From an uncultured Verrucomicrobiae bacterium (GTDB lineage: Bacteria > Verrucomicrobiota > Verrucomicrobiia > Chthoniobacterales > JAFAMB01), in the NCBI GenBank assembly GCA_963762565.1, contig CAVXLD010000004.1, forward strand, positions 64,001 through 128,000: 64,000 nt of DNA, written 5' to 3'. Below are positions 1-64,000 of the stretch, in pieces. The notes below the pieces were generated by a model that searched no databases, was not told where the DNA came from, and was given only the letters and a program-made list of their open reading frames with translations. A program made the translations under genes and the position numbers. The first letter of the stretch is position 1, and every line of letters starts with the position of its first letter.

Positions 1-2330
1 CGCAACATGACCGGCCGGAGCCTTTTGGCCAATCGTTCACGCTCCGGCTGCGAACCACGGGTAATTGGCAGCTCATAACGTTCCCTGAATTCGTCCCGGT
101 CCCCTAGATAACCGGGCAACGCGAAATTCATGATCGACCAAAGATCGCGTACTGAATTTTCCACCGGAGTGCCAGTCAGCACGAACCGGTGATTTGCTCG
201 GAGCGCCATGGCCGCTTGCGCGTTTTGAGTGTCCGGATTTTTGATATGGGTCGCTTCATCTAATACCACTGCCCCAAAATGAAAGTCGCGGTATAGGCCA
301 GAATCTCTCCGCAGCAACGGATAGCTGGTTAGCACAAGATTATGCTGGGAAAGTTCGTTGAAGCGGGCGTGCCGATCACCCCCCTCCAGTGTCAGCAGCT
401 TCAATTCAGGAACGAACCGAGCCGCTTCCCGGCGCCAGTTAAATAGCAAGGAAGCCGGGCACACAATCAACGAAGTACCCGCGACGGTTCTGAGAAACGC
501 GAGCATTTGCACGGTTTTTCCTAAGCCCATTTCATCCGCCAAAATTCCGCCCAACCGGTTCTCAGCCAGAAAATGAAGCCAATAAACGCCTTCTTTCTGG
601 TAAGGGCGAAGCACGGTCTCAAGCGAACCGAGTGGCTGCGTTTGCAGCGGCTTTAACTGTTGCTGCGATTCGGTCCACTGACGCCACTCCGTCGTCGCGC
701 CAATTGTCGCCCCAAGATCTCGGGCCGCACCGTCGATGAACCCTGCTTGCGCACGCGAGATGCGGTACCGGCCCGGTTGAAACTGAGTCGGATAGCAGTC
801 CTGGATAATATTGCGGAACTCCTCCAATTTGCCGGGGTCAAATACCGCCAGCGTACCATCCCGGAGCTTGGTAAATCCTTGCCCGACCTGCAGTAACCGT
901 TGGATATCACCGCCCGAAAAACGGTCGCCGCGTTCAGACTCAAGGCTATACGACAGTTCAAACCAATCTTCTCCGGAGCTGACTACATCCAGTTTCGGCG
1001 TAATCCGCTCTAAACGCTGGGTCACATTTTGGAACCGCGAACCGATCGAGACTTTCCATTTTTTCTGTAGTTCAGGAAGAACGACTGCGAAAAACCGCAG
1101 GATCGGATTTTGTCCCTGTAATACGAAGTCGCCCATGGTGCTGGGTCCTTGAAAGCCGGCCTCACGCAAGGTCCCGGCCGCGTTTTGTTCGAACCCGATA
1201 TTCCTTGAATACGTTTTTGAATCGAATTCGTAGACAAAGGTCTCGGTTGCCGGTGTCGCTCCGAAAGTCACCATGCGCTTGCCGTACAGGAATTGAAGTT
1301 TGGCGGTGAGATGATTGAGCGAACCCTCGAACGTGCCAAAGATCTCAGGCTTACCCGGCTCGGAAACCTTAATATCAACGTGGCCTTCGATTTCAAAAAA
1401 GGCTGCCAAGGACGGCAGTTCTCGGAGGATAAAGCCTTCGCTTTGATCCGCCGCCAGAATCACCGGTTCCAACAGCACTTGGAAATAGGCGCTGGATAGT
1501 CCTGGAGCCACCGGGCGAAACTGATTCTCCGCCCATTGCCATACACTGCTAATGCCCACCAGAAGAGCTCGCGACGGGTTCGCGAGGCCGACTTCAGTGC
1601 TGAGTTTCAGACGGCGATCGGCTAGCTCCTCAACTTTAAGCCGAGGTTTAATTTCGTCATCGCGGACCGATACCGATGTGGTTCGCCCAAGCGTCAGTCT
1701 CGGGTGTTGAACCAGGAGCCCCAACACTTCCAGAAATTGGTTCCGCGAAAGTGTCAGCATACCTGGCAGCCGTCCATCGGCATAGTTCCGCAAGCCTTCC
1801 AAGGCGCGGAAATCCATCTCAGCGCAAGAATAAGAACGCTCGTTAGAAAGCGCGCTCGCTAACACCCTCTTCCCTCCAGTCTCAACTTCGCACCCGATCA
1901 TCACCTGGTTCCGGTCCCAGCCGTTGAGGAAGGTGGGCGGCAAGATGAAATACGCTTCAATCCGGTTTTCGGTTCCGTCCAACTTTAGAACCGGCTTCAC
2001 TTCGCGTGGTGGAGCCGGCGTTTGAGCTGGCGCTGCGACCGCTGGTTTGGGCCGGATGAAAGCAAGACCGACGGCTAGAGAATGCGCACAGATTGTCCCC
2101 CAGTCTCGCGACTCGCGGCAAGAACAGAGGTTTTCGATATCAGTCTTCGTCCGGATCTTAAGGCCCGCCCGATACTCAGTCGTTCCTTCACGCACCAAAC
2201 CCCGAAGCACGGGCGAATTGTAGGCTGCGCTCACCACTCTCCCCATCTCAAGCAGCGCCCGAGCGTGTTTCATCGCTTGCCACCCTCCGGTATCCATCAA
2301 GAAACGCTCGGTGATTTCGATCCGATCCAT
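1..2330 (-). CDS. SWIM zinc finger + SNF2-family helicase (3' end runs off the window)
   Basis: Not in the ORF track; translated by hand. ATG at 2330 gives MDRIEITERFL...NLCSCRESRDWGTICAH (SWIM CxC...CxH), in frame with GGILADEMGLGKT (motif I, ~550-505), followed by LDEATHIK and LTGTPVENS. Confidence 0.92.
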   Translation of the reverse strand, partial: MDRIEITERFLMDTGGWQAMKHARALLEMGRVVSAAYNSPVLRGLVREGTTEYRAGLKIRTKTDIENLCSCRESRDWGTICAHSLAVGLAFIRPKPAVAAPAQTPAPPREVKPVLKLDGTENRIEAYFILPPTFLNGWDRNQVMIGCEVETGGKRVLASALSNERSYSCAEMDFRALEGLRNYADGRLPGMLTLSRNQFLEVLGLLVQHPRLTLGRTTSVSVRDDEIKPRLKVEELADRRLKLSTEVGLANPSRALLVGISSVWQWAENQFRPVAPGLSSAYFQVLLEPVILAADQSEGFILRELPSLAAFFEIEGHVDIKVSEPGKPEIFGTFEGSLNHLTAKLQFLYGKRMVTFGATPATETFVYEFDSKTYSRNIGFEQNAAGTLREAGFQGPSTMGDFVLQGQNPILRFFAVVLPELQKKWKVSIGSRFQNVTQRLERITPKLDVVSSGEDWFELSYSLESERGDRFSGGDIQRLLQVGQGFTKLRDGTLAVFDPGKLEEFRNIIQDCYPTQFQPGRYRISRAQAGFIDGAARDLGATIGATTEWRQWTESQQQLKPLQTQPLGSLETVLRPYQKEGVYWLHFLAENRLGGILADEMGLGKTVQMLAFLRTVAGTSLIVCPASLLFNWRREAARFVPELKLLTLEGGDRHARFNELSQHNLVLTSYPLLRRDSGLYRDFHFGAVVLDEATHIKNPDTQNAQAAMALRANHRFVLTGTPVENSVRDLWSIMNFALPGYLGDRDEFRERYELPITRGSQPERERLAKRLRPVML

Positions 2331-2509
2331 ATGTGTCTAAGGTCAACAGCAATTGGTAGGGCGAGGCTCCGGAAAGAGCACACGACCGTCGCAGGGGCGA
2401 AAGATGTCTCGTCGCTATAGAGGATGCAACACCGGAACGCTGCCGAGCCGGGGCGACTCGAAAGATTCTCCTTTGCTTGTTACCTCCCTGGAACCAAACT
2501 AGCTGTTCG

Positions 2510-3313
2510 ATGAAACTCTTCGCGGTTGCCAACCAGAAAGGGGGCGTGGGTAAGACAACCACGGCAGTGAACCTTTCGGCCTGCTTAGCGGAGAAAGGCA
2601 AGCGCGTATTACTGATCGACTTGGATCCTCAGGCTAACGCCACCAGCGCGATCGGCTTCGAGAATGGTGTTGGCAATAGCATTTATCCTGCGCTCATCGG
2701 TTATGCCAAGGTCGAAGACAAGATTGCCATAACCCGGTACAAGGGGCTTTCTCTGGTCCCCGGAGACCTCGATTTAGCAGGAGCAGAAGTCGAGGTTGCT
2801 CGTCTGGAAGATCATCTTACCCGCCTGAGAGTGGCGACCCGGTCGATGCTATCCCAAAGCGCATTCGATTATGCTTTTCTGGATTGTCCCCCATCCTTGG
2901 GCATTCTCATGACCAATGCTTTGGCAGCAGCCGATCAACTGATCATTCCTTTGCAATGCGAATATTTTGCCTTGGAAGGTCTCTCCAAGATTGTTCACGT
3001 CATCGAACAGATCCGGGCGGTGAATCCGTCGCTTACGATTGCCGGGATCGTGATGACCATGTTCGACGGCCGCACCAATCTGAGCCAACAAGTCGTCGAC
3101 GAAGTACGGAATCACTTCAAGAAACTGGTTTTTCAAACGATTATCCCGCGTTCGGTTCGACTGGGTGAAGCGCCAAGCTTCGGTAAACCCATCATCGAAT
3201 ATGACCCAAATGGAATTGGGGCCATCTCCTATCGAGCGCTGGCGATAGAGTTTCTAAATCGTGACCTTGGTAACGAATCGTTCACGCAAGCGCCCGGTAT
3301 CGCCGCGATGTGA
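2510..3313 (+). CDS. parA: ParA/Soj family ATPase
   Basis: ANQKGGVGKTT deviant Walker A, DLDPQAN, DCPPSLG, QCEYFALEG, RSVRLGEAPSFG. Confidence 0.93.
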   Translation: MKLFAVANQKGGVGKTTTAVNLSACLAEKGKRVLLIDLDPQANATSAIGFENGVGNSIYPALIGYAKVEDKIAITRYKGLSLVPGDLDLAGAEVEVARLEDHLTRLRVATRSMLSQSAFDYAFLDCPPSLGILMTNALAAADQLIIPLQCEYFALEGLSKIVHVIEQIRAVNPSLTIAGIVMTMFDGRTNLSQQVVDEVRNHFKKLVFQTIIPRSVRLGEAPSFGKPIIEYDPNGIGAISYRALAIEFLNRDLGNESFTQAPGIAAM

Positions 3314-3331
3314 TAGGCGAAACAGGCGAAA

Positions 3332-3466
3332 CTCGCCTGAGGCTCGTTCGCATGACAGATAACAAATCACAAATGACAGATCGGCTTCAGGTCGCCGGTT
3401 TGACGCAATATTTGTCATTTGTCATCTGTCATCTGTCGTTTGTCATGGGAGCGAGCCTCAGGCGAG
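3332..3466. repeat. Inverted-repeat element with inner heptamer arrays (TGACAAA / TTTGTCA)
   Basis: CTCGCCTGAGGCTCG at 3332-3346 and its reverse complement at 3452-3466 enclose mirrored TGACA(G/A)A arrays. Confidence 0.85.
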
Positions 3467-3543
3467 CTCCGCTGCTTTCGCGGCTAAAAAAAGTTGAGCA
3501 TTTTGGTGGAAAAATGATTGCCCTACTAAATAAGTAGGGTATT

Positions 3544-4059
3544 ATGCGCCCAATGAAAGCGTTCCCCCACGATTCTTCCACGGCCCTCGTTGCCCAAAGC
3601 CGGGACAATGCTTTTCGGCTGACGGTTGCTGGTCTCGCTAGCCGCACCCATCAATTTAACCTGCAAGACCTTCGTTTGAATTTCAGCGAACGATCTTTTG
3701 GCGGCCGGCAAGGTGACCGTTTTTCAGCGACCGAAGAATCGTGGCAAGGCTGCTCCCTAAACGAGCTGATCGAGTTCGTTGGCGTATCCGGCCAAGCTCA
3801 TTATATCGAGTTCGTTTGTTCGCAGTCCGTTCCGGATAGAGCTTTTTCGGTCCCGATCGCAGATCTTGAGCACCAAGAGATCGGGCTGGTGTGGGAGCGG
3901 GACGGAGCATCTCTTTCAGCGGAGGACGGTGGGCCTCTGTTGGCGTTAATACCTGGATTGGACGGGTATCAACCATTGCCGGGCGTGTCTCGGATCAATC
4001 TGGTGATCATTCCGTGTTCAGCTTATCGAGGTGGGTTCGATCCGGTGTTAGCAGCATGA
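3544..4059 (+). CDS. Molybdopterin-dependent oxidoreductase-like domain protein (sulfite oxidase/MsrP fold)
   Basis: FRLTVAG...WQGCSLNELIE...SVPIADL...WERDGASLSAEDGGPLLALIPG pattern; the usual Mo-ligand Cys is not evident. Confidence 0.65.
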   Translation: MRPMKAFPHDSSTALVAQSRDNAFRLTVAGLASRTHQFNLQDLRLNFSERSFGGRQGDRFSATEESWQGCSLNELIEFVGVSGQAHYIEFVCSQSVPDRAFSVPIADLEHQEIGLVWERDGASLSAEDGGPLLALIPGLDGYQPLPGVSRINLVIIPCSAYRGGFDPVLAA

Positions 4060-4121
4060 CGTTGGGGAATCCTGGAGCGGCCTTGAGAGCGAGGCCGCTC
4101 CAGGTCAGGGAAAGAGGTTTT

Positions 4122-4328
4122 GGTAGGGCGAGGCTCCGGAATAGCCGGGAAGTGCTCGCAGCGCGCGATCCATTTCGTTGGTGTATCGGACGCGACACCT
4201 GAAAGCTGCCGAGCCGTGGGTGGCGCCACCCACGGCTCGGCAGCTCTTAGGCTTTGCGTCCCATGAACCACTGAAACGCCATTTCGCCTTGCGAATCTGT
4301 TTCGGTCATTCCGGAGCCTCGCCCTACC
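4122..4328. repeat. REPIN family A (GGTAGGGCGAGGCTCC ... GGAGCCTCGCCCTACC)
   Basis: Terminal inverted repeats plus central palindrome GCCGAGCCGTGG...CCACGGCTCGGC; a single arm of the same family is at 2355-2450. Confidence 0.85.
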
Positions 4329-4381
4329 GGCTATACCTCTCGCATTGCAACTCTCTCAGCTGCGGTTAACCTGCAACGCAT

Positions 4382-5554
4382 ATGTTGTCTCGCAGTGCCG
4401 CCGTGGTTCTTTCGTGTTCTCTTCTTTTTCTTTCGAACGCCCACGCTAGCGATTTTCGAGGTGCTTGGGTCGCTTCTGTCTACAACCTCAACTTTCCCAG
4501 CCGGCCTGGCCTTTCAGCCGAGGAACAGGAACGGCAAATAGCCAGCATCGTTGAAACCGCGAAAAAAGCGGGCCTGAACGCGTTGATGATCCAAGTGCGG
4601 CCGGAAGGAGACGCGCTCTATCGTTCTGAGCTGGAGCCATGGAGCCGCTATTTGACCGGGGTTCAAGGCCAGTCTCCGGGCTACGATCCTTTGCAGGTTT
4701 TTCTGCAGGAAGGATCCCGCTATGGCATTGCGATTCATGCCTGGATCAATCCCTATCGGGCGGCCACTAATTCCAATCTACCGCGAGCCTCAGCCCATGA
4801 AGCGTACACTTTGAGCGGCGCCGTACGTCGAGTTGGTTCTTCACTCTGGCTCGACCCGGGTGATCCGGCCGTGCGCAAGCATGTGGCCGCCGTGGTCAGA
4901 GACTTGCTCGAACGTTATGCCGTCGCCGGCGTTATCCTGGATGATTATTTTTATCCGTATCCGTCGCGAGCAAATCCGCGGGGGTATTTTCCTGATAGCA
5001 ACACTTTCGCAAGGTATCGGTCCGAAGGTGGCACGCTGAGTCTGGACGATTGGCGTCGGCATAACGTCGATCTCCTGATTAGCGAACTCCATGAAACGGT
5101 AAAAGCCGTCCGGCCACACGCTTTGTTTGGAGTCAGCCCCTTTGGGATCTATACCCGGGGAGAACCTGCCTCGGTCCATGCGGAATTGGATCAATATCGC
5201 GATCTTTACGCCGATCCGGTGAAATGGATACGTGAAGGTTGGGTCGATTACCTCTCACCACAGCTTTATTGGCAAGACGCGGGCCCGCAAAGTTATTCGG
5301 CTTTACTGGCTTGGTGGCGCAGTCCCGCAGTGAATCCCCAGGGAGTTCCGATTTATCCTAGCATTACGCTGGACAAGCTCAGCAGTTGGCCCGCGAGTGA
5401 GATCGCACATCAACTTACCGTGGAGCGGACCATCAAACCCCGAGGTGACGGAGGCTTCATCATTTGGAATATGGGACCTCTAATGAGCAACCGAAAAGGC
5501 GTCGCCGGTGTGATCGAGCGAGGCGCAGGGACCGAAGTAGCCGTTGGACGGTAG
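4382..5554 (+). CDS. GHL10 / YddW(DigH)-like glycoside hydrolase, secreted
   Basis: Signal peptide; FRGAWVASV, QVRPEGDALY, IHAWINPYR, DDYFYPY, FGVSPFG, VDYLSPQLYW. Confidence 0.88.
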   Translation: MLSRSAAVVLSCSLLFLSNAHASDFRGAWVASVYNLNFPSRPGLSAEEQERQIASIVETAKKAGLNALMIQVRPEGDALYRSELEPWSRYLTGVQGQSPGYDPLQVFLQEGSRYGIAIHAWINPYRAATNSNLPRASAHEAYTLSGAVRRVGSSLWLDPGDPAVRKHVAAVVRDLLERYAVAGVILDDYFYPYPSRANPRGYFPDSNTFARYRSEGGTLSLDDWRRHNVDLLISELHETVKAVRPHALFGVSPFGIYTRGEPASVHAELDQYRDLYADPVKWIREGWVDYLSPQLYWQDAGPQSYSALLAWWRSPAVNPQGVPIYPSITLDKLSSWPASEIAHQLTVERTIKPRGDGGFIIWNMGPLMSNRKGVAGVIERGAGTEVAVGR

Positions 5555-5559
5555 GTACG

Positions 5560-5781
5560 CGTTTGGCGTTCGGCGTTTGGCGTGAGCAACTGTGGGCGTA
5601 GCCCAACGATGGCACAGGATGCCGCGAATCCGCTCCGCGACCGAATGGGACTTATAGGACCTATGGGACCTATGGGTCGTATCTCATTAGTCCCAGTAGT
5701 CCCATGGGTCCCATCCGTTCGAATCGCCCAACGCTCGCCCCCCGCGCCGAACGCCGAACGCCGAACGCCAAACGCCAAACG
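5560..5781. repeat. Nested inverted short tandem repeats (outer GGCGTTY/RAACGCC heptamers, inner GGACCTATG nonamers)
   Basis: gtttggcgttcggcgtttggcg ... ggacttataggacctatgggacctatggg ... gtcccagtagtcccatgggtccca ... cgccgaacgccgaacgccaaacg. Confidence 0.85.
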
Positions 5782-5845
5782 GCTAACGTCTAACGCGAAC
5801 GGTTTACCGACCGGTAATCTGTGCTTATCGTAGTTTTATTACGCT

Positions 5846-6829
5846 ATGGACTTCGTATCTCTAGGAAACACTGGATTAAAAGTATCGCGGATCTGTCTGG
5901 GGTGCATGAGTTATGGCACCTCGAAATGGAGGGACTGGGTTCTCGATGAAGATGCCTCTTTCCCTTTCTACGGACAGGCGCTGGATGCCGGCATTAATTT
6001 TTTCGATACGGCCGACATCTATTCTAACGGCGTCAGCGAAGAAGTAACCGGCCGAGCACTAAAGAAGTTTGGAGTGCATCGCGAGGAAGTGGTGATCGCA
6101 ACCAAGGTGTACAGTCCCATGGGAGAGACCCCTAACGAACGGGGCACTTCCAAAAAACACATTCGTCATGCCATCGACGCCAGTCTGCGACGGCTCGGGG
6201 TCGATTATGTGGATCTTTATCAGATTCATCGTAACGACCGTACCACCCCAATCGAAGAGACCCTCGAAGCTCTCACTGACGTGGTTCAGCAAGGAAAGGC
6301 GTTATACGTCGGCGCATCCAGCATGTACGCCTGGGAATTCGCCAAATACTTGTACGCAGCCGATACCCACGGCTATGCCCGGTTCGTTACGATGCAAAAC
6401 CACTACAATCTGATTTACCGCGAAGAGGAACGGGAGATGATTCCGCTCTGCCGAGAGGAAAAAGTCGGCCTCATCCCATGGAGTCCGTTAGCACGTGGCT
6501 TTTTGACTGGGACTCGTAGTCGCGGGGATAAAGGAGACACCACCAGAGCCAAGAGCGATGATTTCGCCCATCGGATGTACTATCAGGAAAGCGATTATGT
6601 AGTGGTCGATCGGCTCGCCGAACTGGCCAAGAAACATGGGATTCCGAACGCACAAATCGCTTTGGCTTGGATGTTACATAAACCAGGCGTCACCTCACCC
6701 ATTATCGGAGCGACAAAACCGCATCACATCGAGGACGCAGTCAAAGCATCGGAACTCAAGCTCAGTGACGAGGAAATCAAATACCTCGAGGAACCTTACC
6801 AGCCGCATCCAGTGCTAGGGTTTGCATAA
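5846..6829 (+). CDS. Aldo/keto reductase (YajO-like)
   Basis: GLKVSRICLGCMSYG, FFDTADIY, IATKV, DLYQIHR, QNHYNL, PWSPLARG. Confidence 0.95.
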   Translation: MDFVSLGNTGLKVSRICLGCMSYGTSKWRDWVLDEDASFPFYGQALDAGINFFDTADIYSNGVSEEVTGRALKKFGVHREEVVIATKVYSPMGETPNERGTSKKHIRHAIDASLRRLGVDYVDLYQIHRNDRTTPIEETLEALTDVVQQGKALYVGASSMYAWEFAKYLYAADTHGYARFVTMQNHYNLIYREEEREMIPLCREEKVGLIPWSPLARGFLTGTRSRGDKGDTTRAKSDDFAHRMYYQESDYVVVDRLAELAKKHGIPNAQIALAWMLHKPGVTSPIIGATKPHHIEDAVKASELKLSDEEIKYLEEPYQPHPVLGFA

Positions 6830-6855
6830 AAAGAGGGCGAAGCGCAGCCATATTT

Positions 6856-7141
6856 GGTGGGGCGAGGCTCCCTCATGCTGAAAGAGCCTCGCAAAGCGGT
6901 TGATCCTCAATCATCGCCGGTCCTCAACTCCGAAAAACTGCCGAGCCGCTGGCCCAGCACATACATCACCCACCGCTTACCAGGAACGTCCCACAAATCT
7001 TGATAAGACTAGGCGGCATTAACCCGTTCGAATCGCGCAACACCGCGACTCGGCAAGCGTTCCAGTCTAACAGAACCGTAGGGCCTGTCCCGGACTGAAC
7101 CCTTCGCGGAAGAGTTGGGTTCTACGGGAGCCGCGCCTACC
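6856..7141. repeat. REPIN family A (degenerate)
   Basis: GGTGGGGCGAGGCTCC ... GGGAGCCGCGCCTACC between convergent genes. Confidence 0.7.
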
Positions 7142-7148
7142 AAGTTCT

Positions 7149-8135
7149 TCACACCGTTACCACGATCTTGCCGATCTGGTCGTTGGACTCCATATAACGG
7201 TGTGCTTCTACGATCTCTTCCAGCTTGAAGGTTTTTGCGATGATCGGTTTAAGCGCACCAGCGGTTAACCCTTCGATGACAAATTTTCTGGCCCGAGCAG
7301 AACGCTCCGGGTCCTTGTGAATCTCGAAAATAGTGTAGCCGCGAATGCTGAGGCCTTTCCGAAGCCCTCCAAACAACGGATACGGGGTTGGTCGAGGATC
7401 CAACGCGCCGTATTCCATAATCGTTGCTTGGTAACCAGCCGCTTCCGCCAGCGTTTCCAGGCCTGGGCCGGCGATCGGATCAAAGGCGAGAGCGAATCCC
7501 TTTCCGCCGGTAATTTCTTCAACCCGGCCGACGAGATCTTCGCTTCCCGTGTTGATCACAAAATCGGCTCCTGCATCCAACAGCCCCTCTGCTTTCGCTT
7601 TGTTTCGAGTTGTGGCGATCGAGGTTGCGCCCACGAGTTTCGCGATCTGAATCGCGGCCAAGCCGACGCTGCTGGCGGCAGCCGTGATCAAGAAATGTTG
7701 CCCTTTCTTCAAACCGCCAAACTCGACGACGCCATAGGCGGTTAGGTACTGCATCCAGATCGAGGTGCCTTCGACCGCCGACAGACGCTGGGGATAAGGC
7801 GCAAGCGCGTAGGCCGGCAAAACCGCGTATTCGCCGTAAGTACCGTATTCGTTCATATGGAAGGCAGGGATCGAACTGACGCGGTCACCCGGTTTCAGGT
7901 CAGTCACTCCCGGTCCAACGGACTCGATGATCCCCGACGCTTCATACCCGATTAGCGCCGGCAAAACCGGTTGATCAATGTATTTGCCGGTGCGGAACAT
8001 CACCTCAGCGCGATTTAGGCCGATTGCCTCGACCTTCAGCAAAGCTTCGCCTTCTCCGGGCTGCGGCTTTGGTAACTCTTCCAGTTTCAATACGCTAGCA
8101 TCGCCGACCTCATGAAAACGAACGATCTTTGGCAT
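7149..8135 (-). CDS. MDR superfamily NADPH:quinone oxidoreductase-like protein
   Basis: [28 protein letters not shown]-terminal GKIVVTV. Confidence 0.9.
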
Positions 8136-8220
8136 ATAAAAATTTTGTTGTTAGCTGTGTCCCTCAGGATAGAGCGTGGAGAGAGAGGTGCAAATGCGGG
8201 TGGCTGTGGTTTCTCGGATC

Positions 8221-8535
8221 GGGGAGGGCGCGCTGCCCCGCGCGCCGCGACGACGTTCCACCACCCAGCGGCGTATTTTCTTCCAGGATCAGAACACGTC
8301 CCCGGTTTCGGTCACCACTTCGTTCTTGGGTTGAGTGCAAGGCCCATCGCCCGGGAGGGATCGCGTCCTCGCGATCAGTTGTTACCGAAGCCGAGGACGT
8401 GTTGTGACCGCGGAAGAAAATACGCCGCCGGGTGGTGGCACGTTCTCGCGGCGCGCGGGGATCCGACGTCGCCCCGTTGGCAGAAAAATCGATCGCATGC
8501 CTTAGGCTATGTCGGACAGGCAGCGCGCCCTCCCC
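8221..8535. repeat. REPIN family B (GGGAGGGCGCG... / ...CGCGCCCTCCC), composite
   Basis: Three REP-like units plus an internal inverted repeat (CCACCACCCAGCGGCGTATTTTCTTCC / GGAAGAAAATACGCCGCCGGGTGGTGG). Confidence 0.8.
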
Positions 8536-8544
8536 GAATCCCCT

Positions 8545-9555
8545 CTACCGTACTACGGTGAACGCGATTCCCTGCACGGTGGCGCGCCGGCGCCGGTTCA
8601 AGATGGTTACCGACGGAACTTCGCCAAATAGACGCCGATACGCGGCCGAGAACCGGCCAAAGTGATAAAAACCCCAACGTGTAGCCACCCCAGTCACGCT
8701 CACGTTTCGGACGTCCGCCCGAAGAAGCTCGAAGCGTGCGGCATTCAACCGGGCTAGCTGCGACCAAGTTCGGGGCGATACCCCGTACGCCTCTTTGAAG
8801 AGCATCTCGATACTGCGCTCGCTCATGTGAGTGGCGTGACATAGCGCCCGGCTACTGAACGGCCGATCCATGTGTTCTCTCAGATATTCTTCCGCGCGCC
8901 GCATCGCTCCATAACGATACCCGGCAAAACTGGTCAGACTTCGCCCAGGTGCATCGCCAGTACTGGCGATTGCTCGAACAAATTCGTTTACAACCTCTTC
9001 GCACAAGCTGTTCGCACCAGGGCCCGCCAAGGTTTCCGGATTGCTAAGGTCGCTTAAGGCCAGTTCGATGGCGGATGAAACGCCCCGGGCTTCATCACGG
9101 ACCCGAAAGTTGGTGGTTCCCTTCTCCGGCAGCTCCAAAGGCTGGCCGGTCAGAAGCATGGCAATATCTTGAAGTTCTTTTCGATCGGTGAGAACGACTT
9201 GCCAGCTTGTGTGCGGCGCATTGCGGAACTGGAGCTCGGTCCCTTCCGCGAAACACATGATCTCCCCTCTTCCTATATTGAATCCATTGCACCAAGCCGG
9301 CCTTTCAATGCGAGGGGTGAATCCGAGACAGATCTGATCGACAGAAAATTGTCCGTTCACAGCAAACGCGGGGTCATAGTCACCACAATCGACTGACGAG
9401 TTACCGAAGACGATGCGCCGGTGGCGAACATCGAAGCTGCCGCCTTCTAGTAACCGATGATCGAAGCGGCCATCACGAATCACTTCTAATAGGGTTTCCG
9501 GATCGAAGGTCTCGATCCGCCTATCCACAAAGCCACATTGCTCGGTACGTAGCAT
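8545..9555 (-). CDS. AraC/EutR-type transcriptional regulator
   Basis: C-terminal double HTH: MSERSIEMLFKEAYGVSP...VTGVATRWGFYHFGRFSAAYRRLFGEVPS; start uncertain (9555 ATG or 9582 TTG). Confidence 0.88.
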   Translation of the reverse strand: MLRTEQCGFVDRRIETFDPETLLEVIRDGRFDHRLLEGGSFDVRHRRIVFGNSSVDCGDYDPAFAVNGQFSVDQICLGFTPRIERPAWCNGFNIGRGEIMCFAEGTELQFRNAPHTSWQVVLTDRKELQDIAMLLTGQPLELPEKGTTNFRVRDEARGVSSAIELALSDLSNPETLAGPGANSLCEEVVNEFVRAIASTGDAPGRSLTSFAGYRYGAMRRAEEYLREHMDRPFSSRALCHATHMSERSIEMLFKEAYGVSPRTWSQLARLNAARFELLRADVRNVSVTGVATRWGFYHFGRFSAAYRRLFGEVPSVTILNRRRRATVQGIAFTVVR

Positions 9556-9657
9556 GCAGTCGCTCCGAAAGAAGAATCCCAAGAAACAAACCCCAAAGAG
9601 CCGCGAAGCAACTTCCAGATGAGCGCAATTTGTTCTAAGGTCAAGCTCAATCCGTGG

Positions 9658-10092
9658 TCAAACTGTGTTTTCCACCGATGCCAAGCGTTCTTCGGACAGA
9701 GACAACGGCTTCACCACTTGACGAATTGCTTTAAACAGGTCTTGGGGCGTAAACGGTTTCGGCAAATACGTTACCCCAGATTGTTCCAGCTCCTGTTCCA
9801 GACCCGAATCGCGCACACCCGTAATCACGACTATCCCGGTGCGCCAGTCATGGATGTCCTCAAAAGCCCTTATCTGGCGCAGAAGAGAAAACCCGTCTTG
9901 CGCTGGCATGATGAGGTCAAGCAAGACGGCATGAGGGCGCACTTGCCCTATGGCTTGCATGCCCTCAGCCGCATCCTCGCAAAGTGTTACCGACGCCCCG
10001 AAATGGGTTACGCAGCGTCCGACAACCGTTCGAATCATCGGATCATCATCCACAACTACAATCTTCAGAGATGCTAAACTGCCGGGTAACAT
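9658..10092 (-). CDS. Single-domain response regulator (CheY-like)
   Basis: VVDDD, LLDLIMPAQDG, VITG, LPKPF. Confidence 0.9.
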   Translation of the reverse strand: MLPGSLASLKIVVVDDDPMIRTVVGRCVTHFGASVTLCEDAAEGMQAIGQVRPHAVLLDLIMPAQDGFSLLRQIRAFEDIHDWRTGIVVITGVRDSGLEQELEQSGVTYLPKPFTPQDLFKAIRQVVKPLSLSEERLASVENTV

Positions 10093-10240
10093 ACCAATAG
10101 GGCGGTCACGCTTACCCGAAGCATTTCGCTCAACGGCAGAGAATTGCTCTTGGGGGTCGTCGCCAAGAAGTAGTGCACCTTGGCCATTTCCGGCAATCCA
10201 CTTTCCGAAATTCTACTGGAGTTTCCGCTTTACCGACGGG

Positions 10241-11095
10241 TCAGGCTACCGCCTCGCGCCACACTTGGTTCAGTAACGATCTGAGCCGAACCGCTTCTTC
10301 CCAACTGTTTGGCAGCTGTTCAAAGTTGTATCCTCCCTTAACCGGTCCCATCTCCGGCACCGCTATCATTGTTCGATCCTCACCCTTGTCCGAGCCCAAC
10401 CAGGCAGCCATCGTTGCCCGAACAAAAGGTAGCCATTCCATCAGTTCTTTGGTCAAACTCCCGTCCCCACGAGTTACCGGCACCTGACAATGATGCCCGT
10501 TGAATGGCCGAAAATGAAATTGCGTTGATCTGCGGATCAAATCCGGCCGGACCAGAAGACGTTCGATGTAACTCTCCGGACTCAAATGTTTCACCACCGA
10601 CAGATGAGAAAAATCCCAGGTCATCGGCAGCAGTCTCCCAGTTTTCCGGAAATAACCGTCGGCCAAGGCATAAGTTTTTTCCGGGGTCTCGGTGCAGGTA
10701 TCCCGGTGCACCTCAACGGCGGGTTCTATCTCGCCGATCCGGTCGGCTTTTTCCATCAACTGGAGGGTTAGACGCAAAGCCTCGTCTGCTGCAGTATCAT
10801 GGTCGGCAAGCTGGACATTGATATGCCGTGCACCGGCATCCTTTTGACTTTTTAGTAAGTCCGAAAACTTAGTCTCATCGCCCGACGCAAAATAGCCGAC
10901 AACTAGTAGCTGCCGCTTTTCCGCCTCTTGCGCATGCTTCGGTCCGAGCTGAGCCGTGAAACCATCGAAGCCGGCAGCTTTAACGGCATCGAGTCGCTCT
11001 TCCAACGACCAAGGCTTGGCCGCCGACGGATAATCGGTCAGCGACCACAAGTTGGCCACGTGATGGAGTTTCGGGGGCATCGTTTTTGGGTTCAT
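10241..11095 (-). CDS. Xylose-isomerase-like TIM barrel protein
   Basis: VKAAGFDG, EVHRD, DFSH, HFR, PEMGP motifs. Confidence 0.7.
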   Translation of the reverse strand: MNPKTMPPKLHHVANLWSLTDYPSAAKPWSLEERLDAVKAAGFDGFTAQLGPKHAQEAEKRQLLVVGYFASGDETKFSDLLKSQKDAGARHINVQLADHDTAADEALRLTLQLMEKADRIGEIEPAVEVHRDTCTETPEKTYALADGYFRKTGRLLPMTWDFSHLSVVKHLSPESYIERLLVRPDLIRRSTQFHFRPFNGHHCQVPVTRGDGSLTKELMEWLPFVRATMAAWLGSDKGEDRTMIAVPEMGPVKGGYNFEQLPNSWEEAVRLRSLLNQVWREAVA

Positions 11096-11293
11096 CCGAT
11101 TTTTTTAAGGATAGTCAAGGGGGCAGAGGCAGGAGCTAGGAGGGGGCATGCGCTGGGCTTTGCGAACGGATAGGACCTATAGGACTGATGGGACTTATAG
11201 GGTCCGAATCATATAAGTCCTATTTTGTCGCAGGGCCCACCGCGGTCACACATCGCCCACCGCCATACGCCGGAACGCTCACCCCACCCCAAC

Positions 11294-11356
11294 GCGCAAC
11301 AAAAAGGTTGCGCATCCCCAAATCCCGCTTACCCTAAAAAGCAACTAAATAGTTGC
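11294..11356 (+). promoter_or_regulatory. Two GCAAC-N6-GTTGC palindromes, probable operators of the adjacent ArsR regulator
   Basis: GCGCAAC-aaaaag-GTTGCGC (11294-11313) and GCAAC-taaata-GTTGC (11341-11356), immediately before ATG 11359. Confidence 0.65.
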
Positions 11357-11358
11357 AT

Positions 11359-11811
11359 ATGTCTAACCGCATCGAAAAACAAATCGAACTCAACGCCCCG
11401 ATTTCCAGGGTTTGGCGGGCGCTGACTGACTACCGTGAATTTGGGGAATGGTTTCAGGTTAAATTGGAAGGGCCGTTCGTACCGGGCAAGACCTCTCGTG
11501 GCCATATCACTTATCCCGGCTATGAACATCTAAAATGGGAAGCCGTCGTACAAAAACTGGAACCTGAACGGCTTTTCTCGTTCACCTGGCATCCGTACGC
11601 TGTCGACCCTGACGCCGATTACTCCAAGGAGCCGTCAACCTTGGTCGAGTTCAGACTCGAGCCAAAAGATAACGGCACCGTGTTATATCTGACAGAATCC
11701 GGATTTGACGCGCTACCTAAGGACCGCCAATTCGAAGCCTTCAGGATGAACGAAGACGGTTGGACGGAGCAGATGAGCAATATCGAGAGTCATCTGAAGC
11801 AAAGGCCCTAA
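11359..11811 (+). CDS. SRPBCC / AHSA1-domain protein
   Basis: IELNAPISRVWRALTD, EPERLFSFTW, TLVEFRL, ESGF...GW. Confidence 0.9.
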   Translation: MSNRIEKQIELNAPISRVWRALTDYREFGEWFQVKLEGPFVPGKTSRGHITYPGYEHLKWEAVVQKLEPERLFSFTWHPYAVDPDADYSKEPSTLVEFRLEPKDNGTVLYLTESGFDALPKDRQFEAFRMNEDGWTEQMSNIESHLKQRP

Positions 11812-11824
11812 GACGCCGCTAACT

Positions 11825-12166
11825 ATGAGTCGAAACATTAACCGCCGGGGCGGGCTTAAGATCCGAGCAGCAGCTTTTGCGGCATTAGGTGCGGAAGCCC
11901 GGTTGGTTTTGATTGAAAAACTGTCGACCGGAGCGCCACAGTCCATCTCTCGGCTTGCCGACGGATCGACACTGACCCGGCAGGCTATCACGAAACATCT
12001 TCGGGTGCTGGAAGAGGCTGGCGTGGTTAAGAGTATTCGCGTCGGACGGGAAAGTCTCTTCGAGTTCAGGTCAGAACCGCTGAAGGAGCTTCAGTCTTAT
12101 TTGGAGTGCGTCTCGAAACAATGGGACGATGTCCTGGCAAGACTAAAACGATTCGTGGAAAGCTAA
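11825..12166 (+). CDS. ArsR/SmtB family regulator
   Basis: FAALG...R...LTRQAITKHLRVLEEAGVV...GRE. Confidence 0.9.
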   Translation: MSRNINRRGGLKIRAAAFAALGAEARLVLIEKLSTGAPQSISRLADGSTLTRQAITKHLRVLEEAGVVKSIRVGRESLFEFRSEPLKELQSYLECVSKQWDDVLARLKRFVES

Positions 12167-12474
12167 GCGTGCACAAGCCGCCCAGCGCCTGGAGGGGAGC
12201 CGCTTTGGCACGCGCCGGGCCGACCTTCCAAGTTCGCCTCAATATGATCCCGGCCTATGCGCAGAAAAGCAGGCGGCTCCCGGGAACTGACCCAGCGCCT
12301 GGGCAGCTCTATCGCTGGTGTCCACGCCCCCTACCACGGATTGAACCACAGCCTAATGCAACATCCTGGGTTATTCGCGGGAGCCGCCTGTTGCCACATC
12401 TCTCAGCCGGATTGTGCCCCGAAACGAAATGTCACGAGCTCGCGGGATACAGGCCAAAGCGGCTCCCCTCCAAG

Positions 12475-13287
12475 CTATTCGCGAAGCGCTGGTAATCCCC
12501 AACGCAGCTTGAGCTCCTCATATTCGCTAATAGGGAGCTGCACGATCAGCGGCCCCTTCTTTGGGTCGAGCCAGCGCAATAGACGAAATAGATGGTCATA
12601 ATCGGTAGCAGTGCATCCGGTGGTACCCGGATAACGCGGGTCCCATACATGAAGGAAGATGCAGGATCCAAATCCAGGAATCGCCGTGGGATTGTGCTCG
12701 ATCACTACGCCGAGGCGGTAACGCCCTCCGACCTGAAGCATCGATTCTGAACTCGTCCAATCCGGATGCTGAATTTTGGATCGATCCACGATCTGATTGT
12801 AGAATTTTGATTTTGGATCATCGACCGCTTCTGTGGATGCAGTGACCACGCGATAGGGTAACCGGAGAAATCGCACTTGCTCCGGAGTAGCGATCCCGAA
12901 CACGGGGCCGAACCGAAAGACCCCCGCCGGTGCTTTCAAATCCCCTTCCCGCTTTTGCGGTCCACCTGGTTCACCGTGGCCATGGAGACCGACGCCCCAA
13001 GCCAATCCATGCTGGCCGATTACCGCAGGGAAAGGCCGGCCATAAGGCCGCCAACGGTAGCCATCGCCAGTACTCCGCTCGTACAGCCGAATAGTAGCGT
13101 TTACGTCATCCCAACTCTTCGTCGTAACCGTTACCAGTTGCTCACAGGAAGCCAGTTCCCGGATAGCCTCCCTTAAATTTGGCGGTGAACCGGTGGCACT
13201 CCAGGGACACAACCAGAGCAAGCCCAAGATCCAACCGCAGATGGACGCAGATTTACGCAGATAGTATCGTCTTTGGTTACAGCTCAT
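12475..13287 (-). CDS. L,D-transpeptidase (YkuD-like) family protein, secreted
   Basis: KREGDLKAPAG, GSCIFLHVW...TTGC catalytic His/Cys motif; hydrophobic N-terminal signal. Confidence 0.85.
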   Translation of the reverse strand: MSCNQRRYYLRKSASICGWILGLLWLCPWSATGSPPNLREAIRELASCEQLVTVTTKSWDDVNATIRLYERSTGDGYRWRPYGRPFPAVIGQHGLAWGVGLHGHGEPGGPQKREGDLKAPAGVFRFGPVFGIATPEQVRFLRLPYRVVTASTEAVDDPKSKFYNQIVDRSKIQHPDWTSSESMLQVGGRYRLGVVIEHNPTAIPGFGSCIFLHVWDPRYPGTTGCTATDYDHLFRLLRWLDPKKGPLIVQLPISEYEELKLRWGLPALRE

Positions 13288-13407
13288 TCATCAGCTGCCC
13301 GCTGCAGATTTATATAGGGCTTTATTTCTTTTGGGGGAAATTCCGTAAGCAAGCTTGCCGAAGTTCGATGTCGGCAAGCCTCTTGCATCGTGCTTTAAGA
13401 TATTTCC

Positions 13408-14403
13408 ATGGATTTCGTAGCCCTTGGCAACAGTGGACTCAAAGTCTCTCGGCTCTGCTTAGGCTGTATGAGTTACGGCAGTTCAAAAGCGCGGCCCTGG
13501 ATTCTTGATGAAGAAGCTGCCTTCCCCTTTTACCGTCAAGCAATCGATGCCGGCATCAACTTCTTTGACACCGCCGACTTATATTCCCAGGGCAAGAGTG
13601 AAGAGGTCCTCGGTCAGGCGTTGAAAAAGTTCGGCATACGCCGGGAAGAGGTCGTCATTGCGACGAAAGTGTTTTATCCAACGGGTACGACTCCCAACGA
13701 GCAAGGTACCTCCAAGAAACACGTCCGGCATGCGATCGACGCCAGCCTGAAACGTCTTGGTGTCGATTACGTCGATCTTTATCAAATCCATCGCTACGAC
13801 CCATCAACCCCGATGGAAGAAACATTGGAAGGGCTCTCCGATGTGATTAAGCGGGGAAAAGCATTATACATCGGCGCCTCCAGCATGTACGCCTGGGAAT
13901 TCGCCAAATTTCTATCTGCGGCTGACGCTAACAGTCTCCCCCGATTTATCTCGATGCAAAATCATTACAACCTGGTTTACCGCGAAGAGGAACGGGAAAT
14001 GATTCCGCTTTGCCGGGAAGAGAAAATCGGGGTTATCCCGTGGAGCCCATTAGCTCGCGGTTTCCTCGCCGGAAACCGCCCGCGTTCTGAAGAAGCCAAA
14101 CCTGGCGAAGGTGAAACCACACGGGGAAAAACTGACGCCACAGCACAGCGCTTCTATTACCAGGAAAGCCACTATCAGGTAGTCGATCGAGTCACGGATC
14201 TAGCCAAGAGACGGAGTGTTAGCAATGCCCAGGTTGCGTTGGCTTGGATGCTGCATAAGCCGGGCATCACTTCTCCTATTATCGGAGCCACTAAACGGCA
14301 CCATCTGGAAGAAGCAGTCAAAGCACTCGACGTCCACCTAAGCGAAGACGAGATCAACTATTTGGAGGCCCCCTATCAACCGCATCCGGTGCTGGGAATG
14401 TAA
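13408..14403 (+). CDS. Aldo/keto reductase, close paralogue of 5846..6829
   Basis: Same AKR motifs with long identical peptide stretches. Confidence 0.95.
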   Translation: MDFVALGNSGLKVSRLCLGCMSYGSSKARPWILDEEAAFPFYRQAIDAGINFFDTADLYSQGKSEEVLGQALKKFGIRREEVVIATKVFYPTGTTPNEQGTSKKHVRHAIDASLKRLGVDYVDLYQIHRYDPSTPMEETLEGLSDVIKRGKALYIGASSMYAWEFAKFLSAADANSLPRFISMQNHYNLVYREEEREMIPLCREEKIGVIPWSPLARGFLAGNRPRSEEAKPGEGETTRGKTDATAQRFYYQESHYQVVDRVTDLAKRRSVSNAQVALAWMLHKPGITSPIIGATKRHHLEEAVKALDVHLSEDEINYLEAPYQPHPVLGM

Positions 14404-14438
14404 AGGAATCCCTACCCCAGCGCGATCCACCCCGAGAC

Positions 14439-14530
14439 CGGAGGGGCGTTGCATTCCGCGCTGTAGTTCTATCGCTCGTCGGCACCTACTAAACATATCA
14501 GCCTCCACGCTCGGATAGACGCGACGCCCC
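14439..14530. repeat. RAYT-flanking REP, left copy (family E)
   Basis: Collinear inverted copy of 15101-15190. Confidence 0.85.
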
Positions 14531-14539
14531 GGGAAAGCA

Positions 14540-15000
14540 TCACCACGACAGACGGACCATTTCTCCCTGGAACGGCCAATCATCCGGATGATCAACCAAG
14601 CCATGGCGTACCGGGTTCCACCGAACATAAATCCATTTGGACTCATAGGCGGCTGAACCAAGAAGTTGTCGGTCCAAAAACTTCGTTGCCAGATTGGCCG
14701 GTCCGCGTATCGCAACCACCGTCGAGTCACATAGCCTTTCCATTTGGCGACCCAATCGGGCAAAGAAACAAAGGAACTATCGTTTTCTCCGACAAACAGA
14801 TGAATATGCTCCGGCATGATAACGTAGCGACCAACCGGATAGTCATCATGAAAATGCCAGGCGTCTCGTAAGAGAGAGTGCATTTCGTCGCAGGCGAGGA
14901 TTTGTTTTCGGTTCTTCGTGCAGATTGTTAGGAGCAAGATGATCGCTTCGCGTTCCAGCGAAAGAAGATGAGGAGGGTGCTGTCTCGGGCGAGATATCAT
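14540..15000 (-). pseudogene. REP-associated tyrosine (HUH/Y1) transposase, RAYT-like, with a 1-nt frameshift near 14675
   Basis: LTICTKNR, YVIMPEHIHL (HUH) and WQRSFW in one frame; DRQL...YVRWNPVRHGLV..PDDWPF in the adjacent frame (TTTTGGACCGA needs one extra base). Confidence 0.85.
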
Positions 15001-15100
15001 AACTCCATATTATCAGGTTATGATAGTCTGACACTGTTTTTTCAGGTGCAAAAGATGGCGAACGTATCTCCTCCATCAACGCTTGGCGGGGTGGTTACCA

Positions 15101-15190
15101 GGGCGTCGCGTCTATCCAAACGTGCGAGCAGCAACGTTTACGGGCGTCGATAAACGTCAGAACTACAACGCGAAATGCAACGCCCCTCCG
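15101..15190. repeat. RAYT-flanking REP, right copy (family E)
   Basis: Reverse complement matches 14439-14530 over about 90 bp. Confidence 0.85.
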
Positions 15191-15271
15191 ATTGGGTATG
15201 ACAGCGCGCTCGTCGCTAATTCACCGCTCGATGTTTTGCCCGGTGCAAACTTCTCATTAATCAGCTTTCAT

Positions 15272-16249
15272 CTAAATTTCCCCAAGGCGAATACAAGCCG
15301 CAAACCGGTCCCCCTCTTTCTTGGCTAATTCCGGAACTTTGAGCTTACACGCCTCGATCGCGAAAGGACAACGCGGATGGAAACTGCAACCAGCCGGAGG
15401 ATTCAACGGAGAAGGCGGGTCGCCCTGCAAAATAATGCGCTGACGATGCCGCTCTAGTTGCGGGTTTGGAATTGGAACGGCGCTAACCAATGCCCGCGTA
15501 TACGGATGCAACGGGCGATCGACCACTTCACTGGCGGGCCCGACCTCAACCAGCTTACCCAGGTACATCACGGCGATCCGGTCAGAGATATATTTCACCA
15601 CCGAAATGTCATGGGAGATGAAGATCATGGTGAGCTCCATCTCACGGCATAGTTTCAAGATCAGATTCAAAATCTGGGATTGAATCGATACGTCGAGGGC
15701 TGACACCGGCTCGTCTGCAATCACCAGTTTCGGTTTTGGAGCTAAGGCGCGAGCGATGGCGATTCGTTGGCGTTGGCCTCCGGAGAACTCGTGCGGATAT
15801 CGAAGCATTTGATTTCCCGGTAAGCCGACCATTCCCATCAGCTCAGTCACCTTCGCTACCATCTCTTTGCGCCGATATTTGTTTCGCGTCCGGATCGCCT
15901 CCGACAAAGTATCGAATACTGTCATCCGAGGATTGAGAGACGCGTAAGGATCCTGAAAGATCATTTGAAAATCGACCCTGGCGGCGCGAACAGCGCGGAA
16001 ACTGAGGTGGGAGAGGCTCTTACCCTCTAGAAACACTTCGCCGTCGGTGCTGCGGAGAAGTTGCATAATCGTCCGTGCGAGCGTGGACTTGCCGCATCCG
16101 GATTCGCCAACCAATCCGAGAATTTCACCTTTTCGCAGCATGACGGTGACTCCGTCCACCGCTTTGACCGATCCGATTCGCCGCCGGGCAACGAGTCCCC
16201 GATAGATCGGAAAGTGAGTCTTCAGGTCTTGGAGATACAGGAACACCAT
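15272..16249 (-). CDS. oppF: Oligopeptide ABC transporter ATPase (OppF-like)
   Basis: GESGCGKST, FSGGQRQR, ADEP, HPYT, CSFHPRC; ATG overlaps the upstream stop (TAATG). Confidence 0.9.
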   Translation of the reverse strand: MVFLYLQDLKTHFPIYRGLVARRRIGSVKAVDGVTVMLRKGEILGLVGESGCGKSTLARTIMQLLRSTDGEVFLEGKSLSHLSFRAVRAARVDFQMIFQDPYASLNPRMTVFDTLSEAIRTRNKYRRKEMVAKVTELMGMVGLPGNQMLRYPHEFSGGQRQRIAIARALAPKPKLVIADEPVSALDVSIQSQILNLILKLCREMELTMIFISHDISVVKYISDRIAVMYLGKLVEVGPASEVVDRPLHPYTRALVSAVPIPNPQLERHRQRIILQGDPPSPLNPPAGCSFHPRCPFAIEACKLKVPELAKKEGDRFAACIRLGEI

Positions 16250-17259
16250 TATACGGCGGCTAGAACAGGCTTTAATCGCAGGTCGGTAACCTCGCCTCGG
16301 AGCACGCGAGAACATGAAGTGCTGTGACCCGGGGTCGGCTCTTCGAGAATAGTCGCAGTGTTCCGGCAAAGATCGGCTGCAAAGGGACAACGCGGAGCAA
16401 ACGCACATCCGGGCAGAACCCGGCTGAGATCTGGCGGAGCGCCCGGTATAGTAAATAGTGTTTCGCCTTTACGGTGCAGAGCCGGGATCGATTGTTGCAG
16501 AGCCGCGTTATAAGGGTGTAAAGGCATCCCAAAAATATCCTCAGTAAATCCCGATTCGGCCACTCGCCCGGCATACATAACATTTACTCGACGACAGAAC
16601 GAGGCCACCACCCCGAGATCATGAGTAACGAAGATTACTGCTGTTCCCAGGTCTTTCTGCCGTAGCCGGATCAGCTCAAGAATTTGCGCCTGAACCGTCA
16701 CATCGAGCGCTGTCGTAGGCTCGTCTGCAATTAGAATTTCGGGGCGGTTAATCAGGGCCATGGCGATCATGACCCGCTGCCGCATTCCTCCAGAGAATTG
16801 ATGCGGATAAAGATGAACTCTTCTGGCCGCGTCCTGAATCCCAACCTCTTCCAAACTGGTAATTGCCTTCTTCAATGCCTGCCGCCGGCTGATCTTTTCA
16901 TGAACTAACAGCGGTTCCATCAGCTGATCGGACACCCGAAGATAGGGATTTAACGAGGTCATCGGGTCCTGGAAAATCATCGAGATCCGTTTGCCGCGGA
17001 TCCGTCGAAGATCGCTACCGCGACAGTCTAGCAGATCGATTCCGGCAAACCTGGCAGTACCAGATTCGATGCGGCCCGGCGGCTGCGGGATCAGTCCAAG
17101 AATCGAATAACAAGTAACCGATTTGCCGGAGCCGGATTCTCCGACAATCCCTAGTGTCTCACCTTCATCAACAGAGAACGAAACTCCATCGACAGCCCGG
17201 ACCACACCGGCTCGGGTGTAAAACGAAGTCCGCAAATTTTCTACCTCAAGCAAAGGCAT
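16249..17259 (-). CDS. oppD: Oligopeptide ABC transporter ATPase (OppD-like)
   Basis: [32 protein letters not shown]. Confidence 0.92.
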
Positions 17260-17264
17260 AGAAA

Positions 17265-17485
17265 TTCACCACAGAAACACGGAGAAAAAACGGAACCGCA
17301 GATGGACGCAGATTTACGCAGATAAAGTGCAGTTTCTCCGCTTGGCTCATAGATTTTTAGATCGTTCCAGGCGAATAGCTAGATCGTTCGAACATTATGT
17401 TTCCGTTACTGATAAAAATAAAATGACGCAACCAGGAAACTCGGGGTTCGGTTTTTCTCCGCGTCCTCTGTGTCTCTGTGGTGAA
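17265..17485. repeat. Inverted nonamer repeat element (CACCACAGA../..TCTGTGGTGAA) with nested CGCAGAT array
   Basis: ttcaccacagaaacacggagaaaa vs ttttctccgcgtcctctgtgtctctgtggtgaa; inner aaccgcagatggacgcagatttacgcagata is identical to 13233-13263. Confidence 0.75.
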
Positions 17486-17500
17486 ATTCATCATTCGCGG

Positions 17501-18580
17501 TTAGTCTTTGGCTGATTTGGGATCGAGAGCATCTCGCAGGCCGTCACCCAGGAAATTCAGCGAAAAGAGGGTTAAAGAAAAGAAAGCGGCAGGGATCCAT
17601 AGCAGCCATGGACTGGTCTCGATGGCGCTGGCGCCCTCGTTGATCAGGACACCCCAGGAACTCATCGGCGGTGGAACACCAAGACCCAGAAAACTTAGCA
17701 CCGCCTCCAGTAACATCACGTTCGGAACTGTTAAGGTGGCATAAATGATGATCGAACTGGCGACGTTTGGAATCAGATGGCGAAAGAGAATCCTCGGTCC
17801 GCTGAGACCCAAAGAAACGGCGGCTTCAACGAACTCCTGATGTTTGAGCGAAATTATCTGGCCGCGAACGATCCGCGCCATGGTCAGCCATTCTACAGCG
17901 CCGATGGCGACAAACAGTAGAATGAAATTGCGACCAAACATCACCATTAGAAGAATGACGATGACGGTGAATGGTAGAGCGTAAAAGATGTCAACGATCC
18001 GCATCATCAGGTTGTCGATTTTGCCGCCAACGAAGCCGGCAGTGGCGCCCCAAATGACACCAATTAGAACGGAAACGAGCGTGGCCGCGAACCCCACTGC
18101 CAACGAGATCCGGCCACCGATCAGCACCCGGGTTAGTAGATCGCGGCCCAACGAATCGGTGCCGAACAAATGCCGTTGCTGCGATGGTTTGTATCGGACG
18201 TTTCCAGCTGTATATTGTTCCCCGCTGGCCAGCTTTTCCGCGATGGCCTTTCGGTCTGCTCGCGGTAAGTCCACAAATTCGTCCTCGATGTTACTCAAGG
18301 CGAGGTTGTCCTGCTTCAGTGCGCCATTCTTTAAGGTTTCGATCCGCGAGATAATCTTATCTAGCGGCGGGCTGACCTTTAGGGGTAGATCCGTATCTTC
18401 GTACCGGTAACCGGTGAAGAAAGGGCCGAGCAAACAGATGCCGGTCATGAACAGGAAAAAACCGAGACCGAACAACGCTAAGTGATTCTTCTTTAAACGG
18501 AACCACGCGTCGCTCCAGAGCGAAGAGCCATGAACCAGCTCGATCTCCGGCTGCGCAGTGGTGGTTAGTGCGATAGACAT
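17501..18580 (-). CDS. oppC: Oligopeptide ABC permease (OppC-like)
   Basis: HLFGTDSLGRD, EFVEAA..LG (EAA loop), RHLIPN, GDGLRDALDP. Confidence 0.92.
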   Translation of the reverse strand: MSIALTTTAQPEIELVHGSSLWSDAWFRLKKNHLALFGLGFFLFMTGICLLGPFFTGYRYEDTDLPLKVSPPLDKIISRIETLKNGALKQDNLALSNIEDEFVDLPRADRKAIAEKLASGEQYTAGNVRYKPSQQRHLFGTDSLGRDLLTRVLIGGRISLAVGFAATLVSVLIGVIWGATAGFVGGKIDNLMMRIVDIFYALPFTVIVILLMVMFGRNFILLFVAIGAVEWLTMARIVRGQIISLKHQEFVEAAVSLGLSGPRILFRHLIPNVASSIIIYATLTVPNVMLLEAVLSFLGLGVPPPMSSWGVLINEGASAIETSPWLLWIPAAFFSLTLFSLNFLGDGLRDALDPKSAKD

Positions 18581-18589
18581 TCTGTCGTT

Positions 18590-19519
18590 TTAACGGCGAG
18601 CGCGAGGGTCCATGGCCAATTGCAGCACGTCCGAGACCAAATTGAAGAAAACGATCAATGCCCCGTAGAAAACCACGGTGCCAAAAATCAAAGGATAATC
18701 GCGATTAAAAACCGATTTGATAAATTCCTGACCTAACCCCGGGACATTGAAAACTTTTTCGACGACAAAGGAGCCGGTAATCAGTCCGGCAAAAGCCGGT
18801 CCCAGAAAAGAGACCACCGGCATAAGCCCCCCTCTCATGGTATGTTTGAAAATGATTTGGTAGGTGGGAACGCCTTTTGCCCGAGCCGTTCGGATGAAGT
18901 CCTGATTAAGAATGTCGAGCATCCCCCCACGGGTCAGCCTGGCAATGTAAGCAGCGTAGAACAACCCGAGCGTAACCGCCGGCAGCACCAGGGGAGGGAG
19001 CGGCGTATAATCCAAACCATACCAGCCGCTGACGGGCGCCAGGTTTAGATTCAAGCCGAAAAACAGAGCCAGGATCGGCCCCATCACAAAAGTAGGAACG
19101 CAAATCCCGGCCATAGCCAACGTCATTGGCAAATAATCAAGCCATTTGTTCTTATTCATCGCCGCGATGGTCCCAGCGGTGATCCCGATAACGAGCGCGA
19201 TACCCAATGCCAGGGTCCCGATTTGCAGTGAAATCGGAAATGCTCGGGCGATCACCTCGTTGACCGTCTCCGTCTGATAGCTGTAAGAAGGGCCGAAATC
19301 CAAGCGCACGACTTTCTGAATATAACCGAGGTATTGCTGCCAGAGCGGTTTATCCAGACCGTAATACTCGTTAAGCCTTTGGATAACCTCGGGAGTCGCT
19401 TGGCGCTCTGCGCTGAACGGGCCACCCGGAGCCGCTTTTGATAGGAAGAAAGTCAGCGTCAGCAGGATCCAAAGCACCGGAATCAACTGCAACAAACGCC
19501 CGATGATAATTTTGATCAT
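18590..19519 (-). CDS. oppB: Oligopeptide ABC permease (OppB-like)
   Basis: APGGPF, YGLDKPL, DFIRTARAKG, VEKVFNVPGLG, RDYP. Confidence 0.92.
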   Translation of the reverse strand: MIKIIIGRLLQLIPVLWILLTLTFFLSKAAPGGPFSAERQATPEVIQRLNEYYGLDKPLWQQYLGYIQKVVRLDFGPSYSYQTETVNEVIARAFPISLQIGTLALGIALVIGITAGTIAAMNKNKWLDYLPMTLAMAGICVPTFVMGPILALFFGLNLNLAPVSGWYGLDYTPLPPLVLPAVTLGLFYAAYIARLTRGGMLDILNQDFIRTARAKGVPTYQIIFKHTMRGGLMPVVSFLGPAFAGLITGSFVVEKVFNVPGLGQEFIKSVFNRDYPLIFGTVVFYGALIVFFNLVSDVLQLAMDPRARR

Positions 19520-19532
19520 GTGGCAGGAACCT

Positions 19533-19772
19533 GGGAGGGCGCGCAGCTTGTCCGACGTAGCCTCTGGTCTTTTGCTTGTTCGCGGCTCTGGTGGGCGAAG
19601 TCGGATCCTCGCGCGCTGTGTTCGGGTCTGCAACTCCTGCCCTCAGCAAACCCTGACCAGCGGAACACGCGCGGCTTCGAAAAGAACGGATCGCGAGGAT
19701 CCGACGTCGCCAATCCTGGGGAAGAGCAAGCCAGCAACAGACGGCTATGTCGGACAGGCAGCGATCCCTCCC
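19533..19772. repeat. REPIN family B, both arms carrying a TCCGAC...GTCGGA insert
   Basis: GGGAGGGCGCGC ... GCGATCCCTCCC termini. Confidence 0.8.
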
Positions 19773-19787
19773 AATGTTCCCCCTTAA

Positions 19788-21443
19788 TCATTTCGGCGCA
19801 GCACCGTTCTCTTCCGTGGCTAAATCGATGTATTTGTAGTTGTGAGCATCCAAAGCAAGTGGATTCCAATTCTTCACGCTCGGATCCATCAAGTAAAATC
19901 GTGTGAGCCAGTAGACCAGAACCGCCGGTGGTTCGCTCAGGAGGAGCCGTTCCGCATCATGGAGGATATCGAAGCGCTTTTTTGGATCACCGGTATGGGC
20001 CGATTCGTCCAATAGCTGGTCATAGTCGAGATCTGCCCAGTGAGTATTGTTGTTGCCGTTCCCCGTCGTCCATATTCCCAGGAAGGTTATTGGATCCATG
20101 AAGTCGCCAATCCACGAGTAGCGGCCAATATCGTAATTCATGGCATCCTCCGTATCCTGCAAAACTTTCCACTCCTGATTCTCGATATCGACGTCAATAT
20201 TCAATTCTTGTTTCCACATTTGCTGGATCGCCTCCGTAATTGCCCGAACGGATTGGTTGCTATTTATCAAGATTCGGAATTTTGGAAACCCTCGTCCATT
20301 GGCGTAGCCTGCCTGCGCCAACAACTGTCGGGCTCGATCTGGATCATAATGGATGAGATCGAGAGCTTCATAATCTCCGAGTCCCGGTGGCGTGACGCCA
20401 GTCGCCGGCAGTTGTTTGGCCCGCAGAATATTTCTGACGATTGCGTCACGGTCGACCGCAAGGTTTAACGCCAGACGAACTTTGGGGTCATCCAGTGGCT
20501 TACGCTCAACGTTAAGACGATAGTAATAAACAGCTTCATAGGGATCAATCCGAATCAATTCTGGATGTTCCCGCCGGTAATAGGGAACTTTGTCCAGCGG
20601 TACTGAACTGGTCTTATGCAACTGTCCCGCTCGAAAGGCGCGCTCCTCCGTATCGACATTCTCAATTGAATAGAAGTTGATCCCGATCAACTTGACGTTC
20701 TCGGCGTCCCAATAATAGGGGTTCCGCACCATTTCAATCACGTCATTCTGACGCCAGGTCTTCAAAACAAATGGACCGGTCCCAACGTAATTGCCCGGCT
20801 CGGTCCACTTCGTATCCCGTTCGTCGATTCTGCCATATTTCAGGACGGTTGGAATGTGGACCGGGAACCAATATTGATTGACCAAAACAGAGAGGAAATA
20901 GGGGGTTGGTCCAACCAAGTCGATTCGCAAAGTACGGTCATCGTCGGCGTGTACCCCAACTTCATCGAAGTCTTTTAGCTTCCCGCCATAATAGTCTTTG
21001 GCTCCCTTCATAATAAAAAGGGAATCGACATAAGGTGAGCCCAAGCCGGCGGTTAGAATCCGTTGGTAAGAAGCGACGAAATCGTGCGCTGTGACCGGGT
21101 CGCCGTTTGACCATTTCGCATTCTCCCGGATGTGAAAAAACCAGGCCGAATAATCTTGGTTGTGTTCCCAGTGATCCGACAATCCGGGGGTCTGTTTCGA
21201 CTGATCGTATTCATCAAGTTCAACCAACCCGCTCATCAAAGCGTTGACGATGTGATAATCGCTCGCCGACTGCATGAGTTGAGGATCGAGCGTCCGCGGT
21301 TCTGTGCCTTCGCTGATGAGAAGGATCTTATGCCGGTTTGCTTCTTGCAGCGTCTTGCTAGACCCAAACGCCTCTAGACCAAAGCCTACAAACAACCAAA
21401 AAAAGCCGCACCCCCACGCAAAGGGAGATAGTGGCTTTATCAT
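19788..21443 (-). CDS. oppA: Peptide ABC substrate-binding protein (OppA-like, family 5)
   Basis: EPRTLDP, AKWSNGDPVTAHDF, GTGPF, RNPYYWD; signal peptide from MIKPLSP. Confidence 0.9.
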   Translation of the reverse strand: MIKPLSPFAWGCGFFWLFVGFGLEAFGSSKTLQEANRHKILLISEGTEPRTLDPQLMQSASDYHIVNALMSGLVELDEYDQSKQTPGLSDHWEHNQDYSAWFFHIRENAKWSNGDPVTAHDFVASYQRILTAGLGSPYVDSLFIMKGAKDYYGGKLKDFDEVGVHADDDRTLRIDLVGPTPYFLSVLVNQYWFPVHIPTVLKYGRIDERDTKWTEPGNYVGTGPFVLKTWRQNDVIEMVRNPYYWDAENVKLIGINFYSIENVDTEERAFRAGQLHKTSSVPLDKVPYYRREHPELIRIDPYEAVYYYRLNVERKPLDDPKVRLALNLAVDRDAIVRNILRAKQLPATGVTPPGLGDYEALDLIHYDPDRARQLLAQAGYANGRGFPKFRILINSNQSVRAITEAIQQMWKQELNIDVDIENQEWKVLQDTEDAMNYDIGRYSWIGDFMDPITFLGIWTTGNGNNNTHWADLDYDQLLDESAHTGDPKKRFDILHDAERLLLSEPPAVLVYWLTRFYLMDPSVKNWNPLALDAHNYKYIDLATEENGAAPK

Positions 21444-21451
21444 ATTGTCCT

Positions 21452-23272
21452 TTATTTCGGCGCAGCAGTGCCCTCTTCCGTTTCCAAGTCGAGGTACTTG
21501 AAATTGTGAACGTCCAGAGCCAGCGGATTCCAGTTTTTCACGCTCGGATCGAGTAGATAAACCCGCGTATACCAGTAAATACAAACAACGGGCGGCTCGC
21601 TTAAAAACAACCGTTCTGCATCATGGAGAACATCAAAACGTTTCTGCGGGTCACTGGTATGCGCGGCTTGGTCTATGAGCTGATCATAGGTTGAATTGCT
21701 CCAGCCCGTAGCATTGTTGGCGTTCCCGGTTGTCCATATATTCAGAAACGTGGCCGGATCCATGAAGTCGCCGATCCAGCCGCCCCGGATAATGTCATAA
21801 TTCATCGAATTCTGACTTTGCAGATACACTTTCCATTCCTGATTTTCGATGCCGACATCAATGTTCAATTCTTGCTTCCACATCTGTTGGATCGCCTCCG
21901 CGATCACCCGATGGGCTTCGTGGGTATTGATCAGGATGTTGAACTTCGGAAAACCCTTGCCGTTCGGATAGCCGGCTTCTGCCAGCAATTGCCGGGCTCG
22001 CTCCGGGTCATAATGAATCACATCGAGCGGCTCATAACCATCCATTCCCGGCGGCACTAAACCAGCCTCGGGGCGCTGCTTGGCCCTGGTAATGTTGGTC
22101 ACAATCGCCTCCCGGTTTACTGCGAAATTCAGCGCCAATCGAACCTTAGGATTATCCAATGGCTTTCGGTTAGTATTCAGACGGTAAAAGTAGTCGGCTA
22201 CGAAAGGATCGATCCGAATCAGCTCGGGATGTTCCCGCCGGTAATAAGGAATCCGATCTAACGGAACGTCCAAGGTCTTGTGCAGTTGTCCGGCCTCGAA
22301 TGCTCGCTCTGCGGTATCGGAATTCTCGATCGAATAAAAGTTGATCCCGTTCAATTTGACGGTCGTTGCATCCCAGTAAAGCGGGTTACGCACGACTTCG
22401 ATCACATCATTTTGGCGCCAGATCTTTAATTTAAAAGGCCCTGTTCCCACGTAGTTGCTGGGCAAGGTCCACTTGGTACCGCGCTCATCCATCCTACCGA
22501 ACTTGAGGATTGTCGGCATATGAACTGGAAACCAGCAGGGGTACAGAATTGCGGATAACAAATACGGCGTTGGTCCGATCAGTTCTATCTTGAGCGTGTG
22601 AGGATCCTCAGCGTGAACGCCGACCTGATCAAAGTCGGTTAATTTTTGATCGTAGTAATCCTTCGCGCCCTTAATGATGAACAGGGCTTCGGAATATACT
22701 GCGCCTAAACTCGCTGTCAGAATACGCCGGTAAGAATCGACAAAGTCCTGCGCGGTTACCGGATCCCCGTTTGACCACTTCGCATTCTCGCGAATATGGA
22801 ATGTCCATAAGGAATAATCTTCATTGTGATCCCAATGATCGGCCAAACCAGGCACCACCTTCGCTTGATCGTATTCATCGTTCTCAACCAGGCCGTCCAT
22901 CAATGAATTGATGATTTCGTCTTCAGTCTGGCCTTGGCAAATTTGTGGATCCAGAGTTTGCGGCTCCGATATCTCATTGATGAGCAGGATCTTGTGCCGG
23001 TTTGCTTCTTCTAGAGTCCGGCTCATGGCGAATAGAGAAGAAGCAGGGGCAAGGAAGAGACAAACGGCGGTGAGTAAAGCGGCGTGTCGAAGCCGAGCCC
23101 CGGGAGGGATCGCGTCCCCGCGATCCGTTGTCACCGAAGCCCAGCGCGTTTTGTTACCATGGACGAAAATATGGCCCTGAGTTAGAACACGTTCTCGCGG
23201 CGCGCGGGGACGCGCGCCCTCCCCTGCAATGGGTCTCGATTCATTACAAGGGCTAGGACCAAACTTCATCAC
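21452..23272 (-). CDS. oppA: Peptide ABC substrate-binding protein (second OppA paralogue) with a REPIN in its N-terminus
   Basis: Same motifs as the neighbour; the start overlaps the upstream stop (GTGATG/TGA). Confidence 0.88.
   Translation of the reverse strand: MMKFGPSPCNESRPIAGEGARPRAPRERVLTQGHIFVHGNKTRWASVTTDRGDAIPPGARLRHAALLTAVCLFLAPASSLFAMSRTLEEANRHKILLINEISEPQTLDPQICQGQTEDEIINSLMDGLVENDEYDQAKVVPGLADHWDHNEDYSLWTFHIRENAKWSNGDPVTAQDFVDSYRRILTASLGAVYSEALFIIKGAKDYYDQKLTDFDQVGVHAEDPHTLKIELIGPTPYLLSAILYPCWFPVHMPTILKFGRMDERGTKWTLPSNYVGTGPFKLKIWRQNDVIEVVRNPLYWDATTVKLNGINFYSIENSDTAERAFEAGQLHKTLDVPLDRIPYYRREHPELIRIDPFVADYFYRLNTNRKPLDNPKVRLALNFAVNREAIVTNITRAKQRPEAGLVPPGMDGYEPLDVIHYDPERARQLLAEAGYPNGKGFPKFNILINTHEAHRVIAEAIQQMWKQELNIDVGIENQEWKVYLQSQNSMNYDIIRGGWIGDFMDPATFLNIWTTGNANNATGWSNSTYDQLIDQAAHTSDPQKRFDVLHDAERLFLSEPPVVCIYWYTRVYLLDPSVKNWNPLALDVHNFKYLDLETEEGTAAPK
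23101..23224. repeat. REPIN family B (simple form), inside the oppA ORF
   Basis: CGGGAGGGATCGCGTCCCCGCGATCC ... GGCGCGCGGGGACGCGCGCCCTCCCC. Confidence 0.85.
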
Positions 23273-25389
23273 ATTGTCCCTGACTCAATGCCAACCTTCT
23301 TTAGAAAAGGTTGCAATGATTGTTTGCGACCTAGAAAACGCTGGACAGATTCGGATACATCCCGCGAATTCCCGACTGCATAAATATCATCGCGTAACCG
23401 GCGTCCGACGGTGGGATCAAGAAATCCGTCTGGAGCCTTTTGAAAAACGGATGCCATATCCGCCGCGATTGCGTCCGCCCAGGCGTATCCGTAGTAACCG
23501 GCATCATAGCCGTCAAAAAGATGTCCGAACGACGCGAGCATGGCACTGCTGGGATCCCCCGGGAAGAATACGTCATCTAGAACCGAATTGGCGTAGCCGT
23601 TAAGATTCGCCTTCTGCTCCGCCGTCAGAGGCATATGCAGTTTCAGATCCATGATAGCAAAAGAAAGCTGACGACGATACCAGGAGGCCTTGGTAGCGAG
23701 ATCCGCTTCTTTCAGCTTTGACAAGATCTCGGCCGGAATCTTTTTGCTGGGATCTCGATAATCTGCGGCGAAACTATCCAATACGTTCTTATCCCAGGTG
23801 AAGTATTCCAACATCTGGGACGGCGCCTCAACGAAATCCTGAGGTACATTCAGCCCGGAAAAACTCGAATAATCCACCGTAGTGAGGATCGCATGCATGG
23901 CATGACCGAATTCGTGAAAGATGGTGGTTACTTCCTGATGATCCAACAAGGATGGCGCGTCCGCGGACGGCGACGGGAAATTGCAGATCAGCTCAGCTGT
24001 CGGTCGCTGATATTTTCCGTCGGCCAGAAGTTTGCCGTCGATCCCGGAAAAGGTAGCAAAATGGTTATACTTTCCGGGTCTCGGGAATAGGTCCATGTAC
24101 AGCAGCCCAAGCGGTTGGCTGGTGGCCGCATCAATAATGGCGTAGAGCTTCAGGTCATCCACATATTTTGCCGGTGACTCCAACGGTTCGATCTTGATCC
24201 CAAAGATCCTTTCATACACCGTGAACATTCCCTGCAGAACCCGATCCATGGGGAAATAGACTCGCAAAGCTTCCTCATCGATCGCGTATTTTTGCTTCTC
24301 GAGCTGATTCGAGACAAAGTACCAATCCCAAAGGTTCACCTCCGGATTGGTGGAGCCGGGGAATCCTGCCTTTATCTTCTTAAACTCTGCTATTTCCTCG
24401 TCGTATTTTGGCTGAAGACCCGACTTGAGTCTTTCCAGGAAATCCAAAGCGTTGCTCCCTGATTTAGCCATTCTGGTCTCAGTCTGATAATCCGCCCAAG
24501 ACTGGTAGCCGAGGAGCGTTGCCAGTTGTGCCCGCAAAGAAATGACTCGCGCCGCAATCGGGAGATTCTTGTCTTTAGCCCGGGTGTCTCGCGCGATTTG
24601 TAGTTTTTTGCGTGTCTCTTCTTTGACGCAATTCGAAGCGACCGTCATAAACTCCGGCGCAACATTCGCATCGACAGTATATTGATCGTCGCCGGTTTTT
24701 ACCTGAGCAAGGAAGTTATCCGGCACTCCATCCAAATCATTTTTCGAAAACGTTAGTTTGGCGCTGGCATTATTGCTGTTAACCGCAAAATGCGTATCCC
24801 AAAACGCGATTTGTTTCCGTAAGCCTTCGACCTCTTTCCGTTTCGTTTCGTCGAGCGTTAATCCAGCTCGTTTATAGTCCCGCAACGTAAAGTCTAACAG
24901 ACGCTGTTCTACCGGCTTAAGCTGCGGTTTGGTGTCGGCAAATGCACGAACCGATTGATAGACGTCTTCACGATAGTCGATCCCAACCACAAACTCGTTT
25001 AGCTTCTGGACGGCGTCGATGGCCGCAGCCCGCATCTTAGGGTCGGGATGCGCCTGCTCGATAATATCGAGCCGGTGATGAACGGTCTGCAGCTCGAACG
25101 TCACGTCATCCAGGGCTCGAATTGTATTCTCGAAAGTAAGCTGGCCGGCGGTAAGCTTGCCGATATCGTCCAATTTTTTATTGGCAGACGCGACCGCCGC
25201 ATCGGCGTCGGCGGCGATTTGCTCCGGCGTGGTTTCCCAGTTCAGAGGGGTAAGTAACGTGTTAAACTTGGCCGCTTGTTCCTGAAGCTCAGCCAGGATT
25301 GGCTGGGCCTTCTGTGGATTGTGGTCCGACTGGGCAATGCTGATTAAGGGGAACAGCAGGGTCGCAAATGCGCTAAGGCTGGATTTCAT
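23269..25389 (-). CDS. M3A family Zn oligopeptidase (thimet/oligopeptidase A-like), probably exported
   Basis: FHEFGHAMH (HExxH), DFVEAPSQMLE, GYDAGYYGYAWA; start MKSSLSAF gives a signal-like N-terminus. Confidence 0.92.
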   Translation of the reverse strand: MKSSLSAFATLLFPLISIAQSDHNPQKAQPILAELQEQAAKFNTLLTPLNWETTPEQIAADADAAVASANKKLDDIGKLTAGQLTFENTIRALDDVTFELQTVHHRLDIIEQAHPDPKMRAAAIDAVQKLNEFVVGIDYREDVYQSVRAFADTKPQLKPVEQRLLDFTLRDYKRAGLTLDETKRKEVEGLRKQIAFWDTHFAVNSNNASAKLTFSKNDLDGVPDNFLAQVKTGDDQYTVDANVAPEFMTVASNCVKEETRKKLQIARDTRAKDKNLPIAARVISLRAQLATLLGYQSWADYQTETRMAKSGSNALDFLERLKSGLQPKYDEEIAEFKKIKAGFPGSTNPEVNLWDWYFVSNQLEKQKYAIDEEALRVYFPMDRVLQGMFTVYERIFGIKIEPLESPAKYVDDLKLYAIIDAATSQPLGLLYMDLFPRPGKYNHFATFSGIDGKLLADGKYQRPTAELICNFPSPSADAPSLLDHQEVTTIFHEFGHAMHAILTTVDYSSFSGLNVPQDFVEAPSQMLEYFTWDKNVLDSFAADYRDPSKKIPAEILSKLKEADLATKASWYRRQLSFAIMDLKLHMPLTAEQKANLNGYANSVLDDVFFPGDPSSAMLASFGHLFDGYDAGYYGYAWADAIAADMASVFQKAPDGFLDPTVGRRLRDDIYAVGNSRDVSESVQRFLGRKQSLQPFLKKVGIESGTM

Positions 25390-25500
25390 ATGAGATCCGA
25401 TCGAGAGGGGCGGCATCGATGGGATGCCAAATATGGAAGGGGTCGGGTAGGTTGTAAAGGATTGGTAAGGGGAGGCGCAAGACCCCGGGGCGTGGCCGAT

Positions 25501-25601
25501 TTTGGTGGGGCGAGGCTCCCGAACGACCGAAATAGTTTCACAGAGGGACACGCTACCCCCTGATACCGCCTTCGGTGGTTCGGGACCCTCGCCCCACCAA
25601 A
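25501..25601. repeat. Short family-A inverted repeat
   Basis: TTTGGTGGGGCGAGGCTCCCGAAC ... GTTCGGGACCCTCGCCCCACCAAA. Confidence 0.8.
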
Positions 25602-25627
25602 TGGGGCCTAGCCCCAGGCACACCGAC

Positions 25628-26389
25628 CTACCCTTTGCCCGGCGAACGAGAGAGTTTCTGGATCGCGTCACGCAGTTCAGCCGCCCGTTCGTAAGCCTCA
25701 TCTGCAATCGCGCGTTCCAAATCTCTTTCCATCAATTCCAACGGACTTAATGGAAGGTTCGCTTTAACCTCGGACAGCCATTCATTCAAAAAGGCAAGCT
25801 CCGAGCTGGTTTCGATCCATTCTGGCTGGCTGATTGATCGGTAGAAATTTTCGATCTGTTGAATCCCGCTCTCAATGACCCGGATCGCTTGTCCGACTCG
25901 TCCACCCTGGACCTCAATCGATGCCCGAGCCCGCGTATTCATCATCACGATGTAGGGACGAAATTGTTCGAATGCCCATCTGGATTCCTCTTCTCGAACA
26001 TGATTCGTCACAAAATCGCACACTTCGATATTTCGATCGGTATCCCGGACAACGTTCGGATAATCCTGCAACTGAAAAAGACTCAAGTAACGATGATAAT
26101 ACTGCACTGCCTCCTGCTGTAGGGCGACAAGATCGCCATCACCCAGCTCATACGTGGTACCCCGAGTCTGCGCCATACTGGCTCGCGACTGGTGGTATTG
26201 GAGCAACGATTCATATCCGAACGGTCGCTCGCCGTCCGGTCGACCCTGCAATTCCATCTGGATAAGGCCGAGATCAATCCGAAGCTGCAGCTTTTCACGT
26301 CCATCGTTCCCCACGATCTTACGCGCTTTCACCTGTCCGGGTTCATGCGACCACCCGTCCAACAAGTTGTTCAAGTCCAGATTGCTCAC
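25628..26389 (-). CDS. UvrB/UvrC (UVR) motif-containing conserved protein
   Basis: C-terminal LERAIADEAYERAAELRDAI; GREKLQLRIDLG...GRPDGERP N-terminus; GTG start inferred. Confidence 0.8.
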   Translation of the reverse strand: MSNLDLNNLLDGWSHEPGQVKARKIVGNDGREKLQLRIDLGLIQMELQGRPDGERPFGYESLLQYHQSRASMAQTRGTTYELGDGDLVALQQEAVQYYHRYLSLFQLQDYPNVVRDTDRNIEVCDFVTNHVREEESRWAFEQFRPYIVMMNTRARASIEVQGGRVGQAIRVIESGIQQIENFYRSISQPEWIETSSELAFLNEWLSEVKANLPLSPLELMERDLERAIADEAYERAAELRDAIQKLSRSPGKG

Positions 26390-26440
26390 TCCCGCGGAAT
26401 ATCGAAGTAGGTTGGGAAATGTCAAAAGGGGGAAACGGGA

Positions 26441-26744
26441 GGAGCCAGGAGCTAGAATCTAGGAGGGCGTGCGGCGTGAAACGCCCGGTAGGGCGAGGCT
26501 CCCGAATAGCCAATCGGTTTAGCCGAAGCATTTCTGTAGCACGCAGCCCCGCCGCAGTGTTACGCCGTGAAACGCGCCGAGCCGTGGTATACCGTGGGCC
26601 ACGGCTCGGCGCGTCTTTAGACCTTGCACATTGACCTCTTGCCGTCTGTGCGGTTTACCCTTGGTGAATCGCACAGCTTTTCGGGAGCCTCGCCCCACCA
26701 AATTGGGGACCACACGCCCTCCTAGCTCCTAGATTCTAGCTCCT
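26441..26744. repeat. REPIN family A (26487-26701) nested in inverted AGGAGCT heptamer arrays
   Basis: ggagccaggagctagaatctaggagggcgtg ... cacgccctcctagctcctagattctagctcct around the REPIN. Confidence 0.85.
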
Positions 26745-26807
26745 CTCACCGAGCCAACCACTCCGAGAAACGAAGTGGCGGCTCCGTGGTTACCAACACC
26801 CAGCGCC

Positions 26808-28490
26808 CTAGAACAGCGGCTGTGTGCCTTCGATTTGGACGGCCTGCAGCTCACTTGGGTTTAGCCCGAGCAGCTCCAGGATCGTCGGGGCGATCTGCGT
26901 GGTCTCAACCGGCGTTGTGACATTCGAACCAGCAATCGCTCCCGGCCATGCCACCAGGATCGGCACGTTTCGATCCTCTAGGTGATCACCGCCGTGTTCG
27001 GCGATCTTGCCCTTACCCCCCGTAAAAACAACTCCGTACTGAGCCAGACCGATCACGTCAGGGACTCGAGGATCCATCTGATCGACCCCGATAAGCTCGG
27101 CTGCAGCTTGGCCGGTATAGATTTGTGACAGGCCCGCAGACTTGACGGGCTTACCATCTACACTCGCCGAGGAATCGTTGTATTTAGTAAGGAACTGTTT
27201 CGCAAAATCGGTTGCGGCCGCAGACCGATCGTTGAGCCAGAGCAACATCCCGTCATCATCGGTCCCGAGTGCAACCAAGGGTTTCGCGGCGCCATGCGAT
27301 TTAGCCCAGGCAGCGTTCATCGCGCTGATAATTTGGCTGTCGCTGATCCGGTTAAGCGCAGCAACATTCATCGGGCACTGTCCGTGTTTAGCCGAAAAAA
27401 TGATCGCGGTGTCGCTGAGGATTCCCTGGCTGGTGAGGGCGCTCACCATCTCGCCCAGAGATTTGTCAACGAAATCGAGCGCGTTGGTTAACACAACCCC
27501 AGGAGTAAAACCATCAGCCAGATACCCGCCCTGGGCGTTCCCCGACGGATCGCCTTCGGTTGGAGAAGTCGGCAACTTCTGACCGGTTGAAACCGTCTGG
27601 AAGTTCATGCCAAAGATCGCCGGAGTACCAGGATTGCCCGTACCGTCGTGGGAATGCCCATTGATCCAGTTAACGACGGCCTCCACCTTGTAGTTGTCAT
27701 ACTGCTGAGTGAAAAGATTGTTCGTTGTCCAATCGTTCGCGTTTGGATCGATCGGATCGGTCTTGATGGCGCTGCTATTAATCTCGGGCGTAAAGTAGTC
27801 ATCGACACCTTGGCCGGACGGTCCTGACAGGATCATGTAGGCCGGGTGTTTATCAGACCACGCCGTCAACAAGTTGTGGGCATGGGCTACCTCGAAGACG
27901 GTGTTTACCTGCAGATACGTGTTGGGGTAGATCGGCAGACAGGTCGAAGGATTAAAGATCAGATTCGCGCGATTGATCACCAACAGGGGATTGCCGGTCA
28001 TCTCAAGAATGTTAGCCCAAGGGTTTTTTCCCGGGGCAGGCACGAGGCCCTGACCGGCGTCGAGCGCGCCCTTGTTGATGTCTAGAGCTTCGAAGTAGGT
28101 CACTTCACCGCCAGGCACCGGTCCGCTACAATTGGTGGTTCCTGCCGGGAACACCGCGTGGTTCCAGGTGTCATCATAATAGATACCGGTGGTACGAGGG
28201 TTACCTCCAGTGAGCTGCCCTACCATTCCCGGGAACGAATCTGAAGGGAAGGGCGTGCTGGCGTTGGAGAAATCGACGCCTTGAGCCATCAGCGCCGCTA
28301 ACGTGGATTTGGGATGGGTCTCGACGTACCAAGCCAAATCAGATTGATGCATCCCATCAATCGATATCAGCAGTACATGGCTGACCGTGGAGACGTTGTT
28401 GCTGTTAATGCTTCCCGCTGTCGCCGGAAGCGCCAACAGAATACTGGCGGCTATACCGCCGAGCGTTGCAGTTGTCGTCCTATAATTCAT
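26808..28490 (-). CDS. Alkaline phosphatase superfamily / type I phosphodiesterase, secreted
   Basis: HVLLISIDGMH, PSDSFPG, SAKHG, AEHGG; signal peptide. Confidence 0.85.
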   Translation of the reverse strand: MNYRTTTATLGGIAASILLALPATAGSINSNNVSTVSHVLLISIDGMHQSDLAWYVETHPKSTLAALMAQGVDFSNASTPFPSDSFPGMVGQLTGGNPRTTGIYYDDTWNHAVFPAGTTNCSGPVPGGEVTYFEALDINKGALDAGQGLVPAPGKNPWANILEMTGNPLLVINRANLIFNPSTCLPIYPNTYLQVNTVFEVAHAHNLLTAWSDKHPAYMILSGPSGQGVDDYFTPEINSSAIKTDPIDPNANDWTTNNLFTQQYDNYKVEAVVNWINGHSHDGTGNPGTPAIFGMNFQTVSTGQKLPTSPTEGDPSGNAQGGYLADGFTPGVVLTNALDFVDKSLGEMVSALTSQGILSDTAIIFSAKHGQCPMNVAALNRISDSQIISAMNAAWAKSHGAAKPLVALGTDDDGMLLWLNDRSAAATDFAKQFLTKYNDSSASVDGKPVKSAGLSQIYTGQAAAELIGVDQMDPRVPDVIGLAQYGVVFTGGKGKIAEHGGDHLEDRNVPILVAWPGAIAGSNVTTPVETTQIAPTILELLGLNPSELQAVQIEGTQPLF

Positions 28491-28853
28491 CTTTTTCTAG
28501 GTTTCTTCTGCGCACCCGTGTGCTGTGATGAGCCACCTCCTTTCCGGTTGAGGTGTTACTAACCCGAAGGGAGGTGAGCTTCCCGGCGAGGTAAGCAAAC
28601 CAGACCGCGGGGAGACAACGAGTTCAATGTAACGAAATGGTCATCGAAAACGTGCCACCTGCCGGGGAGAAGATGCTCGAAGAACGCGCCGTAGTAACGG
28701 CCCGGGCAAGGGAAGGCGCGCGTCCCCGCGCGCCGAGTTGTTCCGCTTATTTCGAAGTAATCAGTAATCAGTGTCCGCCGTGGCTCGGCTCGGATCAGAA
28801 CTGCTTACCGCTTACCGCTTACTGCTCACTTCGGGAACAAGGGCTGCGAGCGA

Positions 28854-29606
28854 TCACACGCACCCAACGAGCAAATCCGCCAATCCCCGTGGATCCGTGA
28901 CAATGGCGTCGTGGCCGGTGGATAGTTCCAAGTAACGCCAGTCGGTTTGAGCCCTTACCCATTCATGTGTCGGAACTGCCGGCTCGTAAATTGGATTCGT
29001 GCAAGCAATGTAAGTTTTGCTTATGCCATTTCCGAGAGGATGCTTTAGCTGGATGGGCGCCCGATAACAGTTGACGGGGAGCGGAGTCAATTGTCGCCTC
29101 AGCCATTCAGCATCGGCCGGGTCGGTCACACCAAAGGCCTCTGGAGAAGGGGGCGGAATCGTGATGCCTCCGCTACTTTTTTCGGCGAGTTCAATCCGTC
29201 GAGCGACGATAGCCGAATCGAGTTGGCTGAAGCCGCTCTCCCCGTCTCTGAGGAGCACGGTATCGACATAAATCAGGCGCCTGAGCCGCTCCGGCAGCCG
29301 ATCCGCCACTGCCGAGACAGTATTGCCACCAAAGCTGTGCCCCACCAGAATGATATCGTTCAACTCTTCGGCCGCGATCACATTCACGATATCAGTGGCA
29401 AAATCTTCAATCGTTAAATCCGGGCGAGTCAAATGAACGCGTTCGCCGAAACCGGTCAGAGTTGGAGCAAAAACGACGTGTCCGGCTGAGCGCAGGATCG
29501 CGATTACCCGCCGCCAGCACCAGCCGCCGTGCCAGGCGCCATGTACTAAGACGAAGGTATGAGTTGAAGGCACGGCACAAAAGCAGCCAATTGGCGCTAA
29601 AGACAA
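28854..29606 (-). CDS. Alpha/beta hydrolase (esterase)
   Basis: FVLVHGAWHGGWCW, GHSFGG nucleophile elbow, TGHD; start uncertain. Confidence 0.9.
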   Translation of the reverse strand: MSLAPIGCFCAVPSTHTFVLVHGAWHGGWCWRRVIAILRSAGHVVFAPTLTGFGERVHLTRPDLTIEDFATDIVNVIAAEELNDIILVGHSFGGNTVSAVADRLPERLRRLIYVDTVLLRDGESGFSQLDSAIVARRIELAEKSSGGITIPPPSPEAFGVTDPADAEWLRRQLTPLPVNCYRAPIQLKHPLGNGISKTYIACTNPIYEPAVPTHEWVRAQTDWRYLELSTGHDAIVTDPRGLADLLVGCV

Positions 29607-29739
29607 ATTTCACCATAAGAGAACAAAATATTTACAAAAGAACGAACTAACAAACAAAAACCACACACCAATAATCAACTTCGTTTCTCGTTGCCTTCTG
29701 TAAAAAAGTTCTTCTTGGTGTCTCGGCTCTGAAGTAAGG

Positions 29740-30036
29740 CTATTCGAAGTCGTAGACAACGACCTTGGCGAAGAGTGGTTTACACTGCTCCACGAATTCC
29801 AAGTGTTGCGGATGAACCTGGTAATCATCTTGAGCTTGTTTGCTCTCGAAGTGGATGTTCAGCGCAGCTTGGTAGGTCTCATCAACGATGTCGCGGTGGC
29901 TGGTTGCCATCTTTCCAACGTGGAAATTCACAATGCCCGGGATTGATTCCAGGTATTTCTTGGCCGCGGCGATCACCTGATCAGGAGCGTCGGGCTTGCT
30001 CGGGTCGGTCCAAAAGATCACGACGTGTGAAAACAT
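29740..30036 (-). CDS. Dabb / stress-responsive A/B barrel protein
   Basis: MFSHVVIFW...IPG...YQVHPQH...VYDF. Confidence 0.88.
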   Translation of the reverse strand: MFSHVVIFWTDPSKPDAPDQVIAAAKKYLESIPGIVNFHVGKMATSHRDIVDETYQAALNIHFESKQAQDDYQVHPQHLEFVEQCKPLFAKVVVYDFE

Positions 30037-30214
30037 CCAGCGATATACGCTGAGATGCTCTGGCAACGCAACCATTCGACAAGCTCAGGGCCGGCCCAGG
30101 CTCTTAGCCCCCGGTGTTTAAATCGTGCTCGTGCTCGTGTCGTCTAGTGCTCGAAAGAGCATGTTGCCCCTAATGTGGCTTCGAAAATGTGGACAGCTCT
30201 CGTGGAGGTTTTTT

Positions 30215-30376
30215 GTCCCGTAGGGACTAGATGATAGTAGCCTGGCAGTTTACTGCCTGGAACCGGTTAGAAAAAGGGTTACGTCCCGTTAGGGTACGGT
30301 GTGATACCGGTACAACGCTTGTCCGCACCTGCATGAGTCGAGCGACACAACCGAATCATACGTTCTACGAGACGGG
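30215..30376. repeat. REP family D (GTCCCGTAGGGAC; CC(A/T)GGCAGTTTACTGCCTGG)
   Basis: Collinear inverted relative at 49817-49905. Confidence 0.75.
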
Positions 30377-30490
30377 CCATCTGCGTTATCTGCGTTAATC
30401 TGCAGGATATTTAATCTTCTATTTAGTCTGGGGTGAACAAGGGACTCTTAGTAAGATCGACGCGTGTACGACTGGTGTTTTCGGACGGAC

Positions 30491-31663
30491 CTAAACCAGA
30501 AGGCGCTTCGCTTCTGTATCGGTAAGACGCGGGAAGGTTGTGCCGGGAACGCCTATCTTCACGGCCCGGCCCGATTCAGCCGAGTCTATAATCCCCAGCA
30601 TTACCGCCAGCGCGTGTAACCCAAAGCGACCTGAGCACCGGTGGGGCCGGCCTTCGACTATGGCGGTTGCCATTTCCGCAAGGCCAAGCGAACGATAATT
30701 CGCTACGACTGGATTTCCTAAAGGATAGTTGATCCCTCCAAATGGCTTTTCATCTGTTTTGTGAATGAGCCAGTCTACTTGGTCGCTTGCTAACGCCACG
30801 CTGTTTGGATCGTGAATGTTCAGCAGTCTGTTATTGGCGGAAAGTTCCACGTCCCCTCCAAATGTGTCTGGATCCGGGACGCGGATTGATGCCAACGTTC
30901 CGTGCAGCTCGATCGGTCGAACCCCATGCTTCCAGACGTCCCAACTGGCCAAGAAGCTGACAATAGCTCCACTCGAGAATGTTAGTATTGTGTTCAGTGT
31001 GGTAAAGGTACCGACCGAAAAGGTCTCGCCTTTTTTAGGTCCCTCGCCGAAACGCCGCTCCACCGGGCTGATCTGGCCTACGGCTCGAACCTCACTAACT
31101 GGACCAAGAAGAGCCGTCAAAGCAGCTACATAGTACGGACCGAGATCTAACACTGGGCCAGCGCCCTTTTGATAAAACACCACCGGATTGGGGTGCCAAT
31201 GCTCCATTCCCTTGGTCATGACCGCTGCCAACCCGGTGACGATGGGACCGACACGCCCCTCATCGATCAGAGCTTTGGCAGTCTGCAGGCCAGCCCCCAG
31301 AATCGTATCCGGAGCACACCCTACCCGCAGACCCTTCGCCTCAGCCTCCTCCATCAACGCAACAGCGTCCTCAAGGGAGGTTGCCAAGGGCTTTTCACTA
31401 TAAACGTGTTTTCCAGCGGCGATCGCGGCTCGTGAAACTTCCGCGTGAGTAGCAGGCAGTGTCAGATTGAGTACAATCTCGATGTCGTCGGCGGCAAGAA
31501 GGTTCCTGACACTCGTTTCTCGCAACGAATATTTGTTAGCTAATCGTTCAGCCGCCGCAGGGTTAACGTCGGAGCATGCGACAATCTCGATATCGCGAAA
31601 GAGTTTCGCGTTTCTGACATAGATGTCTGAAATATTCCCGCAGCCGATGATACCAACACGCAT
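30491..31663 (-). CDS. Gfo/Idh/MocA oxidoreductase
   Basis: GIIGCGNIS, GKHVYSEKP, APDT.LG, GAGPVLDLGPYY. Confidence 0.93.
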   Translation of the reverse strand: MRVGIIGCGNISDIYVRNAKLFRDIEIVACSDVNPAAAERLANKYSLRETSVRNLLAADDIEIVLNLTLPATHAEVSRAAIAAGKHVYSEKPLATSLEDAVALMEEAEAKGLRVGCAPDTILGAGLQTAKALIDEGRVGPIVTGLAAVMTKGMEHWHPNPVVFYQKGAGPVLDLGPYYVAALTALLGPVSEVRAVGQISPVERRFGEGPKKGETFSVGTFTTLNTILTFSSGAIVSFLASWDVWKHGVRPIELHGTLASIRVPDPDTFGGDVELSANNRLLNIHDPNSVALASDQVDWLIHKTDEKPFGGINYPLGNPVVANYRSLGLAEMATAIVEGRPHRCSGRFGLHALAVMLGIIDSAESGRAVKIGVPGTTFPRLTDTEAKRLLV

Positions 31664-31715
31664 TTAAATTCGATTCGCACAGTACGGAAAGAACACAAAG
31701 GTCACAAAGACAGAA

Positions 31716-31959
31716 AAATCTCACGCAAAGCCGCAAAGGCGCAAAGGTTTGGGACAAAGGCGGATTTAAGCAGCAAGGAACAAACGCAGCGACAATCACT
31801 GTTCGCTATTCTTTTGTCTCTTTTCTGCGTCCGAGGAAACTTAGCCACAGAAGCCTTACACAGGAGGCAAGGGAGGAAACAGAGATCTCCGTTACCTCTG
31901 TTACCTCCTGTTGAAAATCCGTCTTCCTTTGCGTCTTTGCGTCTTTGCGTGAGATTTTT
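31716..31959. repeat. Nested inverted short tandem repeats (outer CGCAAAG octamer type, inner ACAGAGGTA nonamer type)
   Basis: aaatctcacgcaaagccgcaaaggcgcaaag vs ctttgcgtctttgcgtctttgcgtgagattt; inner ctccgttacctctgttacctcctgt. Confidence 0.8.
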
Positions 31960-32035
31960 TGTCTTAATGTCCTTTGCCATCTTTCCGTATTGTGATTTGA
32001 GGTTTCAAAGCGTGACGAATTAGGGTCACGCTTTT

Positions 32036-32878
32036 TTAGAGATAACCCGCGGGGGCGACGCTGCGTACAAATGCGAGCCTGTCTTTGGCTTCAGCCGGTT
32101 GCAGCGCATGCAGAATGATCGTTCCCTCGAAACCGGATTTCCTCAGAAGTTCCAGGTAGTAGGGATAATCCAGCCGTCCCCGTCCGGCCGCGAGATGCCC
32201 AGCCTCCCCGTCCTTATCAAGATCTTTCGCGTGCGCCAGAGCAATGTCGGGACCGAGAAGATCGAATGCTTCGTCGAGTACTTTCCGCATATTCGGCAAT
32301 TGGCCAGGTTGAAAAATATTGGCTCCGTCCATCACGATTTTCAGCTGCGACGACCTCACTTCGTCGAGAAGCCGTCGAGCTTTCTGTACCGAGTTTATCG
32401 TGTTACCGATCTCAGGTTCGACCCCGAGCGTTACGCCGTATTTTTCGGCGACTTTTGCCGCCCTCTCGATCTGTACGAGCAGATCCGACCAAGCCTCAGG
32501 TGAGTTGTTACCCGGGTGCTTGCGCCACATGCTCTCGGGGTCGCGCGACCCGGTGCACAAGGTGACAACTTCGGTGCCGAGGCGAGGAGCCCATGCAATC
32601 AAGCGGTCCAAGTCTTCCGCTCCCTCCAAACGCGCCTGCGGATCGGGGTCGATCATATTATAGGTACCGGAGAGGGCGGCCAGCGTAAGCTGGCGTCGAG
32701 AGAAGCCTTCAGTAATGACCTCGATCGTACGTGCTGAAAGCTCGGCTGGAAAACTGTGACCCACGGCAGAAACCAGATCGAATTGGACCCCGGTCGCGCC
32801 CGTCGCCGCGATCGCGTCGAGGTTTGCGTCGAGAGAGACAGTCGGAAATTCGGGGGAAAACAATCCTAGTGTGGCCAT
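32036..32878 (-). CDS. Sugar phosphate isomerase/epimerase (AP endonuclease 2 TIM barrel)
   Basis: LGVEPE, MDGAN, AHAKD, GRGRLDY. Confidence 0.85.
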   Translation of the reverse strand: MATLGLFSPEFPTVSLDANLDAIAATGATGVQFDLVSAVGHSFPAELSARTIEVITEGFSRRQLTLAALSGTYNMIDPDPQARLEGAEDLDRLIAWAPRLGTEVVTLCTGSRDPESMWRKHPGNNSPEAWSDLLVQIERAAKVAEKYGVTLGVEPEIGNTINSVQKARRLLDEVRSSQLKIVMDGANIFQPGQLPNMRKVLDEAFDLLGPDIALAHAKDLDKDGEAGHLAAGRGRLDYPYYLELLRKSGFEGTIILHALQPAEAKDRLAFVRSVAPAGYL

Positions 32879-33181
32879 GTTTTTGCTTGGATTTGGACGT
32901 TCATTAATCGCCCTTTCACCGCCTCCAGCCCGCTACGCGGGTGCTTTTCGGACTTGGCGCAGTACTCCAACACTCCCACCTCCCCCCCAACACTTCGCGT
33001 AGCGATGCGGGCGGGCATCACTCCGCGTGGCCGGATTCGAGGACGACGACGAGGACGAGAACGAAGCGCCTTGTGAGGATTGTGACAACCGGAGCGGTCC
33101 GGGTCAAGAAGCGCGCATCGAAAGCCCACCCTAGGGCCGTCGTCTTTACAATCGGAAAGCGTTTTGCTTCCCTTGAGATCC

Positions 33182-33851
33182 ATGGACAGCGAAGGCGCGA
33201 GGATTGGATGGAATCTTCGACAGCGTATAGTCGCGGCAATAGGCCTGGTATTGGCTTTTGGGTTCGTTCTCCGAAAGTTGATAGTCCCAGTATCAATCCA
33301 ATCCACTGCACGAGGCGGCGCTGTCGATCTTGGTTCAGTGGGTGACGACCGGCATCGTCGCATCATCGCGTTATGGTTGCGTCTAAATCCCACCGAATTG
33401 GGGTTACGTGTACCGCGACTGTTGATTGGCCAATTCTCTCGCCACCCTTGTGGTCGGAATGTCGCAGCAGGAGTTTCCAGCGCGTTCCCAGCTCCGCTCC
33501 GCAAAGTCCTTCGTGAAAACGATTATTTCTTTGCCGTTACCGTTCCGCATCGTGCTCGTTATCACCGCCGGTGTTTGCGAAGAATTTTTGTTTCGAGGAT
33601 TCGGAATTACTGTTCTAACCCGGCTTATAGGGAACCGCTGGTTATCCGGGCTATTGTCACTGGCCGCTTTTACGGTTGCAAATGCAGGACTCTTTGGCTG
33701 GACTTCCAGTCTTCTGACCCCGTGCGTGCTAGGACTTTTCCTCACACTTCTATTTCTACTGCGGAAAAATCTAATCATCGGCATGGTGGTACACGCACTG
33801 GTCGATGCGATCGGCCTGATATTGGTTCCTATGGCTTCGACGAAGGGTTGA
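33182..33851 (+). pseudogene. CPBP/Abi (CAAX) intramembrane protease, multiply frameshifted
   Basis: TAGVCEEFLFRG and VVHALVD in the 3' frame; N-terminal TM segments lie in other frames; the FxxxH motif reads FTVAN. Confidence 0.7.
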
Positions 33852-34023
33852 TTTAGGGACGCCAGCGGCTGGGGCAAACGTCATCTTCTAAGTAATCAGT
33901 AATCATTGTGTCAGCAATCAGTTCTCACGCCGATCGAAAACCGGAATCACCCAAGTGACTTGAACGCCATGCGCTCGGTTTGCGTCGGATGGCGTGCCAC
34001 GAGTAAGCCTCAGGCGCGTCGAA

Positions 34024-34067
34024 TGGCTACCGCGCATGGATTCGAACCATGAATAACGCCTCCAAAG
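34024..34067 (-). repeat. att site: duplicated 3' 44 bp of tRNA-Gln
   Basis: tggctaccgcgcatggattcgaaccatgaataacgcctccaaag identical to 49010-49053. Confidence 0.97.
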
Positions 34068-34154
34068 AGCATTATATTCCCTAGCAATCTTGAAAAAAGC
34101 AGCAGTATGCAGCAATTCGAGATTTTTAGCTATTGGTTTCTGGCATACCTACTC

Positions 34155-34724
34155 TTAAGCCGAATCGCCACGTTGAGCCGGCAGCGTTAAGAGCGGAGCT
34201 GGGGGAGGTTGCGCCAGCATAGCGTTGAGGGCGGAACGGCGTTGTAGGTCACGGAGTTGTAGATCGTGAACAATCGGTTGTGGAAGATAAACGCGCGCGA
34301 AATCGTCGGGTCGGAAATCAAGACCGACGTCCCTTGCGATACTCATAAGCAATTCCGTGCGCCTCTGATCGATTAATGGCGTGGGCCCCGCAGCCGGAAA
34401 ATTGCGCGGGTCATTAAGCGCTGAATAGAGATGTGCCCAAGTATCCCGCACACTCGGAACATCGTGAAAAACAGTATCGATAAGGTTAAGAGCCTTCACG
34501 CATTCGGGTTCGGCTATGAAATGGCGATGCTGCATGATGGTGGCGAATACCCACATTTTTACTCGCGCTTTTTCGGTGGCGGATTGCATTGACGCAGTTA
34601 GCTGCGCCGCGTCCAAAGGTGCTTTTTTTGTAGCGGCAACCGCTTTTGACGTCGCTATCGCCGCCCAGGTCGTGGCGATAGCCGCCCATATTGCTGCGAT
34701 TGCAGCGATCCATTCGGAGGACAT
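34155..34724 (-). CDS. DUF6680-like membrane-anchored protein
   Basis: N-terminal hydrophobic helix; KMWVFATIMQHR...VKALNLIDTVFH...VRDTW...LLMSIARDVG...YLP pattern recalled for DUF6680. Confidence 0.65.
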   Translation of the reverse strand: MSSEWIAAIAAIWAAIATTWAAIATSKAVAATKKAPLDAAQLTASMQSATEKARVKMWVFATIMQHRHFIAEPECVKALNLIDTVFHDVPSVRDTWAHLYSALNDPRNFPAAGPTPLIDQRRTELLMSIARDVGLDFRPDDFARVYLPQPIVHDLQLRDLQRRSALNAMLAQPPPAPLLTLPAQRGDSA

Positions 34725-34932
34725 TTGCGAGCCGAAAGGTACCACAATCGCCACAAAAACAAAGAGGCTCGTCAATTCCGGGTACGATGGCCGAGATTTC
34801 GCGAATATCCTGAACTTCGAGGACTCAGACGGATTAGGAAGAGATAGCTGAAGTCACGGGAGCAAATCCTCCTCGCTTTTATCTCTCCTTGTAATTTGTG
34901 TTCAGAAGCACATATTGTGGACCTCGATCCCA

Positions 34933-35718
34933 ATGAAGCCATTTCCACTCAACAAGGCAGACATACCCGTAGAGGATTTCTGGAATATGTCGCCCGAGCG
35001 ACGTTCTCAGATTGTGCTCTTGGGTGTGTTTTTGAACGAAACAAATTGGCTCATGCACCTTTTGGTAAAAGCCGCTCATGGTGTGCAAGATACTCCGCCA
35101 AGTCGTTTAACCCCAGAGGAGGAGGCAAGTGAAGCTGTTACCGCCTTGCTTGCTACAACGCTTGTCGGAAAAGTCTTTGAAAGCTGGAAATGTCTGATTA
35201 GGGGCGAGCGCGACAACAAAAGCGTCTTGGAAAAGCTTCCATTATCGGACAGGACCAAGCAGCTCAGAGACGTGGTCAGAAAGAAGGTTATGAGCAAACT
35301 GTTCCGTGAGATTCGCAACCATCTCGGGTTTCACTACGCCGCCGAGGAGATAAATATCGATCGACTTAAGGGCGTTATCACGGATCGAGATTCCCACATC
35401 TTTATTCATCCTCAAGGTTGCATCGGCTTTACGTTGTCGCGCCTGTCAACGCTCGCCATCCTTGAAGGTATTGTCGGAAAGAATTCCGCCAAAAACCGCA
35501 TCCAAGCTTTTGAGGACACCATAGCGAAGATCTTTGAGACAACAGGACCATACTCTGAATTTCTCTCGGGGGCGTTAATTGACGTGATACAAAGCGAGTT
35601 CGGGAAACGAAAACTTGGCGGCAAGAGGCTCTCGATTCAAGGCGCGCCAACAGACGAAGAAGTCGGGCCTCTCCGTTTCTTTACCCACCCACCGCAAGAA
35701 TTCTCGCCCAATCAATAG
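34933..35718 (+). CDS. Predicted HEPN-domain protein (AbiU2/Cthe_2314-like)
   Basis: Helical protein with REIRNHLGFHY (R-N-x4-H). Confidence 0.6.
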   Translation: MKPFPLNKADIPVEDFWNMSPERRSQIVLLGVFLNETNWLMHLLVKAAHGVQDTPPSRLTPEEEASEAVTALLATTLVGKVFESWKCLIRGERDNKSVLEKLPLSDRTKQLRDVVRKKVMSKLFREIRNHLGFHYAAEEINIDRLKGVITDRDSHIFIHPQGCIGFTLSRLSTLAILEGIVGKNSAKNRIQAFEDTIAKIFETTGPYSEFLSGALIDVIQSEFGKRKLGGKRLSIQGAPTDEEVGPLRFFTHPPQEFSPNQ

Positions 35719-35734
35719 CCAGAAAACGAAAATC

Positions 35735-35998
35735 ATGAACTTCGAAGAAGAGTCAAAAAGGGCTTTAAGAATAACGATCGAGTGGGCCGTAGAATATAAA
35801 CGACCTGGGGCCGGAACAATCCGCGAACAACTCCCTGCCGATTCTGTCTCAGAAGTGTGCACAAAATCGGGTTTTAATCCGCCCGAAGACCACGACTTTC
35901 GGGCACAAAAACTGCGGGTTATCGAATATCACAGTCACACGAAAACAAATTTCCCGGAAGGCGAATGGATTAGTTATTCCCCGCCGCCAACGGCTTAA
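35735..35998 (+). CDS. Hypothetical protein (87 aa)
   Basis: ATG 16 nt after the HEPN gene stop, same strand. Confidence 0.55.
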   Translation: MNFEEESKRALRITIEWAVEYKRPGAGTIREQLPADSVSEVCTKSGFNPPEDHDFRAQKLRVIEYHSHTKTNFPEGEWISYSPPPTA

Positions 35999-36017
35999 AA
36001 ATACCGATGCGGACGAG

Positions 36018-36188
36018 CTAAACTGGATTCCGCTTCAGGTAATCGTTGATTTTAGCGACGGTCTCCTTTCGCCCAACCGTGCGCCCAGTCATCCAAGCGC
36101 GAACGCCGTCAACGTTTGCGCCTAATTCGGCGGCTAGCTCAGTCTTCGTCATCCCGCAACGGATGCGAACAGCTTCGACTTTGCGCAT
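36018..36188 (-). CDS. XRE/Cro-like HTH protein (56 aa; possibly the C-terminus of a broken longer gene)
   Basis: Hand translation: MRKVEAVRIRCGMTKTELAAELGANVDGVRAWMTGRTVGRKETVAKINDYL; below the ORF-track cutoff. Confidence 0.7.
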   Translation of the reverse strand: MRKVEAVRIRCGMTKTELAAELGANVDGVRAWMTGRTVGRKETVAKINDYLKRNPV

Positions 36189-36905
36189 TAAAGCGGCGAA
36201 CTGCTTCCGTTCTTCGTCAGGACGACCCGGTCGCCGTATCCAGCCAGGCCGTCAAAAAGAAAAAGCCATTGCCATCGCCATCTGTACTGGGCTCATGGCC
36301 ATAATCTAATTCTTGGAATATTCTTCCTCTTGTGCCTTTTTTGTTTGCTTCTGTCTACAGTGAGCCCGCTTCCCGGCGCGATGTGGTTTAAGTCGTCCCA
36401 TAATTATTTGTTCCTGTCTTCGTATTTATCCCACGCTTCAAGAAAAGGCTCATACACAGCCGCGGGCGGTTTTTGCAAATTCACCAAAGACATGGGCGCG
36501 AATCGAACCAACTACTATCGAGCAATATCAGCAAACATGCAATAACTGCAATCAGCCTCAAAAGCAATTTGCAATAAGTGCAATAGATTGCAACATTCTT
36601 TGTGTCTGTATCTTTCTTTTTGCGTTCTCGTTAGGTTACTGTTCCACGCCAATGAAAACCCACCAAATAACATTGGCTCCCGAACCGAACCGAGACCGCG
36701 AATTCCGGGTGAGCGCCCGCGCCGAGGATAGAGGCCCTTACGACAGATATTTGGCCGTAGAAACACAACGGCCTAATGGCAAATGGCGAAGCGTGTTATC
36801 CGATGTGCTTTAAGGATTAGCGGAAGAAGGAGGAGGGGGCGGGAGGAGCCGAAGAAACAATCCGTATGATTCGCAGCGGCCAGATAAAATCTTTGGGGAG
36901 GCGAT

Positions 36906-37082
36906 ATGGCGACGCTGGCGCAATACGTGATCGCAAGTCAGGAGGGCATGACCCCGTTAGTTACCGCAGCAAACAAGAAAGAGGCACAGAAGTTTAGCAG
37001 GCAGGCCCGAATGTTGGGTTTTAGCGGTCGGATCGTTTTTCAGCCTCCGACGGTAAAGATGAGTTCAGCCCTCCCGTTATGA
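36906..37082 (+). CDS. Small hypothetical protein (58 aa)
   Basis: GGGGAGG Shine-Dalgarno, MATLAQYVIASQEG...; stop overlaps the next ATG (ATGA). Confidence 0.55.
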   Translation: MATLAQYVIASQEGMTPLVTAANKKEAQKFSRQARMLGFSGRIVFQPPTVKMSSALPL

Positions 37083-37261
37083 TCCAAATCGGTGACCGCA
37101 CGTTTCGCGGGTCTGAGCGCAAGGAACACGGCTACTCGATTTGTCGCCAGCGCGCCAATGGAAGCTGGCAACGCTGGATGCGGTTACATCATCTGAATGA
37201 CCAGGGCGACGTAGAGACAGCTATCCAGCTAATCCGCGCAAGCTTGCCCGCGCTTGTTTGA
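37079..37261 (+). CDS. Small hypothetical protein (60 aa)
   Basis: Translationally coupled to 36906..37082. Confidence 0.5.
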   Translation: MIQIGDRTFRGSERKEHGYSICRQRANGSWQRWMRLHHLNDQGDVETAIQLIRASLPALV

Positions 37262-38521
37262 TCTTCACACCATCTGTCTGGGCTGGAATAAGCAGCCCCC
37301 TGATATTCATGTCTAAGCCGAAGCCATTTATGCCTTGATCCTACGGAAATCGGTGATACCCTTTTCCAGCTCAATCCCCCCGCAGAAGGACGACAACCCT
37401 CCCTTCGAAATAGTTCGATAGAGGGTTGTATTCTAACTTTTTCGTCATCACCCTTTGGATCACTTCTTCCCAGCGATCCCACAACATCTAGATAACGCGT
37501 AAATATTCCACAAAAGCTTCATCTGGTCCTAAGCCTAGGGTCGTGTATATCCACAGACCTTCTTGTTAAAGTCCAGTTTATCATCTACAAGTGGATTGCC
37601 AATACCTGATTGGCTACCACTTTAATTGCTGCCCGCAACACCAGGTAGCTTAAGGTCACCTACAGTTTCTCCAGTTTGCTGATTTCCACGGCAAGCCATA
37701 GTTCTCTGTCTTCTAGCGATTGCTTCGACCTTGTACGACTAAGTCGTTGTAATTAATTGAAGCTTTAGGCCCGCGATCTTCAAATGTGGCGTCATGCCAC
37801 TCAATGATTGCTTCAGCGCCAGCTTCGAGAGGCGGACAACCCTAAGCCGATTTTTGCGCCATTTAGACAAAGTTGCTTTGTTAACACCTATCTGTTTTGC
37901 GATCTCGGACGCTGTTGCCGGGGGTATCTATCTTGTCACCAACTACTCTGGCAACTAAGAGAAAGAATTCTTAGTTTCTCTAGAGAAAAGTCAAACAACT
38001 GTTTGAAAGTTGCGCCGAGTTGCTGTTTCTAATGAAATTTCAGAAATCTTGAAAACGTAAGTGACGTACTCGCTTCGCACGCGCAAGCATGCTTACCAGA
38101 AATTTGAAGTAGCATCACGTGGGGGTGTGTTGAGACAATCCCCAAAGAACGACTTTGTAGGACTTGATTGGTGAACGTTATCACTTCATCCAATAACTAC
38201 GCTTAAGAATGTTACAGACTCGCCTTTGTGCGGAACAGATGCGTGGCGTGCCAAGCGTTTTGCTTACTGAATACAAGCCCAATTCCTTTCGGTATCCAGT
38301 TCCGCTGTTGCGCGACTTCCGTGGGCGGATTGGGCGGCGTTGAACAAACCAGTTATAACCCATTTTAATACTGGCTGCGATATCGTCGTTAAAAGTGGAA
38401 TAGTTTATACTTACAACAGGTACGAAATTCACCGATCTAAAGCTGCTACCGAGACTTTATCGAATGACAGTGCCGTAATTCGCGATCCCACCAGCCCATT
38501 ACATGTTTAAGATCGTGTCGT

Positions 38522-38830
38522 TTATGGACGTTCCGAAAGCCTCTTCGCTACAGCATTACGAACCCGCTCTTCAGGATCACTCTTAAGGGCCTCCAGGCTT
38601 TCGCGCTTGGCCGGGCCGAGCGATTGTAGACTGCCCGCGTTCAATCTGACCATTGTCATCACGCAGCAGCCCGTCCAGTACCTCACTAGGACATGATCGG
38701 TTTCGTGCAACCTCTGTCCGGACTGATAAGCTTTGGTCAGTTGCCAGCAAACACAACTGACCGATGGAAGCTCTCAGACTTTCTCGCCGCAGAGAAACGG
38801 ACTAATTCGTCGGAATCAAGAGCGGGATCG
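38522..38830 (-). pseudogene. Frameshifted LRV/HEAT-like repeat protein
   Basis: Fragments in different frames: DSDELVRFSAAR, LATDQSLSVRTEVARNRSCPSEVLDGLLRD, LEALKSDPEERVRNAVA. Confidence 0.55.
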
Positions 38831-38988
38831 GCGTTAGTATCTCGATCATGCGAATCCAAATAAGCGTCAAATGATCGCGAAAGGCGGGGTGCGGCCGGTC
38901 GCCACCTGAAGGCCCGAAAATCTGATTTCTCTTTCAGTGATGTCCAAAACTTAAGCCAAAATGGCGCGATATTTTAGACTCTGAAATT

Positions 38989-39885
38989 TTAATCATTTTT
39001 GCGCTCTAGAGTGTCGCCGAATTTCCCACGCGCTTTAAGCAAGAGGATTAGTCGTTCGTGCCACGACATGGGATTCCCAGGCTCCACAACACACAACGCC
39101 AGGACGTATTCCAAACATTCAATTGAGAACGCTTGAATCGTTTTATCAACTACTTGGCGAGTCACCTCCATTAAGGATACTAGTCCCAGAACGTCGAGAC
39201 CTTCTAGAGTTGCTAAATTTGAATCCACGATTCCGATAGATGTGTAGAGCTTGTTGGAGGTAGCCTCGGTGAGGTCGTCCATCGCCTCCAAAGCTTCTAG
39301 GAACGTCCGAGAAAAAGCCTCAAGATCCCAGACCGGCAGGGTAGCTATGTTCCCGGGGACCACAGCCCAATCGTGAAGAGAGTTGCGAACCGTTTCCGGG
39401 AGTCCGACCTTCGCTCCAAACTCAGCGAATGAAGTTCGAACGATCCCTTGCTCCTCGGGATCGGTGAATTTCGATATTAGGCGCTCCCAATTCGCCTCTA
39501 TGTCACCAACTGAAAGACACGCGGCACCGCGCAACCATAGTATCGAAAGCCATCCGCAATCGGAATAGACCTTATCTTGCCAGAGGGGTATAACCTCGTC
39601 CCTCAGCAGTGCCTCTAACGCTCGGGCGCGAAAAATGAGATCTATCGAACCGTCGTAATTTGGTGTGGGGCTATCTCCTACGGGTGCGTGGACGACAACA
39701 ACTTGATCGGCTTGGAATGACGCTGCCGGAATCGGACCTGAGGAGACATACTCAACAACCAGATCAATCAGGTTCAGCGAATTCTCCGCCTCAAGCCTAA
39801 TTTGAAACGCTTCGCTCTCGTCACGATTAAGTAGATATTTGGTCATCTCCGAAAACCTTTTGCGAAAGACCGGTCTCTGCAGCAC
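38989..39885 (-). CDS. Hypothetical acidic helical protein (~290 aa)
   Basis: Long open ORF with no recognised motif; start uncertain. Confidence 0.6.
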   Translation of the reverse strand: MLQRPVFRKRFSEMTKYLLNRDESEAFQIRLEAENSLNLIDLVVEYVSSGPIPAASFQADQVVVVHAPVGDSPTPNYDGSIDLIFRARALEALLRDEVIPLWQDKVYSDCGWLSILWLRGAACLSVGDIEANWERLISKFTDPEEQGIVRTSFAEFGAKVGLPETVRNSLHDWAVVPGNIATLPVWDLEAFSRTFLEALEAMDDLTEATSNKLYTSIGIVDSNLATLEGLDVLGLVSLMEVTRQVVDKTIQAFSIECLEYVLALCVVEPGNPMSWHERLILLLKARGKFGDTLERKND

Positions 39886-40708
39886 TCAGCGAATATTCCA
39901 GTTTTACTCGCGGACCCAGCAAATATTCAACCTCGGTGTGATTGTCTTTGAGAGACGCCAGTTTTAGCGCAGGTCTGGCCGTAATCTGGATCGGGACTCG
40001 CCACTATTCCGAATCGAAAAATTGAGGATAGGATATTTTTGATTTTGCTCGAAAACGATGACCGGTTCGCGGCCGCTCGACATGGCTTTTCAGAGACAGA
40101 CTATGCCCAAAGTGCTGGTACACGATGACGTCATGGCCTGCATAGACCTGATGAAGGCTAACGTTTTGCCCCGGCTCCGGGGCTATGCTTTTTTTGGTCC
40201 AGAATCGCTGTCGCTCGCACCACTGGAAACGTTTATATCCTTCTCAAGATCTACTCTCTGAACATGAGCACCCCTGGAGGTCTTGTCGGTCGCAGTGAGA
40301 CCGCCTTGCCTGCTTACGGCATCTTCGACTCTCACAGCCGCTTGAGGGCCAGTAGAGCGGCCTGAGTCTTTGGACTCGTTTGAGCCTTCGATGCTGTCTC
40401 ACCAAGCCGGGTCTTTAAAACCCATTTATAGATTTTCTGTAGGCAAGGAAGGCGCACAGGCCAGCAATTACGAGTACTACAAGGCCAATCAGCATGACAG
40501 TCTGCGTGTCCACGGCGGGCGATGCTAGCAAGTTGCAATGCTTATTGCAAGATCGGAAATTTCGCAGTCTTTCCTGCTTCAATCAGCTTCCATGCTTCTG
40601 GATACAAGTGGCAGATTGGGAGTTTTCGACGAAGGGCGAACGGCTACCGATCTAATGAAACAATTCACTGAACCGCCAAGATTGATTCCTCACGAAATTC
40701 CGACATCA

Positions 40709-40984
40709 TTACGCACCCGCTATTGGCATATTATCGCGGTGCTGCTTCCAAACATGCCAGACAGCCTCAGAAGCCAGTTTCAGACCAATCAACTCAAACC
40801 TCAAATCGAAGAGTTCTCGCTCGCGTTGAATCTCTGCAACCTCGCCGTTTCCTCTGCGAAAATAGTTTGTCAAAATCTCGTAGTGCACGTCGTCCAATCG
40901 CTTCAATTCTTTGGATGCTGAAAGGAACCAATCGCGAAAATCGGCGTGTGTATGTTTTATTTCTAGGGGATCACACAGAGTCAT
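40709..40984 (-). CDS. Hypothetical protein (91 aa)
   Basis: ATG 9 nt downstream of the protease-scaffold stop, same strand. Confidence 0.55.
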   Translation of the reverse strand: MTLCDPLEIKHTHADFRDWFLSASKELKRLDDVHYEILTNYFRRGNGEVAEIQRERELFDLRFELIGLKLASEAVWHVWKQHRDNMPIAGA

Positions 40985-40993
40985 AATATTTAA

Positions 40994-41981
40994 TTATTGT
41001 ATACCAGCGTTGGCTGTTAACCTGTTCTGCAATTTGATAGACTTAGCGCCCAAGCGGGTGAATGCCGCTTGAATAGCTGATTTGTTTTTTTGGTAGAAGC
41101 GCGACCGTTCGGTATCGTCAGTTATACCGTCTAGCGCCGCTAATATACCAACACCTTCGGTTGGTTGCGGCTCGGGCAAGCGGCTCAATTGATTCCGGTT
41201 TTTGCTAAGAGGCGACAGGCTAACACATTAGCTTGCTTCTCGAATTTTTCCGTTAACTCGACTCGTTGCGCTTCAAGCCTAGCCTGGAATTGCTGCTCTG
41301 TCGGAACGCTAGAAACATTATCCTTTGGCTCCAGCGATTCACAAAGCTTGTCTAACCGATCGGCTGCGTTATCGTGGAACGCTGCCAAGCGGCTTAGAAA
41401 CTGCGTCGTCTCGGCACATTGAGGACACTGGATTTGTACTGCACCCTTGCGCTTGTGCCCGCTCGGTACAACTTGAGCCGGAACAACTGTCGAGAGTTAG
41501 TAGCGGCTAAACCACCGTCAGAAAATAATCCACTGGTCGCGGCTGGGTCACTTACGATCGCAGCCCCGCTAATTGACTCACACCGCACAAAGTCTTTGCC
41601 GCCGATAGTTTGCGTCGTTGGGACGAACTCGACCGACAGCCCAAATTCCTTGGGCATTCGATCCGCGATTTCGAGTACATAATTTCGATGCTCGGATGAC
41701 TGAAGAAGTTGTAAATCTGCGCGCAGAGAATCGCCGTCCAACCGGAAATTACTCAGCGTTCCTACGAAGCTTGCGGCAGAATTTTGATGATCTAGTTTGC
41801 AACGCAAAGTCTTTTTGCTTTGGCAAGCCGTTAGAAAGCTCTGCAACGTTTTTGAATCAATGTGCAGATTGTGGCCAGCGGCAACACCCGTTTTGCTGGA
41901 TATCAGACAAACGCCCTTTATAAGACCTGCCGCACGGTCAATTTGTGATGCGCCGAATTTAGTTGTATAGGTTGTCATCAC
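40994..41981 (-). pseudogene. Phage prohead maturation protease-scaffold fusion split into three ORFs by two -1 shifts
   Basis: KLDH...VGTLSNFRLDGDSLRADLQLL...FGLSVEF...IVSDPAATSGLFS (His/Asp/Ser protease pattern). Continues after a shift near 41495 into a CPQC and coiled-coil segment, and near 41187 into ILAALDGITDDTERSRFYQKNK. Confidence 0.72.
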
Positions 41982-42505
41982 AATTTTGCGGCGTGGACGA
42001 TACGCGAAGTTAGTTGCGTTTGTTTGCGAGCAGCGTTTTCTAAGTCCGCAACACTGATGTACTTTTGCGGCCCAGCGTTTGAAGCCGCCGTGTTGTCTCC
42101 GACATGCAATGGCGGTCTTGTATTTCCGTCTGGATTCGGCACACCTTTTTGCATTCCGCTAGTAACTGTCTTTTTGAGCGCATCGCTCGTTGAGGCCCAG
42201 ATGTTTAGCAAATCGGCGTTACCTAAACTTTCGATGTGCTTCTGCAAAATATCGATCGCACCATAGATTGGGCTATCGTCGTTAGAACCTTCCATAGGAA
42301 CGCTGCCGTCAAAATCGCTATCGCCAATGTCGTCTTGGTCAACTCGTTGCGTATCGACGGGAGCGTTGCCTACATCAAATTGCTTGGTGCCCATCACATC
42401 GTTAAACCCCGATTGATGATTGAGAATGTAGCTTGTTCGACGGCCAGCCTTCAGCCAATTCTTTGCGGCTCGATTAAACTGTTGTTCTTGGATTGTTGTA
42501 CTCAT
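41978..42505 (-). CDS. Hypothetical protein (175 aa), coupled to the protease gene
   Basis: Stop overlaps the protease start; acidic, low-complexity centre. Confidence 0.65.
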   Translation of the reverse strand: MSTTIQEQQFNRAAKNWLKAGRRTSYILNHQSGFNDVMGTKQFDVGNAPVDTQRVDQDDIGDSDFDGSVPMEGSNDDSPIYGAIDILQKHIESLGNADLLNIWASTSDALKKTVTSGMQKGVPNPDGNTRPPLHVGDNTAASNAGPQKYISVADLENAARKQTQLTSRIVHAAKL

Positions 42506-42569
42506 ATCAAATTCGTTTTCTCTTGAATCGCTTTAAACTCGGCTTGACGCATCTCGCCTTGTAAGTTGG

Positions 42570-42866
42570 TTAGATACTCTTTGGTGTCCGCCATATCTGA
42601 TCGGTTAAGTCAAGATCCGGCAGTGGCTTAGAATAGCTTGTGTTGTGAAGAATCCTCGCGCCTTTATTCGGGTTAATCCAAGGCGCGGACGTAAACGCGT
42701 TCAGCCGGGTGAAGTTAGCTACGCTCAAACCAACGTCGTTAGCTAGGAAGCCCGACAGCAAACCTTCGCTAAAACCTAACGTGCGAGATAAACGGGCTTG
42801 GCTACATTGATTCTCGAAAAGCCACTCTTTTACCTGGCGTCGAAGTTGGAAATAAGGATCTTGCAT
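42570..42866 (-). CDS. XRE-like HTH protein
   Basis: SQARLSRTLGFSEGLLSGFL helix-turn-helix pattern. Confidence 0.65.
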   Translation of the reverse strand: MQDPYFQLRRQVKEWLFENQCSQARLSRTLGFSEGLLSGFLANDVGLSVANFTRLNAFTSAPWINPNKGARILHNTSYSKPLPDLDLTDQIWRTPKSI

Positions 42867-43179
42867 AATTCTAAATACACTTCAGTCTCGTTGAAGGCTT
42901 AACTGTATTTGAAATAGAGACTCTCGGATCTACATAGGTGCAAAACGATGCGCCACCCGTTGCTAAATTCGGGATGAATCGTACGAGAGCTTGTTAATCG
43001 ATGTCGGTGCGCGCGGTAAGTTATGGTTTTGGCAAAATGTCAAACGGGTTCCTTGTAAGCCTAAAGAAAATGTAACCGCGCGGGCCGCATCGAGGAGATT
43101 GTTAGTTAGTTGCTGCAAGAGCCTCGATCGTCCTTGGTTAGCGATCGAGGTTCACTGTTTTAGAATTACGATTTCAAGC

Positions 43180-43719
43180 ATGAGTACGCCGAATAAAATC
43201 GATTCCATCGTTGGCGATCCACGAGTTCACGCAATTTTAGCCGCCGCGTCCTTCAACGGATTGATCTGGTTAACGCCAGACGGCAAACGCTATCCGATCT
43301 TACAGAGAATCGCCGAACTATACCCAACCGCTTCGCGATCCTTGCGCCAACACGTTGTGCGTCGCCTTAGCGGACGAGAGCGTAAGCCCGTTAAACGCAC
43401 TGCCAGCCCACCGAAACGCGCGGACGTCGCTAGAGTGTCGAGGCTACCCAAGCCGCCCAAATGTCGCGCCAGAGTCAAACTTGCAATTGCAACGGCAGCA
43501 CCGCAAATTACGTTGCCGCCGATTAAAGAGGTGGAGCATCGAGCACAGAAACGCACTAGCTTTTCGTTTCTAGGCCCAGATGGGTTTACAGGCTATTCGT
43601 TCGACTCTTTTGGCGAGGCGAGGCAGGCCCGCGAGGCTCTAAGGCCAGAATACACTCAGGCTGAGATTTTCAACCAAGTGAAACGCGCACCCGGTAGGCC
43701 CTGCGGCTCGGACGAGTAG
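43180..43719 (+). CDS. Hypothetical basic protein (179 aa)
   Basis: ATG at 43180 within a track ORF; followed by a hairpin. Confidence 0.5.
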   Translation: MSTPNKIDSIVGDPRVHAILAAASFNGLIWLTPDGKRYPILQRIAELYPTASRSLRQHVVRRLSGRERKPVKRTASPPKRADVARVSRLPKPPKCRARVKLAIATAAPQITLPPIKEVEHRAQKRTSFSFLGPDGFTGYSFDSFGEARQAREALRPEYTQAEIFNQVKRAPGRPCGSDE

Positions 43720-43751
43720 TAACGACGGGCGGCCCGGATCTTTTGAAAGAC

Positions 43752-43783
43752 AAGGAGCCCGAATTTTCTCCGGGCTCCTTCTT
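43752..43783 (+). terminator. Probable intrinsic terminator
   Basis: AAGGAGCCCG-aattttctc-CGGGCTCCTT-ctt. Confidence 0.55.
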
Positions 43784-44726
43784 CGTGCTCAGTCTAAGAA
43801 TGTACGGTCAGATCATCAATTCAAAGGCTGCCCACGGATTTGGGGGGGGATCTAAGATTTCCCTAACAAGGCGTCGCCCTCCAATATGTATTTGAAAGTC
43901 TTGTAAAAGCTTTTGCGTATTGCAGAAGGTCAAGCGAAAGCTGATCGCGCCGTCAGCCGGTCGGCATGGGGCCAGCAACGCGGACGAGGCTCTCGCCAAT
44001 CGCTGCGGCTTTTGCGTTCGGGCTCGCCGCCTACAAGTCAGGCCTGTGCGCTTCCAATAGCTGGCATTCTTGCTCAAGCCACAGTCGGACATAAGGCGCG
44101 ATCGTTGGCACGGAGCTAGAGAGATGATTCATCGAATTAAGCCAAGCCTCTTGTTCCAAGTCAGTGGATGACCGGCCCTGAGAGCTGAACGTCACAGTCG
44201 AGCCGTCCTTGTGTCTCCATATAAACAAAAAATTCTCGGTTCCCATCCCTGGGTTGGATTCTAAATTCGAAAAATGTTAGCGAACACGCTTTGAAGGGGA
44301 GTCTTCCAGAGCGCCCTGCAACCCTCCAATATGTAATGCAAAGCGTTGTGAGAGCTTTTGGGTATGGCAAAACGTGAACCCAAAGCTGATTGCAACGCCA
44401 GAACGCTGCAAGTCTTGTAGGCGATTCGGAACGTCTTTAGAGATTCTAGGACAAAAAAAGAGACAGAGGCGCAAGGAGCGGCGAACTAGAATAGGAGCCC
44501 GGGGGACCGTGCACGGACGCATTGCCCGACTTCGCATCTGGGTGCCTCCATGAGGTGCCCGGTGCCTGCTCCCGAACAAGGGAACGCGGATCGTTCGGGC
44601 GCTTAACGGTTAGAGGGGGGGGAAAAGGTCATTCTGCTGGAGCAGAGTGACCTTTTCATTGTTGAGCCGCCCACAAGCCCCTCCAGACGTTCGCAAATCG
44701 CTTAGCGCATGCTTCGGCGGTCCACT

Positions 44727-46034
44727 TCATTTTTTCAATCCGCGTTCCAATTCAGCCTCTAGTCTCTCGATTTTATTAGCCGCAATTGCTGCTTCGTTTG
44801 GGGTGCACCCGCGATCCACTGTCATTTTCTTTATTTTGAGATAACGCATTAAGTCCGCTTTTCTCTCGTCGATTTGTTCTTGTCTGACAGCAAATTCCTC
44901 TTTTGTTAGTCTTCGCGGTACATCGGGCACATCGGTCACCGGTTCCGGCGTTTGTGGATCACCGCAAACCATTTTCACAACTTCTGCAACGTCCTCGGCA
45001 TGCTGACGGGCTTTCTCAGACTTGATAGCCTTCGCCTTTGTCACCTCGGCTGGTTCGACATAGTTTTTTCCCTTCCATCGGCGGCGTCCGACTCTGACGA
45101 CGGGCATCATGTTTTCGTCTCTCACGCTGTTGCAGAGGTTGCGCCATTTGTAGTGCGCATACTCCTCCAGATCCATTTCTCGAATCTCTGTTGACGGTGA
45201 GGACGCTTGAAACTGCTCTAGAATACCGATTCGCTGCGGGTCCTTAATAACCCAACCTGGTATATCGTTGACGTGCGTTTCTGGCATCGCGCCGAACAAT
45301 ATCCAAAGCTTGACCTGAACGTCGGTCTTCGGTTTGCGGCTCGCTTTCTCTTGGGCTAGCGCTGCTCTCGCCTTTTCAATCTCGGCATCGCTCGGGTTAG
45401 CAACGCTGGGGTGAGTGCCCGACCAAAGACTGGAGCCGTGAGAAACGAAGAATCCTTTTTTGTTCCTTCCTGTGTGGTGAATTGATTCCGCAGCTTCACG
45501 GTCACAACCGCAAATCTTCATTATTTCTTCTAACAGAGCAGCCAATGACCTGACTGTTATTTTGCTAAATTTATCTCGGTGTGTGTCTTCAACCTTCCAG
45601 TCGCCGATTTTGCCGGACTTCGGCGAGATACCGAACCGAAAACTTGGCTCGGTGCCGTGGTACGACAACCATTGTCCGGTGCCCTTCTTAGCCCGGTTAT
45701 TCTGTGCGTCCCATTCAATAACGAATATCTTGGAATCCAACTCAGGACATTTAATCGGGCGGCCTCGTGTGAGTGCTCTCCTGGCTGCTAACGCGGCTTG
45801 ACTTGGTCCCGCAAGAATATTGTTCCAATAGTCATTGCAAAAAGCTAACTGCTCTTTGCTCAGCATATCAACTTCGATCTCGCTAAATTGACACCCCGGA
45901 CATAACGAATAGAAACCGGGGTACTTTATTTTGGCGTGCTCTCTAGCTATCGCTACCAACCAATCGTTTTCGTTTCGTATCGACCAGCCGCTAGCAAATG
46001 TTGATGGGTCTACCTTTTTGACTTCAGCTGTCAT
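44727..46034 (-). CDS. Hypothetical protein (435 aa) with C-terminal DUF2786-like motif
   Basis: C-terminal KIKKMTVDRGCTPNEAAIAANKIERL; the rest is unrecognised. Confidence 0.7.
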   Translation of the reverse strand: MTAEVKKVDPSTFASGWSIRNENDWLVAIAREHAKIKYPGFYSLCPGCQFSEIEVDMLSKEQLAFCNDYWNNILAGPSQAALAARRALTRGRPIKCPELDSKIFVIEWDAQNNRAKKGTGQWLSYHGTEPSFRFGISPKSGKIGDWKVEDTHRDKFSKITVRSLAALLEEIMKICGCDREAAESIHHTGRNKKGFFVSHGSSLWSGTHPSVANPSDAEIEKARAALAQEKASRKPKTDVQVKLWILFGAMPETHVNDIPGWVIKDPQRIGILEQFQASSPSTEIREMDLEEYAHYKWRNLCNSVRDENMMPVVRVGRRRWKGKNYVEPAEVTKAKAIKSEKARQHAEDVAEVVKMVCGDPQTPEPVTDVPDVPRRLTKEEFAVRQEQIDERKADLMRYLKIKKMTVDRGCTPNEAAIAANKIERLEAELERGLKK

Positions 46035-46183
46035 CCGAGACCCCTTCTATTAAAAAGCGCGATGGGGTCCGAACGCGTGCCCCCCCTTGCGGGGGAGGCG
46101 CGGTAGCGCCAGCGTTTGGTGCCCCGGAGCGCAATCGTTCGATAGAGAGTCAGTCAGTCTCGAAAAGATAATTCCTCTTAAGG

Positions 46184-46490
46184 CTTCTTGGGTACTGCAC
46201 AACGCGACTCCGTCGCCCGCGTTGGGAGCGGCTGCGGTTGCGCAGTACCTAAGAAGATATGAGACATGCTCGCATGTCTCGCTGGCGCTGTACTGACTCA
46301 TGCTAAAATGTCTCGCTAGACTATACAGACCAGTACCGGATATGTCTCGCTGGTTAGACTGACCAGTACCAAAACATCTCGCTGGCGTGCAGTCACGATA
46401 TCCGACAGCATTGTCTCGGGAGATCATGACTACATAGTCACGGTAAACGTCTCCGAAAAGAGACGTTTGCGAAAGACTCCGCTTGCAAAC
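46184..46490. other. Putative replication origin: ~34-bp iteron-like repeats and multiple hairpins
   Basis: ATGTCTCGCT units at 46274, 46308, 46342, degenerate at ~46374, 46411, 46447; hairpins at 46184-46256, 46261-46280, 46427-46440, 46445-46468. Confidence 0.55.
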
Positions 46491-46584
46491 CGACGAGAAT
46501 AGTTTACCATCGAAACACTTTAGTTTGTTTTGTTGCTGCTCGGATCCGCTCACCTTCGCTCGGTGAGCGTTTCCATTTATAGGC

Positions 46585-46824
46585 TCATCGGGCGGGCTCA
46601 TGTTTGCGGTCCTTTCGTGGTCGTCCTCGCTTGAATTCTCCTGCGTCTCGCCGGTTCAGATAATCTCTGGAATCTTCTGGCATGATAAAGAATCGTCCGC
46701 CAACACGGGTGGCCTGCAGCTTCCCTTTGTGGATGTGGTATATGACCATCAGTTTCGAGATACCCGCCTGACGAGCCATTTTCTCAGTAGTGACTAGGTC
46801 GTTCGGATTAAATTGGTAGTTCAT
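46585..46824 (-). CDS. Excisionase-like HTH (HTH_17/MerR-type) protein
   Basis: LVTTEKMARQAGISKLMVIYHIHKGKLQATRVGGRFFI; C-terminal KRGRPRK AT-hook-like motif. Confidence 0.8.
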   Translation of the reverse strand: MNYQFNPNDLVTTEKMARQAGISKLMVIYHIHKGKLQATRVGGRFFIMPEDSRDYLNRRDAGEFKRGRPRKDRKHEPAR

Positions 46825-47090
46825 CGTGATAATTAACTTTTTGTCGTTTAATATTAACTACACCATTAGACGTGCGAAGACGCCGAGGGTTCAAAAGTTA
46901 GTTGAAGGTTAAAGACGATTTTAAAGCATAAGAAAGTTAGACGAAACTAACTTGGATTTGTATAGTCAAAACAACAAGTGACTGTTGTCATTTCAAACTA
47001 TTTGTTAATCTAACAAATGTCACGACGAGCCTAGTTGCGGACTGAATGTAATAAGCTTGAAACGTATGGCAGTCCGACCGAAAATCGGCT

Positions 47091-47534
47091 ATGGATAGAC
47101 CCCCCACTTCAGAAGAAGAACGATTCGCGAAACTGCTAGAAGCGGAAATCGAACCTAGATTTTACCTCAGAGTAAAACGCGAACGCCAAGCGGAGACGCT
47201 AGAAGAAGTTCATGATTCTTACCGACTTCTTATGAGAGCCACGGATGTTTCGGGATGGACACCCGAGAGATGCCATTTCTCAAGTCAATTAAACATAACA
47301 ACCATTGGCGGAGATATCTTGAAGATGTGGGTACGAACCGTCGCCGACTTAGTTGTCGAAAGGCTTCTTAGTATTATTCCGAAATCGGAAGGCAGAATCG
47401 TGTTAATGGTGACTTCGCTTGTTTTCTTGGCAGATCCGAAAGATCCTGGCGCTGAGATATTTAATAATTATATCTCATTTCAGTATCATGTCGACGAGGT
47501 GGGTATCAGAGGCGTCCGCTGGTCGCCTGCATAG
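47091..47534 (+). CDS. Hypothetical protein (147 aa), divergent from xis and convergent with int
   Basis: Open ORF flanked by an AT-rich divergent region and a terminator. Confidence 0.6.
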   Translation: MDRPPTSEEERFAKLLEAEIEPRFYLRVKRERQAETLEEVHDSYRLLMRATDVSGWTPERCHFSSQLNITTIGGDILKMWVRTVADLVVERLLSIIPKSEGRIVLMVTSLVFLADPKDPGAEIFNNYISFQYHVDEVGIRGVRWSPA

Positions 47535-47564
47535 GCTGTTCGAACCACCACGGCGCTGTCATTA

Positions 47565-47604
47565 TGACAACAAAAAGGCCGGATTGATTACCGGCCTGTT
47601 GTCA
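47565..47604. terminator. Bidirectional hairpin between convergent genes
   Basis: TGACAACA..AGGCCGG-attgatta-CCGGCCT-GTTGTCA. Confidence 0.55.
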
Positions 47605-48882
47605 GGAGATTTTGTGCTTTACCTCGTCGGATTCGGGCTTTTCTTGCCCGAGTAAATGATTCAGCGCCTCGCCTAACTCCTCGGGACTTTCGACCATGCG
47701 CAACTTGAACCATTGCGCGCCAGTCTCCGGAGTCAGCACTTCTAAGTAGTGCCTTTTGATGGTCGCCTCCGACGTGCCCGCCCAACGCGACAATTGCGCA
47801 ATTCCCGCATCAGGATTCGCGGCCAGCCAATGCGATATCGCTGAACGTCGCAAGCCGTTGTGGATAATCTGGACGTCGGCAATCTGATGCACCAACCGCA
47901 ACCATTTGCTGAACTCAACATGCATCACCGGCACGATTGGTCCGGCGCTGCCTTTGTATGGCTCAATCCACCGCAATAGAGCGTCGGTTATCGGCACAAA
48001 TCTTTCGTTGCCTGCCTTGCGTTTTGTTGCTTTGCCGACGCTAGCGCGAACGTGAATGCGCTTATTTTTCCAGTCTACATCTTCCCATTTCAGAACGTCT
48101 TCGGCAGCATACAGTTTGACCAGTTCAGAGGTCCGAAACCAGCCAAACCCTTGCAGCGCCAATGCGGGGATCAACCAACTTGGAAGCTTTTCGCTATTGC
48201 CTGCCACATGTATCAACAGCTCGCCGAATTTAATGCCGGTATAGACTTGCTGTGCCACGTGTGGAACGTCGGGCGCTTTCAGTAAATCAATCGGGTTCTC
48301 AATCAACCATCGATGCCGCACACCATAGTCAAACAATGGCTTGATTCTCTTGAAGTAGCTTCTGATGGTCCACGGTTCCGCTGGTACCTCTCTCTTTTTC
48401 TTCCCCTTCCCTTTCTTAACTTTTAGACCGTGTAACCAAGTCTCAAGTTCGCCGCTGTGAATCTGGTGCATTAAGCGGTCGGGAAATGCTTCAGAAAACG
48501 TCTTTTGGCGGTGGCGTATGTCTGATGCGGTTCGCTTGCTAACCTTCGGCAAATGCCATTCCTGAAATGCTACAACAGCATCCTGTACAGTAATAGGCTC
48601 GATCGATCCCGAACCTGTCGCCTTCCAATGCGCGATGACTTCGGCAAGCTTTCCGAGATCGCCCAATTGCTGACGCGCAAAACAAATCCAAGTCCGTTCT
48701 TCTGCGGTCACCATAGAGCGCCCGTGCTCTTCGACATCGCCCGCTCTTTTCTTAATATCCTTTTTAGCCGCGTCTTCGCTCTCGAAATACGCCATCTCGC
48801 GCTTACCGGCTTTATTGGAAAGCCTGACAGGATATTGCACTACCCAGCGGCCATCTTTCTTGAATGGTTTGGGACGCTTCAT
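47602..48882 (-). CDS. Tyrosine recombinase / integrase
   Basis: GWFRTSEL (R), VGKATK (K), HNGLRRS (HxxR), AGTS, KRHYL (Y); adjacent to the tRNA att site. Confidence 0.93.
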   Translation of the reverse strand: MKRPKPFKKDGRWVVQYPVRLSNKAGKREMAYFESEDAAKKDIKKRAGDVEEHGRSMVTAEERTWICFARQQLGDLGKLAEVIAHWKATGSGSIEPITVQDAVVAFQEWHLPKVSKRTASDIRHRQKTFSEAFPDRLMHQIHSGELETWLHGLKVKKGKGKKKREVPAEPWTIRSYFKRIKPLFDYGVRHRWLIENPIDLLKAPDVPHVAQQVYTGIKFGELLIHVAGNSEKLPSWLIPALALQGFGWFRTSELVKLYAAEDVLKWEDVDWKNKRIHVRASVGKATKRKAGNERFVPITDALLRWIEPYKGSAGPIVPVMHVEFSKWLRLVHQIADVQIIHNGLRRSAISHWLAANPDAGIAQLSRWAGTSEATIKRHYLEVLTPETGAQWFKLRMVESPEELGEALNHLLGQEKPESDEVKHKIS

Positions 48883-49009
48883 GTTGTGCCGCAGTTTACA
48901 GCATGTACGCAGCAAACGCAGCAAATTTTACGAGAAGAGAGATGGCGACCCACTTTCTACCTTGTGTTATTAAGCGCCAGTAACCGATTGATTAACAGCT
49001 ACTTAAGTC

Positions 49010-49083
49010 TGGCTACCGCGCATGGATTCGAACCATGAATAACGCCTCCAAAGGGCGCTGTGTTACCGTTACACCACGCGGTA
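49010..49083 (-). tRNA. tRNA-Gln (anticodon UUG), CCA encoded
   Basis: TACCGCG acceptor stem, anticodon arm GCGCC-CTTTGGA-GGCGT, GGTTCGAATCC T-loop, GCCA end. Confidence 0.97.
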
Positions 49084-49379
49084 AAGCGAGGACGAAACAC
49101 TTAAGGCAAAACCCCGGATTCGCAAGGGGCAATATTGTGCCGGCAGCGAGACAGAAAACGCATTTCACAGAAGATCACAAAGGACACAAAGACAGATTCA
49201 ACAGAAGTAACAGAGGCAACGGAGGCTTTGGAGGGGGTGCAAATCTGGGCACAGCTGTGGTTGGGTTTTCACCTGTTTTCGTTCGTACCCTGTCGGACTT
49301 TTTTGCGATCTTTGCGATCTTTCGTGGCTATTATTGTCTTTTTTTGGCCCACGTCGATTCGGCTTTGTGTCGAAGCCCG

Positions 49380-49649
49380 CTAAGTGGGCAAAAGTTCCAT
49401 TGTCCAACAATCACAGCCCTGATTTACCCTTGGCAGGTTTGGGAGCGCATCCTCCTTATACGGCTCAGGATTGTAAATGGTGACCCGTCGCTCCGTGGTA
49501 TGCTTGGCTAGAAAAACGGTTTGCACGAACGCCTGCGCTGAGTCGCTCTTAGTAAGCTGATGAAGGCCGCATTCGATACCGACAAGATAGTGGTAGGTCT
49601 CGCCCCCTTCTCCCGTTTCTACCCGGACAGAGTAGACGTTTTCGGGCAT
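49380..49649 (-). CDS. Hypothetical protein (89 aa)
   Basis: MPENVYSVRV...; the longer track ORF extends into a repeat. Confidence 0.45.
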   Translation of the reverse strand: MPENVYSVRVETGEGGETYHYLVGIECGLHQLTKSDSAQAFVQTVFLAKHTTERRVTIYNPEPYKEDALPNLPRVNQGCDCWTMELLPT

Positions 49650-49816
49650 GGAGAGAAGTATAGCACTTCTGCGGGCGATTTTCGGTCGCATGTGCTGGAA
49701 AATGTTGGAATTCTGAGAGACGTCGACCTCTAGAAGATTACGTTCTTTGGGGCACATTCTTTGGCACCGGAGTCGACGACCAATCGCCAGGGGAACGTTA
49801 CCTCCGAGGACGCTCC

Positions 49817-49905
49817 TCATACCGTACCCTCCGGGACGGATCTCGGTTTGCACGTGTCCCAGGCAGTAAACTGCCTGGCTACCCTCAGTCAGTCCCTCCG
49901 GGACG
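49817..49905. repeat. REP family D copy
   Basis: CCCTCCGGGAC twice and CCAGGCAGTAAACTGCCTGG; inverted relative of 30215-30305. Confidence 0.75.
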
Positions 49906-49942
49906 AAGTCCCAGTAGCACCCATGCCGACTCCAGACCTCGT

Positions 49943-52099
49943 TCAATTGATCATCACAACCTTCAGGCCACCTGGCCGGTCAGCGGGACTGAGGGTAACG
50001 CCTTCGCTCGACCGATGTATTTCGAGATCGATGGAAGTCTGTCCCACTCTAAGCCCCCGGATACGCACCTCCGGTAACGATTCTGGTAACCGTGGATAGC
50101 GGAAATAAAGGGTTGCTTCCGACGCGCGAATACTGAGACCTAGACAGGCTTGCAGGAGCAGGAATACGGCTCCAGCTGCCCAGGCTTGGGGAGAACAAGC
50201 CGTCGGATAAAGCGTAGGTCCTATTCCTGGTTGTCTCGAGAAACCGCAAAACAACTCTGGCAACCGATGCAGATCGAGGAAAACGGAAGCATCGAATAGG
50301 CCGGCCAAAATTTGGCAGGCAAGCTCTTTATGCGGCGTCTGGGCACAACCAAACCCGATCAACGCGTTGTCGTGCGGCCAGACAGAACCATTGTGATAGG
50401 ACATGGGGCTAAAACGTTTTTCGGAGCTGGCAATCGTGCGAACACCCCAGCCCGAAAAGAAGCTTTCTCCAGAGAAAGCATCGATCAGTTCCCGCGCTCG
50501 ATCCGGCTGGGCAATCCCCGTGAAAAGACAATGACCAGCGTTCGAACTGCGTACCCGGCATTGACGTTTATCTCGATCTAAGGCTAACGCGTAAAAGGAA
50601 ATTTCCTGACACCAAAACGCGTCCTCGAACCGTTGACGGAGCGACTCAGCTTCACGCTCTAAGCGCTCCGCTTGCGCATTGTGCCCTAAGACCCTTGCCA
50701 AACCAGCGATCCCTCGTTTTGCGGCATAGACATAAGCTTGCAGCTCACAAATCGCGATCGGCCCCTCAGCCAGTTCACCATCGGCGTGGAAAACGGAATC
50801 AGACGAATCTTTCCAGGACTGATGGATCAAGCCATTTTGCGATCGGCGGCCATACTCGATAAAACCGTCACCGTCCCGATCTCCAAATTGATCGATCCAT
50901 CTCAGAGCCAGCTCGATATTTGGCCAGATCGCTTTGATGCAATCCAGGTCTCCGGTTCGTTCGAAATAAGCCGCCGCGAGGTACAAGAACAATGGGGTCG
51001 AATCCGCACTTCCGTAATAGCGGCCAAACGGAACTTCTCCGATTCGAGCTAGTTCACTCTGGCGGGTTTCGTGCAGGATCTTACCCGGTTCGGCGTCCTG
51101 GTTCGGGTTGTGCTCCGTCGCTTGGGTGGCGGCCAGATAGCGGAGAACGCCCTTGGCGAGCTCAGGATAGACCCAGAGATATTCTAAGGCCGTTATGATG
51201 CCGTCTCGTCCGAAGGGAGTGCTGAACCAGGGAATCCCGGCATAAGGATATAAGCCCTCCGGCGTGCGCGTGATCAGCATCTGAAGATCCGCTCGAGAAC
51301 GGTCAATCCAGTCATTGAACTTTTCGTTTGATGTCCGAATCTCGCAGCTATCTCTTTCGATCTGCTCATGTGCAGACGTCCTGACGTTGCCGTGATGACG
51401 AGATGATGACTGTTCCCCACCTGCCGAACAGGAGACCGATAGACTGAATACCTTTTCCTCCTGCGGCTCGAGCTCGATCGGGAAACGCATTTCTGAAGCG
51501 CCAACCACTACCGGTTTTAACGTTGATGCGATCGTTGTTTTTCGCAGGATTTTGTCCAGGCCTTGATACGAGAAGCTAAGAGAGGCTTGGCCTATCTCGG
51601 GGCTGAGCAGTTGCCTCTGTTTGTTACTCGGATACCCTCGAACTTCAAATATATCCGCGAAATCGGCTTCCAGCTCTAAGACCAACTCTAAGCCAACTGG
51701 GAGGAGGCTATAGTTGCGGACGCAAATTTCTTCTCGGCACTCGTTTTCCAGAAGAAACTTGGTTCGTTGAACATGGACAGCGCGGGGACGCAATCTACGG
51801 TCACCCGGTAACTCGAGATCTGAATTTGTCAGATCGACGAGCAGCCGGGCGTTATCTTCTGTAACCATCGAACTCAGCAATACGAGCGAACCGTTCGCCA
51901 ATCGCAGCACCGATTTCGAAAGATGCCTCGATTCATTGTAGAAGAGACCATGTCCGCCGGTCGCGAGCGCACGGAGATCGCCGCATCGGTCAAAGACCGC
52001 GAACAGATCGCCCCGCATCAAGACATGCGTCTGGATATCGATCAGCGAAGATTCGGCGTGAATATAAAGCTCGTTCCCGAGCTCGATGAAGTCGGGCAT
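49943..52099 (-). CDS. Amylo-alpha-1,6-glucosidase (glycogen debranching enzyme family)
   Basis: AGIPWFSTPFGRD, EPGKILHE, YYGSADSTPL, WKDS, YHNGSVWPHD, RLPELFCG, ACSPQAW. Confidence 0.92.
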   Translation of the reverse strand: MPDFIELGNELYIHAESSLIDIQTHVLMRGDLFAVFDRCGDLRALATGGHGLFYNESRHLSKSVLRLANGSLVLLSSMVTEDNARLLVDLTNSDLELPGDRRLRPRAVHVQRTKFLLENECREEICVRNYSLLPVGLELVLELEADFADIFEVRGYPSNKQRQLLSPEIGQASLSFSYQGLDKILRKTTIASTLKPVVVGASEMRFPIELEPQEEKVFSLSVSCSAGGEQSSSRHHGNVRTSAHEQIERDSCEIRTSNEKFNDWIDRSRADLQMLITRTPEGLYPYAGIPWFSTPFGRDGIITALEYLWVYPELAKGVLRYLAATQATEHNPNQDAEPGKILHETRQSELARIGEVPFGRYYGSADSTPLFLYLAAAYFERTGDLDCIKAIWPNIELALRWIDQFGDRDGDGFIEYGRRSQNGLIHQSWKDSSDSVFHADGELAEGPIAICELQAYVYAAKRGIAGLARVLGHNAQAERLEREAESLRQRFEDAFWCQEISFYALALDRDKRQCRVRSSNAGHCLFTGIAQPDRARELIDAFSGESFFSGWGVRTIASSEKRFSPMSYHNGSVWPHDNALIGFGCAQTPHKELACQILAGLFDASVFLDLHRLPELFCGFSRQPGIGPTLYPTACSPQAWAAGAVFLLLQACLGLSIRASEATLYFRYPRLPESLPEVRIRGLRVGQTSIDLEIHRSSEGVTLSPADRPGGLKVVMIN

Positions 52100-52185
52100 A
52101 GGTGGTTAGCGTTAGGTACTCGTAGCAAGTTCAACTTCGGGCATCCAGGTTGCAATTGGCCGCGCGACCCGAAGGGGTCGCCACC

Positions 52186-52432
52186 CGTGGAGCGCTGCCT
52201 CGCTTGCGAGGCCGTGGTGAGCAGGGAGATATAGCTTTCCGCACCCAACTTTTTTGTCTGCGCTCTGTTGCGGTCGATAGGAGACTCTAGATCACCACCT
52301 GGTTCCAACGACCTCGTGTAAATCTCGCGTCCGAGCTACATGCGCCACGATAGAGCACGGCACGGGTCGGGGCATGACATGACGCTCTCTCCCTGTTCAC
52401 AACGGCCTCGCCAGCGAGGCAGCGCTCCACGG
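52186..52432. repeat. REPIN family C
   Basis: CCGTGGAGCGCTGCCTCGCTTGCGAGGCCGTGGTGAGCAGGGAGA and its near-complement ending GGCAGCGCTCCACGG. Confidence 0.8.
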
Positions 52433-52504
52433 TTCCGACCGATTCACCCCCAATTTCCGGTTGCTCCGCTGCAACTCACCACCTAGGGTGATGCATTCCT
52501 GATA

Positions 52505-52637
52505 GGTAGCTAGGGTTCCGTCGCACTTGGGAACGAGCGCGGGCCTGGACCAAGCGCTACAGAAAGCTGTCGTCGCTCGCTTTCAAAGGAGCCCAACGAT
52601 GGCTGGCACCTGATGGCATAAAAGGCTCGGGGGGATC
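52505..52637 (+). ncRNA. ykkC-yxkD family riboswitch (variant)
   Basis: GUAG-CUAGGGUUCCG...CUGGACCAAGC-GCUAC (P1), P2 AGCUGUCGU/ACGAUGGCU, then CACC...GGC-AUAAAAG-GCU-CGGGGG; about 65 nt upstream of a transporter. Confidence 0.8.
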
Positions 52638-52702
52638 ACGGATGCAGATACGGCTTGTCCTGTCTGCAACCTGAAACCAGTAACTCTGACTTTGTGCCTT
52701 AG

Positions 52703-53563
52703 ATGATCCCCACGATTTTTGCTCTGGTCGTTCTCGCCGCCTTTATTCACGCCTTTTGGAACATCTTACTTAAACGCGTTCAGGGCGGATTATCGTTTAC
52801 TTGGTCCGTTAGCATCTTTCAGACGGTCGTCTTTGCGCCCTGGGTCGTCTGGGTGATCTGGACAGAAAGACCGGCTCTGGGCTCCGTCGAATTGGCCTTT
52901 ATCGCGGGGAGCGCGGTGATCCACATCGCTTACTACTATTTTCTTCAATGGGGTTATCGGGTCGGTGATATTTCATTAGTGTATCCGATCGCCCGGGGGA
53001 GCGGCCCCATGCTTTCCTCGTTGGCAGCAATCATTATCTTAGGCGAGCGGCCGGGATGGTTTGGAATTCTCGGGATTGTAGCCATCGGTGTTGGTATCTT
53101 CTTTTTGACCAATGGGGGCAGGACAGATGGGCGACCAAGGATCACTGCTGCGGTCGTTGCCGGCCTCTTAACCGGCCTGTCGATCGCCGCTTATACGGTC
53201 TGGGACAAATACGCGGTCAGCTCGGTCAAGGTTTCGCCGGTTCTGTTAGATCTGTTGGCCAATCCAATCCTGGCGTTGCTGTTGACACCAACGGTTTGGT
53301 ATCAGCGGAAAGATATCGTCCGGTACTGGACGAAGAACCGAGCTGAGTTATTGGGTGTGACCCTCGCAAATCCGATCTCTTACATCCTGATCCTAACCGT
53401 GATGACTGTCGCTCCAGTTAGCCAGATCGCTCCCATGCGCGAAGTCAGCACGTTGATCGGCGCGTTTATTGGTGGCCATTTGTTCGCTGAGAAAAATCTG
53501 AACCGACGCTTGGCGGCGGCTTCGATTATCGTGCTGGGCGTGTTAGTAATAGCTCATGGATAG
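52703..53563 (+). CDS. EamA/DMT family transporter
   Basis: About 10 TM helices; HAFWN, GDISLVYPIARG, LGER, YTVWD, PMREVS. Confidence 0.9.
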   Translation: MIPTIFALVVLAAFIHAFWNILLKRVQGGLSFTWSVSIFQTVVFAPWVVWVIWTERPALGSVELAFIAGSAVIHIAYYYFLQWGYRVGDISLVYPIARGSGPMLSSLAAIIILGERPGWFGILGIVAIGVGIFFLTNGGRTDGRPRITAAVVAGLLTGLSIAAYTVWDKYAVSSVKVSPVLLDLLANPILALLLTPTVWYQRKDIVRYWTKNRAELLGVTLANPISYILILTVMTVAPVSQIAPMREVSTLIGAFIGGHLFAEKNLNRRLAAASIIVLGVLVIAHG

Positions 53564-53568
53564 CGACT

Positions 53569-53604
53569 AAACGTACGTGTTGTGATTGATTTTGACGTAC
53601 GTTT
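53569..53604 (+). promoter_or_regulatory. Probable TA operon operator/promoter
   Basis: Two ACGTACGT palindromes (53571, 53595), the second overlapping a TTGACG -35-like hexamer. Confidence 0.55.
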
Positions 53605-53626
53605 CGGTGAGTGTTATCGATTAGAC

Positions 53627-53857
53627 ATGGTCGTAAAGCCTTCTCAGCTGCGGGCAGATCTTTATCGGCTACTTGATCGCGTGCTCAAGACTGGGGAACC
53701 AATCGAGATCGACCGGGGTGGGAAAACGCTTCTTTTGGTCCCCAAAGAAAAGAAAAGTAAGCTGGATAATCTCGTCAAACGTAACGTGATTGTCGGGGAC
53801 CCTGAAGATTTGGTTCACATGGATTGGTCGAAGGGTTGGCGCGGTGATCTACCTTGA
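53627..53857 (+). CDS. Phd/YefM-type antitoxin
   Basis: SQLRADLYRLLDRVLKTGEPIEIDRGGK; overlaps the downstream PIN gene. Confidence 0.85.
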   Translation: MVVKPSQLRADLYRLLDRVLKTGEPIEIDRGGKTLLLVPKEKKSKLDNLVKRNVIVGDPEDLVHMDWSKGWRGDLP

Positions 53858-54218
53858 TACACACGTCGTCGTTTGGCTATATGCCGGCGAACACGCGCGT
53901 CTGAGCCGCGCCGTTAGAAGGCTTCTCGAATCAGAGCCATTGCTAATCTCACCGATATTGTTGCTCGAATTGGCGTTATTGGAGGAGACTAGCCGAATAC
54001 AAATCGGACCTGAGACCATCTTCAAAGAACTCGAAGCTTCGCTCGGCCTTTCATTGTGCGACCTGCCATTTGCCGAGGTGGCGGCAGCTTCTTTGCCACA
54101 AAGATGGACCCGAGATCCATTTGACCGGCTAATGGTGGGACAGGCGATAGCTCGGGGAGTGAGACTAATCACAAAAGATCGCCTTATCCGGCAGCACTTC
54201 CGAGGCGCGATCTGGTAA
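53844..54218 (+). CDS. vapC: VapC PIN-domain toxin
   Basis: YLDTHVVVW, ISPILLLEL, RDPFDRLM, LITKD. Confidence 0.9.
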   Translation: MIYLDTHVVVWLYAGEHARLSRAVRRLLESEPLLISPILLLELALLEETSRIQIGPETIFKELEASLGLSLCDLPFAEVAAASLPQRWTRDPFDRLMVGQAIARGVRLITKDRLIRQHFRGAIW

Positions 54219-54330
54219 GACGGTATCCAGGCAGAGGTTGAGGGCTGGGGCGATTATTACCGGCATTTGCAATTGACTCACGCCCATAGGGTTGTGCTAG
54301 AGTTGCACTTCCTTCCTAGAGGACCCGACT

Positions 54331-54951
54331 ATGTCATCTTCAGCTCCGTTGTCCTGGGATTTCGACGCAGATTATCTCCAGGCTTGTAATTGCGATTACG
54401 GGTGCCCGTGCGAGTTTAACGCTCCGCCGACACCCGGTTTCTGTGAAGGCACAGGGACATGGCGAATTAAAACCGGTAAATGCGGGAACGTTTCGTTGGA
54501 TGGCCTCTGCCTGGGTTTTGCCGCGCATTGGCCAAAGGCGATCCACTTGGGCGGCGGAACCGTTACGATCTTCATCGACGAACGCGCCAATCAAGAGCAA
54601 CGTGAGGCACTAGAGAATATCGCCTTCGGCAAGCTGGGAGGGCTCCCGTTCGAGATCCTGGCCACGACCTTCTCTGCCGTTCAACCGACCCGTTTTGTTC
54701 CTTTCGAATTTCATTTGGATGGGCGTAATAGCCGGGCGCGAATCGGCGAGGATATCGCTTTCAATTTGGAGCCCGTTAAAAATCCGGTCACAGGTGATCC
54801 GGAATTTGTCCGGATCGAACACGCTACGGGATTTATTTTTAAGGGTGCAGAAGTGGTTTCGGCAAACGATCTCCGCGTCTCGAGCGGCACGATCAATTTC
54901 CAATACACGAATAAGGCAGGCTTCGTGACCGATGTCCATTACCACAACTAG
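54331..54951 (+). CDS. DUF1326 family protein (Cys-rich, putative metal-binding)
   Basis: ACNCDYGCPC...PTPGFCEG...IDERA..QREAL. Confidence 0.8.
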   Translation: MSSSAPLSWDFDADYLQACNCDYGCPCEFNAPPTPGFCEGTGTWRIKTGKCGNVSLDGLCLGFAAHWPKAIHLGGGTVTIFIDERANQEQREALENIAFGKLGGLPFEILATTFSAVQPTRFVPFEFHLDGRNSRARIGEDIAFNLEPVKNPVTGDPEFVRIEHATGFIFKGAEVVSANDLRVSSGTINFQYTNKAGFVTDVHYHN

Positions 54952-54976
54952 CGCCGGCTAGCCGAAGTGCGGTCAA

Positions 54977-55783
54977 ATGGAAACCGTGATCCAGGCGGTG
55001 GCGCAGCGGGACCGTTTAGTGGTTGGCGTTGCGCTGGTCGGTATTGCCGGCGTGACATGGTATAACCTGGCGGACGAGGCAGCAAAATTCTCCGCCACTG
55101 GCGTCTGCCACTGCGCGTCAATGATGCTCGGCGGGCCAGACGCCTCGCCCTGGTCACCGGTAACTCTAGTACCGCTTTTCCTGATGTGGACGGAGATGAT
55201 GGTGGCAATGATGCTGCCGGCAGTCACGCCATTGGTTCTGCTTTTTTCGAAGGTTGCACGTACCCGAGCCGAACGCGGGCAACCCTATGTTTCCACGGCA
55301 TTCTTTGTTTCCGGATATTTTGCCGTGTGGACCGCGTTCAGTCTCGGCGCCGCTGTGGCCCAATGGATCCTACACGGCGCCACGCTCCTATCCCCGCAGA
55401 TGACCACTAATAACTCGCTGGTTAGCGGCGCATTTCTGATTGCCGCCGGCGCCTTCCAGTTTTCGCCTCTAAAAAGCGCGTGTCTGGCTCATTGCCGATC
55501 ACCCTTGACCTTCCTCATGACCGATTGGCGCAACGGGCGCGCCGGAGCGTTTTTTATGGGATGGAAGCACGGATGGTTCTGCACCGCATGCTGCTGGCTG
55601 TTGATGGTCCTGCTCTTCGTGGTCGGTGTTATGAATCTCCTTTGGATTGCGCTGCTTGCCTTGTTCGCTCTGTCGGAACGCATCGCGCCAAAGAGCTGGC
55701 GCCTGTCACAGATAACAGGCTTGGTTCTAGTCTGTGCCGGGGTGTGGTTCCTGGCGTCGCCGCTATTTGTTACAACGCGCTAA
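54977..55783 (+). CDS. DUF2182 family membrane protein
   Basis: MW..MMVAMMLP, GY..VW, Q.SPLK.ACL.HCRSP, C..CCWLLM, GVMN. Confidence 0.85.
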   Translation: METVIQAVAQRDRLVVGVALVGIAGVTWYNLADEAAKFSATGVCHCASMMLGGPDASPWSPVTLVPLFLMWTEMMVAMMLPAVTPLVLLFSKVARTRAERGQPYVSTAFFVSGYFAVWTAFSLGAAVAQWILHGATLLSPQMTTNNSLVSGAFLIAAGAFQFSPLKSACLAHCRSPLTFLMTDWRNGRAGAFFMGWKHGWFCTACCWLLMVLLFVVGVMNLLWIALLALFALSERIAPKSWRLSQITGLVLVCAGVWFLASPLFVTTR

Positions 55784-55911
55784 GTCTGCGGTGGCTGCTA
55801 GTGTTGGAAAGATCAGCGCTGCGGGCTCTGGTAAAGGATGGGACCTATACGACCTATAGGACTTATAGGTTCGGAGCGGCTTGGATTGCCCGGCGACAGT
55901 GGAATGCCCCG

Positions 55912-57444
55912 CTACTTCTTCTGCAGCAGACTATGGCCGGTCATTTGCTTTGGCTGTGATAACCCTAGCATTTCTAACAAAGTCGGAGCCACATCGGCTA
56001 AGATGCCGTCCTTCAGAGTGAACTGATCGGCATCGGCAGCGACATAAAGGAAATGAACGAGGTTAGTGGTATGAGCAGTGTTCGGTGATCCGTCCGGGTT
56101 CCGCATCAACTCACAGTTGCCATGATCGGCAGTAACCAAGGCTTTGCCATCTACGCGGAGCACTTCCTCGATCACTTGACGCACACAATCGTCGATCGTC
56201 TCCACTGCCGTAATACCGGCCTCAACCACTCCGGTATGGCCCACCATGTCCGGGTTAGCAAAATTCAATATCACCAGATCATAATCTTTGAGCCGCTTCA
56301 CGACTTCGCTGGTGACTTCCCTCGCGCTCATTTCCGGCCTCAGATCGTAAGTGGCCACCTTTGGCGAAGGGATGATCACCCGGTCTTCCTTGTCGAATGG
56401 TTTCTCAACGCCACCATTAAAGAAGTAAGTAACGTGCGGGTATTTCTCCGTCTCGGCGATCCGCAATTGGCGCTTCCCGGTATCGCTCACCACTTTCCCC
56501 AGGATCTCCTCCAACGATTGCGGATGAAAAACCACCGGACATTGATAGGTCTCATCGTAGACCGTTAGGGTCACGTAGTGCACGCGCACAAAGGCTCCCC
56601 GATCGAAGTCAGAGAAATCCGGAAACAGAAATGCGCGGGAAAGTTGTCGAGCCCGGTCCGCGCGAAAATTAAAGAAGAACACCACGTCACCGTCACGAAC
56701 CCGTTGCTGATCAGGCAGATCAAAGATTAACGGCTTCAGGAATTCGTCGGTCTCGCCGGTTTCGTAGCGTTTGCGAACCGCCGCTTCTGCGTCCGACTGG
56801 CTAACCTCGCCTTTCCCCCAAACAATAGCATCCCATGCGAGTTTGGTTCGGTCCCAGCGTTTATCGCGGTCCATTGCGAAATAACGCCCGATCACCGTCG
56901 CGATCTTAGCGCCGGTATCATGGATACCTTTTTGAACCGTCTCGAGATAACCAGCGCCACCGGTGGGTGAAGTATCGCGGCCATCGGTGACGGCGTGGAT
57001 AAGGATGTCTTTCACTCCCGCTTTAGCAGCAGCCTGTACCAAGCCGATCAAATGATCCTGATGGCTATGAACACCACCATCCGAAACTAGCCCCAGAAAA
57101 TGTAACCGTGCTTGTTTCGCTTGGGAAAAAACTTCCGCCAAAACCGGGTTCCGATTTAGCTCTCCTTCCTCAATCGCTTTATTAATCCGGGTAAGATCTT
57201 GGTACACAATCCGGCCAGCGCCGAGATTCAGGTGACCCACTTCGGAATTACCCATCTGTCCGTCCGGCAATCCGACGTCCATCCCGCTGGCGCTCAAACG
57301 GCTCATCGGATACGTCTTGTACAGCTGATCGTGAAATGGCGTTCGAGCGAGTAAGGTCGCGTTCCCATCCGCTTCGGCGCCTTCTTTACCGTGAGGATTA
57401 ATCCCCCAACCGTCCCGGATGATCAGAATAACGGGTTTACCCAT
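55912..57444 (-). CDS. gpmI: 2,3-bisphosphoglycerate-independent phosphoglycerate mutase
   Basis: DGWG, QMGNSEVGH, DGGVHSH, GRYFAMDRD, AETEKYPHVTYFFNGG, NPDMVGHTG, ADHGN. Confidence 0.97.
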   Translation of the reverse strand: MGKPVILIIRDGWGINPHGKEGAEADGNATLLARTPFHDQLYKTYPMSRLSASGMDVGLPDGQMGNSEVGHLNLGAGRIVYQDLTRINKAIEEGELNRNPVLAEVFSQAKQARLHFLGLVSDGGVHSHQDHLIGLVQAAAKAGVKDILIHAVTDGRDTSPTGGAGYLETVQKGIHDTGAKIATVIGRYFAMDRDKRWDRTKLAWDAIVWGKGEVSQSDAEAAVRKRYETGETDEFLKPLIFDLPDQQRVRDGDVVFFFNFRADRARQLSRAFLFPDFSDFDRGAFVRVHYVTLTVYDETYQCPVVFHPQSLEEILGKVVSDTGKRQLRIAETEKYPHVTYFFNGGVEKPFDKEDRVIIPSPKVATYDLRPEMSAREVTSEVVKRLKDYDLVILNFANPDMVGHTGVVEAGITAVETIDDCVRQVIEEVLRVDGKALVTADHGNCELMRNPDGSPNTAHTTNLVHFLYVAADADQFTLKDGILADVAPTLLEMLGLSQPKQMTGHSLLQKK

Positions 57445-57496
57445 CGGTGAGACGTGAGAAGTGAGAGGTGAGGAGTGATTGGTGGAAGCGGCCAGC

Positions 57497-57610
57497 CTCG
57501 CCTTGGGCTCGCTCACATCGCGATAGCCGAAAGCCAATAGCCAAAAATCAATGCCAGTTCTTGGCTATCGGCTATTTAGCTATTGGCTATTCGAACGAGC
57601 CTGAGGCGAG
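57497..57610. repeat. Inverted-repeat element with the same termini as 3332-3466 but ATAGCCA/TGGCTAT inner arrays
   Basis: CTCGCCTTGGGCTCG ... CGAGCCTGAGGCGAG. Confidence 0.8.
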
Positions 57611-57614
57611 TTCG

Positions 57615-57707
57615 TTAGCGTTTAGCGGCTTTGGCTGCGTTTTTCTTTCTCTGCAGATAGTCGCGACGGCGACGGCGCTTTTCGACTTTGTTGAGCTGTT
57701 TTCCCAT
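57615..57707 (-). CDS. Small very basic protein (30 aa)
   Basis: Hand translation MGKQLNKVEKRRRRRDYLQRKKNAAKAAKR; not in the ORF track. Confidence 0.6.
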   Translation of the reverse strand: MGKQLNKVEKRRRRRDYLQRKKNAAKAAKR

Positions 57708-57769
57708 TGAGTCTGCCCTTACGTGACCGGGCCGACGATGTCAAATGCGATGCATCCTTGGTGGGGTGA

Positions 57770-58028
57770 GGCGAATGGGCGAAACGGCGAATGGGCGAAA
57801 CGGCGATGGGGCGATCTGAGCTGCGAAGCGCTGGCTAGATTGAAGCCTCGGGTGAGTCTGCGCGCCCCAGGTATGGTTTTAGAAAGGCGTTCCGAACTGA
57901 AGGTGCGAAAAAGACAGGGGTCGTATCCTACAATAAGTTTGCACTCTGAATAGGCGCGTTCTGCCGCACCTTGAGCGCGTCGCGCCTCCTAATCGCCCCT
58001 TCGCCCATTCGCCCATTCGCCGTTTCGC
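57770..58028. repeat. Inverted octamer arrays (GGCGAATG/GGCGAAAC) enclosing a REP-like segment
   Basis: ggcgaatgggcgaaacggcgaatgggcgaaac ... tcgcccattcgcccattcgccgtttcgc. Confidence 0.8.
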
Positions 58029-58038
58029 TCCTACTCCC

Positions 58039-59778
58039 CTACCGCGCTACCAACTCACCCTCGCGCGGCGCTTCCACGTGAAACTGTTCCGGCTTCGGCC
58101 GCGGACCGTTCACATGGGCTCTGCCCCAATAATCGGTAAAGGTTTCGCCTTGGAATCGTTCCCGAACAAACTCTTCAAGAAGGTCCCGGACTCGGTCCGG
58201 GATCTCTGCCAGCGTGATAGATTTTTGCTGAAGACCAACCAAGCGTTCGCCGGTAAGCGCGCCGCCAACATAAAGCGCATATTTCCCTGGCGCCCGGCCA
58301 ACGAAGGCGATATCCGCATTATAAGGGCGGGCACAGCCGTTGGGACATCCAGTCATCCGGATCAGAATCGGTTCTTCAGAAAGTCCCAGGTCGGTCATAA
58401 CCGCTTCGATCTTATCGAGGACCCCGGGAAAAACTCTCTCGCTCTCTGCCAGCGCCATACCGCAGGTCGGCAACGCCACACAGGCCTGGGCCAGCTGACG
58501 CACCGGAGTGAGGTCTTCCGGCCGCGGGATACCATGCTCAACCAGGATCTTATCAACCGCCGCTTTCTGCGATGGATCGATATTGTAAAAGCTCAGGTTA
58601 CAATTGGTAGTCAATCGAACAGGAAACCCGAACTCGGTTGCAATTTTGGCAAAAGCGCTCCGAATGTTCGTCCCCTCGCCGTCCTTGATCCTTCCCTCCT
58701 GGATCCAAATCCCGCAGAACAGTTTTCCGTCGCCCTGCTCGTGCCAACCCAATAGATCGCTAACCGTGTCCCACCGAACCTCCTTGGGAGCCTGGAGAGC
58801 GAAAGACAAGCGAGCCTGTACCTCCTGTTTGAACCACTCAATCCCTTTCTCTTCGATCAGATATTTCAGCCGGGCACGCTTCCGATCCGTTCGATTACCA
58901 AAGTCGCGTTGCACCGTAACCACGGCGACCGCGGTCTGGATCACTTGGTCGCGTTGTACATAGGCTAATGGTTTGGCCAACGCCGGATAAGTATCCTGTT
59001 TGCCGTGGGTCATGCCGAAGCCGCCGCCTGCTACAACGGTATACCCTTTAACCTCGCCTTTTTCGACGTGGGCTAGAAAGCCGAGGTCGTTTGCGTAAAC
59101 GTCGACATCGTTCCGAGGTGGAATGGCGATCGCGATCTTAAATTTACGAGGCAGATACTGCTTTCCGTAGACCGGTTCTTCGCTCGCGCCCGCCACCTCG
59201 GATGAGCCAGAGCTCGTCTCCACAGGAATTTTCTCGCCGTTCAGCCAGATATCGGCGTAAGCCGTTGACCTCGGCAGGAATGCCTGGCTGATCTCCTTAG
59301 CCAACCGCTGGGTATCGCGATGGGGGGCATCGTTGATCGGCGTAGCCGGAGCGATCGTATTTCGTACCACGTCGCCGCAAGCGCCCCAAGTTGTCACTCC
59401 GGACTCGTTGATCCGCCGGATGCATTCTTTCAAATCGCCCTTCAGGACACCGTGCGTTTGGAAGCCTTGACGGGTCGTGATGCGCAAGGTGCCGTTCCCG
59501 AGATCTCCTGCGAGCTTGTCGTGTTCGAGATATTGGGCCGCGGTCAAATCTCCGCCGGGCAATTTCGATCGCACCATGAACATCCAGGCTTTATCTTGAT
59601 TTTGGGCTTTTCGGGCGGCCCGCTGATCGCGATCGTCCTGTTGATAGGTTCCGTGGAACTTCAATAGCTGATATTCGTCCTCGGGAAAGTGGCTAGAGTC
59701 ATCGGCCAGGGTCTCCTGGATCGTGCCCCTCAGCGATCGGCTTTCAGCCTTGATTTCCTCAACGTTCTTTGATGACAT
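58039..59778 (-). CDS. cysI: Assimilatory sulfite reductase hemoprotein
   Basis: KFHGTYQQDDRD, RITTRQ, ACGDVVRN, YLPRKFK, CVALPTC and GCPNGC siroheme/4Fe-4S ligands. Confidence 0.92.
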   Translation of the reverse strand: MSSKNVEEIKAESRSLRGTIQETLADDSSHFPEDEYQLLKFHGTYQQDDRDQRAARKAQNQDKAWMFMVRSKLPGGDLTAAQYLEHDKLAGDLGNGTLRITTRQGFQTHGVLKGDLKECIRRINESGVTTWGACGDVVRNTIAPATPINDAPHRDTQRLAKEISQAFLPRSTAYADIWLNGEKIPVETSSGSSEVAGASEEPVYGKQYLPRKFKIAIAIPPRNDVDVYANDLGFLAHVEKGEVKGYTVVAGGGFGMTHGKQDTYPALAKPLAYVQRDQVIQTAVAVVTVQRDFGNRTDRKRARLKYLIEEKGIEWFKQEVQARLSFALQAPKEVRWDTVSDLLGWHEQGDGKLFCGIWIQEGRIKDGEGTNIRSAFAKIATEFGFPVRLTTNCNLSFYNIDPSQKAAVDKILVEHGIPRPEDLTPVRQLAQACVALPTCGMALAESERVFPGVLDKIEAVMTDLGLSEEPILIRMTGCPNGCARPYNADIAFVGRAPGKYALYVGGALTGERLVGLQQKSITLAEIPDRVRDLLEEFVRERFQGETFTDYWGRAHVNGPRPKPEQFHVEAPREGELVAR

Positions 59779-59896
59779 GGCGACTAATCCTAGAAAATAC
59801 TTATTCTCCCTAGGGATATAGTCTATTTGCCTCAAGGTGCAAACTGAATCGGTGAGCGCCGTGCGTCCACAAGGAAGGACAAACTCGGTTCGCACT

Positions 59897-60152
59897 CGTT
59901 CTCGTCCTCGTCCTCGACTTTGCTAGGGCGAGGCTCCCGAATTGTCCAACGGTTCGAACGAAGCGTTCGGTAATACCCGCCTCTATCGCGCCGTTACGTC
60001 TGGAATCGCGCCGAGCCGTGGTCCATCGTGGGCCACGGCTCGGCGCGTCTTTCGGCCTTGCTCATTCAACTCTCGGCGTTCGCACGGTGCACCCTTGGTC
60101 AATCGTCGCGCTATTCGGGAGCCTCGCCCTACCAAAGTCGAGGACGAGAACG
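59897..60152. repeat. REPIN family A (59923-60133) nested in inverted TCGTCC hexamer arrays
   Basis: cgttctcgtcctcgtcctcgactt ... aagtcgaggacgagaacg. Confidence 0.85.
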
Positions 60153-60242
60153 ATTGACGGGGGTGCGTGCACAGCTGGTGGATCCATCACAAATCATTTG
60201 GACCTTTAGATCCTCCATGTCCCTCACATGCGTACCTATAAC

Positions 60243-60635
60243 ATGAAACGATTGATCCTTTTAGGCTGGCTATTCTGGGCGGTGATCGCTAACGCGGGAC
60301 AGCCAGTATTACAGTTCAACATGACGAGCACCGGCGGCGCACCGGTTACTTACGTCTTCAATCTTCCAGACGACTATCTTGCAGCTCAGCCCCCGGTCGA
60401 AGACCTGCATGGGAAGCTACAACATCAAGCTGGTGTCGCCGCAATAACTTGGGCAAAGGACTTTTACGGCGCCCGTGATGTGTTTCTGACCGGCGTTGAT
60501 CTTAAAGAATCACCAGCTCCTTATTTCTTGGCGAAGTTCAATGGTGAGGTCGGCGGTCAACGCCAAGAATTTTACGCTGTGGTACTTGTGTCCGGTACGA
60601 TAGTGGAGCCAAGCCAACTGGTAGCCGCTCAATAG
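60243..60635 (+). CDS. Hypothetical secreted protein
   Basis: MKRLILLGWLFWAVIANA signal peptide. Confidence 0.7.
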   Translation: MKRLILLGWLFWAVIANAGQPVLQFNMTSTGGAPVTYVFNLPDDYLAAQPPVEDLHGKLQHQAGVAAITWAKDFYGARDVFLTGVDLKESPAPYFLAKFNGEVGGQRQEFYAVVLVSGTIVEPSQLVAAQ

Positions 60636-60651
60636 CCAGCCCGCCAGCCCT

Positions 60652-61482
60652 CTATTTAAGTCCGGCGGCAGCCATCACGCCTTGCGTGACCCTCTTTTGG
60701 AACAACAGATAAGCGGCTGCCGTCGGAATCGATGCTAAAACACCTGTGGCGCAGATTTTAGCAAAAGCGACCCCGTAAGCTGACTGAACCTGAGTCATCC
60801 CGACCGGAACCGTGAGCATCGGAGTCGAGTTGGTAACAATCAGCGGCCACAAGAAATTGTTCCAAGCGCCGATAAAGATGATGATGCTCATCGCCCAGAC
60901 AATGCTCCAGTTAACGGGTAGATAAATCTTGAAGAGAATCTTGAACTCGCTCGCCCCATCGATCAGGGCGGCGTCACGAAAATCGCGAGGCACTTCGTCG
61001 AAGAACTGCTTAAAGACGATCACCGCCAACGGAGTAGCCACTTGCGGAGCAATTAAACCGGCAAAGGTATTCACGAAATTGAGCTGCGTCATAAACATAA
61101 ACAGCGGAACCGCCATCGTGGCGAAGGGCAGCATAAAACCCACCAGCAAGGCCGCATAAAGCAACCGTTTTCCCCAAAACTCAAGCCGGGAGAGCGCGTA
61201 CGCGCACATGAGGGAACAGAGAATACATAAGAAAGTCACACTAACTGACGTGATGACAGTATTGAGGTACCAGCGAAAGAACGGGCTATTCTGGATAATA
61301 TAGACAAAAGCGTCAAAGTTAGGCGGCCAGGGAAAAAGGGTGGGCGGGTTAACAATCGTATCCGTTTCAGCTTTCAGAGAGGTGGCTCCCATCCAATAGA
61401 CCGGAAAGAGCCACGCGATCGCGAGGATCACCGTAAAGACAGTGCAAACAATTCCTAAGATCGATGGTTTTCCGGTTTTCAT
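60652..61482 (-). CDS. Carbohydrate ABC permease (MalG-type)
   Basis: DAALIDGA EAA loop, WNNFLWPL. Confidence 0.92.
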   Translation of the reverse strand: MKTGKPSILGIVCTVFTVILAIAWLFPVYWMGATSLKAETDTIVNPPTLFPWPPNFDAFVYIIQNSPFFRWYLNTVITSVSVTFLCILCSLMCAYALSRLEFWGKRLLYAALLVGFMLPFATMAVPLFMFMTQLNFVNTFAGLIAPQVATPLAVIVFKQFFDEVPRDFRDAALIDGASEFKILFKIYLPVNWSIVWAMSIIIFIGAWNNFLWPLIVTNSTPMLTVPVGMTQVQSAYGVAFAKICATGVLASIPTAAAYLLFQKRVTQGVMAAAGLK

Positions 61483-62369
61483 CTGACCGGTTTGACGCGC
61501 AGCAGGCGCGACTGAACAAGGGAGACAACTACAATGATTACTACGAGAGCTATCGCCACCGCGGAGGCGTATCCTCCTCGACCCTGTTGGAATGCCTCTC
61601 GGTACATGTAAAGCAGCACCACCGTGGTAGCATTGGACGGCCCGCCGAATGTCAGCAGATAGACCTGATCAAAGATTTTAAATTGAGCGATCAGCTGCAG
61701 AATCAGAACCAGGCTAGCCACAGGCCAGATCAAAGGACAGGTCACAAATAGAAACCGCTGGAAACCGGTAGCCCCATCGAGAGCTGCGGCTTCGTAGTAT
61801 TCGAGCGGAATATTTTGGAGCCCGGCGATAAACAGCAGCATGTTAAACCCAACCGTCCACCAGATGGTAACCAAAGCGACGCCCGGCATGGCAAAACCAG
61901 CATCTCCGAACCAAGCGGTGTTGGTCCCGAGCAGATTATTCACGATGCCAAAATTCGCATCTAACATCCAAAGAGCGATGCAGTTGGTAACAACGCTCAC
62001 GGGAAGCACGTAGGGCAAGAAAAGAGCCGATAAGATCGGCAGACGCAGGCGCTTCAACCGCAACACAAGCAGCGCTAAAAAGAACCCGACGGCGGTGTTA
62101 GGAACCACCGTCAAAACAACAAAATAAACGGTGTGCCCCACCGCCACCCAAAATTCCTGGTCGAAAATTAGTTCGTGGTAGTTAGCCAGCCCAGTGAAAT
62201 GGCCCTGTCCGGCGATGTCGGAGTTCGTTAAACTCAGGTAAACGACCCGCAACGCCGGATAAATCAGGAACAATACGTAGAACAACAGAAACGGGCCAAC
62301 AAACGCGTACGCGACCCAGGCATTCCTCTTCCGCTTATTCTGTGAGCCGTTCGGTTCAGCTGGCGGCAT
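61479..62369 (-). CDS. Carbohydrate ABC permease (MalF-type)
   Basis: AGLQNIP...YEAAALDGA, FKIFDQ...GGP. Confidence 0.92.
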   Translation of the reverse strand: MPPAEPNGSQNKRKRNAWVAYAFVGPFLLFYVLFLIYPALRVVYLSLTNSDIAGQGHFTGLANYHELIFDQEFWVAVGHTVYFVVLTVVPNTAVGFFLALLVLRLKRLRLPILSALFLPYVLPVSVVTNCIALWMLDANFGIVNNLLGTNTAWFGDAGFAMPGVALVTIWWTVGFNMLLFIAGLQNIPLEYYEAAALDGATGFQRFLFVTCPLIWPVASLVLILQLIAQFKIFDQVYLLTFGGPSNATTVVLLYMYREAFQQGRGGYASAVAIALVVIIVVVSLVQSRLLRVKPVR

Positions 62370-62425
62370 TGCGGGAGGAACCGACTCTGAGTAAGTTTGG
62401 GAACGCGTAGCGCGTTACTTGACTG

Positions 62426-63733
62426 TTACTGTTGCTGCTTCTGGAATTTTTCCAGCTCGTCCGTGAACTGTTTCATGGACTGATCGACGGGGGCCTGTCC
62501 ATTGACCGCCGGCACCAAGAAGTTGCTGATGGGAACAAATGTCGGTCCACCAACACCGAAAATTGGCAGCGTCGGCTCGAACGCCAGATCTTTGGCTGCC
62601 TGAGCACTATATTCGTTGTTGGGAACCATCTGCTTAAAAGCGTCACTCTCTTGTACCGGCAGATAGGCAGGGATATGACCGCCGCCAGCCCAATCCACTT
62701 GTTTAACCACGAAGGCGATAAACTTGAGCGCCGCTGCCACTTTTTCCGGAGTAGGCGGAGTTTTGTCGTTGTTGGGAATCGCCAACTGATGAGAATCGGC
62801 CCAGGTTTCTTGGTTATCGAACAGCTTAGGGAAAGCCACCACTCCGTAGTCGAAAGGCAACTTACCCGACTTTTTCAGGTCAACGAGGGTCGGCACCTCC
62901 CAGTTACCATTGATCATGAAATCGGACCGTGCGGCCGTAAAAAGAGCCACCATTGACGCGTAACCGACGTTTTTCGGAATCAGGCCTTCCTTGGACCAGT
63001 CCGCCATGATCTGTAACGACTTAATTCCCTGAACGTTCACATCGTCAAAGCTGAGTTTGCCGTTTTTAACGAAATCCCCGCCCTGCTGTACGAAGAAGGT
63101 GTACCAGATGCGCCAAAGAGAGGCTGGATCCTGAGAGAAAATATTGGCCGAAATTGGGATTAAATGAGTCTTGGTCTTAGCATCCGTTAACATCTTGGTA
63201 AACGCCGCGAGACTATCGAGACCGGTGGGTTTACCGTCAGCATCGAGCAAGCCTGCTTTACCTAGAGCGGTCTTATTGTAATACAGGACGAGGGTATGGA
63301 TATCCAGAGGGACGCCAAACAGTTGATCGGTTCCTCCATACGTCTTGCTAATTTCAAGAGATCTTTGAACCAACGAAGCCTGGAAATCAGAAGCTTTGAG
63401 ACCGGCTGCCGCTAGTTCTTCCGTGGTAAACGGCCGCAAATCTTTGGCCTGAATACCCGCCGGAAAATGCGACAGATGGTAGGTCATCACATCCGGGGTC
63501 TGGCCGGCAACCACACCGGTATGGACCTTGGTGTAGAATGGCTCGCCCCAAGTCAGAGTCGATTCATTGACATGAATGTCGCTCTGACTTTTGTTGAACG
63601 CTTCAACAATCTGTTTCATGCGGATGCCATCTCCGCCACCAAGGAAGTCCCAATAAGTCAGTTCCAACGGCGCTGCGGAAGCGAACGCCGAAAGGCAAAA
63701 AGCACCAGCAATAGCGGGAATAACTGTTTTCAT
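62426..63733 (-). CDS. Carbohydrate ABC substrate-binding protein
   Basis: Signal peptide, WDFLGGGDG, VPLDIH...YYNK, NGNW, WADSH. Confidence 0.9.
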   Translation of the reverse strand: MKTVIPAIAGAFCLSAFASAAPLELTYWDFLGGGDGIRMKQIVEAFNKSQSDIHVNESTLTWGEPFYTKVHTGVVAGQTPDVMTYHLSHFPAGIQAKDLRPFTTEELAAAGLKASDFQASLVQRSLEISKTYGGTDQLFGVPLDIHTLVLYYNKTALGKAGLLDADGKPTGLDSLAAFTKMLTDAKTKTHLIPISANIFSQDPASLWRIWYTFFVQQGGDFVKNGKLSFDDVNVQGIKSLQIMADWSKEGLIPKNVGYASMVALFTAARSDFMINGNWEVPTLVDLKKSGKLPFDYGVVAFPKLFDNQETWADSHQLAIPNNDKTPPTPEKVAAALKFIAFVVKQVDWAGGGHIPAYLPVQESDAFKQMVPNNEYSAQAAKDLAFEPTLPIFGVGGPTFVPISNFLVPAVNGQAPVDQSMKQFTDELEKFQKQQQ

Positions 63734-63823
63734 GGAAGGGGAACGGGGGATTATTTCGATATAAAAAGAAAAAGGTCCGTCTTCAAGGGATGATTTGTAA
63801 AAGTCCACGCTTCAGCAGGTTTT

Positions 63824-64000
63824 TCAGTAGCTAAGGGTCAGTACATCCCAAGACAGCGCCGGCATTCGCAGCGTGAAGCTATCACCGCGCAACGAGAAAT
63901 CCTGATGGGCTTGGGGCACAACCGCGTCTGGAGCACTGGCGGTGTTCGTCTGTTGCAAATTGCTTCCAGTCACTCTTTGCCCGGCGGCTTTGCCGAAAGC
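63824..64000 (-). CDS. C-terminal end of a probable GH51 alpha-L-arabinofuranosidase (5' part outside the window)
   Basis: Hand translation ...NLQQTNTASAPDAVVP...LRMPALSWDVLTLSY*, resembling GH51 C-termini; upstream of the sugar ABC genes. Confidence 0.55.
   Translation of the reverse strand, partial: AFGKAAGQRVTGSNLQQTNTASAPDAVVPQAHQDFSLRGDSFTLRMPALSWDVLTLSY

Follow-up and report, generated by a model that had tools for sequence, protein, structure and literature searches.

Integration site and boundaries of the island

The window analysed here is a 64-kb stretch of DNA, whose sole tRNA gene, tRNA-Gln(ttg) (49010-49083, minus strand), carries an insertion of 14,986 bp. The insertion is bounded by exact 44-bp repeats: the tRNA-proximal repeat (49010-49053) corresponds to the 3' 44 nucleotides of the tRNA gene, and the identical distal repeat (34024-34067) marks the far end of the island. 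The direct repeat extends to 58 nt at 90% identity (34024-34081 and 49010-49067), with the initial 44 nt identical. The start-to-start spacing of 14,986 fits the size of ~15 kb claimed in the first-pass annotation, which had also placed exact att repeats at tRNA-Gln.

The empty site is found in a 312-nt metagenome contig, which links position 34023 to 49010 with 44 letters in common. In addition, homologs of the island flanks lie ~2 and ~4 kb apart, on a single contig each, in two congeners (G599 and G168), and island DNA is absent among the matches listed across 40 family genomes. With a tyrosine integrase, direct repeats at the 3' end of a tRNA gene and an empty site in relatives, the island is a discrete and real integrative mobile element.

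Backbone genes and the iteron block

Read from the tRNA, the order of the genes agrees with that described earlier, namely integrase, convergent ORF, Xis-like HTH protein, iteron/inverted-repeat block, 435-aa ORF, HTH protein, 175-aa ORF and protease. The tyrosine integrase (47602-48924, minus strand, with the true start probably located further in) matches phrog_1 at E 1.8e-18 and scores slightly below the cut-off against Pfam Phage_integrase (25.2 bits), and inspection of its translation by eye reveals the R, HxxR and Y motifs. The convergent 147-aa ORF (47091-47534, plus strand) has no family in family and profile searches, and other assemblies as well as a JGI contig encode an identical protein. 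The adjacent 79-aa protein (46585-46824, minus strand) is Xis/AlpA-like, with weak matches to HTH_17 (E 0.0036), the phrog_66 excisionase (E 1.7e-4) and the TIGR01764 excisionase domain (E 1.4e-4).

The iteron-like block (46184-46385) contains four copies of the 12-nt repeat ATGTCTCGCTGG, spaced 34, 34 and 32 nt at 46274-46385, together with a 20-nt inverted repeat at 46184-46256. It is located inside a 183-aa ORF (46050-46601, minus strand), which is left open by the gene callers in three assemblies (183-192 aa) and bears no resemblance to its positional counterpart in the C10 element. Next to the block, the 435-aa core protein (44727-46034, minus strand) has only seven homologs, and neither a family in profile searches nor an informative fold match was found for it (AF2 model, pLDDT 57). 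A paralog (31-34% identity) adjoins an Xis gene in a second island elsewhere in the genome; this second island has the Xis/435-aa module in common with the present one and contains no phage gene. The position of the 435-aa protein beside the repeats suggests a candidate role as an iteron-binding initiator.

Beyond the 435-aa gene, the earlier gene order left out two features: repeat-bearing DNA of ~1 kb (43800-44600) and a plus-strand 179-aa ORF (43180-43719) with no family in profile searches. They are followed by a 98-aa HTH-like regulator (42570-42866, minus strand), weakly similar to the phrog_1468 repressor (E 0.0066), and by the 175-aa ORF (41978-42505, minus strand), whose stop overlaps the start of the protease gene, with which it forms a two-gene unit. 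The 175-aa ORF has 14 homologs of 105-198 aa, with no match among 400 further genomes of the order or in IMG/VR. One of the homologs is located on a 9,744-bp JGI contig, the same size as the contig of the closest protease relative.

Far-end cargo

Directly 3' of the protease-scaffold gene is a 91-aa ORF with no family (40709-40984, minus strand), which also occurs on the 23,516-bp contig carrying one of the intact protease copies (P0185). The next cargo ORF (38989-40003, minus strand) encodes 298 aa as assembled and probably ~337 aa, since a 2-nt insertion behind 39831 in a metagenome contig would fuse its two frames. Its product appears helical by eye, has no family and is negative with our own major capsid protein (MCP) profile. 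Atlas gives leads only for this ORF, to DUF6138 (0.88) and a ZorC-like protein (0.84). Further out are a 56-aa Xre-type HTH gene (36018-36188, minus strand), within a 750-bp module (36058-36800) common to two other sites of the genome, and a 261-aa ORF with no family (34933-35718, plus strand), whose 90% cluster includes a protein on 19 metagenome contigs. The last gene encodes a DUF6680 protein (34155-34775, minus strand; PF20385, E 6.6e-20). The cargo had been described as defence genes, which our searches do not bear out: DUF6680 is the sole named domain that Pfam detects in it, and PADLOC, run on 17 ORFs, returned nothing but AbiEi matches limited to the HTH of the Xis-like protein.

The protease-scaffold gene

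The gene at 40997-41981 (minus strand) encodes a prohead protease (residues ~1-160) followed by a scaffold-like C-terminal half. It has 1,597 relatives at E<=1e-3, mostly 250-450 aa long, which align to residues ~1-160. Among 69 sequences, H37, H65 and S116 are near-invariant and the PAAN motif is also conserved; in the alignment, all 42 rows have the Ser and 41 have the His, the lone exception being an alignment slip. On the basis of HK97 and T4 work, we take H65 and S116 to be the catalytic residues.

The AF2 model (pLDDT 84) resembles T4 gp21 (5jbl) and the HSV, EBV and HCMV herpesvirus proteases in Foldseek, with probability 1.00 and TM 0.4-0.56. In line with this, BFVD contains 211 matches at E<=1e-3, many labelled as prohead or capsid maturation protease. 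The window protease matches neither Pfam families (Peptidase_S78 and the like) nor the PHROG head maturation protease profiles, even at E<=10, and only three of 16 relatives give weak matches to curated protease profiles. The family is a divergent, uncatalogued branch, and the modelled fold, which is the assemblin fold of phages and herpesviruses, identifies the island gene as a genuine phage-derived prohead serine protease, fused to a C-terminal half that resembles a scaffold.

In the window, its coding sequence is broken up among three frames (41394-41981, 41188-41496 and 40997-41227), with breaks near 41495 and 41189. The identification as a protease-scaffold stands by its fold, conserved His and Ser and ~1,600 relatives, whereas the split departs from the earlier description. 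Three proteins from other assemblies in the same 90% cluster, P0185 (328 aa), P0184 (321 aa) and P0186 (221 aa, N terminus cut), span both breaks, and relatives at 44-57% identity (P0010, P0024 and P0158) likewise read through both positions. The breaks are probably assembly errors, because three other assemblies of the same island carry one gene of 321-328 aa. If they are real for this strain, this copy of the protease is dead.

Search for other head genes

No capsid, portal or terminase was found with PHROGs or Pfam in the island ORFs, nor in stop-to-stop frames of at least 55 aa (108 of 119 frames covered by PHROGs, 69 of 119 by Pfam). Moreover, our own MCP, portal and TerL profiles, with which a left-out MCP scored 4.7e-61 as a control, detected none of these proteins in any six-frame island piece of at least 35 aa. 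PHROG and Pfam searches of the ORFs and six-frame pieces likewise gave no relaxase, T4SS or partition gene. These results uphold the earlier statement that recognisable capsid, portal, terminase, relaxase and T4SS genes are absent from the island.

The whole genome, which is 94% complete, contains no capsid, portal or terminase detectable with phrog_15, phrog_21, PF05065, PF03354 and PF03237 or by tblastn with the head proteins of four relatives. No helper prophage was found in it, and no terS or cos/pac site was found for the island, the terS rows being limited to 23-residue HTH matches at 37742-37927. As judged from these profiles, the protease-scaffold is the only recognisable virion gene of the island; a very divergent capsid protein could hide among the unassigned ORFs.

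Lone protease genes in other genomes

The first-pass annotation had proposed a search of related genomes for the protease without a capsid gene, and this search yielded two complete tRNA islands and two partial loci. Among 19 informative loci of more distant protease relatives, 14 are normal phage head modules, in which the gene lies between portal and MCP, and five are lone; the window copy is not so placed. All 11 portals beside phage-borne relatives match phrog_21. A tRNA-Gly island of 16.5 kb with a 37-bp repeat (G663) contains an integrase, a Rep-O-like protein, a DnaC-like loader and a 441-aa protease-scaffold, and a tRNA-Met island of 10.6 kb with a 41-bp repeat (G020) contains an integrase, a primase, a helicase and a 267-aa protease. 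Neither island has an MCP, portal or TerL. The two partial loci (G824 and G664) belong to other families and also show no MCP, portal or TerL, and the phrog_21 portal is absent from all four genomes. The common content of the three complete islands is limited to the protease and a weak integrase similarity.

The lone proteases do not cluster on a quick tree (five changes for five rows, and no more than that in any of 500 shuffles). Hence there is no lineage of lone copies, and any one of them may be a remnant that arose independently.

The island as a candidate phage satellite

Our analysis suggests, with a probability of about 0.4, that the island is a phage satellite of PICI/P4 life-style, in which the protease-scaffold acts on helper capsids and the 435-aa protein with the iterons is responsible for replication. 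The process would begin with infection of an island-bearing cell by a helper phage whose head genes are of the TerL(phrog_15)-portal(phrog_21)-protease-MCP type. The island protein would enter the helper procapsids via its scaffold half and, like SaPI CpmB or Rcm, compete there with the scaffold of the helper, so that capsid assembly might be disturbed or resized to the advantage of the 15-kb island. Through its protease domain, the island protein would remove itself at maturation, and the 435-aa protein together with the iterons would replicate the island after excision. Helper dependence, packaging and capsid redirection are steps that we infer, and the island is a plausible new variant of satellite.

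A broader proposal, that tRNA-integrated satellites of this soil-bacterial class have repeatedly and independently captured the helper protease-scaffold fusion and kept it as their sole morphogenesis gene, is tentative and on balance doubtful. If it were true, it would represent a new route of capsid piracy, with the satellite supplying a catalytically competent internal scaffold in place of that of the helper. Lone-protease islands would escape the satellite and virus finders now in use, since they carry no hallmark gene.

Alternative explanations

Among the alternatives, a deleted prophage survives best, and we regard it as unlikely. Here a tRNA-Gln phage would have lost its portal, capsid, terminase and tail, with the protease-scaffold as a functionless leftover. 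The usual position of the family between portal and MCP agrees with such an origin, as do the scatter of the lone copies on the tree and a bare protease fragment in another genome (G137). Moreover, ORFs of at least 100 aa fill 0.60 of the island versus 0.85-0.87 of the flanks. The two frameshifts of the window copy also point to decay, but consensus errors are favoured: three other assemblies have an intact gene, and the indels at other places differ from one assembly to the next. Compared with the window, metagenome contigs also have indels at 39831 and 40395 that would lengthen the reading frames again. In addition, a decaying prophage is difficult to reconcile with the complete lack of portal, MCP and TerL fragments in the six-frame searches, with the integrase, Xis, 435-aa and 175-aa genes, which are all full length compared with relatives, and with the two complete repeat-bounded islands of 10-16 kb, which retain the protease alongside replication genes and without other head genes.

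It is improbable that the island is a non-packaged genomic island, which moves otherwise or rarely and uses a captured protease-scaffold as an anti-phage decoy that poisons capsid assembly. A lone protease that is intact elsewhere and recurrent would suit a decoy, and so would the lack of a detected terS, packaging signal and helper prophage. However, PADLOC finds no known defence family in the island, and the size (10-17 kb), tRNA site and integrase-Xis-replication-morphogenesis layout are those of satellites, as presented in PMC10085698 and PMC9618062. Furthermore, in the known satellites treated in PMC5644958 and PMC12409344, interference and piracy are usually coupled. The least probable reading is an integrative plasmid-like or mobilisable island with no link to phage parasitism and the protease as incidental cargo: the iteron block and 435-aa protein resemble a plasmid-type replication unit and the second island has the Xis/435-aa module with no phage gene, but no relaxase, T4SS or partition gene was found here, and chance cargo hardly explains why lone proteases turn up again in tRNA islands that are otherwise unrelated.

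Comparison with known satellites and phage head modules

The satellite reading can be compared with systems of known composition, and the earlier view that the gene set is unlike P4, SaPI or capsid-forming PICIs is borne out. Like the PICIs and cfPICIs of the SatelliteFinder definition, as given in PMC10085698, the island has an integrase by the attachment site, an AlpA/Xis-type HTH protein, a size within 10-17 kb and, at the end opposite the integrase, accessory genes. The PICI core in that definition comprises an integrase, an AlpA/MerR/Stl regulator, a primase-replicase, terS and morphogenesis genes. The integrase and, by weak HTH_17 and excisionase matches, the AlpA-type regulator are present in the island, whereas no primase-replicase or small terminase was detected with PHROG and Pfam in ORFs and six-frame pieces; the 435-aa protein might stand in place of the replicase. 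The cfPICI core (capsid, terL, head-tail adaptor and connector) is absent from the island by profile searches, and the HNH gene of PICIs and cfPICIs was not found in it. Some PICIs bear a serine protease within a 'head decoration' module, according to PMC10085698.

P4, through the external scaffold Sid and Psu, and PLE, through TcaP, reshape helper capsids with one dedicated satellite protein, as described in PMC7552001 and PMC10945586. A single capsid-altering protein is likewise proposed for the island; Sid forms an external cage, whereas the island candidate would be an internal scaffold that bears a protease. No PHROG match to P4 families (sid, psu, delta, alpha primase and so on) or PLE was obtained among 24 ORFs and 108 frames.

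The phage head-module fusions from this bacterial order (L036-L044, L054, L055; G490) belong to the same family at 25-46% identity and share the two-part build and the catalytic residues. They are located between portal and MCP, beside TerL, whereas the window copy has the 175-aa ORF in the portal's place and no MCP.

A functional parallel may be provided by SaPI1 CpmB/CpmA and SaPIpT1028 Rcm, which PMC5644958 and PMC12409344 describe as satellite-encoded alternative internal scaffolds. They are likewise encoded by small integrative islands that lack a capsid gene and have one or two genes for morphogenesis. The action proposed for the window island from its sequence is alike, namely rivalry with the helper scaffold at the major capsid protein. 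The window island differs from SaPIs in having no detected terS and in its host, a soil bacterium of another lineage. Moreover, CpmB and Rcm are small helical proteins, whereas the island gene encodes a full homolog of the protease-scaffold fusion, in which the His and Ser are kept.

An integrative element at tRNA-Gln

The island (34024..49053) is inserted in the tRNA-Gln(ttg) gene at 49010-49083 on the minus strand, the sole tRNA of the window and the only Rfam match. The 3' part of this gene recurs at 34024 over 58 nt with 90% identity. The first 44 nt are identical, in line with the exact 44-bp att repeats of the first-pass annotation, and the two repeats are 14,986 nt apart from start to start. 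GC content inside them is 0.44–0.53, somewhat below that of the flanks (0.50–0.58). Logan contigs from four soil-metagenome runs were aligned over 33500-49600, and one 312-nt contig fuses 34023 to 49010, with 44 nt matching both sides. In its left arm, six letters and one gap set it apart from the window. This contig is an empty site in a related strain; it is evidence of presence/absence polymorphism and does not show ongoing excision. Among 40 other family genomes searched at the DNA level, the congeners G599 and G168 carry homologs of the flanks ~2 and ~4 kb apart on a single contig, and among the matches listed none falls inside 34068-49009 except repeats of the window's own genome. The island is a real integrative element. 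Just outside it, a ~90-nt element (49817-49907) has many copies in family genomes, for example about ten listed in G602, and a short repeat (32909-33077) recurs in the window's own genome on contigs C1, C3 and C7.

Read from the tRNA, the integrase gene (47602-48924, minus strand; phrog_1, E 1.8e-18) comes first, followed by a convergent 147-aa ORF and a 79-aa HTH_17/excisionase-like protein. An iteron-like block contains four copies of ATGTCTCGCTGG spaced by 34, 34 and 32 nt, together with a 20-nt inverted repeat. It sits within a 183-aa ORF that is open in three assemblies and shows no relationship to the ORF at the same position of a second element on contig C10. Further from the tRNA lie the 435-aa ORF (44727-46034, minus strand), a weak HTH, the 175-aa ORF (41978-42505, minus strand) and the protease ORF. 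The order proposed earlier thus holds for the genes it listed. What it left out is a plus-strand 179-aa ORF and a stretch of ~1 kb that contains a pair of 80-nt repeats. These repeats, at 43877-43956 and 44322-44401, are located between this ORF and the gene for the 435-aa protein; they are 78% identical and 445 nt apart. Similar copies (74–88%) are located on contig C1 (1145038-1145406 and 1135041-1135114), and overlapping ~95-aa ORFs at the repeats share a motif.

A divergent prohead protease with a scaffold-like tail

The 195-aa ORF at 41394-41981 has no Pfam, PHROGs, NCBIfam or PADLOC match, even at E ≤ 10. HMMER, run in full against 1.84 billion representatives, nevertheless retrieves 1,597 relatives at E ≤ 1e-3, of which 649 reach E ≤ 1e-10. 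Most of them are 250–450 aa in length, and they match residues ~1–160. In an alignment of 69 sequences, H37, H65 and S116 are near-invariant and a C-terminal PAAN motif is present. The AF2 model is confident over residues 11–155 (mean pLDDT 84), and Foldseek matches it with probability 1.00 to T4 gp21 (5jbl) and to the HSV-2, EBV and HCMV proteases (TM 0.4–0.56, E 7e-4 to 7e-3); MCE-domain matches are interleaved in the list with TM below 0.25. In addition, 211 BFVD models match at E ≤ 1e-3, many of them named prohead or capsid maturation protease. The C-terminal halves of the relatives yield coiled-coil matches and weak Mu-like_Pro and Phage_scaffold matches, and nothing else. PDB sequence searches gave nothing useful, and P0185, the same protein in another assembly, has no tblastn match among 50,697 GenBank phages. 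Sequence and predicted fold bear out the earlier naming of this gene as a prohead protease with a scaffold-like tail; its family, judged by sequence, is an uncatalogued divergent branch.

Breaks in the protease gene

In the window, the protease gene (40997-41981, minus strand) is spread over three frames. Alignment with two full-length relatives, P0010 (329 aa) and P0024 (322 aa), is split over 41981-41493, 41469-41173 and 41191-41012. The 90%-identity cluster of the window protein comprises P0185 (328 aa), P0184 (321 aa) and the N-truncated P0186 (221 aa), from three other assemblies; all three read through both break sites and match all three window frames. Against these assemblies, a single base is missing from the window near 41495, and another from an A run near 41189. 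Each assembly has private indels elsewhere, the C-terminal end of P0184 differs from that of the other assemblies, and the 435-aa gene is cut to 309 aa on a 24,628-bp contig. Among the indels listed, metagenome contigs have two additional nucleotides behind 39831 and one behind 40395, the latter in two runs. The former insertion would join 39830-40003 to 38992-39885 and the latter 40335-40541 to 40186-40398. Cover of 41018-41554, which spans both protease breaks, by metagenome contigs is patchy.

Since the gene is intact in three assemblies, each assembly has private indels and the metagenome contigs have indels as well, the two breaks most likely stem from errors in the consensus of an island with low coverage. 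They could also mark a pseudogene private to this strain. Pseudogenisation in a decayed island, a possible reading of the frameshifts, was dropped once the other assemblies were found to read through both breaks. ORF cover is 0.60 in the island and 0.85–0.87 in the flanks; if the breaks are errors, this difference is poor evidence for decay, and in the cargo half one cannot rely on the ORF calls. The island, whose coverage is probably low, contains many 1–6-nt indels relative to other assemblies and metagenome contigs, also at 36269-36340, 37056, 37920-37933 and 43737-43800, which likewise makes its ORF calls unreliable. The flanking host genes look intact, unlike the indel-rich island.

The protease-scaffold is the only recognisable head gene

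The first-pass annotation had found no recognisable capsid, portal or terminase gene, and the profile searches agree. PHROGs on the 24 island ORFs and 108 stop-to-stop frames gives HTH matches only (36021-36251 and 37742-37927), as does Pfam on the same ORFs and 69 frames. Our own profiles, built from the head modules of protease relatives (MCP n=10, portal n=11, TerL n=8), find nothing below E 0.1 in the island, and a left-out control MCP scored 4.7e-61 with the MCP profile. Moreover, the genome (93.7% complete) has no match to phrog_15 (the TerL type of phage-borne relatives), phrog_21 (their portal type), PF05065, PF03354 or PF03237, and no tblastn match to the TerL, portal and MCP of four relatives. 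By these head-gene profiles and tblastn, no resident helper prophage is detectable. The protease-scaffold is probably intact, and it is the only recognisable virion gene in the island.

Lone proteases recur in other tRNA islands

Loci of protease relatives were taken from searches of ~400 genomes each in the phylum (5/401, the window's own genome included), order (16/401) and class (10/401), together with one IMG/VR locus. With the window left out, there are 22. Full head modules, with the MCP beside the protease and mostly with a phrog_21 portal and phrog_15 TerL, make up 14 of them (G490, L016, G428, G419, G694, G073, G108, G145, G121, G022, G770, G690, G968 and G930); the IMG/VR contig encodes protease and MCP as a single fusion. 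Three loci (G191, G738, G045) are uninformative matches at contig ends. Three phage head modules of the order hold a 1,120–1,383-aa ORF (L036:491-4642, L037:3286-6813, L038:4062-7424), which in L037 and L038 separates the portal from the protease-scaffold. Neither the protease subfamily nor P0170 gave a match in genome-contig scans, and P0010 and P0024 gave none in IMG/VR; an IMG/VR scan with alignment A4 gave a single distant phage locus and nothing else.

The remaining five loci have a lone protease. The G663 island (16.5 kb) is bounded by a 37-bp repeat of tRNA-Gly and encodes an integrase, a Rep-O-like initiator, a DnaC-like loader and a 441-aa protease-scaffold, whose start overlaps a 159-aa ORF, followed by ORFs of 269, 236, 540 (restriction-endonuclease-like) and 558 aa. 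The G020 island (10.6 kb), bounded by a 41-bp repeat of tRNA-Met, encodes an integrase, a primase, a helicase, a 206-aa ORF, a 267-aa protease and ORFs of 606 and 211 aa; an apparent loss of the catalytic His in this protease was dismissed after pairwise alignment. In G824, a 154-aa ORF overlaps a 277-aa protease with no MCP in 9.5 kb downstream, and the contig ends upstream. G664 has a partial lone locus at a contig end, and G137 a 152-aa protease fragment. The phrog_21 portal is absent genome-wide from G663, G020, G824 and G664 (94–96% complete). The search of related genomes for the protease without an MCP thus yields two further complete tRNA islands, and the oddity of the lone protease recurs in tRNA islands with their own replication genes.

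The three complete islands have in common only the protease and weak integrase similarity, and the small ORFs upstream of the protease in lone islands show no detectable relationship. A quick tree intersperses the lone proteases with phage-borne ones (five changes for five rows, no clustering compared with shuffles), although most forks are unsupported and the starred branches alone would permit a single origin. That the island is a prophage remnant, its protease the last of a lost head module, is an unlikely reading, and the low ORF cover says little for it. If such islands were remnants, the repeated survival of the protease gene alone would still want explanation.

Core and cargo proteins

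The 435-aa protein has seven homologs, all metagenomic or from other assemblies; none occurs in 200 other genomes of the order, and metagenome contig scans for relatives gave nothing. A 31–34% paralog, itself with no other relative, is encoded in the same genome, where it adjoins an HTH_17 Xis gene. It belongs to a second element, C10:39030-58375, with a 34-bp repeat of tRNA-Leu(tag) at its boundaries. This element has no head gene; it contains an integrase, IS21 fragments, three HTH_17 genes and a 514-aa protein composed of an HTH and a phrog_6247 region. For the 435-aa protein, AF2 gives a poor, mostly helical model (pLDDT 57), whose fold search returns generic helical hairpins only (Z ≤ 7.8); PDB sequence searches gave nothing useful and the ESM Atlas no usable match. 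From its position, the protein is a putative iteron-binding initiator.

The 175-aa ORF has 14 homologs of 105–198 aa, and searches of 400 other genomes of the order and of IMG/VR did not find the family. One homolog is located on a 9,744-bp JGI contig; the contig of P0158, the closest protease relative, has the same length, which suggests a conserved pairing of the two genes.

The claim of defence cargo lacks support: PADLOC finds no defence match in the cargo, and DUF6680 is the only named domain. For the 298-aa cargo ORF, the ESM Atlas gives DUF6138 (0.88) and ZorC-like (0.84) matches, both under 0.9 and below a meaningful level; neither this ORF nor a 62-aa HTH piece has a tblastn match among 50,697 GenBank phages. 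That the island serves defence only is doubtful, ranking below a remnant. The 261-aa cargo ORF (34933-35718) has a member of its 90%-identity cluster on 19 metagenome contigs, the longest of 36,612 bp, and is therefore far commoner than the island core genes. A 750-bp module (36058-36800) is 85% identical to C3:80281-81008 and partly, at 72%, to C10:43892-44012. It is composed of a 56-aa Xre-type HTH gene, an almost identical stretch of ~190 nt and a small ORF. The ~190-nt stretch, which is better conserved than the coding parts beside it, is a candidate regulatory RNA or site; the module matches nothing in Rfam.

Interpretation and comparison with known satellites

We favour, with a probability of roughly 0.4, the reading of the island as a satellite with a hijacking protease-scaffold. 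The proposal of a new helper-dependent satellite type keeps its integrative island, its genuine lone protease-scaffold and now its recurrence, with its defence cargo unsupported. Any explanation other than this satellite, a remnant or a defence-only island is improbable.

If the satellite reading is true, the range of satellites would take in a soil lineage that is little studied, and islands that lack a capsid gene and carry a single divergent head gene would be shown to go unnoticed by Pfam, PHROGs, PADLOC and viral-contig catalogues. The finding provides a search rule, namely the family protease present and the cognate portal absent, which already singles out five genomes.

Known satellites reshape helper capsids via small dedicated proteins such as CpmB, Rcm, Sid and TcaP, and in an alternative strategy a cfPICI supplies a whole capsid module. 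A limited full-text literature search, which does not prove absence, found no description of satellites with a whole protease-scaffold fusion as sole head gene. The SatelliteFinder authors describe a serine protease as occasionally present in PICIs, and cfPICIs as carrying a protease along with capsid, terL and connectors (PMC10085698); marine VEIMEs are described as wholly without capsid genes (PMC9618062). The protease-scaffold of the island would act as a competing internal scaffold, and its likeness to CpmB and Rcm (PMC5644958, PMC12409344) lies in this proposed role. A satellite with a full protease-scaffold homolog as its only head gene would, if true, represent a third capsid strategy.
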